From IMG/VR virus record IMGVR_UViG_3300012232_000017, positions 1 through 51,128 of that record: a stretch of DNA of 51,128 bases; one strand, given 5' to 3'. Position 1 is the stretch's first letter. Every line of letters begins with the position of its first letter. Under the pieces are notes generated by a model. That model had not been told where the DNA came from. It was given only the letters and a program-made list of their open reading frames with translations, and made no database searches. The DNA comes from a virus (taxonomy: Duplodnaviria > Caudoviricetes). The position numbers were made by a program, and so were the translations under genes. Positions 1 through 51,128 of the stretch are shown here, piece by piece.

Positions 1-172
1 CCTCTAATACAGTTAGAGAGCCCATTCTAATGACACTTCGGAAAGGCATTTTAGGTAAAGCACGTCTAAGACCTGCATGAGTAGGATGTCTACTTCTAAT
101 CATTGGAACAAATCTACCTTTGGCAAGCAATGCTGCCACATCTGGTTGTTTTGATTTTATAGCTATTCTCAT
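1..172 (-). CDS. Partial ORF running off the window edge; N-terminus resembles the ATP-grasp-type ligases of Bacteroidetes phages
   Basis: Manual translation gives MRIAIKSKQPDVAALLAKGRFVPMIRSRHPTHAGLRRALPKMPFRSVIRMGSLTVLE. The RSRHPxH...PFRSVxRxGS pattern is recalled from phage ATP-grasp proteins, and a GGCT gene is adjacent. The catalytic domain is not in the window. Confidence 0.4.
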   Translation of the reverse strand, partial: MRIAIKSKQPDVAALLAKGRFVPMIRSRHPTHAGLRRALPKMPFRSVIRMGSLTVLE

Positions 173-174
173 AA

Positions 175-618
175 TTATTCCATTCCCCAACGGGAATCTT
201 CGTTATCGTTAAGATCTAATATTCTTTGTCTAAGACTCTTTCTGTACTTAAACCAATCTCCTGTTTCGATTTTAGGCTTGCTAACTAATGCTTTACTATA
301 TTCATAAATAAAGCACGGACCATAAGGAGTATCAATTTCTATTCTATTAAAGATATTTTGATGAGGTGCAAATGGATTTGTACCTTCATAGAAGTCAGTT
401 GTTTTTAGAATTTCATCTGTTACTTCAAATATTTCTAATAAAATAGAAGTTGAACCCTCACATCTCAATCCTGGATACTCACTAGATAAATGATATAAAT
501 CATAATCTGGTTCTGTATAGTACGTACCTAAGTACGTTGCTCCAGACATATATGTATAATTTGCTTCGCCACCACGACGCAAATGATCATACACACCTAA
601 TAAGAATTTTTGTTCCAT
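175..618 (-). CDS. Gamma-glutamylcyclotransferase (GGCT/AIG2-like) family protein, divergent copy
   Basis: Motifs VYDHLRRG (variant of VYGTLxxG), YPGL, EIFEV, DFYEG and C-terminal IETGDW. Confidence 0.8.
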   Translation of the reverse strand: MEQKFLLGVYDHLRRGGEANYTYMSGATYLGTYYTEPDYDLYHLSSEYPGLRCEGSTSILLEIFEVTDEILKTTDFYEGTNPFAPHQNIFNRIEIDTPYGPCFIYEYSKALVSKPKIETGDWFKYRKSLRQRILDLNDNEDSRWGME

Positions 619-619
619 C

Positions 620-1654
620 TTAAAAAGGTACTGAGATTAATTCTTCCAAATATTCCTTAGCAAACTTATAACCATGGTTTTTAACTAAATCACTAAAATC
701 TTTAGATTTATATTTATCTTCGATTTCTTTCTGACATATATCAAATTGGTTAGATAATTTTTTACCAAACTCTCGTCCCCAATTAATACTTTTATCATAA
801 TCGTTATCATATAACACAAATACATTATCAAATCTTTCGATTAGTTCATCCATTACTTGATGTTTAGGATATACAGTTTCAGAGTTTAAACTGACTGCAG
901 GAATCCCTGTAACAGCAACTATAGACATAACATCTTTTAGCGATTTTGTAATAATAAGATCACTTCCTTTTTCAGGTAGTTGTGACCAACCTTGCCATAC
1001 ACTTTCATCATGGTTATTAAGCCATTTAAATTGTGTACTGTTTGGTTGATATATCTTAAAGGTATGTTTGCCATCTTTCATTTCATTATAGCAATAAGTA
1101 TGAAAATCAGTTTTGACAATAACCTTGTTGATACCTACATGAAGGTAGCTTATTGGATTTACATTATATCTATCTAAGATAGGCTTAGTAATTCCAAATT
1201 GATTCCAGAATGAATAATCTCTTATATCCCATGATCTACTTGTTTTACCTATATAAGACGAATTCACTGTTTTAATGAAGTCTTCTCTATTAGGATCACT
1301 AGGAGCAGCAAGTATATTTGTTCTAAATGTGTTTTTAATAATGAATTCATCATCAAGATTAGCATCTAAAGCAATTTTACTTAAAGCTTCGAAAAAGCTT
1401 AAACCAAATTTCAACATAACGAATTTAATACAATCACCTGAACCAAGAATAAAATCTTTAAAGCATAATTCTCCACTTTCTCCAATGAAAAATCCAAATG
1501 ATGGATTATCATCTTTACGAAGAGGAGATTTCATATTACCTTTAATAGGCATATTAGCAGATCCTATATACATCTTATAAATGTCGTAATCTGTTAAATG
1601 CTTCAATAATTCTTGTTTTGATACAAAAGTTTTGTTTAAATTTATCACTGTCAT
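620..1654 (-). CDS. DNA primase (crAss-like, TOPRIM)
   Basis: N-terminal SPLRKDDNPSF...FKDF...GDCIKFV domain; TOPRIM-like IITKSLKDVM, LYDND and KDFSD motifs. Confidence 0.85.
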   Translation of the reverse strand: MTVINLNKTFVSKQELLKHLTDYDIYKMYIGSANMPIKGNMKSPLRKDDNPSFGFFIGESGELCFKDFILGSGDCIKFVMLKFGLSFFEALSKIALDANLDDEFIIKNTFRTNILAAPSDPNREDFIKTVNSSYIGKTSRSWDIRDYSFWNQFGITKPILDRYNVNPISYLHVGINKVIVKTDFHTYCYNEMKDGKHTFKIYQPNSTQFKWLNNHDESVWQGWSQLPEKGSDLIITKSLKDVMSIVAVTGIPAVSLNSETVYPKHQVMDELIERFDNVFVLYDNDYDKSINWGREFGKKLSNQFDICQKEIEDKYKSKDFSDLVKNHGYKFAKEYLEELISVPF

Positions 1655-1669
1655 GTTTTAATTAATTAA

Positions 1670-1687
1670 AGGGGCATTTCTGCCCCT
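1670..1687 (-). terminator. Probable intrinsic terminator or hairpin after 1695..2291
   Basis: AGGGGCA-TTTC-TGCCCCT 7-bp stem followed by a T/A-rich tail on the minus strand. Confidence 0.55.
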
Positions 1688-1694
1688 ATTAATA

Positions 1695-2291
1695 TTATGA
1701 CCAATTAGCAATTCCAGAGGTTGAACCCTCAACTGCTTTTGATTCTACTGCCGGAGCATCTTCAACAATTCTGTCAAACAAATCATCATACTCAGGTTTA
1801 GCTGGATTTCTAGAAACTTTTAATTTAGTTGGAACAGAACCTGCCGCTTCAACGAAATTAAAGTTTTTATATATACCCAAGAATTTCTTAGGTTGTCCAA
1901 CAGTACCATAAGTAGCCATTACGTTTACTAATTTACCTGCGCAATTTTCAGAGATAATTTTCATACATCCATCAACAAGTTCCTTATAGGAAACAAATGA
2001 TGGAAAAGAGAATGTATCTCCTGTCACTGCTTTAACTAAATCAGCACATTTTTGAGCCAATATTTTGTTTTGAGAATCTGTAGATGTCTCATTTGGGTAA
2101 TAAATACCTAAATTAATACTACCAATGTCGTCTGTAAAAATAACTCGATATTCTGGATTTTTATCCATAGGATCTAACTTATTAATCTTTTCTACACTAA
2201 CAGCAACGTTGTTAACTCTACCCGCAACACCATTGTTAAATATAGCCACTGGTTGGCTATTAAACTCACTTCCATTTAAGTCAATCATCAT
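1695..2291 (-). CDS. Conserved replication-module protein, possibly single-stranded DNA-binding protein
   Basis: Lies between a Sak4-like ATPase and primase; beta-rich N-terminus and a flexible acidic tail ending near Trp. The SSB call is inferred from context. Confidence 0.4.
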   Translation of the reverse strand: MMIDLNGSEFNSQPVAIFNNGVAGRVNNVAVSVEKINKLDPMDKNPEYRVIFTDDIGSINLGIYYPNETSTDSQNKILAQKCADLVKAVTGDTFSFPSFVSYKELVDGCMKIISENCAGKLVNVMATYGTVGQPKKFLGIYKNFNFVEAAGSVPTKLKVSRNPAKPEYDDLFDRIVEDAPAVESKAVEGSTSGIANWS

Positions 2292-2421
2292 CTTTTCATT
2301 TAAGGTTATTGAGCTTTTAGAATGCCCCCAGAGCTCTAACTGTGCTAACCTACGATTTAGAGGGTTTCATTGCTAAGCAAGAGGATTTACCCTGCCTTCG
2401 ATTCCTGGCCTCAGACTTATC

Positions 2422-3186
2422 TTATATGAAAATCTGATCCCAATGGGATACAAATTCTCCTGCCTCATTAGATTCTAATAAAACTATTTCTTTATTCTTC
2501 AAATGCTCACTTCTTGCACCTACAATCAAAGATTCTGCTGACTGAAAGTTAGCTATCGTTTGATTATCCTTACGATACAAATAAGCAATTGCATCTGATT
2601 TTGAACAAATTATACCTGGTGTTTTACCTGCTAAATCAAGGCCTCGTTGATTCATTTCTTTACCATTGAATTCTACTAGCTTGTCTTTGGTATGCCCAGA
2701 TATAATGAGAGTTTCACATAGAGCTTCTAACTCTGCTATAATCAATAGGATAGCATTACGTAAATATTGCCATCCTGCACCTTGAGGTAAATCCAAGATA
2801 TTCGAACCTTGATAATTACGCCCTATTGCTGTATTTTTATACAACATTAAAGCAAGATCTGGAGCATAAAAATCCTCCAATGCTGATATTGTATCTATAG
2901 TGATATACTTATAAACGCAATCGCCTTTAACGACATTTGCTTTTTTTATTTCTTCGATAATAGACTTTAATGCCATAATAGGCTTGGTCTCATTTTTCTT
3001 AGCAACATTTAGTACGTTTATAACTAGACCAGATACATAACCTGCACCATCTTCTAAATCAAGAATAAGATTATTCTCTAATCTACTCAAAGCTTCTGTT
3101 TTGCCCGTTTTGGGCTGACTGAACAATATAAGCTTTTTAGGGTTTACTTGTACAGGTTCTTGTTTTTTAAGCGGTAATTCAATCAT
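2422..3186 (-). CDS. AAA_24 / Sak4-like P-loop ATPase (recombination or annealing)
   Basis: Walker A FSQPKTGKT, LILDLEDG, Walker B ITIDTIS and IISGHTKD. Confidence 0.8.
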   Translation of the reverse strand: MIELPLKKQEPVQVNPKKLILFSQPKTGKTEALSRLENNLILDLEDGAGYVSGLVINVLNVAKKNETKPIMALKSIIEEIKKANVVKGDCVYKYITIDTISALEDFYAPDLALMLYKNTAIGRNYQGSNILDLPQGAGWQYLRNAILLIIAELEALCETLIISGHTKDKLVEFNGKEMNQRGLDLAGKTPGIICSKSDAIAYLYRKDNQTIANFQSAESLIVGARSEHLKNKEIVLLESNEAGEFVSHWDQIFI

Positions 3187-3217
3187 CCATCATCATTCCG
3201 TCCCATACCGACCACAT

Positions 3218-3721
3218 TTAGGTTAATAAATCAGCTACTCTCATAGGTTCCAAATTAGAATTTAAATCACGAAGATCATAATTCTGTATTGGCGCAGCAT
3301 ATTTAGAAACTGTTAAACCTTTAAAGTTATACTTTCTAATATGCGAACAATAAGATAAAGCCTGTCTATATCCATTCTCATCAAGAGTATCTTGCTTCTC
3401 TTTTAGAAATTGGAAAATATCCTTTAATGTTAAGTCAGGGAAATATCTTTTACACAACTTAATAAAATCATCAATGCTACGATGACGCCTAGTTTCGCAA
3501 TGAAGTTTCCCTCTTACGAAATACGTAGGTTCTTGTCCATCTCTACTACCATATTGTGTCATAAACAAATTCTTGTATATATCATCAATGGATTCAATTT
3601 GAACTTCATCTGCAAATTTAATCTTTCTTACTTTAGCATAATATTCCTCTAATGACGCAATATCCCTTACATCTGCCTTCTTCATTACCTTACTTTTTAA
3701 ATTATTCTGTAAAAAATTCAT
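3218..3721 (-). CDS. Hypothetical protein, paralog family member 1 (likely start 3685)
   Basis: TYF...HCETRRHRSIDDF...YFPD...YCSHIRK motif shared with four other ORFs. Confidence 0.7.
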   Translation of the reverse strand: MNFLQNNLKSKVMKKADVRDIASLEEYYAKVRKIKFADEVQIESIDDIYKNLFMTQYGSRDGQEPTYFVRGKLHCETRRHRSIDDFIKLCKRYFPDLTLKDIFQFLKEKQDTLDENGYRQALSYCSHIRKYNFKGLTVSKYAAPIQNYDLRDLNSNLEPMRVADLLT

Positions 3722-4253
3722 TAACAGAAGTCCAATGAGTATGTGCTATATACTCTCTTTTACTTCTGATTCTAGTACTGGATGGCCTCCAAGAGTGACC
3801 TTGTGCAAAATACTGATCAGCTGTAAGTATGCCTTTATAAAAATAACAAAATTTCTTAAGTTTATCTCTATAAGGACACGGCTCATCTCTCAATTTTTTA
3901 AATAAAAGATTTGGTGTATCAATATTGTCTTGACCTCCTAAGCATTCCCATAGAAGTCTAACTACTGACATTACAACTGCGTCCTTAATTCGATTTCCTT
4001 GAGATTTGAATTCGAAATATTGGTCATTAAAAGACCCTTCAATTCCAAACATATCAATGACGTATTGCAGAAACCATTCTTTATATTCTATAGTTGGTTT
4101 ACAATCTATATCAAATATTCTGATAGTATCATACGCGCGATCAAAACGACTCATAAATTCTGAATAGCATGCAGTTTTATGATTGTTGAGAACAACAACA
4201 TTGTTATGTAAGATGGTATATGAAGTATCTCCCCATCTTAATCTTTCTTTCAT
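3702..4253 (-). CDS. Hypothetical protein
   Basis: 183-aa ORF overlapping the end of the helicase gene in the operon; no recognisable motif. Confidence 0.7.
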   Translation of the reverse strand: MKERLRWGDTSYTILHNNVVVLNNHKTACYSEFMSRFDRAYDTIRIFDIDCKPTIEYKEWFLQYVIDMFGIEGSFNDQYFEFKSQGNRIKDAVVMSVVRLLWECLGGQDNIDTPNLLFKKLRDEPCPYRDKLKKFCYFYKGILTADQYFAQGHSWRPSSTRIRSKREYIAHTHWTSVNEFFTE

Positions 4254-5356
4254 TTTTTTATCGTTTTTAAAAAATCATACACCTTTTTTATCTGTTCTCT
4301 TTCGTCAGGTCTAGGCAATTCTTTAAAATAATTAGCTGCACCATCGAAATACAATGGACATATAGTACCAGCTCCTCCATCTCGACTACCCATTATCTCT
4401 AGAAATCTGATATTATCCTTAAATTGGGTTATATCATATCCATAATAATCAGGTATTTCATGTCTAAATGGACTAAATAGTCCTAACATCACATTTGCAT
4501 CTCGACCAGTTAGCTTATTGTCACCTAATCCATCCATTGATGGCTTTAGCTTATTAGCCTTCTTGTTCTCAATCCCTTCTTGAGCAGCTGCTTGTTGTTG
4601 AATTACAACAGGTATATAATTAAATCTATTTCTAAGTTTAATTAAATAATCTGAGGATAACAATGATATACTTTCATGCAAAGAAAGCTGTAAGCCATTT
4701 CTTTTTTCTGGCGATATTAGACTTATGTGATCAATCATAATCATTACATACTCATCCGGATCATTTGGTTCATAATAATCCTCTACTTCTGTAACTTTCC
4801 CATCTATCTCTATCTTTCTTTTATGAATTGTGCCATTAGCAAGAGCATATTCTCTTACTAAATTGTACATTCCAAAGCCATGACGTATATCGTCAACAAA
4901 TTCAACAATTTCTTCTATCTTTTTGAAATAAGGTCGATACTTGACCAGTATCTCCAATACTTCTTCAGATAAAACCTTAGTTGCTCTAGTAGACTTTAAA
5001 TCAGTAGGATTAATTCTAATGCCTTCCTTAACATATAATATATTTGCAAAACAAGATAGCATTTTTTCTTCTTTAGACATTTCTAAAGTAAAATAAAAGA
5101 TTTTTAATCTAATATTTAAACCATTATCAATTATCTGCTGAATAACATTATAGAGAAATAACCAATCAGCAATTTGTGTCTTACCGACTTTCTGATTAGC
5201 CGAGACAAGATAATATTTACCTTGCTCGATTCCTGGACTTGATTCCTCAAATCTGGGCAATCCCCACGGAATGCAATTTACTTTCCCATCTAATATGCGT
5301 TCTCTACGCTTTACAATTCTATTATACGTTCTGTCAAATAAACTTGTTTTCTCCAA
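4250..5356 (-). CDS. dnaB: Replicative DnaB-like (SF4) helicase
   Basis: IPWGLPRFE, Walker A SANQKVGKT, YFTLEM, Walker B IMIDH, VIQQQ, RDANVMLGLF and SRDG motifs; TTG start. Confidence 0.85.
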   Translation of the reverse strand: MEKTSLFDRTYNRIVKRRERILDGKVNCIPWGLPRFEESSPGIEQGKYYLVSANQKVGKTQIADWLFLYNVIQQIIDNGLNIRLKIFYFTLEMSKEEKMLSCFANILYVKEGIRINPTDLKSTRATKVLSEEVLEILVKYRPYFKKIEEIVEFVDDIRHGFGMYNLVREYALANGTIHKRKIEIDGKVTEVEDYYEPNDPDEYVMIMIDHISLISPEKRNGLQLSLHESISLLSSDYLIKLRNRFNYIPVVIQQQAAAQEGIENKKANKLKPSMDGLGDNKLTGRDANVMLGLFSPFRHEIPDYYGYDITQFKDNIRFLEIMGSRDGGAGTICPLYFDGAANYFKELPRPDEREQIKKVYDFLKTIKK

Positions 5357-5426
5357 TTAAATAATTAAATTTAACTGTAAGCATTATTTTGACAATGTGT
5401 TTAACTGTTTTTCGCGGGTCTAAGCC

Positions 5427-5849
5427 TTACAGTTTGTTAATAATAGTTTCGTAGTCCTTTAATGACATACCATCTACACCTTTAGCATCATAATAGTTAC
5501 TTTTACTATAACTAGTTATATATTCTTTAGGCACATTAGGCTGATATTTAACGACTACTTTATTGATTACTGTACACCAAATGAGAGCAACACATTTCTC
5601 TTCATCTATAATCTCTTTTATGATTTTCATTAAAGATTGAAGTGAAGTATATTTGAAACGTGACTTTACTATTAGGTGTAACTCACTGACACTTCTAAAA
5701 GCATCTTTTCTAGCACATTGTACTTTCGTACACTCTGGATTGCTATATGTTATAACTCCTTTAGAAGTTAAGATCTTCTTAATGAAACACTTACGAGTTT
5801 TAGTCATAGGTATTTCAGTAAGTTTAACATAGATCAGATTGTTTGTCAT
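5427..5849 (-). CDS. Hypothetical protein, paralog family member 2
   Basis: TYSNPECTKVQCARKDAFRSVSEL...WCTVINK. Confidence 0.7.
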   Translation of the reverse strand: MTNNLIYVKLTEIPMTKTRKCFIKKILTSKGVITYSNPECTKVQCARKDAFRSVSELHLIVKSRFKYTSLQSLMKIIKEIIDEEKCVALIWCTVINKVVVKYQPNVPKEYITSYSKSNYYDAKGVDGMSLKDYETIINKL

Positions 5850-5858
5850 TGTTTTTAA

Positions 5859-6437
5859 TTAGGATAATTGTGTAGTCCAATCTGTTACAGGTCTATCACC
5901 TACTTCTTCAATAAATGCACTTAATTGTGAGGATTCTCCATATTTATCTTTTTTGAAAATAAAATAATCTGCTCTTTGTAGATAAATGTTATTATCTAGA
6001 GAATCTAAATAGAGTCTCGCAGCTTTCATTATGTCTTCTTTAGAATATTGTGGATTTTCTTGCATCCAACGATACATTTTCTCTCTACAACTAATTTCAG
6101 AACCCATACTTCCAGGCTTTTTACCTCTCCATAAATTCCTATAAGGAACAATGAATGTATTAAGTTCATTATCTATTAATCTAGATGATTTTTTAATAAC
6201 TTTCTTATTACCAGAGCTGATGTTATCTATTGAAATTAAGTCAATAAACAGCTTTCCTTTTTCTCTTAGTATTATTTCTTTATCTTCTGTTATTTTAACG
6301 AACTGCTTATCTTGCAACGATATATACTGAGCGGGATATGTTTTACCCATTGCAGTATATATCAAAACAAGGTATTCTTCAATAGATAATTTTTGCTCTT
6401 TTAATAGATTAAAATCTAAAATAAAAGCTCCATCCAT
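5859..6437 (-). CDS. Conserved phage protein near the helicase (possible wHTH replication initiator or loader)
   Basis: N-terminal wHTH-like pattern and C-terminal YLQRADYFIFK; function inferred from position. Confidence 0.45.
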   Translation of the reverse strand: MDGAFILDFNLLKEQKLSIEEYLVLIYTAMGKTYPAQYISLQDKQFVKITEDKEIILREKGKLFIDLISIDNISSGNKKVIKKSSRLIDNELNTFIVPYRNLWRGKKPGSMGSEISCREKMYRWMQENPQYSKEDIMKAARLYLDSLDNNIYLQRADYFIFKKDKYGESSQLSAFIEEVGDRPVTDWTTQLS

Positions 6438-6539
6438 TAATCGTCTTTTTCACAACATTTGTGATAAATAATAGCACAGAACATAAGGAAAAATATAACT
6501 CCCATAATAGCAAAACCCATTTGAGTTTCTGAAGCATTT

Positions 6540-6953
6540 TTACACCATTCTATCATAAACTACCCTTTCATTTCTTTTTACCCAGTCTCCACTTTCAACT
6601 AAATCACGATCAGTAGTATCTCTAACATAAATATATATGCCAGCTGTACCCCAAGGAGTTTCAATTGATTGTTTGTCATAGAAATGAGGTTCTCTACCTG
6701 CTTCATAACCTTCAAGGTTATCCACATGTTCAGCTTCCTCATCATTCACTAAATACACTTCTAAAAATATAGATGTATTACCATTGTTCTTTAACCCAGG
6801 AAATCCTCCCAAATTAAACATACTGTAGACTGGCTCGCTATTAAACGAACCTTGGAAATCAGCATCAGCTAGGTGATACCTAAAATTTCCACATCCCTGT
6901 CTAAGGGTTCCATAAACTGCAATTAAGTTCTTCCGCTCATTCTTCATCATCAA
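6540..6953 (-). CDS. Gamma-glutamylcyclotransferase (GGCT/AIG2-like), canonical copy
   Basis: IAVYGTLRQGCGN, LGGFPGL, LEVY, VDNLEGY (catalytic Glu) and VESGDW. Confidence 0.9.
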   Translation of the reverse strand: MMMKNERKNLIAVYGTLRQGCGNFRYHLADADFQGSFNSEPVYSMFNLGGFPGLKNNGNTSIFLEVYLVNDEEAEHVDNLEGYEAGREPHFYDKQSIETPWGTAGIYIYVRDTTDRDLVESGDWVKRNERVVYDRMV

Positions 6954-7119
6954 AATTTTCTTCTGTTATTGAGAATACATAATCATCAGCTATTTGGTCA
7001 GGAACAATGCCTTTACCTCTACATAAGCTGCAAATTCTGTACTCAAATCCTTTTGTTTCCTTTGGCTCCATAATTTGTTTGGAGCCGAAACATTTTGGGC
7101 AAGTGCAAATTTTACTCAT
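6937..7119 (-). CDS. Small DnaJ-type zinc-finger protein
   Basis: CPKCFGSK and CSLCRGKG, two CxxCxGxG-like repeats. Confidence 0.7.
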   Translation of the reverse strand: MSKICTCPKCFGSKQIMEPKETKGFEYRICSLCRGKGIVPDQIADDYVFSITEENFDDEE

Positions 7120-7825
7120 AATACTTCATCAATTGCTTGAAATTAATGCCGTTCACGAAATCTAATTCTCTATCTGTATAAATACCAGTATAGTTGTCTT
7201 TCAACTTAAATACATATTTATTAATATCACCACATTTTGATACACCTATAAATCCTTCATTGACAAAACCAATTAAAATCTTTAATACATCATTTAAAGT
7301 AACATCACTATAGTATCCTTTACAGATTAAATACAGATCATGAACAGTTCTTCTTCTACTTCTATCACAGATTAATTCATCAGTACATATACCATAAGTA
7401 TAGTATTTATTATTATATTCTGTAAAAAACTTTCTAAGAAACAATTCACAAGTTGTAGGAACGTGAACTAAAATTAAGGTTGGACTAGACCTTAAATCAT
7501 AAAAAACTTCTTTATTAAGCTTAGCTTCATAAATAAGTAACTCTTTCTTTATGTATTTATTTTTAAAATATGGAAGTTCTAATACCCACAAATAAAATGC
7601 ATATGGAGCATTTAGAATACACATTAAAATAAATACTGGCAATAAGAATACTGCCATTGCTGCGAGAAATACAAATACAACAGTGTTGGCTAAAATCATA
7701 ATTAATGCTAGGTGTTTTACTACCCACGTATCACTATTGCCTTCACTGTCTGAGAATACTAATCTTTTAATTTTGAATAATTCTTTATTATTCTTTTCTA
7801 GTAACCATTTTACAAAGTTTGCCAT
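7112..7825 (-). CDS. Membrane-anchored protein, paralog family member 3
   Basis: Hydrophobic stretch at about aa 38-82, then TYG...ICDRSRRRTVHDL...YYSD...KCGDINK. Confidence 0.7.
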   Translation of the reverse strand: MANFVKWLLEKNNKELFKIKRLVFSDSEGNSDTWVVKHLALIMILANTVVFVFLAAMAVFLLPVFILMCILNAPYAFYLWVLELPYFKNKYIKKELLIYEAKLNKEVFYDLRSSPTLILVHVPTTCELFLRKFFTEYNNKYYTYGICTDELICDRSRRRTVHDLYLICKGYYSDVTLNDVLKILIGFVNEGFIGVSKCGDINKYVFKLKDNYTGIYTDRELDFVNGINFKQLMKYYE

Positions 7826-7829
7826 GTTT

Positions 7830-8045
7830 TTAAAAGTTTTTAAATTCGTATTCTATTTCTTTAGATGATTTCTCATAATCTTCAAACCTATTAATATCCA
7901 AGTAGTCAGCTATTTGATGAATTGAACAAGACATTCCTAGCTTTTCTTCAATCTTTTTAGCGATATAAGCAGGATCAGATGTGTCATGTTCAAAGGATAT
8001 TAAATCAACAGCCATAGATAAATTCGAGCATAATTTTTTAGACAT
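7830..8045 (-). CDS. Hypothetical small protein (HTH-like)
   Basis: 71-aa ORF in the operon with the helical pattern PAYIAKKIEEKLGMSCSIHQIADYL. Confidence 0.55.
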   Translation of the reverse strand: MSKKLCSNLSMAVDLISFEHDTSDPAYIAKKIEEKLGMSCSIHQIADYLDINRFEDYEKSSKEIEYEFKNF

Positions 8046-8060
8046 ACGCTTTTTATTAAA

Positions 8061-8444
8061 TTACTTTTTAAAAATATAGTCTTTATAAGTCTCTTTTAAA
8101 TCCTTCAAGACTTTCGGATTACGTTTAGAAACCTTCACTAACTGTACTTTACAATCATGATACATAGTGACTGGAATATCATATTCTTCATCATCTATAA
8201 TAATCTTTCTGTGTCTCAGTTTTAGGAATTTTTCTAATAAGTCAGTAGGAACATCTTCAACTCGATCTTCTTCTATGAATTTCACAGTAGATATCCAATT
8301 ATTATCTTCTCTTCTGACACCTGATAGGTATAGATCTTTATTGTCGTATGATTTAAACAAAAAATTATCTGGTACCTCGTAAAATTTGTGATTAATCCTT
8401 ACCATTATGGACCCCGGACGTGCGCTCTTAACTTTTTCATTCAT
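8061..8444 (-). CDS. Hypothetical protein
   Basis: Translationally coupled (TAATG) to the Prs-like gene. Confidence 0.65.
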   Translation of the reverse strand: MNEKVKSARPGSIMVRINHKFYEVPDNFLFKSYDNKDLYLSGVRREDNNWISTVKFIEEDRVEDVPTDLLEKFLKLRHRKIIIDDEEYDIPVTMYHDCKVQLVKVSKRNPKVLKDLKETYKDYIFKK

Positions 8445-9319
8445 TAAAATACATTTAATTGTTTAATTTTAAACCATCTACAAACTTCTGGATCCATATC
8501 TCTATAACTATTTGTACAATAAATTGCTTCAAATAGCTCATGAAGATCCGCAACTACTTTACTAAATATACCATGTGTAACAATAAGATAAATTTTACTA
8601 TCATCAAATGATCTATCTTCTCTAATAGTTCTTGCAATATTAAGAAATGTTGCACCACCATCAAAAATATCATCTATAATAACAAAATCTTTACCTCTAT
8701 GTCTATCACGTAGTGGTACAGTAGTTTTAGATAATTCACCAGAAGTATTACGATCTTTACTACAAGTCATAATATCTCCAACAAAGCCCATAGAATCCGC
8801 CAGTTTGTAAACTTTTTTAGAAGCTCCCGCATCTGGTGAAACTAGAATAAATTCTTTATTATTAGATGCCTCTATTCTATCTTTCAAAAACTGATTAAAT
8901 AATTTCTTATTATCAAGTTTAATAAAATTATTCAAACAAGCCTCTAATACATCAGAATGTGGATCAAGCACCGTTACAGATGCAAAATCCTGAAGATTAA
9001 CTACAGGGCATACAACATCTTTAAGATAGTTATTAGAACCTACTTGAAATTGTCTATCTGACCTACTTCCTAAGAAATATGGTGCATATAAATGAATTTC
9101 TCTAAATCCTAAGCCTCTTAAAGATCTATTTGCACAAATAATTAATTCAAGATCTTGAAAACTATCAAGTCTAGCTTTAATAAAGATTGGAGTACTAGGC
9201 CCTCCTTCACTAAAGAAAGAATCTTGCAATATTCTTACCTGATGTTGTTTATCAGGAAAGTTAGATACCTCAAACTTTATGTCTGAGGTATCATTACTAG
9301 TTAAATTAAGCGTCAACAT
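8444..9319 (-). CDS. prs: PRPP-synthetase-like protein (candidate ADPR-PP synthetase, Adps, of NARP1)
   Basis: FPDKQHQV, PYFLGSRSDR, LDPHS, VSPDAGASKK, IIDDIFDGGATF and VTHGIFS motifs. Probable start is ATG at 9319 (MLTLNL) rather than 9355. Confidence 0.88.
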   Translation of the reverse strand: MLTLNLTSNDTSDIKFEVSNFPDKQHQVRILQDSFFSEGGPSTPIFIKARLDSFQDLELIICANRSLRGLGFREIHLYAPYFLGSRSDRQFQVGSNNYLKDVVCPVVNLQDFASVTVLDPHSDVLEACLNNFIKLDNKKLFNQFLKDRIEASNNKEFILVSPDAGASKKVYKLADSMGFVGDIMTCSKDRNTSGELSKTTVPLRDRHRGKDFVIIDDIFDGGATFLNIARTIREDRSFDDSKIYLIVTHGIFSKVVADLHELFEAIYCTNSYRDMDPEVCRWFKIKQLNVF

Positions 9320-10976
9320 AGATTTCAGAAAGTAATTTACTTCTAATTTCTTCAAGAGTTGTTTTACGAACTAGTTTTCCATTAAGGAATACGGTTCTTA
9401 ACAATCCTTCTTGCTCTTGAGCATATGTTTGAGACTCAACACAGATAATATCTCCATCTGCATTATTTGTCACGCGCAATAAACCTTTCTTAGATTTTTT
9501 AGTACCATCATCTGTGATAGGATCTTTCCAAATTTTACGTTCTTCAGTTCTAAATCTGTCATTTAAACCCCTACCCATTACTTTATGAGAGATCTCACCA
9601 TAAGTAGCTTTCATAGCAAATCCAAATACATCACGTGTATTATATTGATATGTATAAGACCCAATTCCAAAGACTACATTTGTTGATGCAAATCCTTTAT
9701 CTTTAAGTCTTTGACAAATCTCTTCGGCACGTGATAACGTAATAGAATCGCCGTAGATCGCTCCAATATGAGAATCTAATACTCTATACCCTTGCTCACT
9801 TAATATGCCTCCAAAAGTGTTCCAAAGTATCTCTACGAGGCCAATATGCTGAGGTTCTGGATGGATTTCTTTCCAAGCAAAACTATTCTCGTTGACCTCA
9901 TCTTCAGATAGTATATAATACTTTCTTTCATTACGATATACTTTATTCCATCCTGTCATATTATCAGGATAAGCACTACCATTAGCATCGAAGTTTAAAT
10001 TACCTTCAACAGCTGTACCACATAGAATATCTATAGGATTACCACTATCAGGACGAATCACAAGCTTGCCATCGCGAGCCATAATTTTATCTTTTAGTTG
10101 TGGTAAAAATATAGTAGCAACATCCCAAAGATTCCACGTATCAGATACAATAGATAATGGTCCTTTAGGATATAATTCCATTAGTCGTCTAAATGTGAGT
10201 AATTCGTCTTCTTTGGTACCCATGCACATAACGCTATGCTCAGTTGCAGGAATACTAGAACCAATAAGCCCGCTGCCAAAATAGCTGTTTTCGAGTACAT
10301 AGATAGCAGGGATATTATCAGATCCAGTGAAAGACAATAAATGACCCATGCCACTAAGAACAGACGATTCAATAGAGGACATGCCTCGCATACTGAAGTC
10401 GTGACCTTGCCAATTAATGAACTCAATATTTGTTTCATCAGTTTCTAAAGCATATTTAGTTAAGATTTTCTTATACTCATGTGCAATAGTAGCTGAAGTC
10501 ATCGGCTGCCATAACATACAAGATAAGAGTGATTCTAAATAATTTACTAACCACGCAAAATCCGGATGTGTATTAGTAATTGTTAACATTGGCACACCTA
10601 TAGGACATAGTGTACCTTCTTCAAGCGCTTTAATTTCAATTGGTAAATATCCTAAATCCCATAAAGCCTCAATATGACTAGTATCTACGTTACAATGACG
10701 TTTATACTCTTCAATCAATTTGTGCTTTTTAGAGATGTTAGGCCATTTTTTATGAAATTCTCTTTCAATTTCACTACCAAAGAAATCTTTATTGAACAAG
10801 TCAATTAAATATTCTTGTACAAAATGTTGTATACCAAATGTTACAACTTCTTGAATACTATCTATTCTACTTGCTCTTGGAGTCCAGTTAGAATAGAGCT
10901 TGGTCATATTCTCAGGATACATCTTTGTATGATGTATTTTGTAGAAGTCCACCAATAATAACGGATTAATTTTCAT
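9306..10976 (-). CDS. nadV: Nicotinamide phosphoribosyltransferase-like protein (NadV; candidate Namat of NARP1)
   Basis: DFYKIHH, YSNWTPR, HDFSMRG, SIPATEHSVM, SIVSDTW, VIRPDSGNP, IYGDSIT, GIGSYTYQYNTRD and KDPITDDGTKKS motifs. Confidence 0.92.
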   Translation of the reverse strand: MKINPLLLVDFYKIHHTKMYPENMTKLYSNWTPRASRIDSIQEVVTFGIQHFVQEYLIDLFNKDFFGSEIEREFHKKWPNISKKHKLIEEYKRHCNVDTSHIEALWDLGYLPIEIKALEEGTLCPIGVPMLTITNTHPDFAWLVNYLESLLSCMLWQPMTSATIAHEYKKILTKYALETDETNIEFINWQGHDFSMRGMSSIESSVLSGMGHLLSFTGSDNIPAIYVLENSYFGSGLIGSSIPATEHSVMCMGTKEDELLTFRRLMELYPKGPLSIVSDTWNLWDVATIFLPQLKDKIMARDGKLVIRPDSGNPIDILCGTAVEGNLNFDANGSAYPDNMTGWNKVYRNERKYYILSEDEVNENSFAWKEIHPEPQHIGLVEILWNTFGGILSEQGYRVLDSHIGAIYGDSITLSRAEEICQRLKDKGFASTNVVFGIGSYTYQYNTRDVFGFAMKATYGEISHKVMGRGLNDRFRTEERKIWKDPITDDGTKKSKKGLLRVTNNADGDIICVESQTYAQEQEGLLRTVFLNGKLVRKTTLEEIRSKLLSEIYVDA

Positions 10977-11395
10977 TAGGCTTCGTTTGTTAAAGTTTGT
11001 CTTTTTTTAAATTCTTTGTAATTAAATATTGCTCGTTTAAGTATATTTATTGAACTTCTTAATCCACTTTTATCACATAAATTGATATTGTAGAAAATCT
11101 TACCAGTATTACCATAAGGCAATTCGATAGGATTCTTGTTAATAGTATCAATATTAATACCTATATTTGTACAATATTTGATAATTTCATTGTAACGTTC
11201 TTTTTCACTTGATGTAAAAATAACAACATAACATCCAAGTCTTTGAGCTCTTTTAACTAATTTAATAGTCCTAGCTCGGTCTCTACCATTATTAAATGCA
11301 TCCCATGGATATAAAGTATCATCATAATCAACTGCGATAATGATTTTACCATATTTAATCCATTCAGCAGTTAATCTGTTTGAATAAATACACAT
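10976..11395 (-). CDS. Small capless HAD-superfamily hydrolase
   Basis: Motif I IIAVDYDDTL, motif II VIFTS and motif III/IV GKIFYNINLCDKSG; TAATG-coupled to the Nampt-like gene. Confidence 0.7.
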   Translation of the reverse strand: MCIYSNRLTAEWIKYGKIIIAVDYDDTLYPWDAFNNGRDRARTIKLVKRAQRLGCYVVIFTSSEKERYNEIIKYCTNIGINIDTINKNPIELPYGNTGKIFYNINLCDKSGLRSSINILKRAIFNYKEFKKRQTLTNEA

Positions 11396-11400
11396 TTTTT

Positions 11401-11733
11401 TTAAATAATTAAATTAGCAATAATATAACCAAGCTTAATAGCTGTAAAAGCTCCTAAAGCGTAAGGTAATGGCATCATAATATAACGTCCCAATTTTGTG
11501 CTATACTTATCCCTATTCAAGATATAGGATAACATGTACGCGTACATTAAAAAGCAAATAAAAATGCCTAAATCTGATTTTAACACAATAAATGGGACCA
11601 TTACATTAGCACAAAAAGCATAAATAAAGTTTATAATAAATTCAAAGATTAATTCTTTAGGAGTTGTCTCTGCATCATAAACTTTAATTTTCTTATTTGT
11701 TATTTCAAAGAATCTATAAGTTTTACCAATCAC
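11401..11733 (-). CDS. Small membrane protein
   Basis: Three hydrophobic segments in 110 aa. Confidence 0.6.
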   Translation of the reverse strand: MIGKTYRFFEITNKKIKVYDAETTPKELIFEFIINFIYAFCANVMVPFIVLKSDLGIFICFLMYAYMLSYILNRDKYSTKLGRYIMMPLPYALGAFTAIKLGYIIANLII

Positions 11734-12158
11734 TATTCTTCTTCATTTTTTTCTTCTTCAACAGCTTTACCAGCAGCTCCAAGAGCTTGATGATAGCTTC
11801 TATTGATTTCGTCAATACCATCAATTTTATTGAATAACCTTGCAGCCATTCCATTGAATTCTTTCTTTTTAGCAAGTTCTAAATTATCAAGCTTTTTACG
11901 TTCTTCAGCTAATGATGTGTTTAATACAACATAACCTTTTAATAAAGCTTTTAATTCATCTTTAACTTGTTTAATAGTAGCTTCGCTTTCCTCTTTGAAA
12001 AGTTCATCTACTAATGTAGCCATATCATCTTTTTTTACCTTACTAGGTATTTTAAGATTTCCATTTACAATAGCCGCTAATTTTGCTTTTGTTTGGTCAA
12101 AGTTTGCTAATACTTTTTTAGCTTCTTTTCCTTGGTCTTGATTTTGCTCTTCGCTCAT
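11733..12158 (-). CDS. Coiled-coil hypothetical protein (probable start MSEEQ at 12158)
   Basis: Charged heptad-like helical sequence; the downstream ATG avoids overlap with the upstream ORF. Confidence 0.65.
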   Translation of the reverse strand: MSEEQNQDQGKEAKKVLANFDQTKAKLAAIVNGNLKIPSKVKKDDMATLVDELFKEESEATIKQVKDELKALLKGYVVLNTSLAEERKKLDNLELAKKKEFNGMAARLFNKIDGIDEINRSYHQALGAAGKAVEEEKNEEE

Positions 12159-12159
12159 C

Positions 12160-12624
12160 TTAGTTAAATTTAATGTTTTGTAATTTTTTATAATCAATTA
12201 ACCCACTTATATTCATAGGTGGTTCTGGACCTTGTTCTATATAAGATACAGGCCTCATATCGTGTAAATCGCTAAATTTCATAACGTCCATTCGTTTAAC
12301 ATATTTATCTAATGAAGACAAATATATATTAGCATTGGAACTAGACAAAGATATATTAAAATCTATATTAATAACTTTATAATCATTTATAGTTACTAAT
12401 GGATGATATATTCTAATATATCTATTGTAAGCTCCATATCCGAATTTATGTTTAAAAAATCTAGCTAAATAACTTCTAAATAAAGAAATCTTTTCATCAT
12501 ATCCAATTGGCTTTTGATTTTCTTTCCAATTAGACAAAACTCTATTACATTCTTTAATCGTGTTTTCAATGATGTACTTACAAGCATCATCATTAATTAA
12601 ACTTTTTTCGTCCACGTTTGACAA
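12160..12624 (-). CDS. Hypothetical protein
   Basis: 154-aa ORF in the operon. Confidence 0.6.
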   Translation of the reverse strand: MSNVDEKSLINDDACKYIIENTIKECNRVLSNWKENQKPIGYDEKISLFRSYLARFFKHKFGYGAYNRYIRIYHPLVTINDYKVINIDFNISLSSSNANIYLSSLDKYVKRMDVMKFSDLHDMRPVSYIEQGPEPPMNISGLIDYKKLQNIKFN

Positions 12625-12626
12625 AT

Positions 12627-12800
12627 TTAAAGTTCAAAAGAAATAGCCCCCAAATCATGCATTGTGGATTCAAATATATTACGAACCTCCTGCATAGATC
12701 TACGCTTTCCTCTGTCGGTATACATAACTTGTGGGTTTATTGCACAAATTTGTTTTGTACCGTCAGCAAATACATAAGTAACATTGTTAGCAATGTCCAT
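12627..12800 (-). CDS. Small hypothetical protein (57 aa, below the ORF-track cutoff)
   Basis: Manual translation MDIANNVTYVFADGTKQICAINPQVMYTDRGKRRSMQEVRNIFESTMHDLGAISFEL; TAATG-coupled to 12800..13123 and fills the gap exactly. Confidence 0.6.
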   Translation of the reverse strand: MDIANNVTYVFADGTKQICAINPQVMYTDRGKRRSMQEVRNIFESTMHDLGAISFEL

Positions 12801-13123
12801 TATGATTCCATTATGAAAGCAATAGCCGGACCACCTGGATAATCAAGATTTAAATTCTTTGGTAATCTCACACTTTTCTTGAATATCATCCAAGCTTCTG
12901 TACGTTGTTCTCTTGTGGCTAAATTACGCAATACAAGCTGATTCATAGCTTTCTTAAATGCGAAAAATCTACCCAATACCTTGTCATGTGCATCACCCAT
13001 GGCTCTTTTTACTGATGTTTCAACAAGTATCTCACCTGCTGAATTCTTTACTGTTATAAAGGTTTTCTGACGTTGATCACCTTTATACGCAAACGCAATT
13101 TGAATTTCTCCTAATTTTGTCAT
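12800..13123 (-). CDS. Hypothetical phage protein
   Basis: 107 aa; a DxHDKxxGRxxAFxKA-type motif common in phage proteins. Confidence 0.65.
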   Translation of the reverse strand: MTKLGEIQIAFAYKGDQRQKTFITVKNSAGEILVETSVKRAMGDAHDKVLGRFFAFKKAMNQLVLRNLATREQRTEAWMIFKKSVRLPKNLNLDYPGGPAIAFIMES

Positions 13124-13140
13124 AATAGTTTGGTTTTTGG

Positions 13141-13599
13141 TTATTTTTTGTTTTTAATATATTCATTAAACTCTGCATAATTTGTAACACCTAATGGTGC
13201 TAATAATTCTCTCCAAGTAAATTGAGAAAATTCCATTTGTCTATCAATACCTTCAAAAGCTGCTGAATGATATGGTATAAAACGTATTCTTCTCATACCA
13301 CTACAAGTACCTAAATGTACTTCAGCAATCTTATCGCCTTGCAAAGGTATCTTAGTAGTTAATAAATAATGCATCATCTTAGCTGGAGGAATAGGTCTAT
13401 AATATGTATTAACTAATTCCCATAAATCATCAAAGCTTCTATAAGCTCTACTACAATGTAAATCTGTACATCCAGGATCAAAATATGTATTATGTCCTCT
13501 AGCAAAATATGGATCTACACCACTTGTGTAGAATTGTTTAATAAAACCTCTTATTGTTCTTGGTCGCTTTTCTTGTGCAAATTTTACATATAATGCCAT
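13141..13599 (-). CDS. Hypothetical protein, paralog family member 4
   Basis: TYFDPGCTDLHCSRAYRSFDDL...TYY...TCSGMRR. Confidence 0.72.
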   Translation of the reverse strand: MALYVKFAQEKRPRTIRGFIKQFYTSGVDPYFARGHNTYFDPGCTDLHCSRAYRSFDDLWELVNTYYRPIPPAKMMHYLLTTKIPLQGDKIAEVHLGTCSGMRRIRFIPYHSAAFEGIDRQMEFSQFTWRELLAPLGVTNYAEFNEYIKNKK

Positions 13600-14333
13600 T
13601 ATACTTCTGTTTTTTGTTTAACTTCTTTTAATTCTCTTAAATACCAATCTTTTAATTGTTCCTCACTATTTATATATATCATATTAAATAGATCTCTCCA
13701 CTTATAAACTGATTTAAAATGTGCACAATCAATATTACCCCAAATTTGCCTTATAGACATTAGACCATTCGTATATCTAATACGTTGCATTGTAGAACAA
13801 TTAGATAATTGCTTTGGTATAACGCCTCTTTCAATATCTTCTAATCTTACATTCCACAACATTAACTTTTTAAATACTTCTCTTATATCTATCTCAGGAA
13901 AATATGTATCACACATAATCCATATATCATCAAAAGAACGCATTCTACCAGCAGAACATTGTTTAACTTGTTGATTTGTTTTTGTATCTATATAATATGT
14001 TTCACAAGTACGAATACCTCCAATTGCTTTTTGATATAAAATTCCAAATAATTCTTCAACAGTTTCTGGAGTTGATGGTAAATATATTCTGTTAGCATTA
14101 ACAATTACTGTTTTATCTTCACCTTCATATATTAAATCATTAACTTCATAACCATTTGTTCTACCATTATCCCATTTAACTGAATGCCAATCATCTTCAA
14201 TCTTAGTGATACTACCACCAACATCTTTAGGATTAGATTCAAGAGGACCTCCTTTATAAAATCTTGTATTAGGTATAATCTTGACACGATCACCTACTTT
14301 AAAAATTCTATATTCTATTAAGTTTTCTTTCAT
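13599..14333 (-). CDS. SH3/Mib-Herc2-like N-domain fused to the paralog family domain (member 5)
   Basis: FKVGDRVKI...VKWDNGRTNGY, then TYY...QCSAGRMRSFDDI...TYFPE...NCSTMQR. Confidence 0.7.
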   Translation of the reverse strand: MKENLIEYRIFKVGDRVKIIPNTRFYKGGPLESNPKDVGGSITKIEDDWHSVKWDNGRTNGYEVNDLIYEGEDKTVIVNANRIYLPSTPETVEELFGILYQKAIGGIRTCETYYIDTKTNQQVKQCSAGRMRSFDDIWIMCDTYFPEIDIREVFKKLMLWNVRLEDIERGVIPKQLSNCSTMQRIRYTNGLMSIRQIWGNIDCAHFKSVYKWRDLFNMIYINSEEQLKDWYLRELKEVKQKTEV

Positions 14334-14670
14334 ATTCTATTAATTTTCTTAAACAAGCTAATTCTGCTTCTTCATAAGTTCTAAAATTACTACCAAATGA
14401 TTTAGCTACAGAATCTCTATCTATTTTAATATATCCTCCATAAAACTTTCCTAAATCTTTATATTTTTCCATTATAGAAAAATCAATTCCTTTCTCTCTA
14501 AACCATCTAAAAGCTTGTTGGTATAAAATAGCTAAATGAGTTTTACCACATAAATGAAAAGAATCTCTAAGTAATAATTTATCTTTTGCAAAGAATCCTA
14601 AACAAGGTTCATCAAATCCTAATTCTTTTAAAGCTATTGCTTCTTCATAAAGTATAAAGTATTTTTCCAT
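14308..14670 (-). CDS. Conserved Bacteroidetes-phage hypothetical protein
   Basis: ALKELGFDEPC, LYQQAFRWFREK and TYEEAELACLRKLIE pattern. Confidence 0.7.
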   Translation of the reverse strand: MEKYFILYEEAIALKELGFDEPCLGFFAKDKLLLRDSFHLCGKTHLAILYQQAFRWFREKGIDFSIMEKYKDLGKFYGGYIKIDRDSVAKSFGSNFRTYEEAELACLRKLIEYERKLNRI

Positions 14671-14763
14671 AAACTAAGATGTTATAATTTCTTCGTTAAA
14701 CCATCCTTCAACCTCCATTACATCTAAATAATTTTCTTCCATAATCATTCAATTTAAATTAAT

Positions 14764-14812
14764 AAAAAAAAATGTGAGCTACTCATGCTATGTCAAACAC
14801 TTTCACCCACAT
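14764..14812 (-). terminator. Intrinsic terminator-like hairpin closing the tRNA-like cluster
   Basis: Minus strand ATGTGGGT...GCTCACAT followed by a long T run. Confidence 0.5.
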
Positions 14813-14854
14813 CTAAAAACTAACTAATAAATAAACACACAACAGAATTCATTT

Positions 14855-14927
14855 GCGGAATGGTGAGATTCAAACTCACATTCACCCAACGCCTAGTTGG
14901 GCATCTTTTCCTTTAGAAGACATTCCT
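14855..14927 (-). tRNA. Degenerate tRNA-Pro-like gene (anticodon AGG), possibly a pseudo-tRNA
   Basis: Cloverleaf: acceptor (A)GGAATG/CATTCC(G), D-arm TCT-AAAGGAAA-AGA, anticodon arm CCCAA-CTAGGCG-TTGGG, T-arm GTGAG-TTTGAAT-CTCAC. Deviations are A1:G72, U56, C37 and C73. Confidence 0.6.
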
Positions 14928-15001
14928 TGGTTTGTTGAGAGGCGCAGGTTCTCATCCTTCTGCAGACGAACGCAGGGTCTAAGCGAATCTCTCAACACGG
15001 T

Positions 15002-15068
15002 GACGATGTAGTCCTAAGAGTCGAACTTAGGCTACGGTGGTTTTACATATAAACTAAACTACATCATC
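15002..15068 (-). ncRNA. tRNA-like element lacking an anticodon arm
   Basis: 11-bp closing stem GATGATGTAGT/ACTACATCGTC, D-arm-like GTTT-ATATGTA-AAAC, 8-nt linker and T-arm CCTAAG-TTCGACT-CTTAGG. Confidence 0.6.
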
Positions 15069-15099
15069 TATGCACATTATAAAGTTGTACTTCTTTTAA

Positions 15100-15402
15100 T
15101 TAATACTTATTAGGAACAAGTTTTTGTTCTGATTTGTATATAACTTCTTTATTCCAAGTAAATGGAATATCACCTTTTGTAATTTTAACTCTTTCAGTTG
15201 ATTCCCAAACATATTGTTTCTTAAAATCTATGTTTGTATATGACTGATTAAGTTGAAGTAATTCTTTGTGACCTATTCTTGTGCTATCTGTATTCTCTTC
15301 AATTTCTAAATAATCCATGTCTTTATACCAATCAATTAGTATTAATATGAAAAACATAGCTATGATAACACCAATGTATCTTACTTTTAATTTGAATTCC
15401 AT
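15100..15402 (-). CDS. Membrane-anchored hypothetical protein
   Basis: N-terminal transmembrane helix. Confidence 0.6.
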   Translation of the reverse strand: MEFKLKVRYIGVIIAMFFILILIDWYKDMDYLEIEENTDSTRIGHKELLQLNQSYTNIDFKKQYVWESTERVKITKGDIPFTWNKEVIYKSEQKLVPNKY

Positions 15403-16163
15403 TTGAAAAAAGATTTTTTATCGATTAATGTTACAGCCACTATAGATATACTTATTAAAAATATTAATATACTATGCATACTACTTCCAAATATAACACA
15501 TAATACCCCTATTAAAAAGAATATTACTGGGAACAATAGAAAGAAATCTGTCGCTCTAACATAATACCAAAATAGATTTTTATCGCTTCCAGGTATCCCC
15601 CAGCTTGCGACTTCAATAAGCATATCTTCCTCCGAAATTCTGTGGTAGTTATCATGATGATAAGTCTCTCTATAGAATAGAGTTGCTGCTTTAACATTGG
15701 CTCCATTAATAGACTGAATTGACGTAAGCAAAAAGAAATGGCTCGCTTGAAGATTAATAGCAGATTTTTCAACGGATCTATCTTCATTTTTTTCTACAGT
15801 ATAAGTGTTTTCTTTAACAAACTCAAGAATCTTTTCTCCTACAATAACAGGAACTTCGTGTTGAAACTTATCAACTCTAATGATTTTATAACCATTAGTA
15901 GCACAATATCTTTTAATTTGTTCAGCAGAATATACATTTCTATTAAACTTTTGTTCTAATACTGTAAATCTCTGAACATCAGTTTGAGCTCTTTCAGCTT
16001 CACGAATTTTACTATCAAGCCCTATTTGTTTAAGTATCTTAATCTCTTCAGATTTCTCATTTGTTTGTAATAACAATAGAGTTTCAGATACTTTCTCAAC
16101 AGTTTTCGATCTATCCTTCTTAGACATCTTGTCTAATGTAAGGATGTTTTTATTTGGAACCAT
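15387..16163 (-). CDS. Hypothetical protein with two C-terminal TM helices
   Basis: 258 aa; soluble N-domain and hydrophobic C-terminus. Confidence 0.7.
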   Translation of the reverse strand: MVPNKNILTLDKMSKKDRSKTVEKVSETLLLLQTNEKSEEIKILKQIGLDSKIREAERAQTDVQRFTVLEQKFNRNVYSAEQIKRYCATNGYKIIRVDKFQHEVPVIVGEKILEFVKENTYTVEKNEDRSVEKSAINLQASHFFLLTSIQSINGANVKAATLFYRETYHHDNYHRISEEDMLIEVASWGIPGSDKNLFWYYVRATDFFLLFPVIFFLIGVLCVIFGSSMHSILIFLISISIVAVTLIDKKSFFKWNSN

Positions 16164-16759
16164 TACCTAATGTTTAAAGACATATAAACTTGATAAATAC
16201 TTTTCATAGCACCATATTCTGGATTCATAAATCCTGTCATCATATCTACAAAATGATAAGATGAATAACATGATGATACAACTGCAGTAATACCAAAAAT
16301 TACAGTTAATGCAATATTAGATTCTTTCATCTCCTGCTCTTCAGTCAATTCTTTCTTCATTACATTAAATTGTATGTAAAATCTATACCACAATATAACA
16401 GCACCTATAGTTAATAGTAAATAACACCAAGACCATACTTTTTGCTGTTTTACAAGTATGTCCCATACCTGATTAGTGGTCTTTTCGAGCTTATTAGCGA
16501 TCGCTACGATCATCTTTTTAGCTTCAGGTGTTAGATCCTTAACTATGTCTTTTGCGTCCGTATAAACAGTTGTAATGGCTTCCTTACCATCTCCATAAAC
16601 TGTAGATGTACCATCTTTTACTGTCTTACTAAAGCTCTTGCTTGGAGCAAATGCTTTAACAGTTTCTGCAGCCTTATTAACTGCATGTGTTGCCACCTTC
16701 TCTGCTTGTGCAGAGGCCATAAATCCTGATAACAGGAGTAAAGATAAAAATTTCCGCAT
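16163..16759 (-). CDS. Signal-peptide membrane protein
   Basis: Sec-type signal MRKFLSLLLLSGFMASAQA, an amphipathic helical region and two TM helices. Confidence 0.7.
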   Translation of the reverse strand: MRKFLSLLLLSGFMASAQAEKVATHAVNKAAETVKAFAPSKSFSKTVKDGTSTVYGDGKEAITTVYTDAKDIVKDLTPEAKKMIVAIANKLEKTTNQVWDILVKQQKVWSWCYLLLTIGAVILWYRFYIQFNVMKKELTEEQEMKESNIALTVIFGITAVVSSCYSSYHFVDMMTGFMNPEYGAMKSIYQVYMSLNIR

Positions 16760-16777
16760 ATTTATTAATTAAGATTG

Positions 16778-17068
16778 TTACAAACTCCTTAAATCCTTCC
16801 AAAAATTATCTTTTATATATAGAGGATTTAATACTATTACTACACTTCTATTCTTATTTGCAACTAAATATAGTACAAAGAATATAACATATACTCCAAT
16901 TGTCACTAAGAAAAATATAAATGACCATACAAATATAGGATCTGTAGTACTTAATATATACCATGTATTTAATCCATGATTTAACACAAATAGTTTCAAT
17001 ATCCAATATAATATTACTGGAAATAAGAAACATCTAAATAAAATAATTGCTAATCTACTAATTGTCAT
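16778..17068 (-). CDS. Small membrane protein
   Basis: Two TM segments. Confidence 0.55.
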   Translation of the reverse strand: MTISRLAIILFRCFLFPVILYWILKLFVLNHGLNTWYILSTTDPIFVWSFIFFLVTIGVYVIFFVLYLVANKNRSVVIVLNPLYIKDNFWKDLRSL

Positions 17069-17286
17069 ATTTATTTTTTAGTCGTTTTACAATAACAGTA
17101 TCTGGGTGATAAATCGAGGCAGATAACCACCCATTACTGTACTTTCTCTAGAATTATATGTCTAGATAACATTATGACTTGACTACTATTCTCGTGGCTA
17201 GTGCGAGACTACTAATAATAATAAAAGTACCAACGATTAGGTTTTTATTATATTCATAGGCGACCGTTTTACATAGTAGTCATTTT

Positions 17287-17628
17287 CTAATTATGCTGTT
17301 TTAGATATTCTGTATGTAGAAAATCTACCGGATGAATATATTTATCATCTTCATAAAACAATTTCATCAATTGATTTAATAATCTAGAATGTGTATCTTG
17401 GCAAAAATGAAGAGGTTTTTTTGGATTAAAGATAACTTTATGTGATAAATGTGTCATACATAATTCCATCCAATGTAATCTTGTAAATTTACCTTGTTCT
17501 TCTAAATTACGGAATACAAATATTCCGTCTACAATTACTGCTCCTGCAACTGTTAAGTCTGGAAAGAAATAATTACACATATCGAATATCTTCGCCATGT
17601 GTTCTGCTGTTAATACTATCTTATTCAT
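17287..17628 (-). CDS. Hypothetical Bacteroidetes-phage protein
   Basis: LHWMELCMTHL and HPVDFL motifs. Confidence 0.65.
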   Translation of the reverse strand: MNKIVLTAEHMAKIFDMCNYFFPDLTVAGAVIVDGIFVFRNLEEQGKFTRLHWMELCMTHLSHKVIFNPKKPLHFCQDTHSRLLNQLMKLFYEDDKYIHPVDFLHTEYLKQHN

Positions 17629-17897
17629 TTTGATTTTAATTTGTCTAGTGTTTTGATTAATAATTCTATTTCGTCGGTCTGTTGTTTAATTTCGAATTCT
17701 CTTTCTTGAATTTGATGAGATACAAGATCTATCAAATGCTGTTTCATTTCAGTTAAGATTAATAATCTATCATCTTCTGAAAAGTGTTCAAATACATATT
17801 TTGCAAGTATTTTAGCTTCTGTTTTAGCTATCTTATTTGCACTTGGTACATAGTGTATAAACAAATACAAAAAATACCTTTTTAGCCGTTTTTTCAT
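17625..17897 (-). CDS. Hypothetical coiled-coil protein
   Basis: 90-aa ORF overlapping the next gene by 4 nt (ATGA). Confidence 0.6.
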   Translation of the reverse strand: MKKRLKRYFLYLFIHYVPSANKIAKTEAKILAKYVFEHFSEDDRLLILTEMKQHLIDLVSHQIQEREFEIKQQTDEIELLIKTLDKLKSK

Positions 17898-17907
17898 AAC
17901 AAAATCT

Positions 17908-18069
17908 TTATGTTAATGTAATCGTAATGTTAAACCTTTTATTCTTGTTTTGAGCTAATTTATCAACAAGATAGGCTTGCATATGGACTTTGTTCTTAAA
18001 AATGATTTCATCATTGTAAGGTTTTTTACGTTTGTCCTTACGAACGTGTTGAGGTTGGTTTTCACTCAT
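17908..18069 (-). CDS. Small basic hypothetical protein (53 aa, not in the track)
   Basis: Manual translation MSENQPQHVRKDKRKKPYNDEIIFKNKVHMQAYLVDKLAQNKNKRFNITITLT, preceded by an A-rich leader. Confidence 0.55.
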   Translation of the reverse strand: MSENQPQHVRKDKRKKPYNDEIIFKNKVHMQAYLVDKLAQNKNKRFNITITLT

Positions 18070-18099
18070 GGTTAGTTAGTTTTTTGGTTAAACAGTTAA

Positions 18100-18300
18100 T
18101 TAATCACTATCTTTCATATAATCTATTAATAGTCTATGATGCGTAATATTTCTATTACAAAACTGATATTTATGAGTCTCGGCTTTATTCCAAGACTCAG
18201 TAAGTTTCTCTCTACAAATAGGACAGAAGCCATCTTTTATGATGTCTTCTATACTTTGTCTATTTGTAACTCTTTTAGGGGTTAAGCTTTTTAATCTCAT
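18100..18300 (-). CDS. Small zinc-ribbon protein
   Basis: CPIC...CNRNITH. Confidence 0.55.
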   Translation of the reverse strand: MRLKSLTPKRVTNRQSIEDIIKDGFCPICREKLTESWNKAETHKYQFCNRNITHHRLLIDYMKDSD

Positions 18301-18713
18301 TATTCAATTAATTTAAGAAATTCTGCAATTTTTTTACGTTCTCCTGGATTCATATCCAATAATTGTTTAATCATTACACTTAATGGTTGTAATGGTTCTT
18401 TACGCATAAGCTTACCATCTTTAGTTTTAGCAACTTTATTATTACTAAAACCTACTGGAGATGCAGTAATAACATTACTTTTCTCTTTACCACTACTAAT
18501 AAGATAATAATATCTTGCAGATACACTGCAATGTTTTCTATTTTTAAGTTTTTTAGATGCTTCTCTAAATCCATGTCTTAAATTATCAGGATATCTCATT
18601 ACCATATCTAAGATAAGTTTATCCTCAGATGGAGAATAACGATCTGGCATTGTTTTCTTTACTTTAGCATTTGGAATTACTGCATCAACGATTGATTGGT
18701 TTGTGTTACTCAT
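18300..18713 (-). CDS. Myb/SANT-like HTH domain protein (putative transcription regulator)
   Basis: YSPSEDKLILDMV...FREASKKLKNRKHCSVSARYY matches the Myb/RsfA-like pattern WTxEEDxxL...AxxLxxRTxxxCxxRW. Confidence 0.6.
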   Translation of the reverse strand: MSNTNQSIVDAVIPNAKVKKTMPDRYSPSEDKLILDMVMRYPDNLRHGFREASKKLKNRKHCSVSARYYYLISSGKEKSNVITASPVGFSNNKVAKTKDGKLMRKEPLQPLSVMIKQLLDMNPGERKKIAEFLKLIE

Positions 18714-18915
18714 TTTGTTTGTTTTAGGTTGTTTATTTATTAATTGTTTGTTTAGTTTTAAAACACCCTATTCTTATAGCTTACCGAGTTATCAGTTACG
18801 GAGCTTGTATAAAAATAGGGTGTTATACATTAAATATCACCATGTTATTGCACATTTTTCCCAGATAACGGTAAAGCTGGTTCTGCTGTGTCCAGCACCT
18901 ATTTAATGCATTAGA

Positions 18916-18966
18916 CCTACGTTAGGGATTCGAACCCATATTTGTATAACCACTCATGGTCGTAGG
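18916..18966 (-). ncRNA. Second anticodon-less tRNA-like minihelix
   Basis: CCTACG/CGTAGG stem, ACCA-TGAG-TGGT hairpin and T-arm GGG-TTCGAAT-CCC. Confidence 0.45.
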
Positions 18967-19176
18967 ACATTCAGGAAGAATGTTTTATATATTATAATAG
19001 TAATTTAATATTATGATGTCTTTCCACCAGTCAGTCTCGTATAAATTTGTCACTGTATGAAAATAAAAGAAAAACCTCATATATTGGGCTCAGCAACTTT
19101 GACTCACGCATTTACACTAGCAACCTTACCGACAAGTAAAGATTCTTATACAAGCCCAACACACTTCTCAAGCGAG

Positions 19177-19504
19177 TGGAGCCGGGGGGAATCGAACCCC
19201 CGTCCAAAATAGTCTTCGCATACGAGATGTATACAGTTTCACGTTTTTAAGCTGTTACGCTCAGTCGGGGTTAACCAGCGGTTAACAATCCACCACCAGT
19301 TTTAATTTAAACTGGAAATCCTTAGAATATTATGCAGCCATTAGGGTTCTAACATTAGTGCTAACACCAATTCCACCTAAAGCAATTACTTTAGCCGAAG
19401 CTATTTGTACATTTTTGCCATTTATTCAATTCACCTTAGTTTAGAGTTATCTCTCTCACTGATCTCGTTAACTACTAATCCATCTGTCAAAACCAGTCGG
19501 CCCC
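19177..19504 (-). ncRNA. ssrA: tmRNA (transfer-messenger RNA)
   Basis: 5' end GGGGCCGACTGGTTTTGACAG and 3' end GGACGGGGGTTCGATTCCCCCCGGCTCCA. Acceptor stem GGGGCCG/CGGCTCC has the G3:U70 Ala determinant. An internal tag ORF ends in MAA-stop. CCA is not fully encoded. Confidence 0.95.
19330..19419 (-). other. tmRNA tag reading frame: (A)GKNVQIASAKVIALGGIGVSTNVRTLMAA*
   Basis: Resume context AATAAAT-GGC (Gly resume codon, as in Bacteroidetes tags); open for 29 codons to GCT GCA TAA. Confidence 0.8.
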
Positions 19505-19539
19505 AATTGGGGTTTTGAATGGACCCCATACCATTTATA

Positions 19540-22131
19540 TTATTGTTTAATCATACGTAAAGTTTTCACTTCAGTAGCTTGATTTAAAATAATATTGTAA
19601 ATACCAGTTGGATAATTGCTTCCAAAATTTGTAAAGTCAAATTCAGATGGATTTACTGTTCTTGTTTCAACATTTCTTCCTAATATATCAAATACATTGA
19701 TATCTACAGGATGAATAGTATTACTACTTTGAATTGAAAAAGAATTAGTAAATGGATTTGGATAAGCTTTAAAAGTAGTTGAAGTAGCTACCTTCCCGGT
19801 AGCATTAACCCCCTTTTTTAATACCACACATGTTGATTGGGTTGTATTAGGTGATTTAACAACATTACAATGATCAGCACCACCTAAATTATTAAATCCA
19901 TCTAATGTAGCACCAAGAGGACCACAAGTACCTTCTGCAAAAGCTGCATTAACTAAACCTTGTAAATCTGCTATAGTTGCAACTGAATAGTTTAATGTAC
20001 CATTACAAATATTTAATACTGCAGCAACAGATTGACGTGCTAAATTTTCACAATTAGTATTACCTTTTAAATTCAAGGCTTGTACTAATGTTAAATTAGG
20101 ATCAAGTGTTGAACCAGAGAATACATCTTTGTACAATGTACAAGTTTTGTATTCAGGACACCAAGCTAATGTGTGATTTTTCCAATATCCTAAAGTACAT
20201 CCATTAGGAGGATTACATCCAGAAGTTGTCCAAGTTACTGTACGTTGTACTTGAGCAGCTTGATTTCCACAGTCATCAAATCCATTCCAAGTTCTGGTTT
20301 GAGTAAAATGACATGATTCAGTTTCTGTTACAGGACCATCAGCTGCAGTTAAATGTGCACTACAAACATCAAATATTTGAGCAGTACCTAAAGCAGCTAA
20401 AATTTGAGCAGGAGTAGGATCAACACCTAAAGTAGGAGCAAGATCTAAAGTAATAACAGGAGCAATAAGATCTACTGTCCAAACAAATGTTTGTTGACAA
20501 GATCCTGTATTTCCACAAGCATCAGTAGCACTATAAGTAATTACTAATCTTCGTAAACAACCATCTTCTGTGATAGTACCTACTGAAGAAGTAGTTGGTA
20601 AACTACCATCACAATTATCATTAGCTGTAGCTACTTCAGGAGTTGGAGTTGGAACATTACATCCTAAAACTCTATCTCCAGGACATGTTACAACTGGAGC
20701 AGTAGTATCTACTTTCCAAGTATATATTGCCTCTTGACTAACACTATTACCACAAGAATCTGTTTTTGAATAAGTAAATACTTGTCTACGTCCACAACCA
20801 TCACTTGTAATTTGACCAGCAGAACAATTTGCTGCTGCAGTAGCATCACAATTATCTGTTGCAGTCACATTAGGATTACATGATGGAAGAACTGTTGGAT
20901 TACATCCTAAATCACCACCTGCAGGTACATCATGCAATACAGGAGCTGTAGTATCTATTCTGTATGTAAATACCTGAGGACATGTTGCAGTTTGACCACA
21001 CTCATTTGTTACTGTATAAGTACGAGTAAGTGTTTGTGCACACTCAGGACCTGTAACTACATCAGCAAATGTATACGGTAAAGTAGGACAAGCTGAAGTA
21101 ATTGTTGGAGCTGTTGGACCAGGAATAGTAGGATTGCATCCTAAAGCACCTCCTGGTGCACATGTAATTTGTGGAGGAAGAGAATCTCTTACTAAAAATG
21201 TACGTGTACAACTATCTGTTTGACCACAACGATCTGATACTGACCATATTACTGTAACAGTACCACCACAATGATTTGGAGCATGTACTTCTCCTGTAGG
21301 TGTTCTAACTGTGATCACTGGAGCAAATCCACCATCAACGGAGAATGAATTCAGCCATTGTTGAAAGATAACTTCAAGATCCGCTTGAGAAGCACATGCA
21401 GGTCTATCTACATTAATAGGACAACTAAGAACAAGTGGATTAGGAGCTACAGGTGCGATAATAATAGTAGTACTATCTTCACAACCAAATCCACCACCTA
21501 CTAATACTTCGCGAGCATTAATAGTATGAGTACCAGCACCTACGTTAGGAAATAAACCTGTACCATTAGAAATTGCACCTGGTGTACCAGGATTTAATGT
21601 ATACAAATAAGGAGGTGATGGTACAAATGGAACACCAAATGATACTTGCGTAACTGCTATAGCTGTTATTGTAGTCACATCAGTAGGACATGTTAATGGA
21701 GGTGCAGTAGCACTCACGTTAACATCTCTCACTAATCGTGAAGATGAACAACTACCTAGCGGATTAGGCGTTAAATCTGGATTTAAAAACTGCATTAATA
21801 CAGTTAATGAACCGGCTTGGTTTCCAACGTTAACTAAAACGTTATTTAATGTACCATCTGGATCACTACCAACAGCAACTCTGTCAATAGATGTACCTAA
21901 ATTAGTACCAACACCATCAGTAAAATATGCATTTGTTTGATTTACAGGTATAGTCCAACGAATTGTTAATCCATTTCCTGCAGCATTAACACGTGCACCA
22001 TATATTGAAGTAACTCCAATACAAGAACGTGGTGGTATTGTTTCCATCACATTACAATTTGGTGGTTCTTGTGCGAACACACCTGTCGTCAATAAGACGA
22101 ATAAGGACAAAAATGATAAAATTTTTTTCAT
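19540..22131 (-). CDS. Secreted Cys-rich HYR-like repeat protein with a type IX secretion system (T9SS, type A) C-terminal sorting domain
   Basis: Sec signal MKKILSFLSLFVLLTTGVFAQ; about five repeats DTTAPV..C...LGCN...ATDNCD...D.CGN...Q.FTW; a GYWKNH domain; CTD AYPNPF...VFDILGR...GIYNIIL...LRMIKQ. Confidence 0.9.
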   Translation of the reverse strand: MKKILSFLSLFVLLTTGVFAQEPPNCNVMETIPPRSCIGVTSIYGARVNAAGNGLTIRWTIPVNQTNAYFTDGVGTNLGTSIDRVAVGSDPDGTLNNVLVNVGNQAGSLTVLMQFLNPDLTPNPLGSCSSSRLVRDVNVSATAPPLTCPTDVTTITAIAVTQVSFGVPFVPSPPYLYTLNPGTPGAISNGTGLFPNVGAGTHTINAREVLVGGGFGCEDSTTIIIAPVAPNPLVLSCPINVDRPACASQADLEVIFQQWLNSFSVDGGFAPVITVRTPTGEVHAPNHCGGTVTVIWSVSDRCGQTDSCTRTFLVRDSLPPQITCAPGGALGCNPTIPGPTAPTITSACPTLPYTFADVVTGPECAQTLTRTYTVTNECGQTATCPQVFTYRIDTTAPVLHDVPAGGDLGCNPTVLPSCNPNVTATDNCDATAAANCSAGQITSDGCGRRQVFTYSKTDSCGNSVSQEAIYTWKVDTTAPVVTCPGDRVLGCNVPTPTPEVATANDNCDGSLPTTSSVGTITEDGCLRRLVITYSATDACGNTGSCQQTFVWTVDLIAPVITLDLAPTLGVDPTPAQILAALGTAQIFDVCSAHLTAADGPVTETESCHFTQTRTWNGFDDCGNQAAQVQRTVTWTTSGCNPPNGCTLGYWKNHTLAWCPEYKTCTLYKDVFSGSTLDPNLTLVQALNLKGNTNCENLARQSVAAVLNICNGTLNYSVATIADLQGLVNAAFAEGTCGPLGATLDGFNNLGGADHCNVVKSPNTTQSTCVVLKKGVNATGKVATSTTFKAYPNPFTNSFSIQSSNTIHPVDINVFDILGRNVETRTVNPSEFDFTNFGSNYPTGIYNIILNQATEVKTLRMIKQ

Positions 22132-22233
22132 TCGATTTTTTATATATAAAAATGTTAATAAATATTTTAATCTTCCTTTTTAGACCGCCTAAGCGGGGGA
22201 CCCTTATTTCTATGTGCAAAATAATTCAACATA

Positions 22234-22458
22234 TTAATAATTTATTAAAGTTATTGTAACTATATATAAAAATGCCATTATTGCTATTAAATAAGTAAGA
22301 CGATATCTTGAAGATTTTCTTCTTATAATATAACAAAATTCTAATGTAGCTAATATGGTAGCTACCACCAACAGTGTTACTGTAAATGTTATCATAAAGG
22401 AAACATTGTTAAAATTAAAACTATATTTAAAATTACAATTACAATAGCACCTAAACAA
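22234..22458 (-). CDS. Small membrane protein (likely start MITFTV near 22395)
   Basis: Two TM segments; ATGA overlap with the upstream ORF. Confidence 0.45.
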   Translation of the reverse strand: MFRCYCNCNFKYSFNFNNVSFMITFTVTLLVVATILATLEFCYIIRRKSSRYRLTYLIAIMAFLYIVTITLINY

Positions 22459-22580
22459 ACTAAAAATTGTTCAGGGCCATAACATTTCTCTGTGGCTCTA
22501 TAAGCCCAGTTTAATAAGTTCGCTATAATAATATTTACAATAAATACTATTATTAATATTGTGCTTATAGGAACCATCAT
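22392..22580 (-). CDS. Small membrane protein
   Basis: Two TM segments. Confidence 0.55.
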   Translation of the reverse strand: MMVPISTILIIVFIVNIIIANLLNWAYRATEKCYGPEQFLVCLGAIVIVILNIVLILTMFPL

Positions 22581-22759
22581 GAGTTCAAGATATATCCTAA
22601 ATTAAACAATATTACTACAGATGTTATAAGTATAACTATACCTATAGCAGTTCTACCACCCACACCATCAGTAGATGTTTCATTCCATTTACTAGATACA
22701 TCATACCAATATAATGCATTTAATAAAAATATTACTCCTATTAAAATTAATCTTTCCAT
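22577..22759 (-). CDS. Small membrane protein
   Basis: Two TM segments; coupled overlaps. Confidence 0.55.
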   Translation of the reverse strand: MERLILIGVIFLLNALYWYDVSSKWNETSTDGVGGRTAIGIVILITSVVILFNLGYILNS

Positions 22760-22965
22760 TATGGTTCATAATTAGTTAATTTTTTCCATTTAGCTTCTAA
22801 ATCATTATACATTATAACGATTTTATTACTCATTGTAGCCATAGGTAAAGAAAATAGAAATCTCATTTCTTTTTCTATTTCTTTTATTTTTTCTTCTTTA
22901 CCTTCTCTTGTTTCTCTTCTTTTAACCGGTATTAGTGGATGCATAGGTCTTTTTTTAGTTGTCAT
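22759..22965 (-). CDS. Small basic hypothetical protein
   Basis: 68 aa, coupled in the operon. Confidence 0.55.
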   Translation of the reverse strand: MTTKKRPMHPLIPVKRRETREGKEEKIKEIEKEMRFLFSLPMATMSNKIVIMYNDLEAKWKKLTNYEP

Positions 22966-23227
22966 AAATCTCTACACTATATGTTGAGTTAAATGTCATT
23001 AAAATTAATGTTTCAGGATTAAATGATATAACTTCAGAAGTTAATACTTTAGGTCCTGATGTTAGATCAAGTGTTGGATATAAATATAATCCAAAGCCAA
23101 TTTTGATATCATCATATTTGTGATATCCTTGTATCATTTTACTCCCAATAGGTAATCTACCGGGAGTTATGATATCTTCTACATTGTTGTTTGCAACTTT
23201 TGTAAGTATTAAATACTTATTTTTCAT
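22955..23227 (-). CDS. Hypothetical protein
   Basis: 90 aa; ends in TSEV...TFNSTY, a common small phage beta-domain pattern. Confidence 0.6.
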   Translation of the reverse strand: MKNKYLILTKVANNNVEDIITPGRLPIGSKMIQGYHKYDDIKIGFGLYLYPTLDLTSGPKVLTSEVISFNPETLILMTFNSTYSVEIYDN

Positions 23228-23228
23228 T

Positions 23229-23447
23229 TCAATTTTTTAATATATCGTTAATGTATATGGCTGAAATAAACCAACCTATAATGGTTCCAATCCAGAAAGG
23301 AACACTATTGGCAATAATACCACCTAATGTAATTTCTGAAGCTCCTGCAACTATTGCAGAAATTAAAAAAGGTACAAATATACCTAATACAAATATTGAT
23401 AATAAAACCAACATTGCTTCACCTGTTTTAAATAATAATTTTTCCAT
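23229..23447 (-). CDS. Small membrane protein
   Basis: Two TM segments. Confidence 0.55.
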   Translation of the reverse strand: MEKLLFKTGEAMLVLLSIFVLGIFVPFLISAIVAGASEITLGGIIANSVPFWIGTIIGWFISAIYINDILKN

Positions 23448-23488
23448 TTTTTCTAAGATTTTTGTTTGTTTAAATTGTTTGTTGTTTG

Positions 23489-23671
23489 TTAATCGTAATC
23501 AAAAATAATTAATAGTATAGCTAATACTATAAAAAAAGGTACTGAAATTGGTGCTAATATAATAAATATCCATTCTTTTTTGGATATAGTTTTATCTTCT
23601 TCTTTTTGTACGTGATATAATAATATGCACAAAAGATAACATATTGCACAATAAATAATAAATCCTACCAT
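23489..23671 (-). CDS. Small membrane protein
   Basis: Two TM segments; preceded by a structured leader. Confidence 0.55.
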   Translation of the reverse strand: MVGFIIYCAICYLLCILLYHVQKEEDKTISKKEWIFIILAPISVPFFIVLAILLIIFDYD

Positions 23672-23684
23672 AATAATAAATTTT

Positions 23685-23822
23685 GTGTTTTACACCTAAA
23701 AACTAATACTTGTACTATAAATGTGGTTGTTCACAAATATAATACAGAATATTAGAAACTAAGGTGGCCTCAACAACTTGGCATTGTCAACCTACTATAG
23801 GTTGGTCTTACGACTTTAAGTT
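23685..23822 (-). ncRNA. Candidate structured RNA or cis-regulatory leader (pseudoknotted)
   Basis: Stems AACTT/AAGTT, GTC/GAC, CAACCTA/TAGGTTG, CTAATA/TATTAG and a GTTTT-AGGTGT-AAAAC hairpin whose loop can pair with CACCT. Confidence 0.45.
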
Positions 23823-23849
23823 TTTTCATCTATACAATATAGATATTTT

Positions 23850-24176
23850 TTATGAATGTAACCATTCAACAAGTTCTTTATGTGTTTTAAATTGAAAAGC
23901 ATTTTTACTATCATCTTCAGTAGTATTAAACACATGATTCTTTAAAACAGCTTGATTATCTTTATAAGCACAACCTTTAACATTAAAATCTTTATCCATT
24001 ATATATGAATATACTTTACCATTTAAAGTCATTTTAATAATAGTATATTTTGTATCAAACAATATTATACCAATAAACATATTATCCGTTACTTTATCTA
24101 TAGCAAGGACAATCTCTGTATCTCCAGTAACTATTCTTTTCATCCTTTTCCGTTTTCTTCTAATACTCGACGACAA
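23850..24176 (-). CDS. Hypothetical protein (start likely downstream, MKRIV)
   Basis: ORF in the early operon. Confidence 0.55.
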   Translation of the reverse strand: MSSSIRRKRKRMKRIVTGDTEIVLAIDKVTDNMFIGIILFDTKYTIIKMTLNGKVYSYIMDKDFNVKGCAYKDNQAVLKNHVFNTTEDDSKNAFQFKTHKELVEWLHS

Positions 24177-24433
24177 TCATCAAGATTAGCTGGTGCAACA
24201 ATTACTGTATCTTCTAATGATACTCTAATAACTAATAACTGCCCATCTTTAGGCATTTGATCATCTGTACCTACAAATCTAACTACCACATTGTGGTCTT
24301 TAAGTTTATTTTTAGATGCATTTCTAAATTTTGATAACTCTTGAGCATCTTTAATTTCTCTAAGTTTACCACTTCTACTTTGGCAAGATATAACTCCTAG
24401 AGCTATAATTGCAATTAATATTAATTTTTTCAC
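24140..24433 (-). CDS. Putative lipoprotein
   Basis: MKKLILIAIIALGVISC lipobox. Confidence 0.65.
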   Translation of the reverse strand: MKKLILIAIIALGVISCQSRSGKLREIKDAQELSKFRNASKNKLKDHNVVVRFVGTDDQMPKDGQLLVIRVSLEDTVIVAPANLDDCRRVLEENGKG

Positions 24434-24444
24434 TTTTGTTTAAT

Positions 24445-24702
24445 TTAAGGATTAAATATTTCTTTTTTAATAATACAATGTATTCCATCTTCTGATTTAA
24501 ATGAATATACTTTGTCATTTTGTAATACTAATCTGAATCTTCTGAATTGATTAGTTTGTTGATTAACAATATAAAATTGTCTTCCGCCATTTGGAAAACA
24601 AATTGCAAAGTTAGGTACATATAAATCTTTTTCATTACCATAAAGTGTTTTACACACTTTATTATATGTAAAGAATCTAATGTCATATTTACAATTTATC
24701 AT
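24445..24702 (-). CDS. Hypothetical protein
   Basis: 85-aa ORF with an A-rich leader. Confidence 0.55.
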   Translation of the reverse strand: MINCKYDIRFFTYNKVCKTLYGNEKDLYVPNFAICFPNGGRQFYIVNQQTNQFRRFRLVLQNDKVYSFKSEDGIHCIIKKEIFNP

Positions 24703-24801
24703 TTTTTTTATTTTTAGGTGGTGTGTGAAATATTAACACAATAATTGTAATAAAATAGCATAAAGCGATTGAACCACCCATTAAATAGAATAACCACATA
24801 A

Positions 24802-25218
24802 TTAGTTGTTATAAGTATAAACAATGTATTCTTTTTTCTTATTACCATATTGATAAACTTTAAACTTTGTTTTAGTTTTACCGTCTTGATAAATATAACC
24901 TGCATTAAATTCAATTACATAAACCATATCATATTGTTCATAAGTAATAGTATAATCTGTTGACTCTATTACTCTGCACTCTTGATTATCTATTAATAAT
25001 TTATTATTAGATGGATTAAATTTAATTGATATAGTTTCAGGTTCAAATGGTTTATGAACATTAGCACCTCCTTGTGGAGTAAATTCAACTATCATAATTT
25101 TTTTACCTGTTTCATTAAATCCTTCTGAAGGATTAATTGTTCTCATAGTACCTATTGGTTCATTAGAACAAGAGGATACTACTATTGCTAGTAGTATCCA
25201 TATTGATAACTTTCTCAT
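24802..25218 (-). CDS. Putative lipoprotein
   Basis: MRKLSIWILLAIVVSSC lipobox; beta-rich mature domain. Confidence 0.65.
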   Translation of the reverse strand: MRKLSIWILLAIVVSSCSNEPIGTMRTINPSEGFNETGKKIMIVEFTPQGGANVHKPFEPETISIKFNPSNNKLLIDNQECRVIESTDYTITYEQYDMVYVIEFNAGYIYQDGKTKTKFKVYQYGNKKKEYIVYTYNN

Positions 25219-25664
25219 TATGCTCTAACTTTAACTATTTTAGAACATTTTGAATGATTAATCCATTTTGTATCTGTTAATGCATTACCTAATGAATCAT
25301 ATACTGTATATTCTATTTCTATTTTATTATCAGCATATGTATCTATGTTTTTAATGGTAGCCCATTGTACATCTTTAGAAGAACGAATATATTCTTCTTT
25401 ATCATTCTTACCCCAATAAGAATATACACTAAAATCACTAAGTGCAATTTTCTCACCTATTTCAAAGTTAATATCTTGATTGTAACCATTAAGGCTATTA
25501 TACAACATTGATAAACCTGATGTATCTTGTGTCAACATTCTACCAATTAAGGTTTCAACAACTAATGCTGAATGTTTGAATTCTGGATTCATTTGCTCTA
25601 ATAATTGTTGAGCAATACTATCCACTGATACTTTTACTGTGATGTCTTGGTTAAACTGTTTCAT
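25218..25664 (-). CDS. Hypothetical protein
   Basis: 148-aa ORF, TAATG-coupled. Confidence 0.65.
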   Translation of the reverse strand: MKQFNQDITVKVSVDSIAQQLLEQMNPEFKHSALVVETLIGRMLTQDTSGLSMLYNSLNGYNQDINFEIGEKIALSDFSVYSYWGKNDKEEYIRSSKDVQWATIKNIDTYADNKIEIEYTVYDSLGNALTDTKWINHSKCSKIVKVRA

Positions 25665-25684
25665 TTTTGTTTAAATTTAAATAA

Positions 25685-25900
25685 TTAATTAATGTTGTTT
25701 TTGTGTAAAATTCTTTTTAATTGAACTATTTCACTGAGTTCATCTAAGTCTTTGTTTAGCAATTGATGTATTTTATCTATATCTTTACGATTATCTATTA
25801 ATTCAGATAGTTTACCTGTTCTAGTAATGTATTGATATATATTTAATAATGCACTAATTGATACTGCGACTTCTTTTAATAATTTATCTTCTTGTGACAT
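25685..25900 (-). CDS. Small helical hypothetical protein
   Basis: 71-aa ORF. Confidence 0.55.
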   Translation of the reverse strand: MSQEDKLLKEVAVSISALLNIYQYITRTGKLSELIDNRKDIDKIHQLLNKDLDELSEIVQLKRILHKNNIN

Positions 25901-25927
25901 AATATATAATTGGATTGATTACAAGAT

Positions 25928-25962
25928 AAAAAAGAAACAGCGTGATATCCCTACCACGCTGT
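25928..25962 (-). terminator. Intrinsic terminator
   Basis: ACAGCGTG/CACGCTGT stem followed by TTCTTTTTT on the minus strand. Confidence 0.6.
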
Positions 25963-26128
25963 AAATTGACTAGTATTATTTGCACCCGTTTGACTAGTAT
26001 AAGGTGTTGGACTTTAAGCACAATGTGCCACTACGAATTGTTCGATACGTAGATTTTTAAATTGAGTTACATAATATGCACACACCCCCGTGTATGTCTA
26101 GCTATTTAGGTTTAACAAATAAAAATGC

Positions 26129-26353
26129 CTAATTTTTATTTGGTTGCATCAATAGGATGCTATGAGCAAGACGAATTAACGCCATTGGAGCTAAGAATAT
26201 TAGAAATTTGTCGAATACATTCAACTGATGACACAATATACCAATAGCCATTAATAGTATAAATACTATACCTAAAAGGATTTTAACTGCTAAATTCATA
26301 ATAATATAATTAATTATAAAATAAAGGTGAGAACTAATAGTTGTCCTCACCAA
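26129..26353 (-). CDS. Small membrane protein (start likely MNLAVK)
   Basis: Two TM segments. Confidence 0.5.
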   Translation of the reverse strand: MVRTTISSHLYFIINYIIMNLAVKILLGIVFILLMAIGILCHQLNVFDKFLIFLAPMALIRLAHSILLMQPNKN

Positions 26354-26537
26354 ATAAAGCGTTCATACGCTTAATATCTTCAGCCCATTCATCAATATGA
26401 GCTTGTGTTGCATTAACAACAGCAACAGCGTTAAAAGGATGTTGTAGTTGAACAATATTTACAACACGTGTATCATTTGTGATACCAACTAACCTAATTG
26501 GGTCAAGTTGTTCGTCTAATAGAATTAATGCTAACAT
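26334..26537 (-). CDS. Small hypothetical protein
   Basis: 67-aa ORF. Confidence 0.5.
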   Translation of the reverse strand: MLALILLDEQLDPIRLVGITNDTRVVNIVQLQHPFNAVAVVNATQAHIDEWAEDIKRMNALFGEDNY

Positions 26538-26856
26538 AAGCGTCTAGAATTAAGTGTTTGATTATTATTTTTAACTAATGTACAAAATGAAACGAATTCA
26601 TTACTATTTATAGGCTGTCTCCCATAAGTAGATTTAAATAATGATAATAACTCTGAATTTGACATAATAATTATGTATTAATTGTTATAATTGTATAAAT
26701 AGCGTTCTATGCATTACTTAATTGTGCGTTAAATACCACAAAAAACTACAATTCTAAACAGTTTAGGACTGATTAGTGTAATGCATAAAAGCTATAAATT
26801 TGTTTCAAAAACCGTTTAGGATATATAAGTGGCATTCAGCAAACAAGGCACTGTTG

Positions 26857-26947
26857 ATATGCCGTACCTATATGCCGTAAAGATATGCCGTAAACACTGC
26901 GGACGTAGCACTAACGTAGCACTAAAGATATGCCGTAACGTAGCACT
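26857..26947. repeat. Interspersed 10-mer direct repeats (iteron-like)
   Basis: ATATGCCGTA at 26857, 26870, 26883 and 26928; ACGTAGCACT at 26903, 26914 and 26938. Confidence 0.85.
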
Positions 26948-27056
26948 TCCCGCAAACATCGTACGTAGTACGATAATCGACGCAACAACATTACGACGAA
27001 GGAGTAATATAAACACGCAACGAAGTTGCTACCTTAAATTCAAAATAATGGAAAGT

Positions 27057-27084
27057 CAAAAGAAATACCCGCCTTAGCGGGTAT
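27057..27084 (-). terminator. Intrinsic terminator after 27090..27608
   Basis: ATACCCGC-N4-GCGGGTAT stem followed by TTCTTTTT on the minus strand. Confidence 0.7.
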
Positions 27085-27089
27085 ATACT

Positions 27090-27608
27090 TTAGTTAGATT
27101 CAGGTGTAACTGCCTCGTTAACTTTAACCTCGGCACCTTTAGCTTTACGAGCGTCCATAAGTTCCTTAAGTGAAACTTTCTTAGCTGTCTTAGCCTCGGC
27201 AGGGATGAAGTTCTTAGGTAGTAACGCTAATACAGTATCTCCTGTATCCTCGTCCTCAACCTCTACCTCGTGGCATACAAGTGTACCCGAAGTAGCACCT
27301 GCAACTATACCTTTAGCCTTATCAACGTTCATACGCATAGATAAGCTCTTAGATGTAGCACCCTCGAAATCGCCTTGCTCGAATAAATCCAAAGACTTAC
27401 CTAACTGATAGTTATTAGTAGCCTTGAATGAAACGATAGCATAAGGTTCGTCACTATCTTCCCACAAGAAGGGCTCTCCCTCTGCGTCCACATATCCTAC
27501 ATAAGTAACCTCAATACCTTTATAAGGCACCAAAGCTTCCTCAATAAGCATACGTGATGAAATAATGCGTTCAGCGATTTCTTCAGTAATCTCGATTCTA
27601 TTTTCCAT
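27090..27608 (-). CDS. Acidic hypothetical protein, first gene of the leftward arm (probable start MENRIE at 27608)
   Basis: ORF-track 27090..27674; A-rich leader before the ATG at 27608; has its own terminator; visibly more GC-ending codons than its neighbours. Confidence 0.7.
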   Translation of the reverse strand: MENRIEITEEIAERIISSRMLIEEALVPYKGIEVTYVGYVDAEGEPFLWEDSDEPYAIVSFKATNNYQLGKSLDLFEQGDFEGATSKSLSMRMNVDKAKGIVAGATSGTLVCHEVEVEDEDTGDTVLALLPKNFIPAEAKTAKKVSLKELMDARKAKGAEVKVNEAVTPESN

Positions 27609-27949
27609 AATTAAAATGTATTGTGTCGCGTCTATTTTTAGCGACGTTAATATTACAAGTTTTGGGTATCTCACTGCAAAAGCAATGGGTATATCCCAAA
27701 ATTATAAAAGAGTCGGGGCATGATTTTAGGTTAGCACACTCTTACGTTTGTAAAAAAAATTTTCAAAAAAAATTTGCGGAAAAGTGTCATAAGCAAAAAC
27801 CTTCTAATAGAATAGATATGCACCTTCGCAGCGTTTTTCATCAGTAACATAAGTAGTAGTAAGTATAGTCAGGATAGTCAGTATAGTATAAGTGCCTCAA
27901 AAACCACTCGCCATATCTTTATTTAGTTGGTATTGCAGTAACCCTAAAT

Positions 27950-28032
27950 TAAATAAGAGCTATAGGCAAGTAAAAAAAAATGAAAATAATTGCAAAAAAA
28001 TTAGGTTTTCTCAAATTAATTTTGTATCTTTG
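27950..28032 (+). promoter_or_regulatory. Bacteroidetes sigma-A-type promoter with conserved upstream element
   Basis: TAAATAAGAGCTAT at 27950; TTAG at 28001, 20-nt spacer, TATCTTTG at 28025. Confidence 0.65.
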
Positions 28033-28035
28033 TAC

Positions 28036-28240
28036 TTAGATATAAAGATGCAACTAGTTAAGGATATGGTTGCCCAATTTAGCTGGACACGGCAGCACTC
28101 TATAAGAGGTTTGGGATAACGGGTTTTGAGAGGTATGACAACTTCCATAACACTGGCTAGCCAAGCGGACCATGAAGGCCTAAGACGGGCAATCGTGGAA
28201 ACCTCTCTATATCTAATAGACAACAGTAGAGTTCTACTGT
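28036..28240 (+). ncRNA. Candidate ~180-nt structured RNA or long leader
   Basis: Terminal stem TTAGATATA (28036)/TATATCTAA (28208); inner stem TATGGTTGCCC/GGGCAATCGTG; followed by hairpin ACAGTAG-AGTT-CTACTGT. Confidence 0.45.
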
Positions 28241-28290
28241 ATAACAACAACAACATTAGTCATAAGTGTGCCTAATTTAAACTAAATAAA

Positions 28291-28683
28291 ATGGAAAATA
28301 ATAACGTAGGACATCTAGTATGTGTTTGTGCAACAGAACTTATGAATGCCGCTGTAAGTATACATAAGTTACATTTAAGTATTACAGGACCTGGTTCTTA
28401 TGCGGCACATAAGACATTGAATGAATTGTATGACGCTTTACCTGGACATGCTGATAATCTGGTAGAAGGATATCAGGGAGCAACAGGTGAAATAGTGTCA
28501 TGTGAAAATTCTTTACCAAAAACTTTGAATACTGTAGAAGAATGTTTATCTTATATTACGGAACTGAAAGAAAATATTACAAGTTTGCAATCAAAATTAT
28601 CAAATAGAAAAATTATTAATGATCTTGATAATGCAAAAGCTGATTTAAATATTACAGCATATAAATTGAAATTTTTACAATAA
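28291..28683 (+). CDS. Ferritin/Dps-like four-helix-bundle protein
   Basis: HKLHL.ITGPGSYAAHKTLNELYD...ADNLVEGYQG and C-terminal YKLKFL, a Dps-like ferroxidase pattern. Confidence 0.8.
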   Translation: MENNNVGHLVCVCATELMNAAVSIHKLHLSITGPGSYAAHKTLNELYDALPGHADNLVEGYQGATGEIVSCENSLPKTLNTVEECLSYITELKENITSLQSKLSNRKIINDLDNAKADLNITAYKLKFLQ

Positions 28684-28688
28684 TTTTT

Positions 28689-28922
28689 ATGAAAAAAATA
28701 TTCCTAATATTAATAGTATTTATATGTACATCGTTCATAGATTTTCCATGTCATCCAGCAGGAGATAAAGGTCCTTGTACACATAGAGTACATTATAGAG
28801 ATCACTTACCTTGCACACATTATAATTGGTGGGGATATCCAGTACATGATTATGATATTTATCCTTGCAGTCATAGGATGCATTCGTTTGATTGGTATCC
28901 TTGTTTTCACGAATGTTATTAA
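28689..28922 (+). CDS. Secreted His/Cys-rich repeat miniprotein
   Basis: Signal peptide followed by four HxxDxxPCxH units. Confidence 0.7.
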   Translation: MKKIFLILIVFICTSFIDFPCHPAGDKGPCTHRVHYRDHLPCTHYNWWGYPVHDYDIYPCSHRMHSFDWYPCFHECY

Positions 28923-28934
28923 TTAAAAATAGAT

Positions 28935-29219
28935 ATGAGAAAATTGCTTTTGTTACTAGTATTATTTATAGTTACATCTTGTGCGGTAACCACAGGGGCA
29001 GGTGTAACTTGTTATAGAAGAGTGTGTACAGGTGATGCATATATATATGCTCACACTCCAAGACAAGGGAGTAGAGATGTACATGTTATTAAGGTAACAA
29101 ACACTTATATTATCATTAAGGATGATAAGGATGGTAAGGAATATAGAGTTCCTCCTGGACAGTTAAAGAAACGTGGCTATCCTGTAAAAACACATTATCC
29201 TAATAGAGGTCAAGGATAA
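28935..29219 (+). CDS. Putative lipoprotein
   Basis: MRKLLLLLVLFIVTSC lipobox; C-terminal PPGQLKK motif. Confidence 0.65.
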   Translation: MRKLLLLLVLFIVTSCAVTTGAGVTCYRRVCTGDAYIYAHTPRQGSRDVHVIKVTNTYIIIKDDKDGKEYRVPPGQLKKRGYPVKTHYPNRGQG

Positions 29220-29302
29220 GGTAGAGGGAGAGGTAATAACTGATCCATACTATTTTTTACTTAGATTCTTACTTAAAAAATAAATAGACTATGATTAAAA
29301 GA

Positions 29303-29332
29303 GTCCCACTAGAAATAGTGGGATTTTTTTTT
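29303..29332 (+). terminator. Intrinsic terminator
   Basis: GTCCCACTA-GAAA-TAGTGGGAT followed by a T tract. Confidence 0.8.
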
Positions 29333-29351
29333 GAAAATAATTCACTTTTTA

Positions 29352-29383
29352 TTTGCTTTTATCAATTTAATTTCGTATATTTG
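29352..29383 (+). promoter_or_regulatory. Bacteroidetes sigma-A-type promoter
   Basis: TTTG (29352), 20-nt spacer, TATATTTG (29376); 15 nt before the ATG at 29399. Confidence 0.75.
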
Positions 29384-29398
29384 TATAAAATTAGAAAT

Positions 29399-29641
29399 AT
29401 GGATGTAAACGACGATTGTTCAGATCAATGTCTTTGGTTCGATGGCGAAGTTATCTTCAATAAAGAACAACCAACAGGCTTTAAGGAGTGGGCCAACAAA
29501 GTCACTCAATGTAAATATAGGATACTACTTCCAGATGGAACTAGAACACATGCAAAAATCTTTATGGATCACCAACAAAGATTTGACAATTATGCTTTTA
29601 CAAATTATTTAATTAATAGATATAATGAGATTTATGGATAG
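29399..29641 (+). CDS. Small hypothetical protein (tandem paralog A; start MDVNDD)
   Basis: The track start at 29291 would cross a terminator and a promoter. Shares W..K/SxT..K.R/K.xLPD.T...FD...F..YL...YN with the next ORF. Confidence 0.65.
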   Translation: MDVNDDCSDQCLWFDGEVIFNKEQPTGFKEWANKVTQCKYRILLPDGTRTHAKIFMDHQQRFDNYAFTNYLINRYNEIYG

Positions 29642-29819
29642 TGAATATGGCAAATGGTTGGAGTCCATAACACATTTAAAGGATAAGGTTATATTGCCTG
29701 ATCAGACAACTATAGATAAAACTAAATGGATTAAACCAAATGGTTTTGATGTTAAAGGATTTAATGAATACTTAGAGCGTATTTATAATGCTAAATATAA
29801 AAAAGATGGACGGGAATAG
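29625..29819 (+). CDS. Small hypothetical protein (tandem paralog B)
   Basis: WLESITHLKDKVILPDQT...FDVKGFNEYLERIYN. Confidence 0.6.
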   Translation: MRFMDSEYGKWLESITHLKDKVILPDQTTIDKTKWIKPNGFDVKGFNEYLERIYNAKYKKDGRE

Positions 29820-29991
29820 ATTTGATATAGGAGATGAGGTTTATCACATAACACCTGAATCTGATAAAGGTATAGTTGTTGAAGTAACTTACGTATTTTC
29901 TACAGGCAAGTATCATTATACTGTAGCTACTTCTTGGAATACTGAATATGTATGTCATGAGCATGAAATTACTGCTCATAAGAATTTCTGA
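29788..29991 (+). CDS. Small SH3-like barrel protein
   Basis: FDIGDEVYH...GIVVEV...YTV pattern. Confidence 0.55.
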   Translation: MLNIKKMDGNRFDIGDEVYHITPESDKGIVVEVTYVFSTGKYHYTVATSWNTEYVCHEHEITAHKNF

Positions 29992-30075
29992 TGTGGACAC
30001 TTTGTTTATAATACTAGGAGCAATAGCTGCAGTATTAGTAGTTAGAAAAATAAATGGAAAATAATTCATTAAAAA

Positions 30076-30107
30076 TTTGCATATGTCAAAACTATTTCGT
30101 ACCTTTG
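30076..30107 (+). promoter_or_regulatory. Bacteroidetes sigma-A-type promoter
   Basis: TTTG (30076), 20-nt spacer, TACCTTTG (30100). Confidence 0.75.
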
Positions 30108-30129
30108 TACTAATATTAAAAACAGATAT

Positions 30130-30324
30130 ATGTGGTTAACTAAATGGATTGAATTAACATGGGGAAGCCCAAATGAAGAACTCTTAATTGGGTTTTACAA
30201 CCAAGCTTATGATGGCTATCCAATAGATGAAAATGGAGAGCCTAAATTAGAGGAAGAACCTCTTAGGATTAATAGATTTGTTATAGGGTTTTTATTGTTT
30301 AACATTGCAATATTTTATAGATAA
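30130..30324 (+). CDS. Small hypothetical protein
   Basis: First ORF after the promoter. Confidence 0.6.
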   Translation: MWLTKWIELTWGSPNEELLIGFYNQAYDGYPIDENGEPKLEEEPLRINRFVIGFLLFNIAIFYR

Positions 30325-30587
30325 TGGTTGATAAACTACACAGTTACATAAGAGAGGATTTAACAAGTAATCAGAAAGATTTATTAAACTTAGAACATTA
30401 TTATACTCATAAGTATAGATCTAAAGACCCACGTCTTGATATTAATGTAGGAATGTTTATTAATGAAGATTATAAACAAGTTGTACAAATATACGTTGCT
30501 GATAAGCATACACGTATTAGAGAGCAGATGATTATGGAAGGTAATAAAATAGTAGATACATATACAATAATTAGAAGATATGAATAA
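30324..30587 (+). CDS. Hypothetical protein
   Basis: TAATG-coupled ORF. Confidence 0.6.
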   Translation: MVDKLHSYIREDLTSNQKDLLNLEHYYTHKYRSKDPRLDINVGMFINEDYKQVVQIYVADKHTRIREQMIMEGNKIVDTYTIIRRYE

Positions 30588-30855
30588 GAAGTTTGAAAAA
30601 AGTATAGGATATAGTCATCTCGAATCATTTGAAACAAAGAATGGATTAGTATCTGAAGATAATATAAGGTTTGCAAAAGAAAATATTCTCTTTGATGCTA
30701 TGAGACATATGACTGAAATAGTTGAGACTACATTTTCTTATCCAGAAGATAATAGAACACATGTTCGTTTTGATTTAGATGTTGTAATATTATCTAGATC
30801 ACGATATCAGGAAATGAAAGATCATGAAGATAAATATATATCCCTTTGTAACTAA
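30580..30855 (+). CDS. Hypothetical protein
   Basis: Overlapping operon ORF. Confidence 0.6.
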   Translation: MNKKFEKSIGYSHLESFETKNGLVSEDNIRFAKENILFDAMRHMTEIVETTFSYPEDNRTHVRFDLDVVILSRSRYQEMKDHEDKYISLCN

Positions 30856-31130
30856 TGAGTAGTTTTAATAAACAAGGATTAAGAACATCAAAGCAGATGC
30901 TTAGTCGCAAGAACAAAGAACACGTTAAAGCCTTCTATAAAATATTAGGAGACATGGAAGATATATCTAAACAGTTAGATCCATCTATAGAATATAATGA
31001 AGATAATATTAATGACTATGTACTTCCTCTTTATGGAAGACAACTTGATAATATGGAGAAGTTTGTTTTATTAGGTAAAATGCATCATACAAATTTTCAT
31101 AATGAAAGAGAAGATAAAGAAACTATCTAA
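30855..31130 (+). CDS. Hypothetical protein
   Basis: TAATG-coupled ORF. Confidence 0.6.
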   Translation: MSSFNKQGLRTSKQMLSRKNKEHVKAFYKILGDMEDISKQLDPSIEYNEDNINDYVLPLYGRQLDNMEKFVLLGKMHHTNFHNEREDKETI

Positions 31131-31202
31131 AGATGATTTAGATAAGTTATTTAAAAAAGGATGGCTAGATGGAAAGAGTATAGCTCAAATGATATTTGAA
31201 AA

Positions 31203-31490
31203 ATGGAAAAGAAGATAACGCTGGATAATATATTATCTTATATAGAAGGTTCTGGCCAAAAGCTAATGGAATTATTTAAATTACAACCGCAGCATATAAG
31301 AGAACAGATTGCATATAGGAGATTACTCTGCAAAGATGACTGTGCCGTAACTAATAAATGCGTATACTGTGGTTGTGATTTTTTAGGTAAGACTTCAGTA
31401 AGAGAGTCTTGTAATAAAGGACAAAGATTTCCAGACTTGATGAATAATCCTGCCTGGCAACAATACAAAAAAGACAATGGGATCGAATAA
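31203..31490 (+). CDS. Cys-rich (Zn-binding) crAss-like protein
   Basis: EQIAYRRLLCKDDC...CVYCGC...C...FPDLM...W pattern. Confidence 0.7.
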   Translation: MEKKITLDNILSYIEGSGQKLMELFKLQPQHIREQIAYRRLLCKDDCAVTNKCVYCGCDFLGKTSVRESCNKGQRFPDLMNNPAWQQYKKDNGIE

Positions 31491-31794
31491 AATAAAGAAG
31501 ATTCTTAAAAATTTATTGAGTCATGTAAAGTATTATAATTTGATGGCTCCGTTTAATGTTTATGATTCGGAGTATGTTGAAAATATTGAAATTAAATTAA
31601 AGGAGATAATGGAAGATAAAGAGAAAGATTACGATCAAGAGCCAGTAGTGGCTTGTAGATTTTGTAAAAGTTTACATATCGTATCAGATGAGGTAGATAA
31701 TAATGTTTGTATGAGATGTGGCGCGATTAATGATTTGCAAGAATTCGAGAATATTAATGAATACCTAAAAATGAAAAATGGCAAAAACTCTTAA
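31477..31794 (+). CDS. Zinc-ribbon protein
   Basis: YDQEPVVACRFCKSLHI...CMRCG. Confidence 0.7.
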   Translation: MGSNKIKKILKNLLSHVKYYNLMAPFNVYDSEYVENIEIKLKEIMEDKEKDYDQEPVVACRFCKSLHIVSDEVDNNVCMRCGAINDLQEFENINEYLKMKNGKNS

Positions 31795-32452
31795 CTCAGA
31801 AAAAGCACCACTAAAGACAGAGCCTAAACTGCGAGTGGATCTTAATGATGAACAAAAAGAATTCGTAGCTTTGTTTTACCAATATGATATAAATTTTCTC
31901 CTAGGAGATTTTGGATCAGGTAAATCACTTGCTGCAGTACATACGGCCTTAAAGGCTTTTAGGAAAAGAGATAAGGAGTTTTCTATTGATAATATATGGA
32001 TTACCCGTCCCATGATTAAAAATAGTTTAGCAGCATTGCCCGGTACGCTAGAAGAAAAGATGGCTCCTTATACTTTTCCAATCATACAGAATTTAGAAGT
32101 TTGTCAAGGTAAAGAAGCAACTGATAAAATGTTAAGAGAAGGGTTTATTAAGATTATGCCTATAGACGTGGCCAAAGGTGTAACATTTATGAAGTCAGTT
32201 GTTATTGTGGACGAATTTCAGGACATGGACTATGATGATTTCAGAACTATATTAACTAGATTGGGAAAAGGTTCTAAAATGATATTATGTGGAAGTACAC
32301 AGCAAATACATAAATCTATTAATGGAACAAGTTGTATTCATAGAGCTATTAAATTAGCTGATTCTGGCCTTGTAGGATTTACGACCTTAACAGCTAATCA
32401 TAGAAATGAAATATTAACTTTAATTATTAAATATTTGGAAGATGAGAAATAG
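31778..32452 (+). CDS. phoH: PhoH-like ATPase
   Basis: GDFGSGKS, ITRP, LPGTLEEKMAPY, KGVTF, VIVDEFQD, ILTRLGKGSKMILCGSTQQ and NHRN. Confidence 0.9.
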   Translation: MAKTLNSEKAPLKTEPKLRVDLNDEQKEFVALFYQYDINFLLGDFGSGKSLAAVHTALKAFRKRDKEFSIDNIWITRPMIKNSLAALPGTLEEKMAPYTFPIIQNLEVCQGKEATDKMLREGFIKIMPIDVAKGVTFMKSVVIVDEFQDMDYDDFRTILTRLGKGSKMILCGSTQQIHKSINGTSCIHRAIKLADSGLVGFTTLTANHRNEILTLIIKYLEDEK

Positions 32453-32636
32453 ATATAGTGAAATAGAAGATGTAAATAATGGATATATTAATATTAATTA
32501 TAGTAGAAAAGATGATGGATGGATTTTAAGATTAGGTGATGATGATCAAATTCTTTTATTTAATTCTCAAATAGATCCTGTTATAAATGCATTAACTATA
32601 TTGAAAGAAAGAATGAAAATAAAAGAAAATGAGTAA
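32442..32636 (+). CDS. Small hypothetical protein
   Basis: Overlaps both neighbours in the operon. Confidence 0.55.
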   Translation: MRNRYSEIEDVNNGYININYSRKDDGWILRLGDDDQILLFNSQIDPVINALTILKERMKIKENE

Positions 32637-33024
32637 TAGTAAGATAGCTAATATGAACGTGAAACTTAAAGATTTATTCTTTAGATGGCTCGATATTACT
32701 AAAGCCTTTCATAAGCTTAATAATCAGCAACAGCAAGTATTAGCTCTTTTATTATATTATCATTATCAATATAGAAAAGAAGTAACAAATAATAAGATAC
32801 TATGGAAGATCTTATTTGATTACGATACTAAACTTAAAATTAAAGAAGATGAGGTGTTTAAGAATGGTTTATCTGATAGTGCCCTTCAGAACATACTGAC
32901 TGCTTTACGTAAGAAGAACATTATTGTAGGTGGTGAAATATCTAAGATGTTTATACCAGAATTAGATTTAAAAACTAAAACTTTCAAAATTATATTTAAT
33001 TTTAACATAGTTGATAATGAATAA
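32629..33024 (+). CDS. wHTH-like conserved phage protein
   Basis: LNNQQQQVLALL...SDSALQNILTALRKKNII winged-helix pattern. Confidence 0.55.
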   Translation: MSNSKIANMNVKLKDLFFRWLDITKAFHKLNNQQQQVLALLLYYHYQYRKEVTNNKILWKILFDYDTKLKIKEDEVFKNGLSDSALQNILTALRKKNIIVGGEISKMFIPELDLKTKTFKIIFNFNIVDNE

Positions 33025-33301
33025 GGAAGATGAAAGAATTAGGAAGTTAATACATAGTCTAGGTTTAGAGTTTAACCTACAAGATGATGTCATTCGAAAG
33101 ATTGTTCAGTCACCGTATAAATTCACTAGAGAGACAATAGCTAATCTTAATATAGATGGTATTGAATCAGAGGAGGATTTCAATAAACTTAAAGTAAATT
33201 TTATTTACATACATATTGGGAAATTGTATACAACGTATCCGATTTATGAGAAGATTCAGAAACAGAAAATTAATTTAACTGAGAAATGGAAGAAAGAATG
33301 A
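33011..33301 (+). CDS. IHF/HU-like DNA-binding protein (crAss-like)
   Basis: IHSLGLEFNL..DVIRKIV.SPYKF...NFIYIHIGKLY resembles the HU/IHF fold; typical position upstream of terminase. Confidence 0.6.
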   Translation: MIMNKEDERIRKLIHSLGLEFNLQDDVIRKIVQSPYKFTRETIANLNIDGIESEEDFNKLKVNFIYIHIGKLYTTYPIYEKIQKQKINLTEKWKKE

Positions 33302-33660
33302 CAAGTAAAGATGTGGAGGAAATTAGAGGATTATTTCCTTATGAACCATTGTTTAATAAAGTATATATTACTTTAAATAAACTAGAAGAAGATGGAGGTA
33401 TAACTTTATCTGATAATGTATTAGATGATAAACAATATATCGTAGCCGGAGAATTTGATTGGAAAGATATGGAAGTTAGACCTGGAGATATGGTATTAAT
33501 TGACATTGAAAGATTAATGGTTCCAGTAAGACAAGAATCTTCAAATGCATATGAAACAGTTATGCAAGTAAAAATTGACCCAGTAGAAGTAGAAGGAAGA
33601 TTATTTGGATTAGTTGATGATAGAATTATTAAAGCAAAAATTTATAAACATTTATTATAA
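33286..33660 (+). CDS. groES: GroES-like co-chaperonin
   Basis: EPLFNKVYI...GGITL...EVRPGDMVLI...EVEGRLFGLVDDRIIKA aligns by eye with PLxDRV...GGIxL...VKxGDxV...xxGEEYLIxxExDILA. Confidence 0.65.
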   Translation: MEERMTSKDVEEIRGLFPYEPLFNKVYITLNKLEEDGGITLSDNVLDDKQYIVAGEFDWKDMEVRPGDMVLIDIERLMVPVRQESSNAYETVMQVKIDPVEVEGRLFGLVDDRIIKAKIYKHLL

Positions 33661-33661
33661 G

Positions 33662-33862
33662 ATGAGAGAGAATTTAGTTACATTAGACAGAGCCTTAAAC
33701 GCGGCTAACAAATCAGGGGCATTTACCCTACAAGAAGCAATTGCAATTATTAATGCTTTTCAAGCAGTAGTAAATTTTATTGGACAGTATGAAGATTTAT
33801 CTGAACCTGTTAAAGAAGTTGCTCCTGTTAAGAAAACTCGTAAAGCAACTAAAACTGCATAA
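33662..33862 (+). CDS. Small hypothetical protein (start MRENL)
   Basis: ALNAANKSGAFTLQEA pattern with a Lys-rich tail. Confidence 0.6.
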   Translation: MRENLVTLDRALNAANKSGAFTLQEAIAIINAFQAVVNFIGQYEDLSEPVKEVAPVKKTRKATKTA

Positions 33863-33863
33863 T

Positions 33864-34055
33864 ATGGGAACAATAATATTTATATTATTAATATTAGCAT
33901 TAGTTATTTATAGTTTATATCAAAATTTAGTTATAAGTAAGCTAAGAGAAGAAAAATATACTATTACAGAAGAAAATTTCGAACTTGAAATGATTATTCA
34001 AGAACTCGAAAAAGAACTTAACGACTGTTGTGGAAAAAATAGAATACTAGTATAA
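33864..34055 (+). CDS. Small TM plus coiled-coil protein (start MGTIIF)
   Basis: N-terminal TM helix then a coiled coil; TAATG-coupled to the next gene. Confidence 0.5.
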   Translation: MGTIIFILLILALVIYSLYQNLVISKLREEKYTITEENFELEMIIQELEKELNDCCGKNRILV

Positions 34056-34624
34056 TGAAGTTGTTTGAAATGAAAGACTTCACGTTAAACGTAAGTGTTG
34101 AAGCGTGGGGTCTTTTGCCTTTTAAGGCAATACTAAAGAGAGACAAAAGCAGAGGTAAAGAAACTGCTTTTAAGGAGATGTTATTTATATATTATTATTC
34201 AGATATACGTTCTGATTATATGTATATAACTAACGATAAAGAGAGACAAAGAGAAATTGTTAAAGATATTGGACTTGATTCAGATTGGACTATGCATGAA
34301 ACTATTAAGGAGGCAATAGCCTTCTATAAAAGTAAATCCATTACTCCAATAGGTAAGCTATATATGTCATCGCTTATAGCAGCTGATGATGTATCTAAGT
34401 ATCTAGAATCAACTAAAGAATTACTAGACGAACGTACTGCAAATGGTTCAACTGTAACTACTTTACCGATGATTATGACATCTCTTAAAACTATACCTGC
34501 TATTATGAAAGACTTAAAAGCTGCATATAAGGAGGTATTAGCTGAACAGAAAGAATTAGAAGGAAGAACTAAAGGCAGTCGTACAATGGGTCTCTTCGAA
34601 GACGGACTTAATTTTGAAGAATAA
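34055..34624 (+). CDS. Conserved crAss-like protein upstream of terminase (possible small terminase subunit)
   Basis: PFKAILKRDKS...KEMLFIYYYSDIRSDY pattern and C-terminal RTKG; function inferred from position. Confidence 0.5.
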   Translation: MKLFEMKDFTLNVSVEAWGLLPFKAILKRDKSRGKETAFKEMLFIYYYSDIRSDYMYITNDKERQREIVKDIGLDSDWTMHETIKEAIAFYKSKSITPIGKLYMSSLIAADDVSKYLESTKELLDERTANGSTVTTLPMIMTSLKTIPAIMKDLKAAYKEVLAEQKELEGRTKGSRTMGLFEDGLNFEE

Positions 34625-36093
34625 TGGAAGAAGTATTTTTTACCAATGAAGCAAGAGCAAGATTATTTAAAGGAATACAAAAACTCCATGACGCAGTTGC
34701 GTCAACGATGGGACCTAACGGGAGAACAGTTATTATCTCTGATGATAGAGGCAACCCTAAAGTTACTAAAGACGGGGTTACTGTCGCTCGTGCAATTAAC
34801 TTTAAGGATCCTATCGAGAACCTTGGAGCGATTCTTATCAAAGATGTAGCTGAACTTACAGTAGATCAAGCAGGAGATGGAACTACTACTGCAACAGTTC
34901 TTGCTAATGCTCTTATACAAAACCTTAAGGATTATGAATCTAAAGAGGTTAATAAGTATTTAGACTTACTTATACCAAAAGTCTTACAACATTTAAAAAA
35001 TAATTCACGTGAACTCCTTAAAGAGGATATTAAATATGTGGCTAGTATATCTGCTAATAATGATGTACAGATTGGCGATATTATTCAGCAGGCTTATAAT
35101 TTTTCTAGCATCGTAAAGGTTGAGGAATCCAATAGCTTTGAAGATTCAATTGAATTTATTAATGGTATGAAACTTGATGTATCTTACCTCTCTAAAAGAT
35201 TTGCTAATACTACTAGAGAAACTACTGAATTTACTAATCCACATGTTTTATTATTAGATGGTAAATTAGAAGATCTAATGCCTCTTAAAGATATATTAAC
35301 TAAGATATCAACTAATGATGAATCTATTCTTATTATAGTTGAATATATCTCTGAAAAGGAGATGAGAAAGTTAGAGTCAAATGTTATGTCCGGGAACATC
35401 AATCTATGTGCCATTAAAACGCCAGGATTTGGTCCTGTAAGGAAAGATTTCCTTCGAGACATATCAGACTTCACTGGAGCAGAGATCGTGTCTATAACGC
35501 CAAATAAACAAGTTTCTTATAAAGCTCTTGGTAAATTAGAATCTTGTACAATATCTAAGAATCATTCTCTTTTAATTAAACATGAAGATATTGATGTAGA
35601 TGATATTGTATCTAGTCTCACAACAATGGCTAATGAAGTTATTGATTTAACAGACTATGATAAGGATATTATAATTAAAAGAGTTGAAATGTTAACTGGT
35701 AAAGCTTCTATTATACGTGTAGGAGGTCGTTCTGAAATAGAGATGAGAGAACGTAAAGATAGATATGAAGATGCAGTATTAGCTGTTGCATGTGCATTAG
35801 AAGAAGGAATTGTAGAAGGTGGTGGTGTAGCATTACTTAAAGCAGCAAATTATATATATAATGAAGAAGAAGAATGGTTGGGGATTGAAATGGGAATCCG
35901 TCATAGTTTGTGGGCTCCTAGTACTATCATCAATACTAATGGTGCGGATTTTGATGTGGATATATCATTATATGATCAAAATATCATTGACCCTTTAAAG
36001 GTAACAAGATGCGCTCTTGAGAATGCAGTATCAGTTGCAAAGATAATATTATCAACAGACTGTGTAGTCTTAAATGCAATGCAATGGAATTAA
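34624..36093 (+). CDS. groEL: Chaperonin GroEL (phage-encoded)
   Basis: TMGPNGRTV, VTKDGVTVA, AGDGTTTATVLA, ISANND, KTPGFG, EMRERKDRYEDA, EEGIVEGGGVAL and IIDPLKVTRCALENAVSVA; lacks the GGM tail. Confidence 0.95.
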   Translation: MEEVFFTNEARARLFKGIQKLHDAVASTMGPNGRTVIISDDRGNPKVTKDGVTVARAINFKDPIENLGAILIKDVAELTVDQAGDGTTTATVLANALIQNLKDYESKEVNKYLDLLIPKVLQHLKNNSRELLKEDIKYVASISANNDVQIGDIIQQAYNFSSIVKVEESNSFEDSIEFINGMKLDVSYLSKRFANTTRETTEFTNPHVLLLDGKLEDLMPLKDILTKISTNDESILIIVEYISEKEMRKLESNVMSGNINLCAIKTPGFGPVRKDFLRDISDFTGAEIVSITPNKQVSYKALGKLESCTISKNHSLLIKHEDIDVDDIVSSLTTMANEVIDLTDYDKDIIIKRVEMLTGKASIIRVGGRSEIEMRERKDRYEDAVLAVACALEEGIVEGGGVALLKAANYIYNEEEEWLGIEMGIRHSLWAPSTIINTNGADFDVDISLYDQNIIDPLKVTRCALENAVSVAKIILSTDCVVLNAMQWN

Positions 36094-38288
36094 ACCGCTA
36101 TCAGACCCCTATAAATGAAGCATTAAGAGATTCTGTTCCTAAAGAAGTATATGATAATTTATTAGAATATATAGCAACAGTTAAGTTTATAAAGAACCTT
36201 ATATCTCCAGATAGAGAATATATTAAGGATAGACCTGCAGATCCTCTTTATGAAGATGGTCGTAAACTAGTTGATATAACTAATCCTCATATACTTGAGA
36301 ATATGGATTACTTTAGAGAGCGATCTATATTTTTTAAGAAGAATGGTAAATATACCAATATACCACCTAACTCTAATCCTAAATCTGAATATGCTGAATT
36401 CTGGAAAGAAGAACTACGTCGTTGGAAATATGGTATGGTACGACCTGATGGCGAATGGATTCCTGGAGAACTTTATTTCTATTGGAATTACAGTCCTATT
36501 TGGTTAGCTAAAATAATAGCTCAAGGTAAAAAAGAAGAACGTTCTCAAGGTGAACGTGTACGTGACTTTGCTAAAACATGGTTAGGAGATTATCTCTATT
36601 ACCATTATACTAGCAGAGCTAAACGTCTTGGTAAACATGGTAAGATACTTAAAACAAGGGGTATTGGATTCAGCTTTAAGAATGCATCTGAATCTCCACG
36701 TAATATGTATGTACATCCAGGATCAGGTAATCCTAATTTCCATCTTGCGTCAGATAAAGGATTCTTATCTGGAGATAAAGGCATATGGGGTAAAGTACTT
36801 GATTGTTTGGATTGGATAGCTGAGACTACTCCACTCCCACGTTGGAGGACTATTGATGCAACTAAAGAGATGAATATCCAGTTAGGATATAAGGATGAGT
36901 ATGGTTCTCGTAAAGGACTCCTATCGTCTGTATTCTGTATATCTATGAAAGATAATCCAGATAAAGCGCGTGGAATCAGAGGACCTCTTATTCACTATGA
37001 AGAAGACGGTCTATTCCCTAACCTTGAAAAGGCATGGAATGTAAATCTTAAAGCTGTACAGGATGGTGGAGTATCTACTGGATTCATGCTAGCAGGTGGA
37101 ACAGGTGGTGTTGAAGGAGCTTCATTTGCAGGATCTGAAAAACTATTCTATAAACCAGCTGCTTTTAATATATATGGATTGCCTAATGTATTTGATAAAG
37201 GAGCTCATGGAGAAACTGAATGTGGATTCTTTTGGGGTGCTTATCTTAATCGTAATGGTTGTTATGATATTGAGACTGGAGAACCTGATGTAATTAAAGC
37301 AATAGTAGAACTTTTATTAGAACGCCATACTATTAAATATAATTCATCTGATGCATCTGCAATCACTCAAAGAAAAGCAGAAGAACCTATTACTCCTCAG
37401 GAAGCTATAATGCGTACTGAAGGAACTGTATTTCCTGTGGCTGATATTAAGGATTATTTAGAATCTATTGGGCCTAAGAAGGAATCATTTCTTGCTGAAC
37501 ATTATATAGGTGAATTGATATATGGACCAACTGGAGAGATAGAATGGAGGCCTACAGATAGATTTCCGCTACGTGCTTATGATAGTTCTGATACAGATAG
37601 AACTGGATGTCTTGAGATATTTGAGATGCCTAAAAGAACCAGTGGAGGTGATATACCACGTGGGAGATATATCTTTGGTATTGACCCTATTGATGCTGAC
37701 GCAGGTACATCCCTGTTTTCTATTATAGGTATGGATACTTTTACAGATAGAATAGTATGTGAATACACAGGGCGACCTCGTCTAGCTAATGATGCTTATG
37801 AGATAGCTCTTCGTATGCTTAAGTTTTACAATGGTGAAGCTAACTATGAGTCCAATTTAAAAGGACTCTTTAGTTACTTTGACGCACGTAACTGCCTTCA
37901 TTATTTAGCAGATGTACCACAGATTCTTAAAGATATGGATATGATTAAAGCAACTAATCTATATGGAAACAAAGCTAAAGGCACACATGCTAATAAGGAA
38001 GTAAATAAATGGGGAAGACTATTACAAGCACAATTCATGTTAACTAGATATAATGAAGGAGAAGAAGATGATCAACGTCTGAACTTACATATGATTAGAA
38101 CTATACCTTATTTAGAAGAATGTATAGCTTGGAATGCAGATGGTAACTTTGATAGAGTATCAGCTGCAGGTATGTTATTTATACTTCGTGAAGATAGAGT
38201 CAAAAGAACTAATTCCGCTAAAGAAAACCAATATAAACAAATTAAAAAGCTTTCACAAGATAAATTCTTTGAACGCAATTATAAATAA
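36084..38288 (+). CDS. terL: Terminase large subunit
   Basis: crAss-type Walker A KTRGIGFSFK, Walker B IHYEEDG, GGTGG, nuclease GIDPID, YTGRP, YESN and GNFDRVSA. Confidence 0.92.
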   Translation: MELNRYQTPINEALRDSVPKEVYDNLLEYIATVKFIKNLISPDREYIKDRPADPLYEDGRKLVDITNPHILENMDYFRERSIFFKKNGKYTNIPPNSNPKSEYAEFWKEELRRWKYGMVRPDGEWIPGELYFYWNYSPIWLAKIIAQGKKEERSQGERVRDFAKTWLGDYLYYHYTSRAKRLGKHGKILKTRGIGFSFKNASESPRNMYVHPGSGNPNFHLASDKGFLSGDKGIWGKVLDCLDWIAETTPLPRWRTIDATKEMNIQLGYKDEYGSRKGLLSSVFCISMKDNPDKARGIRGPLIHYEEDGLFPNLEKAWNVNLKAVQDGGVSTGFMLAGGTGGVEGASFAGSEKLFYKPAAFNIYGLPNVFDKGAHGETECGFFWGAYLNRNGCYDIETGEPDVIKAIVELLLERHTIKYNSSDASAITQRKAEEPITPQEAIMRTEGTVFPVADIKDYLESIGPKKESFLAEHYIGELIYGPTGEIEWRPTDRFPLRAYDSSDTDRTGCLEIFEMPKRTSGGDIPRGRYIFGIDPIDADAGTSLFSIIGMDTFTDRIVCEYTGRPRLANDAYEIALRMLKFYNGEANYESNLKGLFSYFDARNCLHYLADVPQILKDMDMIKATNLYGNKAKGTHANKEVNKWGRLLQAQFMLTRYNEGEEDDQRLNLHMIRTIPYLEECIAWNADGNFDRVSAAGMLFILREDRVKRTNSAKENQYKQIKKLSQDKFFERNYK

Positions 38289-38365
38289 CAGCTATAGCTT
38301 AATAGTCCAAAATTAATAATATATTCAAAAACATTTGGAAATTTAAACAAAATATATTATATTTG
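38282..38365 (+). promoter_or_regulatory. Promoter for portal with conserved upstream element
   Basis: TAAATAACAGCTAT (38282); TTTG (38334), 20-nt spacer, TATATTTG (38358). Confidence 0.7.
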
Positions 38366-38396
38366 CGGGTTAAATTAATTAAATACATTTATTGAT

Positions 38397-40799
38397 ATGC
38401 CAGTACCAATGATTAATAGTCTGATATTGCCACGGCAACGACTTCCTTATAAACAAAAAACTAGGGAATGGCGTATTGCAAATGTGGATTATGCAGACAC
38501 ACATTCCTTTTATAACAATGAACGTGTTAGAAAAAGTTTACAAAATAAAATTATAAATCTTAATTTATACAATGGAATAGTAGATATCAGGGACTTAACA
38601 AATGTTGTCAATCCGCATCAAATAGACGCCAGTTTTGTTCCTGATAATATTCCACATCACCCAATACTAGTTCCTAAGATTGATCTATTAGTTGGTGAAG
38701 AAGTTAAAAGAAGATTTGATTGGTCAGTAATTGTAACCAATCCTGATGCTATATCTAAGAAGGAAGAAGATAAAAAAGCTTTTCTACTTCAAAAGATGCA
38801 AGAATTCTTTCAAGCTAATTATACTGATGAACAACTTCAGGCTAAGATGGAAGAACTTCAGAAACACATGAAGTATACTTGGCAAGATATAAGAGAAAAG
38901 ACAGCTAATCAAATACTTAAACATTATCATCAAGAACAAAAGTTTAATAGAATATTTAATGATGGTTTTAAAGATGCCCTCATATTTGCTGAAGAAATAT
39001 ATCAATGCGATATTATACATGACGAACCAGTATTAACTAAACTTAATCCATTAAAGGTTCATTCAGTTCGTTCATCTAATTCAGATAGAATAGAGGATTC
39101 TCAGATTATAATCATACAAGATCACTGGTCTCCTCATAAAATTATAGATATATATCATGACGAACTTAAACCGGAAGATATTGATTATCTCATGGAATAT
39201 TGTACTACTTCGTCTAAAGGGTCTTATTCTGACGATCAAAATAACCATGTACTACTTCGTGATGCACTTAATACTGGTGTTGAGGGAATGTATGATACTA
39301 TATTTAATTTGGCAGAGCTTAATGGACATTTCTTTGGTTCTAATTATACTGACGATACTGGTAATATTAGAGTCCTAAAAGTATTTTGGAGATCTATTAA
39401 ACAGATTAAGAAAGTTAAATTCTATGATGAATATGGAAATGAACAATATAAAATTACTTCAGAAGAGTATATTCCAGATGAATCATTAGGAGAAGAAATA
39501 GAAAGATTATGGGTCAATGAATGGTGGGAAGGTGTAAAGATTGGTAAAGATATATACCTCAACCTTAAACCACGTAAAGTTCAATATAATAGATTAAACA
39601 ATCCTTCAATATGCCATCCAGGCATCGTTGGGCAGATATACAATACTAATCAATCAAAAGCAGTATCTTTAGTAGATAGATGTAAGAACTACCAATACAT
39701 GTATGATGTTATTTGGGATAGACTTAATAAAGCTATAGCCACTAACTATGGTAAGATCTTCGAACTAGACATCGCCAAGGTACCAGAGAACTGGGAGATT
39801 GATAAATGGATGCACTTTGCTGTCGTAAATAAGATAGCCGTGATTGACTCATTTAAGGAGGGTAATCAAGGTGCCGCTACAGGTAAGCTTGCAGGCTCTA
39901 TGAATACTCAAGGAGGGCGTGTAATGGATATGGAAACAGGTTCCTATATTCAACAACACATTCAATTACTTGAATTCATTAAAATGGAGATGGGTGAGAT
40001 TGCCGGTGTTTCAGCGCAACGTCAGGGACAAATAGAAAATAGAGAGACTGTAGGTGGTGTAGAACGCTCAGTTAATCAATCTAGTCACGTTACAGAATAC
40101 TGGTTCATGTTACATGAACAATGTAAATTAAGAGTACTTGAAACATTCCTTGAAACAGCTAAGGTAGCATTGAAAGGTAATAATAAGAAAGTACAATTTA
40201 TATTAGATGATCAAGGTATTCAGATTCTTAATATAGAAGGTGATGAATTTTCTGAAAATGATTATGGATTAGTTTGTACTTCATCTTCTAAAACAATGGA
40301 GTTAGAACAATTCATTAAACAATCTGCTCAATCATTCGTACAAGCAGGTGGAGGTATGTCTACTATTATGGATATATACTTTAGTCCATCGCTTATGGAT
40401 ATGAGACGTAAGTTAGAAGAAGCAGAAGAAATGCAACATCAAAGAAGTCAAGAAGCTTCACAACAACAATCTAAAGATGCTCAAGCTGCAATGGCTCAAG
40501 CTAAAGAACTTGAAGATAGAAAAATGGCTCTACAAGATTTAATGAATCAAAGAGATAATGATACTAAACTTCAGATAGCTCAATTGAAAGGAGAAACAGA
40601 AGAGGTTGTTCCAGATGATGGAATAACTAATCCTTTAGAAAGAGATAAGTTTAATTTAGATACTGAAAAAGCAAGAGCAGATCAGATGTTAAAAATGAAA
40701 CAACTTGATAATGATATGGTGAAACATAAAGATAATATAGAAGTTAAAAAGGAATCCAATAGTATTTCAAGGATTCAAAAGAAAACAACAAGTAAATAA
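38397..40799 (+). CDS. Portal protein (crAss-like)
   Basis: 800 aa directly after TerL; LPRQRLP..KT..W, NLYNG, PKIDLLVGEE..R, WVNEWWEG.KIG, GVSAQRQG and a C-terminal coiled coil. Confidence 0.88.
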   Translation: MPVPMINSLILPRQRLPYKQKTREWRIANVDYADTHSFYNNERVRKSLQNKIINLNLYNGIVDIRDLTNVVNPHQIDASFVPDNIPHHPILVPKIDLLVGEEVKRRFDWSVIVTNPDAISKKEEDKKAFLLQKMQEFFQANYTDEQLQAKMEELQKHMKYTWQDIREKTANQILKHYHQEQKFNRIFNDGFKDALIFAEEIYQCDIIHDEPVLTKLNPLKVHSVRSSNSDRIEDSQIIIIQDHWSPHKIIDIYHDELKPEDIDYLMEYCTTSSKGSYSDDQNNHVLLRDALNTGVEGMYDTIFNLAELNGHFFGSNYTDDTGNIRVLKVFWRSIKQIKKVKFYDEYGNEQYKITSEEYIPDESLGEEIERLWVNEWWEGVKIGKDIYLNLKPRKVQYNRLNNPSICHPGIVGQIYNTNQSKAVSLVDRCKNYQYMYDVIWDRLNKAIATNYGKIFELDIAKVPENWEIDKWMHFAVVNKIAVIDSFKEGNQGAATGKLAGSMNTQGGRVMDMETGSYIQQHIQLLEFIKMEMGEIAGVSAQRQGQIENRETVGGVERSVNQSSHVTEYWFMLHEQCKLRVLETFLETAKVALKGNNKKVQFILDDQGIQILNIEGDEFSENDYGLVCTSSSKTMELEQFIKQSAQSFVQAGGGMSTIMDIYFSPSLMDMRRKLEEAEEMQHQRSQEASQQQSKDAQAAMAQAKELEDRKMALQDLMNQRDNDTKLQIAQLKGETEEVVPDDGITNPLERDKFNLDTEKARADQMLKMKQLDNDMVKHKDNIEVKKESNSISRIQKKTTSK

Positions 40800-40876
40800 G
40801 AGCTATTACTTAATATAACAAAAGTGAAAATAAATACTAATTTATTAGGAAAAAAATAACTTTTTACTTATATTTG
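40793..40876 (+). promoter_or_regulatory. Promoter for the capsid operon with conserved upstream element
   Basis: TAAATAAGAGCTAT (40793); TTAG (40845), 20-nt spacer, TATATTTG (40869). Confidence 0.7.
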
Positions 40877-40891
40877 TAAACTTTATAATAA

Positions 40892-41965
40892 ATGGGAGAA
40901 ATTATGGAAGATGAAAACGATTTGATGTCGATATTCGACTCAGGTATGCAATTAAATTATGATGGGTTCAGTCAAGACGAAGAAGAAGAAGTCGATGATG
41001 AACAAGAAGAAATTAAGGATAATAAACCTGTCGAGGAAGAAGTTCCGGAGAACGTAGATGGGGCTGAAGATGACGAAAGTGAAGAGGATGATTCAGGTGA
41101 TGAATCTTCTCCCAATATCTATTCTTCCCTCGCCAGTGTTCTATTAGAACAAGGAATCATTCCTTCACTCGAGTCTTCAGAAAAAGTACAAACGCCTGAT
41201 GATCTAGTTAATGTTTTAAAACAAGAAATAGATGTACAAGCACAAGTAAGATTAGAAGAATATCTTGCTAATATTGATGTTGATAAAATTGCAGCATCAA
41301 GAAGAAACGTAGCTGACTTAAATAGTATAGATGAAGATTATCTTCGTGAAAACTTAGAAGTTGCTAAAAATCTTATATACCAAGATGCACTTAATCAAGG
41401 TCTGTCAGAAGATAGAGCTAGAAAAATTCTTAAAAAAACTATTGATTTAGGTGAAGATGTTATTATCGAAGATGCTTTAGAATCCAAGGAAAGCCTTAAA
41501 GAGTTCGAGAGACGGCAGGAGGAAGCAGTGAAAGAACAATATCAACAATCAATTAAACAAGCTAAAGAAGAACAAGAAAAAATTGATAATGCTATTAAAA
41601 GTTATATATTTGACAGTGCAGAAATTGTTAAAGGTATTCCTAATACTAAAGCATTACAAACTGCAGTATACAAATGTATGACTGACATTGTTGGAAAGAA
41701 TCCTCATACAGGAGATTTTGAAAATAAATTAATGAAAGAACGTTCATTAGATCCAATTAAATTTGATACTAAAATGTATTACTTTTATGAGTTAACTAAT
41801 GGCTTTACTGAATTAGGAAAGTTTCAAACTAATGTAACATCTAAGGCAACTAAGAATTTAGAGAAAGCTTTACGTAAAACAAACTTTGAGGATAATGGAA
41901 CTCCAGGATACATGAGTGATCCTAATAGTTATGGAGGTTCGTTTGGTTCTGAATTAGTACTATAA
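40892..41965 (+). CDS. Acidic coiled-coil protein, probable capsid scaffold or assembly protein
   Basis: Very acidic N-terminus, helical; lies between portal and MCP as in crAss-like gene order. Confidence 0.6.
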   Translation: MGEIMEDENDLMSIFDSGMQLNYDGFSQDEEEEVDDEQEEIKDNKPVEEEVPENVDGAEDDESEEDDSGDESSPNIYSSLASVLLEQGIIPSLESSEKVQTPDDLVNVLKQEIDVQAQVRLEEYLANIDVDKIAASRRNVADLNSIDEDYLRENLEVAKNLIYQDALNQGLSEDRARKILKKTIDLGEDVIIEDALESKESLKEFERRQEEAVKEQYQQSIKQAKEEQEKIDNAIKSYIFDSAEIVKGIPNTKALQTAVYKCMTDIVGKNPHTGDFENKLMKERSLDPIKFDTKMYYFYELTNGFTELGKFQTNVTSKATKNLEKALRKTNFEDNGTPGYMSDPNSYGGSFGSELVL

Positions 41966-41998
41966 AATAAATAATCAATCAATTAAAATTAAAATTAA

Positions 41999-43501
41999 AT
42001 GAGTTTAGGTAAGTTTGTAATGATCAAGGGTAAGTCTTGGTCAGGATTAACATTAAAAAATCACATTGGAGCTATATTTGGAACACAACCTCAATTAGTA
42101 TCTCCTCTTACAACTGTGTTGCTACAAAATTCAGGAATGAAAAACCTAGACACGACTTTGTCTTTGTTCCCTGAAAAAGTACTTCCAACAGCTGATGATT
42201 TTGTATGGAAAGTGGTAGGCTCTGATGAGCGTAATATCGCTATCGCGCAGTATGCAGTAGTTAATGGAGCTATAGTTACTACAGGTAATGTAGGAGCTGG
42301 ACGTACAGTATTCCAACTTGACTTTGCAGAAAAATGGTTTACAAAACAACACGTAATTGCAGGTCCAAGACCTGACACTTATCAGATTAGAATTATTGAC
42401 GATCCATATGAAAATGGAACCAACTACACATATAACTGTGAGGTTTGGGGCGGTCAAGAATCTCTTGCAGGTATTCCATTTGATGAGTTCTTACCAGGTA
42501 ATAGATTCTCAATTGAGAGTGCTTATGTGGAAGACGAGTTATCAATTCAAGGTGCTGGCATCCAGTTTACTTCTCCTTACTTAATGAGAAACTCAGTTTC
42601 TAATTTACGTATGGAGCACAAAGTTTCTGGAGCAATGATCGATATGAAAGTAGAACCTGTTTATTTTGCAGGTATCGAAACCAGAGATCCTAATACAGGA
42701 AAAGTTCATAAGTCTACTACTTGGATGCAAGAAGTATACTGGCAGTTTGAAAAAGCGTTCTCTCGAATTAAATCACGTACTATCATGTTTGGTAGAACTA
42801 ACCGTGATGAAAAAGGACGTTACTTGAATAAAGGAAATGCTAATATTGAAATTAAAGCAGGTTCTGGAATTCGTGAACAAATGGAAGTATCCAATACTAT
42901 TACCTATAACAAATTCTCTATTCGTCTTTTAGAAGATGTATTATCAGAATTATCAGAAGGTAAATTAGACTTTGGAGAAAGAAAGTTCATGATGAGAACT
43001 GGAGAAAGAGGAGCTGCTCAATTTAATAGAGCTGCTACTCAAGCTGCTTCAGGTTGGAAAACTTTGTTTGATAACACAAACATGAATGCAATTAACAAGG
43101 TAACTTCTAAGTTTCATGATAATGCATTTGGTGCAGGATTCCAATTCGTAGAATGGAGAGCTCCTAATAACATTCACGTAATGTTAGAAGTAGACCCAAT
43201 GTATGACGACAAAGTTCGTAATAAAATTCTTCACCCAGATGGTGGAGTAGCTGAATCTTACAGATACGATATTTTATATATCGGCTCAATGGAAGAACCT
43301 AATATCCAAAAAATTAAAGTAAAAGGTGACGATGAGTTACGTGGTTACATGGCTGGTATTAGAGATCCATTCTCTGGAAGACGTGGAGGTATTATGCAAT
43401 TAATGGAAGACTCTGCTACTATGACAGCAATGTGTGGTACAGGTGCAATGGTAAAAGATCCATCAAGAACTCTTACATTGAAACCAGCAATATTAGAATA
43501 A
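41999..43501 (+). CDS. Major capsid protein (crAss-like, HK97 fold)
   Basis: 500 aa; WSGLT..NH.G, F.EKWF, GSGIREQ, TGERG...F, GFQFVE, DPMYDD and SYRYDI motifs; followed by a strong terminator. Confidence 0.88.
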   Translation: MSLGKFVMIKGKSWSGLTLKNHIGAIFGTQPQLVSPLTTVLLQNSGMKNLDTTLSLFPEKVLPTADDFVWKVVGSDERNIAIAQYAVVNGAIVTTGNVGAGRTVFQLDFAEKWFTKQHVIAGPRPDTYQIRIIDDPYENGTNYTYNCEVWGGQESLAGIPFDEFLPGNRFSIESAYVEDELSIQGAGIQFTSPYLMRNSVSNLRMEHKVSGAMIDMKVEPVYFAGIETRDPNTGKVHKSTTWMQEVYWQFEKAFSRIKSRTIMFGRTNRDEKGRYLNKGNANIEIKAGSGIREQMEVSNTITYNKFSIRLLEDVLSELSEGKLDFGERKFMMRTGERGAAQFNRAATQAASGWKTLFDNTNMNAINKVTSKFHDNAFGAGFQFVEWRAPNNIHVMLEVDPMYDDKVRNKILHPDGGVAESYRYDILYIGSMEEPNIQKIKVKGDDELRGYMAGIRDPFSGRRGGIMQLMEDSATMTAMCGTGAMVKDPSRTLTLKPAILE

Positions 43502-43515
43502 CAATAATAGGTCTT

Positions 43516-43541
43516 GGGCGTACCTAAAACGCCCTTTTTTT
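43516..43541 (+). terminator. Intrinsic terminator after MCP
   Basis: GGGCGT-ACCTAAA-ACGCCC followed by T7. Confidence 0.8.
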
Positions 43542-43563
43542 ATAACTTAAAGGGAGAAGTAAA

Positions 43564-44421
43564 ATGGGAAAAGAAGTAGACACTGTAGAAAAATTTGTAT
43601 TACCTAATAAACAAATAGTAGTCAAATTTATTCACAGAAGAAAAGGAATGGCATCTAGCGTGAATGATGATCACGTTATTGCAGGAGGTATGTTACAAGG
43701 AGCTGTAAATAGATTTGCAGCACCGTTATTAAGAAATGGTTCAATTGCTAATGTTCTTACTAAAGAAGAAAAAGATACATTAGAAGATAAAACAGGATTA
43801 GACTTATCTGTCTATGGAGATTTTTGGGCAGAACATTTTGTATCATTATATAAAGATGACAATAGATTTGACTTATCTAGTCCACTAGATTATATATCTT
43901 ACAAAATATTGTTATATTTAAAAGACGATATAGCAAAAACTTGGTCTGAAAGAAATGACAAGCAAACATACAAATTTGTAATAACATCCGCGGATGAAGA
44001 ATTAAGTGAGAAAAAAGTTGGTCTTGATAATAAAAAGAACGCTTTCAAACTTTATGGTAAAATTGAAGAAGACCGAGATAAATTAATTGGAATTCTTAAA
44101 TTACTTAGTAACAGTCCAGTTTCAAAAGATTCTAATTTGAAATGGTTACAAACTAAAGTTGAAGAATTTGTTGATACAAAACCAGCCGCATTTATTGAAT
44201 TGCTAAATGACTCTAAGTTTGAAACAAAATTATTAATCCAAAATGCTGAAGAAAAAGGTATTATCATTAAACATGGTAATAAATATAAAACTATAGATGG
44301 ATTAGATTTATGTGAGAATAGTCAGAATGCAACATTTGAAAATGCAATACTTTATTTAGATAATCCTAAACATCAAGACGTTAGAAGTTTTATAGAAGCT
44401 AAGATTTTAAACGCTAAATAA
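43564..44421 (+). CDS. Conserved crAss-like protein following MCP
   Basis: DLS.PLDYI.YK.L and C-terminal YL.NPK.Q pattern; position after MCP. Confidence 0.65.
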   Translation: MGKEVDTVEKFVLPNKQIVVKFIHRRKGMASSVNDDHVIAGGMLQGAVNRFAAPLLRNGSIANVLTKEEKDTLEDKTGLDLSVYGDFWAEHFVSLYKDDNRFDLSSPLDYISYKILLYLKDDIAKTWSERNDKQTYKFVITSADEELSEKKVGLDNKKNAFKLYGKIEEDRDKLIGILKLLSNSPVSKDSNLKWLQTKVEEFVDTKPAAFIELLNDSKFETKLLIQNAEEKGIIIKHGNKYKTIDGLDLCENSQNATFENAILYLDNPKHQDVRSFIEAKILNAK

Positions 44422-44426
44422 TAATT

Positions 44427-45164
44427 ATGACAACTGCTGAATTGAAGAATGAATTTCTTATTCATTATAATGCAATAGCTACTAATAGTGCTCCTGGATT
44501 AGATGATTACGAGATTAGTGTATTTTTAACCAAAGCTCAATTAGAGTTAGTGAAATCTCATTATAATCCTGCTGGTAATAAATACAACGATGGATTTGAA
44601 AATTCAGAAAAAAGAAGAGTTGATCTAAGAGAGTTGATAGTTAATCATCTTTCTACTACTGAAATAAACGATCCACATAAGCTTAGCCCTGATTCACAAT
44701 TTTATGTAATACCTAATGATGTATTTTTAATTGTGCAGGAATTCGCTAGGGTTACTGGCAACGATTGTTTAAATGGGAAATACCTAGATGTATATCCAAA
44801 AACACATGACGAAGTTAACCTTCAACTAAAGAATCCTTTCAAAAAACCTGATGCAGATCATATTTGGAGAATAGACTATTCTAAGGTTAACGGTAAAAAA
44901 GTAGTCGAATTGATAAGCCCTTACAATATAGTCGAGTATAGACTAAGGTATTTGAAATACCCTTTGCCCATTATCTTAACGAATTTAAGTACGGCATTTC
45001 CAGGAGAGGGACTTACAATCGATGGACTTTTTACTCAAACGCAATGTGAACTCAATGAAGAAATTCATAGAGAAATAGTTGACCGTGCAGTAGAACTAGC
45101 ACTCAGAGACTATAAACCTTCTAATTTAGAATCAAAAATTCAATTAGATCAAAGAAACGAATAA
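44427..45164 (+). CDS. Tail ring / head-tail connector protein (crAss-like)
   Basis: SNSAPGLDDYEISVFLTKAQ-type start, FENSEKRRVDL, Y.LRYLKYP.PIIL and CEL...H.EIV..AV.LA. Confidence 0.7.
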   Translation: MTTAELKNEFLIHYNAIATNSAPGLDDYEISVFLTKAQLELVKSHYNPAGNKYNDGFENSEKRRVDLRELIVNHLSTTEINDPHKLSPDSQFYVIPNDVFLIVQEFARVTGNDCLNGKYLDVYPKTHDEVNLQLKNPFKKPDADHIWRIDYSKVNGKKVVELISPYNIVEYRLRYLKYPLPIILTNLSTAFPGEGLTIDGLFTQTQCELNEEIHREIVDRAVELALRDYKPSNLESKIQLDQRNE

Positions 45165-45186
45165 TAATATAAAAAATTAAATTAAT

Positions 45187-46209
45187 ATGTTTGGACCTAG
45201 ACAAGTAGGCGAAATTATAATTGGAACCACAGCAGCAGCACAAACAACTATTGCTACTTTTATTGCTTCTGCAGCAGATAAGTCTGTTGTAGTATTATCA
45301 TCTGATGGTGCGTCTGCACCACTAGCTAAGGAGTCATTTAAGTTGTATCAAAAAACTGGTGGTGATGCTACAAAGAATTTAAATTATGAATTCTCAGATA
45401 CAATTGAGCCTCGTTACGTTGAAAGAGTTACTTGCCAGCCTTATGCGCCAGAAGTACAAAAATTAGTTACATATACAGTAGTAAGTGTTCCGACAGCTGC
45501 AACTGGAGAAGTAACATATGAAGCTGAAATAAGACTTTATAATGATGGTGGATCTCTATCTCCTGAGAACTTTGCAGTTATTGGTGGATATTATGTAGCA
45601 ACTACTGCTGACACAACTACTACAATTAAGGATGGCCTTGTATTATCTTTACAAAGAAACCTTTTAAAAAGAGGTAATTCTGAATTAACAGTATTATCTA
45701 CAGGTGCTGCTACATTTACTGTTGAAGGTAAATATCAATCAGTTGTTCCTGGTAAGATTATCGGAAAACAAATTGAATTTGATGCTCTTGCTAAATCATT
45801 TTCAAATGCTTATAGCTTAACTACTTTATCTCAAAACTTAGGTATATTGACAGTTGTTACTACAACTCCACCAAAACCAGGTATGGGTACAGGTAAACAT
45901 GCTGTAAACTACGAATGGTTTGTAAAAGGATATAAGTATGATCCTGCAAGACAAGTAGGTTATCCTGCAGATTTTGCTACACCTTACTATGCATCAGAAG
46001 CTGGATTATATAATGTAATCCAGATTATCTATTACGGACAACGTAATGAGACTTCTGTTGAAAGACAATATAAGGTATTATCTATTTATATGGATAAGGT
46101 AACTGCAACACCTAACTCTACTAATGCCGCAACAAATACAATTCTTGATGCAATTAGAGTTGCTGTACAAGACTTTGCATTTGTTCCACCTGTATTACCA
46201 GTAGTGTAA
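45187..46209 (+). CDS. Structural protein, probable auxiliary capsid protein
   Basis: 340 aa, Thr/Ala/Val-rich beta protein followed by a terminator; position matches the crAss-like auxiliary capsid gene. Confidence 0.55.
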   Translation: MFGPRQVGEIIIGTTAAAQTTIATFIASAADKSVVVLSSDGASAPLAKESFKLYQKTGGDATKNLNYEFSDTIEPRYVERVTCQPYAPEVQKLVTYTVVSVPTAATGEVTYEAEIRLYNDGGSLSPENFAVIGGYYVATTADTTTTIKDGLVLSLQRNLLKRGNSELTVLSTGAATFTVEGKYQSVVPGKIIGKQIEFDALAKSFSNAYSLTTLSQNLGILTVVTTTPPKPGMGTGKHAVNYEWFVKGYKYDPARQVGYPADFATPYYASEAGLYNVIQIIYYGQRNETSVERQYKVLSIYMDKVTATPNSTNAATNTILDAIRVAVQDFAFVPPVLPVV

Positions 46210-46229
46210 TAATAATTAACCTAATAACT

Positions 46230-46261
46230 AAGGGGAGAGTAGAACACTCTTCCCTTTTTTT
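46230..46261 (+). terminator. Intrinsic terminator
   Basis: AAGGGGAGAGT-AGAAC-ACTCTTCCCTT followed by a T tract. Confidence 0.8.
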
Positions 46262-46272
46262 ATGAAATCAAT

Positions 46273-46854
46273 ATGATAGCAATAAACAATTTTTCGATAA
46301 TAGACAATGGTAGTAAGTTATCTATAGACGTAGAAACAGATGTAGGTTTTATTATTACAAAGATTAGAATATGGGATATGGATTCTTTTAAGGATTATGC
46401 ATTAGCTCATGATTTGACATCTAAATTAGAACAGATTAATAATAAAGAGGTTCTTATAATTACTGCAGATGAATTAGAGATTACAGCATTTACTGACATA
46501 TGGTTTATGGAAGTAGAAAGTAATGCTCCAGTAGGAACATGTAGTACTTGTCAGAATCCAGCTCTTGCCATTACTTATAACTTATATCCTTATTATGCTT
46601 GCTCATTAAATGAATTTTTAAGAGTTAAGAATGAAGATTGTTCTGGCTGTAAAACTACTATAAATAAAGGACTTATTACATCAATTAACTTATTAATCGA
46701 ATCAGTAATATTTAATATAGAACTAGGATTCTATTCAGATGCAATAGAAGACGTTCATAGACTACAGAAACTATGTAGCTTAAGTGATTCATGTGTAAAC
46801 TGCGGAACAGTAGAATGTACTACCTGCGGAACTTTTAAACAATTTAATCCATGA
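46273..46854 (+). CDS. Cys-rich virion (tail hub-like) protein
   Basis: Beta-rich N-domain, multiple CxxC and a Cys-rich C-terminus; in the structural module. Confidence 0.55.
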   Translation: MIAINNFSIIDNGSKLSIDVETDVGFIITKIRIWDMDSFKDYALAHDLTSKLEQINNKEVLIITADELEITAFTDIWFMEVESNAPVGTCSTCQNPALAITYNLYPYYACSLNEFLRVKNEDCSGCKTTINKGLITSINLLIESVIFNIELGFYSDAIEDVHRLQKLCSLSDSCVNCGTVECTTCGTFKQFNP

Positions 46855-47564
46855 TAGAACTAAACGAAGTTAACCATGCTTCGGTAGTAAACGCTTCATT
46901 AACTAAAATATATAATAATGCTAGAATAACAGGTAAACTTAATTCTATAGACATATATATATTAAATGTATTATTTAAATTAATTAATGACTGCAATTTA
47001 GTACTTACGCATGATCAGAAAAAACGATTGCAGTGTATATATAGACAACTATATAATACTTCTCCAGATATATGCAAGGTTCAAAATCTACAAAGTTATA
47101 GAACACCTTCATCTTTAGTAACTGATTTTATAATTGCTGAAGTAGGAGATAAACAAACTGATCCATTAGTAATGAAAATATACTATTGGCAAGAACTTAC
47201 ACCTTATACTGGAACTTTAGAAATAGCTAATGCTATTATCAATGATAATTATTTAGATGATAAACCTTTTGCATCTAAATTAGAGTTTGAATTTGGTATA
47301 GATGTACCTCTTAAACATATAGGAAGAGTTGTATTTGCTGTTGACCCAGGATTTGCTTCAGGTGAATTCGTTATAACAGATTGGTTAGGCAATGATATAA
47401 CACATGCATTTGCCAAGACTACAATAGTATCTATGAATATAGTTATATTTGTATCTTCAACTTTTCATTCACATGGAATTCTTAATGTACATATAAAACA
47501 AACTGCAGAAGGAACGCCTAATACAAACATATTTACTGTCGAATTTAATAATATATTTTCTTAA
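46851..47564 (+). CDS. Putative virion or tail-associated protein
   Basis: In the structural operon; ends IFTVEFNNIFS. Confidence 0.55.
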   Translation: MIELNEVNHASVVNASLTKIYNNARITGKLNSIDIYILNVLFKLINDCNLVLTHDQKKRLQCIYRQLYNTSPDICKVQNLQSYRTPSSLVTDFIIAEVGDKQTDPLVMKIYYWQELTPYTGTLEIANAIINDNYLDDKPFASKLEFEFGIDVPLKHIGRVVFAVDPGFASGEFVITDWLGNDITHAFAKTTIVSMNIVIFVSSTFHSHGILNVHIKQTAEGTPNTNIFTVEFNNIFS

Positions 47565-47565
47565 A

Positions 47566-49569
47566 ATGACAAATGCACAATTAAAGGCGCAGATAGATGC
47601 AGCCATTACAAATAAAACAACACCTAATTCTGTTACACCTCCTGACGTTGGAAACAATATGAAGGATATAGTTGACTATATAGATCAAGAAATTGATTTA
47701 ACTCCTATTGATGCTAATCTTGTACATAAAACTATAGACGAAACTATAACTAGTCAAAAGACATTTACTACACAAGCTACTAAGAATTCTATTATTATTA
47801 ATAATAGTTTAGGAACTAATGGTATTTTAATAAATCAATCATCTAATGGTTATGGTTTAGTTATTGCTTCAAGTGGAAGTGGTTCTGGGATAATAGTAGA
47901 TTCAACATTGCCAGGAACATCTGGTATAGAAATACTTAATAGCTCAGCTAATATTGGCTTGTATATAGGTAATTCAGGAACTGGAACAGGAATTAAAATA
48001 GATCATAGTTCTACTGGAGCCGGTATACTTTTAACTAATAATTTAACAGAAGGATCTGGATTAAAAATAGTTAATAATGGTGCAGATACTTTTGGTATTG
48101 AAATAGGTAATACTACTGGTTATGGAATTCAAATGACTAATTCTTCTGGATTAGGTATGCATATATTTAATTCAGGTACATCTCCTATAGGTATTGATAT
48201 AGAAACAGGTCCTGCAACAGGAAAAGGAATACGTATTTTTAATCAAAATGCAGCAACTGGAATAGAAATAATTAATGCTACTGGAAAAGGAATTCTTGCT
48301 ACTAATTCTGGAGTAGGAACAGGTGTAAATATAATTAATTCTAATACTGGAAATGGATTAGATATAACTAATAGTTCAACAGGATTTGGTATAAATGTAA
48401 ATAATACTGGTGGAAGTATAGGAATACATGTTTCTAATAATGAAAGAGGTATTCATGTTAATAATCAAGCTACAAGTGTAAGTGGTATTTCAGTAGTTAA
48501 TCAAACAACTGCATCTACTGGTATAGAAATATTAAATGAATTTTTTGACGCAAAAGGAATAGTAATAGCTAATTCAAACAATAGTCCAGCTATAGAAGTT
48601 AATAATTCTGGAACAGGTAGTGCATTAACTATACTTAATAGTTCTCCTGGAAATGGTATAAATATAGGAAATGAGGAAGGATATGGATTAAGTATTGTAC
48701 ACAATGCTGCTGGATATTCTGGAATTATTATTGAATCAAGTACAGATCAAGCTTTAGAAATAGTTAATAATGGTATAGGATCTGGAATACTTATATCAAA
48801 TCCAGCTAGCGGTAAAGGAATAGCAATATCTAATGATAGTGATGGAATTGGTATTCTTTTAACAAATAATGCAATTGGTGTTGGATTTAGTTTAACTAAT
48901 TCAGCTCCTGGTTATGGAATGTATTTAAATAATACAGTTGCTGGATCTGGAATATATATAAATAATGCAACTTCAGGAATTGGTTTAGATATTGCTAATG
49001 CTCAATCAACAGGTAAGGGTATTAATTTAGAAAATAACGGTACTGGTAGTGGCATGGTTATAGCTAATGCTGTTGGAGGAAATGGACTTTTAATAACAAA
49101 TAGTGCAGGAACAGGAATAAGAGTTACTAATACTGGATCAACATCTGGTATAGCTGTAACAAATTCAACTTCAGGACATGGTGTTGATATTACAAGTAAT
49201 GGTAATGGAGAAGGAGTTAGAATTATAAATAGTTCAAGTTCTTATGGTGTATCAATAAATACAACATCTTTTGGAGAAGCTATAAATATATTTAATAGTG
49301 GTACTGGCGGAGGCGGAAGTATATTAATTAATAATTCATCTACAGCAACTGGAATTCCATTTAAGTTTCAGAAAAATTCTATAGATAGAGTTGTAATTAA
49401 TGATGCAGGACATATAAATGCAGTACAATTTAATGTAACAGCTTTAAATACAGCACCTGCATCAGTTGGAGCAGCTGGAACTGTTGGAGAAATAAGAATT
49501 GTTGCAGACGCAATATATATCTGTATAGCTCCAAGTACATGGAGAAGAGCTTCATTAACAACATTTTAA
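47566..49569 (+). CDS. Tail fibre or spike with an 11-residue-repeat beta-solenoid
   Basis: Roughly 45-50 tandem GI.I.N...G. repeats; C-terminal APAS.GA.GT.GEIR....IYIC.A..TW.R fibre cap motif. Confidence 0.75.
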   Translation: MTNAQLKAQIDAAITNKTTPNSVTPPDVGNNMKDIVDYIDQEIDLTPIDANLVHKTIDETITSQKTFTTQATKNSIIINNSLGTNGILINQSSNGYGLVIASSGSGSGIIVDSTLPGTSGIEILNSSANIGLYIGNSGTGTGIKIDHSSTGAGILLTNNLTEGSGLKIVNNGADTFGIEIGNTTGYGIQMTNSSGLGMHIFNSGTSPIGIDIETGPATGKGIRIFNQNAATGIEIINATGKGILATNSGVGTGVNIINSNTGNGLDITNSSTGFGINVNNTGGSIGIHVSNNERGIHVNNQATSVSGISVVNQTTASTGIEILNEFFDAKGIVIANSNNSPAIEVNNSGTGSALTILNSSPGNGINIGNEEGYGLSIVHNAAGYSGIIIESSTDQALEIVNNGIGSGILISNPASGKGIAISNDSDGIGILLTNNAIGVGFSLTNSAPGYGMYLNNTVAGSGIYINNATSGIGLDIANAQSTGKGINLENNGTGSGMVIANAVGGNGLLITNSAGTGIRVTNTGSTSGIAVTNSTSGHGVDITSNGNGEGVRIINSSSSYGVSINTTSFGEAINIFNSGTGGGGSILINNSSTATGIPFKFQKNSIDRVVINDAGHINAVQFNVTALNTAPASVGAAGTVGEIRIVADAIYICIAPSTWRRASLTTF

Positions 49570-49581
49570 TAATATATAGAT

Positions 49582-50946
49582 ATGGCAACGTTTAGCGATA
49601 TAGCAACAAGTCTAAGAGTAACAACTATGTTACCATTAGATCATAAAAGATTTTATCCAAATGAATTAATATTATCTAATTTAGGTATTGACAATAATTT
49701 GGCATTTACCTATTATGATCATCTTAAAGTATTTTGTTGGGCAGAGAAATCAGAATGGGTCTGGAGAGAAGTTGTAGCAGGTGACACTACACAAAAACTT
49801 CTTGCTTCAGACTTTACATATCCGAATGGAGCGGCTTATCCGCCAAATCCTTCGTATGATGGTAAAAAATATAATTTTCATAAATTAATAGAAGGTGCTG
49901 ATACTAAATTAGTAGCTGGAGCTAATATAACTATAACAGGTAATGGTAATGTAGCTACACCTTATGTTATAAATAGTACAGCAACTTATACGCCACCTAC
50001 ATCAGATATACCTCCTTTACAAAAGATAAATGAAGGTCCTGGTGATGGTATTATAATTAGAGGTAGAGATGCAACTAAATATGGACCAGTAGGAGATCGT
50101 GCATTTGATATAAGTTATTCAACACTTCTTGCGTCAAGTTCTCAAGGAGCAACAGGAAGGCTTTCGTTTGCTCAAGGAGAATTAGTTATTTCTAGTGCTC
50201 CATATTCAGTAACATTTGGATTAGCATGTGTTAATAGTGGAGAAAACTCTTTTGTAAATGGAGTAAATATAACATGTGGATCTAGAGATTCTACTGTATT
50301 TGGATATGGAAACGCATCTACAGGTAAAGGAAATACTGTACTTGGAATAGGTAATACAGTTAATGGATCAGGTGTAGTAGTATTAGGAAATGCAGCTAAT
50401 ATAATAAGTTCATCTTTATCAGATTACAATTCATCTCTTACAAAACCTGTATTAGTCGTTGGTAATGGAGTTATAGATAATACAGCACTTACCGTAACAT
50501 CAAGAAGTGACGCTTTTATAGTTAGATATAATGGAATATTAGAAGCTCCTAATATGACTATAGTTGGAATAACTACTGGTATAGGAAGAACTTTAGTTAC
50601 TAAAGAATACTTAGCTACTCAGATAGTTACTACATCGTATAAATCATATGTAGCTACAATTACTCAAACAGGTACTAATGCTCCAGTTGCTGTAATTTTA
50701 CATAATGATTTTATTCCTGCACCAATTTGGAATTATGGAAGCGCAGGAGTATATTCTCTTCAATTATCTGGAGCTTGGGTTAATAACAAAACTGCATTAT
50801 ATATAAGTACTACAAGTCAATTTTCGGATTTTTCTATATCAAAAATTGATAGTAATTTCATATCAGTTGGTTCAACTAATAGCGCAGGTGTTCCAACAAA
50901 TGGAATGCTTAATGGTAATACAGTTGAGGTTAGAGTTTATAATTAA
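49582..50946 (+). CDS. Tail fibre / adhesin-like protein
   Basis: LVAGANITITGNG...PYVINS segment, 14-residue YadA-head-like repeats (S.x.G..N.x.G) and VVGNG...RSDAF. Confidence 0.7.
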   Translation: MATFSDIATSLRVTTMLPLDHKRFYPNELILSNLGIDNNLAFTYYDHLKVFCWAEKSEWVWREVVAGDTTQKLLASDFTYPNGAAYPPNPSYDGKKYNFHKLIEGADTKLVAGANITITGNGNVATPYVINSTATYTPPTSDIPPLQKINEGPGDGIIIRGRDATKYGPVGDRAFDISYSTLLASSSQGATGRLSFAQGELVISSAPYSVTFGLACVNSGENSFVNGVNITCGSRDSTVFGYGNASTGKGNTVLGIGNTVNGSGVVVLGNAANIISSSLSDYNSSLTKPVLVVGNGVIDNTALTVTSRSDAFIVRYNGILEAPNMTIVGITTGIGRTLVTKEYLATQIVTTSYKSYVATITQTGTNAPVAVILHNDFIPAPIWNYGSAGVYSLQLSGAWVNNKTALYISTTSQFSDFSISKIDSNFISVGSTNSAGVPTNGMLNGNTVEVRVYN

Positions 50947-50959
50947 TAAATAAAACAAC

Positions 50960-51128
50960 ATGGCAATAATAGAATGCAATGAGATAAATCAGACAATTAA
51001 CGAATTGCTAACTGCATTTCAAGATTGCAAGACAATAAAGAATACTGACTTAATTAGGTTAGTAGAATTAGTTCAAGCTGTTAATATATGTGCTAATGGT
51101 GGTGCTAATTATAGTGACACTGTAGAGG
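50960..51128 (+). CDS. Partial ORF, probable structural protein
   Basis: MAIIECNEINQTINELLTAFQDCKTIKNTDLIRLVELVQAVNICANGG..., open to the window edge. Confidence 0.55.
   Translation, partial: MAIIECNEINQTINELLTAFQDCKTIKNTDLIRLVELVQAVNICANGGANYSDTVE

What the first reader, a model, noticed from the sequence alone, without database searches (positions are those of the whole stretch)
19540..22131. Phage-encoded cargo for the host type IX secretion system
Seen: an 863-aa ORF with a Sec signal peptide ending in Gln (+1), about five Cys-rich HYR-like repeats, a GYWKNH domain and a typical type-A T9SS CTD (YPNP...FDILGR...GIY...IK). It is co-oriented within the phage early arm and has phage-like A/T-ending codons. 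Established: such CTDs route proteins through the Bacteroidota T9SS to the cell surface or medium. Inference: an apparently lytic crAss-like phage may use the host T9SS to display or secrete a large disulfide-rich adhesin-like protein. Possible roles are receptor masking or superinfection exclusion, jamming T9SS or gliding, or aggregating infected cells with new hosts. I know of no described case of this.
Basis: partly seen in the sequence, partly recalled or inferred. Interest (0 to 1): 0.82.

Follow-up and report, generated by a model that had tools for sequence, protein, structure and literature searches.

The report
Phage-borne adhesin for host T9SS export
A crAss-like phage carries an intact gene for a cysteine-rich fibre with both export tags that Bacteroidota use for surface proteins; the gene was likely captured from Flavobacterium and passed between distant phages with its tip swapped, so infected cells probably display it and would stick to different things, an idea already raised for other phage genes but untested here.

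Summary
Window 19540-22131 (-) encodes 863 aa: signal peptide, two tip domains, five Cys-rich HYR-like repeats, a helical GYWKNH domain and a type A T9SS CTD. The CTD passes curated cut-offs and folds like solved CTDs. One unitig spans both gene borders with no differences. The phage is phi14:2-like (Crassvirales). The gene is accessory: it was found in 0 of 26 relatives, and it sits 35 nt upstream of a tmRNA common in this clade. Full-length homologues occur in about ten contigs of a distant crAss-like lineage. Its 3' 1.9 kb is 76.6% identical to one of them, although capsid proteins share about 20%. The tip has a different history (p-AU 0.00024), and the CTD shows the lowest dN/dS (0.15-0.22). 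The sister clade holds Flavobacterium sp. proteins of the same architecture. Best reading: a captured fibrillar adhesin, made early, exported by the host T9SS and changing what infected cells adhere to. Receptor masking is the main rival; nothing functional is shown.

The parts
19540..22131 (-). Whole gene, 863 aa (P0001): adhesin-like T9SS type A cargo; mature form about 88 kDa, pI 4.7, 40 Cys
22072..22131 (-). Sec/SPI-type signal peptide, aa 1-20, followed by Gln21
   Evidence: Read by eye; Gln at +1 in 18 of 18 family members; Bacteroidetes Q-rule, PMC5837995 abstract
21442..22071 (-). Variable tip: two beta-sandwich domains, aa 21-143 and 144-230
   Evidence: Model; 23-32% identity to L001 but 37-55% to L140/P0022/L144; tip tree rejects the C-terminal clade, p-AU 0.00024
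20224..21441 (-). Stalk of five Cys-rich HYR-like repeats, aa 231-636
   Evidence: Pfam HYR_4C, 5 stretches; model; DNA repeat spacing of about 234-246 nt
19822..20223 (-). Helical GYWKNH domain, aa 637-770; in its close relatives it usually sits just before a CTD
   Evidence: Model pLDDT mostly above 85; 1318 clusters at E<=0.001; 81 of the top 100 have a CTD behind it by my own profile
19540..19776 (-). T9SS type A CTD, aa 786-863, ending at the C-terminus
   Evidence: top Foldseek hit 8glk_D (NucA CTD), E 3.1e-4, TMt 0.78; VIA Z 9.1, rmsd 2.2, 75 aligned
19540..21451 (-). Tract shared with the L001 allele of a distant crAss-like lineage, 76.6% nt over 1934 columns, ending at the stop codon
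19174..19504 (-). Phage tmRNA, 35 nt downstream; a resident feature of this clade that marks the insertion slot, not part of the cargo gene

Best explanation
This crAss-like phage carries an intact accessory gene for a tip-stalk-CTD protein, likely captured from a Flavobacterium surface adhesin, that is probably made early in infection, is predicted to be exported by the host Sec and type IX secretion systems, and would then change what the infected cell sticks to. Shown: the gene, its signals, its phage context, its absence from the close relatives searched, and a phage-borne clade sister to Flavobacterium proteins of the same build. Inferred steps: (1) The gene is transcribed with the early arm, together with the tmRNA behind it. 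(2) Sec moves the protein to the periplasm, SPI exposes the Gln, and up to 20 disulfides form. (3) The CTD is recognised by the T9SS translocon and cleaved, and the protein is anchored to the outer membrane or partly shed. (4) The five-repeat stalk holds a variable tip away from the surface. There it binds matrix or surface glycans of neighbouring host cells, so the burst happens next to new hosts. Tips are exchanged between phage alleles as the bound target varies.
For: Export signals: the CTD passes curated cut-offs and folds like the NucA, FspA, RemA and RgpB CTDs. It is the most constrained part (dN/dS 0.15 and 0.22 versus 0.59 and 0.64 for the stalk, against L001 and L134). Gln is at +1 in 18 of 18. 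No catalytic domain was found. Host origin: P0031 (WP_348063159.1, Flavobacterium sp.) aligns over aa 1-489 (32%) and 644-863 (39%). In a 98-row tree the 17 family rows form one clade (SH-aLRT 100), sister (98) to 9 rows that include two named Flavobacterium sp. proteins. Maintenance in phages: full-length homologues occur in 4 IMG/VR loci and in 14 of 15 metagenome loci. They lie in different slots and in both orientations. 5 of 9 have a TAnnTTTG element 30-35 nt before the ATG, against 15 of 211 other ORFs in a 100-nt window (motif recalled). Tip swapping: three alleles with near-identical stalks (window, L001, L134) carry three different tips. Timing: in phi14:2 the replicative arm is early, with maximum abundance within 90 min of an infection sampled to 190 min (10.1101/2020.03.07.982082, passages). 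Its tmRNA lies in the intergenic region reported as highly transcribed from 40 min.
Against: No expression, export or binding data exist. The tip has no identified ligand-binding family: Pfam found nothing and fold matches were generic beta-sandwiches. The gene was found in 0 of 26 close relatives, 12 of them at least 90% complete, so it is dispensable. The L003 copy is split into two ORFs (557 + 328 aa), which may be decay or a sequencing error. Position and orientation differ among carriers, so timing is not conserved. The window copy lacks the TAnnTTTG element. The stalk dN/dS of about 0.6 is only weakly purifying, though extreme codon bias depresses dS. The host is not identified. The adhesion role cannot be told apart from receptor masking by sequence alone.
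Confidence: 0.4

Rival explanations
1. Same export route, but the protein serves superinfection exclusion: it coats the infected cell, masks T9SS-secreted adhesin receptors, or binds and decoys the receptor-binding proteins of rival phages. The tip varies as part of a phage-phage arms race.
For: T9SS and gliding mutations give broad phage resistance in Flavobacterium, and SprB/RemA are thought to be receptors (PMC9804748, passages). Early position. Tip swapping. Bellas et al. proposed this for Cryophage.
Against: Known exclusion proteins of lytic phages are mostly small (recalled). An 88-kDa, 40-Cys fibre is costly for this job. The host ancestor is built like an adhesin.
Confidence: 0.27
2. 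Passenger: a host gene picked up by the phage pool and passed around by recombination, with little or transient benefit. Export may happen but does not matter.
For: Absent from 26 relatives. One split copy. Insertion slots vary. Stalk dN/dS about 0.6.
Against: The family forms a long-branched phage clade (branch 0.85) with intact signal peptide and CTD in nearly all members. GC3 is 0.09-0.19, at the low end of each locus. CTD dN/dS is 0.15-0.22.
Confidence: 0.12
3. The exported protein is shed into the medium or on vesicles and acts outside the cell, for example by tethering released virions to surfaces or to host cells.
For: T9SS cargo is released in soluble form when it is not LPS-anchored (PMC5445135, passages). 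Ig-like repeat arrays are common on phage particles (generic BFVD matches).
Against: No virion-binding feature was identified. Nothing in the sequence separates shed from anchored cargo.
Confidence: 0.1
4. The protein's job is to jam the T9SS or gliding machinery by saturating the translocon.
For: Early slot beside a probably abundant transcript. Strong A/T-ending codon bias.
Against: A bare CTD would be enough. The full tip-stalk build is kept and tips are exchanged. The CTD looks canonical, not defective.
Confidence: 0.07
5. Virion decoration or fibre protein assembled in the cytoplasm, with a vestigial CTD; or an assembly chimera.
For: Copies in L003 and L145 lie among apparently structural or late genes.
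Against: The signal peptide is kept in 18 of 18, there are 40 Cys, and the CTD is constrained. One unitig spans both borders. A second study (X2) holds identical 151-173-nt records inside the gene and in both flanks, though they are not bridged.
Confidence: 0.04

Closest known systems
T9SS type A CTD cargo genes of Cryophage (Bellas et al. 2020, PMC7468147; passages read)
   Same: Phage-encoded type A CTD cargo in a Bacteroidetes phage; variable between phage variants; proposed to hijack the host T9SS; no functional test in the passages read.
   Different: Those cargoes are an endoglucanase, a GH39 and a PA14 protein in a 76-kb phage whose genes mostly hit integrated elements. This one has no catalytic domain, is a tip-stalk fibre, and lies in a Crassvirales phage whose complete relatives lack an integrase. 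A direct sequence comparison was not possible: the record is not held.
T9SS sorting-domain genes near BACON ORFs in gut phage contigs (de Jonge et al. 2019, PMC6949934; passages read)
   Same: T9SS sorting domains noted in Bacteroidetes phage contigs; role left open.
   Different: Those are BACON-associated and lie beside the head module. This gene has no BACON domain and lies in the early arm.
Flavobacterium sp. WP_348063159.1 (P0031) and kin: HYR-like repeat + SdrD_B + GYWKNH + type A CTD proteins
   Same: Same tip, same repeat types, same GYWKNH domain and same CTD subtype; sister clade in the tree.
   Different: 32-39% identity. The cellular form is longer (1189-1365 aa) and has an SdrD_B domain that the phage family lacks. 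It is uncharacterised itself, and its genomic context could not be checked.
Type A CTD cargo of F. johnsoniae and P. gingivalis seen in solved structures (NucA 8glk, FspA 8glj, RemA 8gl6, RgpB 5ag9)
   Same: CTD fold (Z 8.4-9.1, rmsd 1.9-2.3, 65-75 aligned).
   Different: Cellular genes with unrelated passenger domains; only 12-21% identity in the CTD.
Cellulophaga phage phi14:2 (Crassvirales, Steigviridae, Akihdevirus)
   Same: Nearest cultured phage by MCP (61.8%); same early/late arm layout; a tmRNA near the start of the early arm; an annotated OmpA-domain membrane protein as g002.
   Different: No homologue of this gene in it or in any of 50,697 GenBank phage records by tblastn.

Membership tests
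T9SS type A cargo | N-terminal Sec/SPI signal peptide | tested here: met
   By inspection only (no SignalP): basic n-region, hydrophobic core, V-F-A|Q; same pattern in 18 of 18
T9SS type A cargo | C-terminal TIGR04183/PF18962 domain over the curated cut-off | tested here: met
   33.1 > 23 bits; 34.5 > 27 bits
T9SS type A cargo | CTD has the Ig-like fold of solved CTDs and ends the chain | tested here: met
   Top Foldseek hit 8glk_D; VIA Z 9.1, though DUF3244 proteins tie or score slightly higher
T9SS type A cargo | Export depends on T9SS; CTD cleaved; anchored or released | not testable with these tools
   Needs expression in a T9SS host
T9SS type A cargo | Made in a cell that has a T9SS | tested here: inconclusive
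   Host unknown; nearest named relatives of the protein are Flavobacterium sp.; nearest cultured phage infects Cellulophaga
T9SS type B cargo | CHU_C/TIGR04131 CTD | tested here: not met
   CHU_C 12.1 bits against a cut-off of 27
Fibrillar adhesin | Tip, tandem-repeat stalk and C-terminal surface-targeting signal | tested here: met
   Model and HMMs; family length varies 616-1212 aa with stalk repeat number
Fibrillar adhesin | Tip that binds a ligand | tested here: inconclusive
   No Pfam family; generic beta-sandwich matches, Z 8-10, including intimin/invasin domains
CLIPPER (DUF11) isopeptide domain | Lys that forms the Lys-Asn isopeptide bond | tested here: not met
   Fold match Z 9.1, 21% identity, but aa 21-143 contain no Lys (bond described in passages)
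PDF1_C-like domain (PF27764) | Structural match over the naming bar | tested here: inconclusive
   Atlas TM 0.72 over 117 aa to a PDF1_C cluster, score under the bar
Cryophage-type enzymatic or PA14 cargo | Glycoside hydrolase or PA14 passenger domain | tested here: not met
   No such Pfam or NCBIfam hit
Crassvirales | crAss-type MCP, portal and TerL | tested here: met
   phrog_11589, 6547, 6681; crAss_AuxCP; MCP 61.8% to phi14:2
Crassvirales | Virion-packaged RNA polymerase | not testable with these tools
   The record is a 51-kb fragment that ends before that module
Crassvirales | No integrase (lytic) | tested here: inconclusive
   PF00589 found in 0 of 5 related records, 4 of them complete; the window itself covers only about half a genome

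The most novel reading that the evidence does not exclude
Lytic crAss-like phages keep and trade a captured Flavobacterium adhesin with interchangeable tips. They have the infected cell display it through the host T9SS before lysis, so that it glues itself to uninfected kin or biofilm and delivers the burst to new hosts: a phage-encoded, allele-switchable steering of where lysis happens.
Probability: 0.25. Interest if true: 0.82.

Novelty: new variant of a known kind. Interest (0 to 1): 0.52.

Why it matters
The idea that Bacteroidota phages use the host T9SS has been in print since 2019-2020; my searches found no experimental test of it. This gene makes it directly testable with one self-contained ORF whose signals look canonical and whose likely host genus has a genetic model. 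It adds three things: the cargo is a non-enzymatic adhesin-like fibre traceable to a Flavobacterium family; it has moved between crAss-like lineages whose capsids share about 20% identity; and its tip is exchanged independently of stalk and export tag, as expected of a surface protein under changing binding pressure. If it is displayed, a lytic phage would be rebuilding the outside of its host with the very system that many flavobacterial phages depend on for entry.

Tried and rejected
PHROGs gave no family for P0001. tblastn of the whole protein and of GYWKNH+CTD against 50,697 GenBank phage records gave no match. The GTDB scan returned only 5 GYWKNH-only loci (4 Lysobacteraceae, 1 labelled Pseudomonadota). 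Its two patterns do not fit the Flavobacterium relatives found later, so it says nothing about absence of the wider family from cells. A type B CTD search over 30 records rang nowhere and had no positive control. The sigma-70 promoter/terminator scan was at chance level, with no terminator-like site on the gene's strand. Hairpins before and after the gene fold no better than shuffles. Foldseek of the full-length model gave only generic Ig arrays. The GYWKNH domain and the tip had no PDB sequence match. The GYWKNH domain was not folded alone, so its fold was barely tested against PDB. CLIPPER was rejected (no Lys). A CTD-only homologue search returned 4 proteins and no host name. Sequencing runs: no RNA holder listed. 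The lipoprotein co-occurrence scan of viral contigs confirmed nothing. No complex prediction was sent, since a CTD-PorV pair would pass by likeness to solved structures. Literature searches for a tested case or for this family found only the two papers cited; the library lacks most subscription journals, and supplements were not read.

Full report
Observation. The ORF is real: 19540-22131 on the minus strand, 863 aa, 40 Cys, GC3 0.09. It starts with an SPI-type signal peptide ending V-F-A followed by Gln. This was read by eye; the same cut exposes Gln in 18 of 18 family members with intact N-termini, in line with the Bacteroidetes Q-rule (PMC5837995, abstract). Pfam finds HYR_4C in five stretches and Por_Secre_tail over its cut-off; NCBIfam finds TIGR04183 over its cut-off at aa 790-863. 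A full-length model (mean pLDDT 67.5) shows two N-terminal beta-sandwiches, five repeats, a helical domain and the CTD. A model of the last 230 aa (pLDDT 85.6) has the NucA CTD from a T9SS translocon structure as top Foldseek hit (E 3.1e-4). FspA, mirolase, RgpB, RemZ and RemA CTDs score Z 8.4-9.1, with DUF3244 proteins level or slightly higher. No catalytic domain was found.

Context. The window is the whole record, a 51-kb fragment. It has a minus-strand replication arm and a plus-strand head arm with crAss-type TerL, portal and MCP. The MCP is 61.8% identical to that of Cellulophaga phage phi14:2, Steigviridae. A tmRNA lies 35 nt after the stop codon on the same strand, with no terminator-like site between. 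In run X1, which may be the source sample, one unitig covers 16265-25000 with no differences. Run X2, from another study, holds four identical 151-173-nt records in the gene and both flanks, not bridged. A chimera is therefore unlikely.

The gene is accessory. I took 26 of the 80 IMG/VR records returned with MCPs 78-93% identical, choosing mostly the longest. Neither TIGR04183 nor the family profile matched any of the 26, of which 12 are at least 90% complete; the four known carriers rang as positive controls. The tmRNA model matched 10 of those 12 at E<=0.001, some only weakly. In the closest complete relative (G005, MCP 93%) a 77-aa ORF fills the slot between the shared upstream gene and the tmRNA. 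An integrase was found in 0 of 5 related records, 4 of them complete.

The family. Full-length homologues occur in 4 IMG/VR loci and in 14 of 15 metagenome loci; the fifteenth is a GC-rich, domain-only hit. I listed the ORFs of 12 of the 15. L139 appears to be the same phage as L002, and L135 and L137 are too short to judge. Collapsing duplicates leaves about ten phage-like contigs, several of 125-127 kb. Their hallmark genes are Crassvirales, but of a lineage far from the window's: MCP about 20%, TerL 25% and portal 23% identical. Most loci share 7-13 proteins with G002. L134, L136 and L144 share none with it and are placed only by neighbours that resemble those in L001 and L138. The gene sits in different slots and in both orientations. 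Five of nine copies have a TAnnTTTG element 30-35 nt before the ATG, against 15 of 211 other ORFs (the motif is recalled as the Bacteroidota -7 consensus). The window copy lacks it.

Transfer and tip swapping. Nucleotides 21451-19540 are 76.6% identical to the L001 allele, ending at the stop codon. The tip domains are only 23-32% identical to L001 but 37-55% to L140, P0022 and L144. The five rows that group by GYWKNH+CTD are rejected as a clade on the tip alignment (p-AU 0.00024, quick tree, long end branch for the window). Since all other placed carriers belong to the distant lineage, transfer into this phage is the simplest reading; the direction is inferred. dN/dS against L001 and L134 is 0.15/0.22 for the CTD, 0.32/0.45 for the GYWKNH domain and 0.59/0.64 for the stalk. 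Codon bias lowers dS, so these values are probably overestimates.

Origin. The GYWKNH domain is widespread (1318 clusters). In 81 of the top 100 hits a CTD follows it, falling to 90 of 150 (my own profile). In a quick tree of 98 of 119 rows (21 dropped for lacking a full domain or a CTD), the 17 family rows form one clade (SH-aLRT 100); 10 of these come from loci I read and 7 have unchecked context. The sister group (98) has nine rows, including two named Flavobacterium sp. proteins. One of them, WP_348063159.1, matches tip, repeats, GYWKNH domain and CTD and adds an SdrD_B domain. Its own genomic context was not available. The GTDB scan used patterns that miss these relatives and is not evidence of absence.

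Mechanism. Established (PMC5445135, passages): T9SS cargo crosses the inner membrane by Sec, folds in the periplasm, is routed by its CTD, and is cleaved and either LPS-anchored or released. In phi14:2 the replicative arm is transcribed early by the virion RNA polymerase, and two intergenic regions near its start are abundant from 40 min onward (passages). I find a tmRNA at 4031-4502 in that interval. By synteny the cargo gene is probably read early, on the way to the tmRNA, with time for export before lysis. I put export at about 0.8. For the role I favour altered adhesion (0.40): the ancestor is built like an adhesin, the complete tip-stalk form is kept, and the tip is the part exchanged. 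Receptor masking or decoying (0.27) is close behind, because T9SS and gliding mutants are broadly phage resistant in Flavobacterium (PMC9804748, passages). Passenger status (0.12), action after shedding (0.10), jamming (0.07) and virion protein or chimera (0.04) follow. Against my reading: no expression or binding data, no named ligand for the tip, absence from 26 relatives, one split copy, and unconserved position.

Comparison and novelty. Phage-encoded type A cargo is described for Cryophage, with the same hijack and exclusion ideas (PMC7468147, passages), and noted in gut phage contigs (PMC6949934, passages). Six searches found no test and no account of this family; most subscription papers and all supplements were unseen. 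Earlier notes of this scan list 18 findings under the same search words, the eight shown all on phage T9SS cargo, and one look-alike of this protein on another genome. These are unchecked AI notes. I rate it a new variant of a known kind: a non-enzymatic, host-derived fibre that moves among lytic crAss-like phages with exchangeable tips.

Noticed in passing
L158:4031-4502 (phi14:2, NC_021806.1): A tmRNA (Rfam 46 bits, E 7.6e-16; ARAGORN) lies between g004 and g006, in the interval where the phi14:2 transcription preprint reports abundant long non-coding RNAs of undetermined function. One of them is probably this tmRNA.
   Followed up: partly
window 19174-19504 (-): Phage tmRNA with an unusually long tag, 29 aa ending LMAA. 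tmRNA matches occur in 10 of 12 near-complete relatives.
   Followed up: partly
window 28935-29219 (+): Small Cys-containing lipoprotein-like ORF. Homologues lie next to the cargo gene in L134, L136, L138 and G002, and 4.7 kb from it in L132/L133. It was found in 0 of 26 cargo-less relatives. Possibly a partner, or just a second gene from the same donor lineage.
   Followed up: partly
window 24140-24433 (-): Lipoprotein-like ORF 52-66% identical to genes of the distant carrier lineage, far above the 23-32% of core genes; a further sign of gene flow.
   Followed up: no
L145:1931-4489 and 4563-6443 (also L142, L143): Tandem paralogues: the first has signal peptide, tip and stalk but no GYWKNH domain or CTD and ends in a His/Cys/Lys-rich tail; the second is a short complete cargo.
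   Followed up: no
L001: about 5351-5437: A tRNA-like cloverleaf follows the homologue's stop after a GGGG..CCCC hairpin, echoing the window's junction with the tmRNA 5' end. It was not called by ARAGORN or Rfam.
   Followed up: partly
L001:5458-6066, L002:17570-18178, L004:18711-19349, L145:12063-12620: Signal-peptide proteins ending in Phe or similar, resembling outer-membrane beta-barrels, near the cargo gene in the distant lineage; the L145 one passes Pfam PagL.
   Followed up: no
window 27969-28046, 29320-29397, 30044-30121 (+): Three-copy repeat containing a TAnnTTTG element at the start of the head arm; likely host-type middle/late promoters.
   Followed up: no
window 8444-10976 (-), 28291-28683 (+), 34624-36093 (+): NAD salvage pair (NAMPT and a ribose-phosphate pyrophosphokinase-like gene), a Dps-like gene and a GroEL homologue.
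   Followed up: no
window 28689-28922 (+): 77-aa ORF with a hydrophobic N-terminus and His/Cys/Pro-rich repeats (C-x-H-R-x-H); no homologue in the loci tested.
   Followed up: no
P0022 (1212 aa): Family member in which the GYWKNH domain is replaced by an unrelated block of about 350 aa, with tip, stalk and CTD kept.
   Followed up: no
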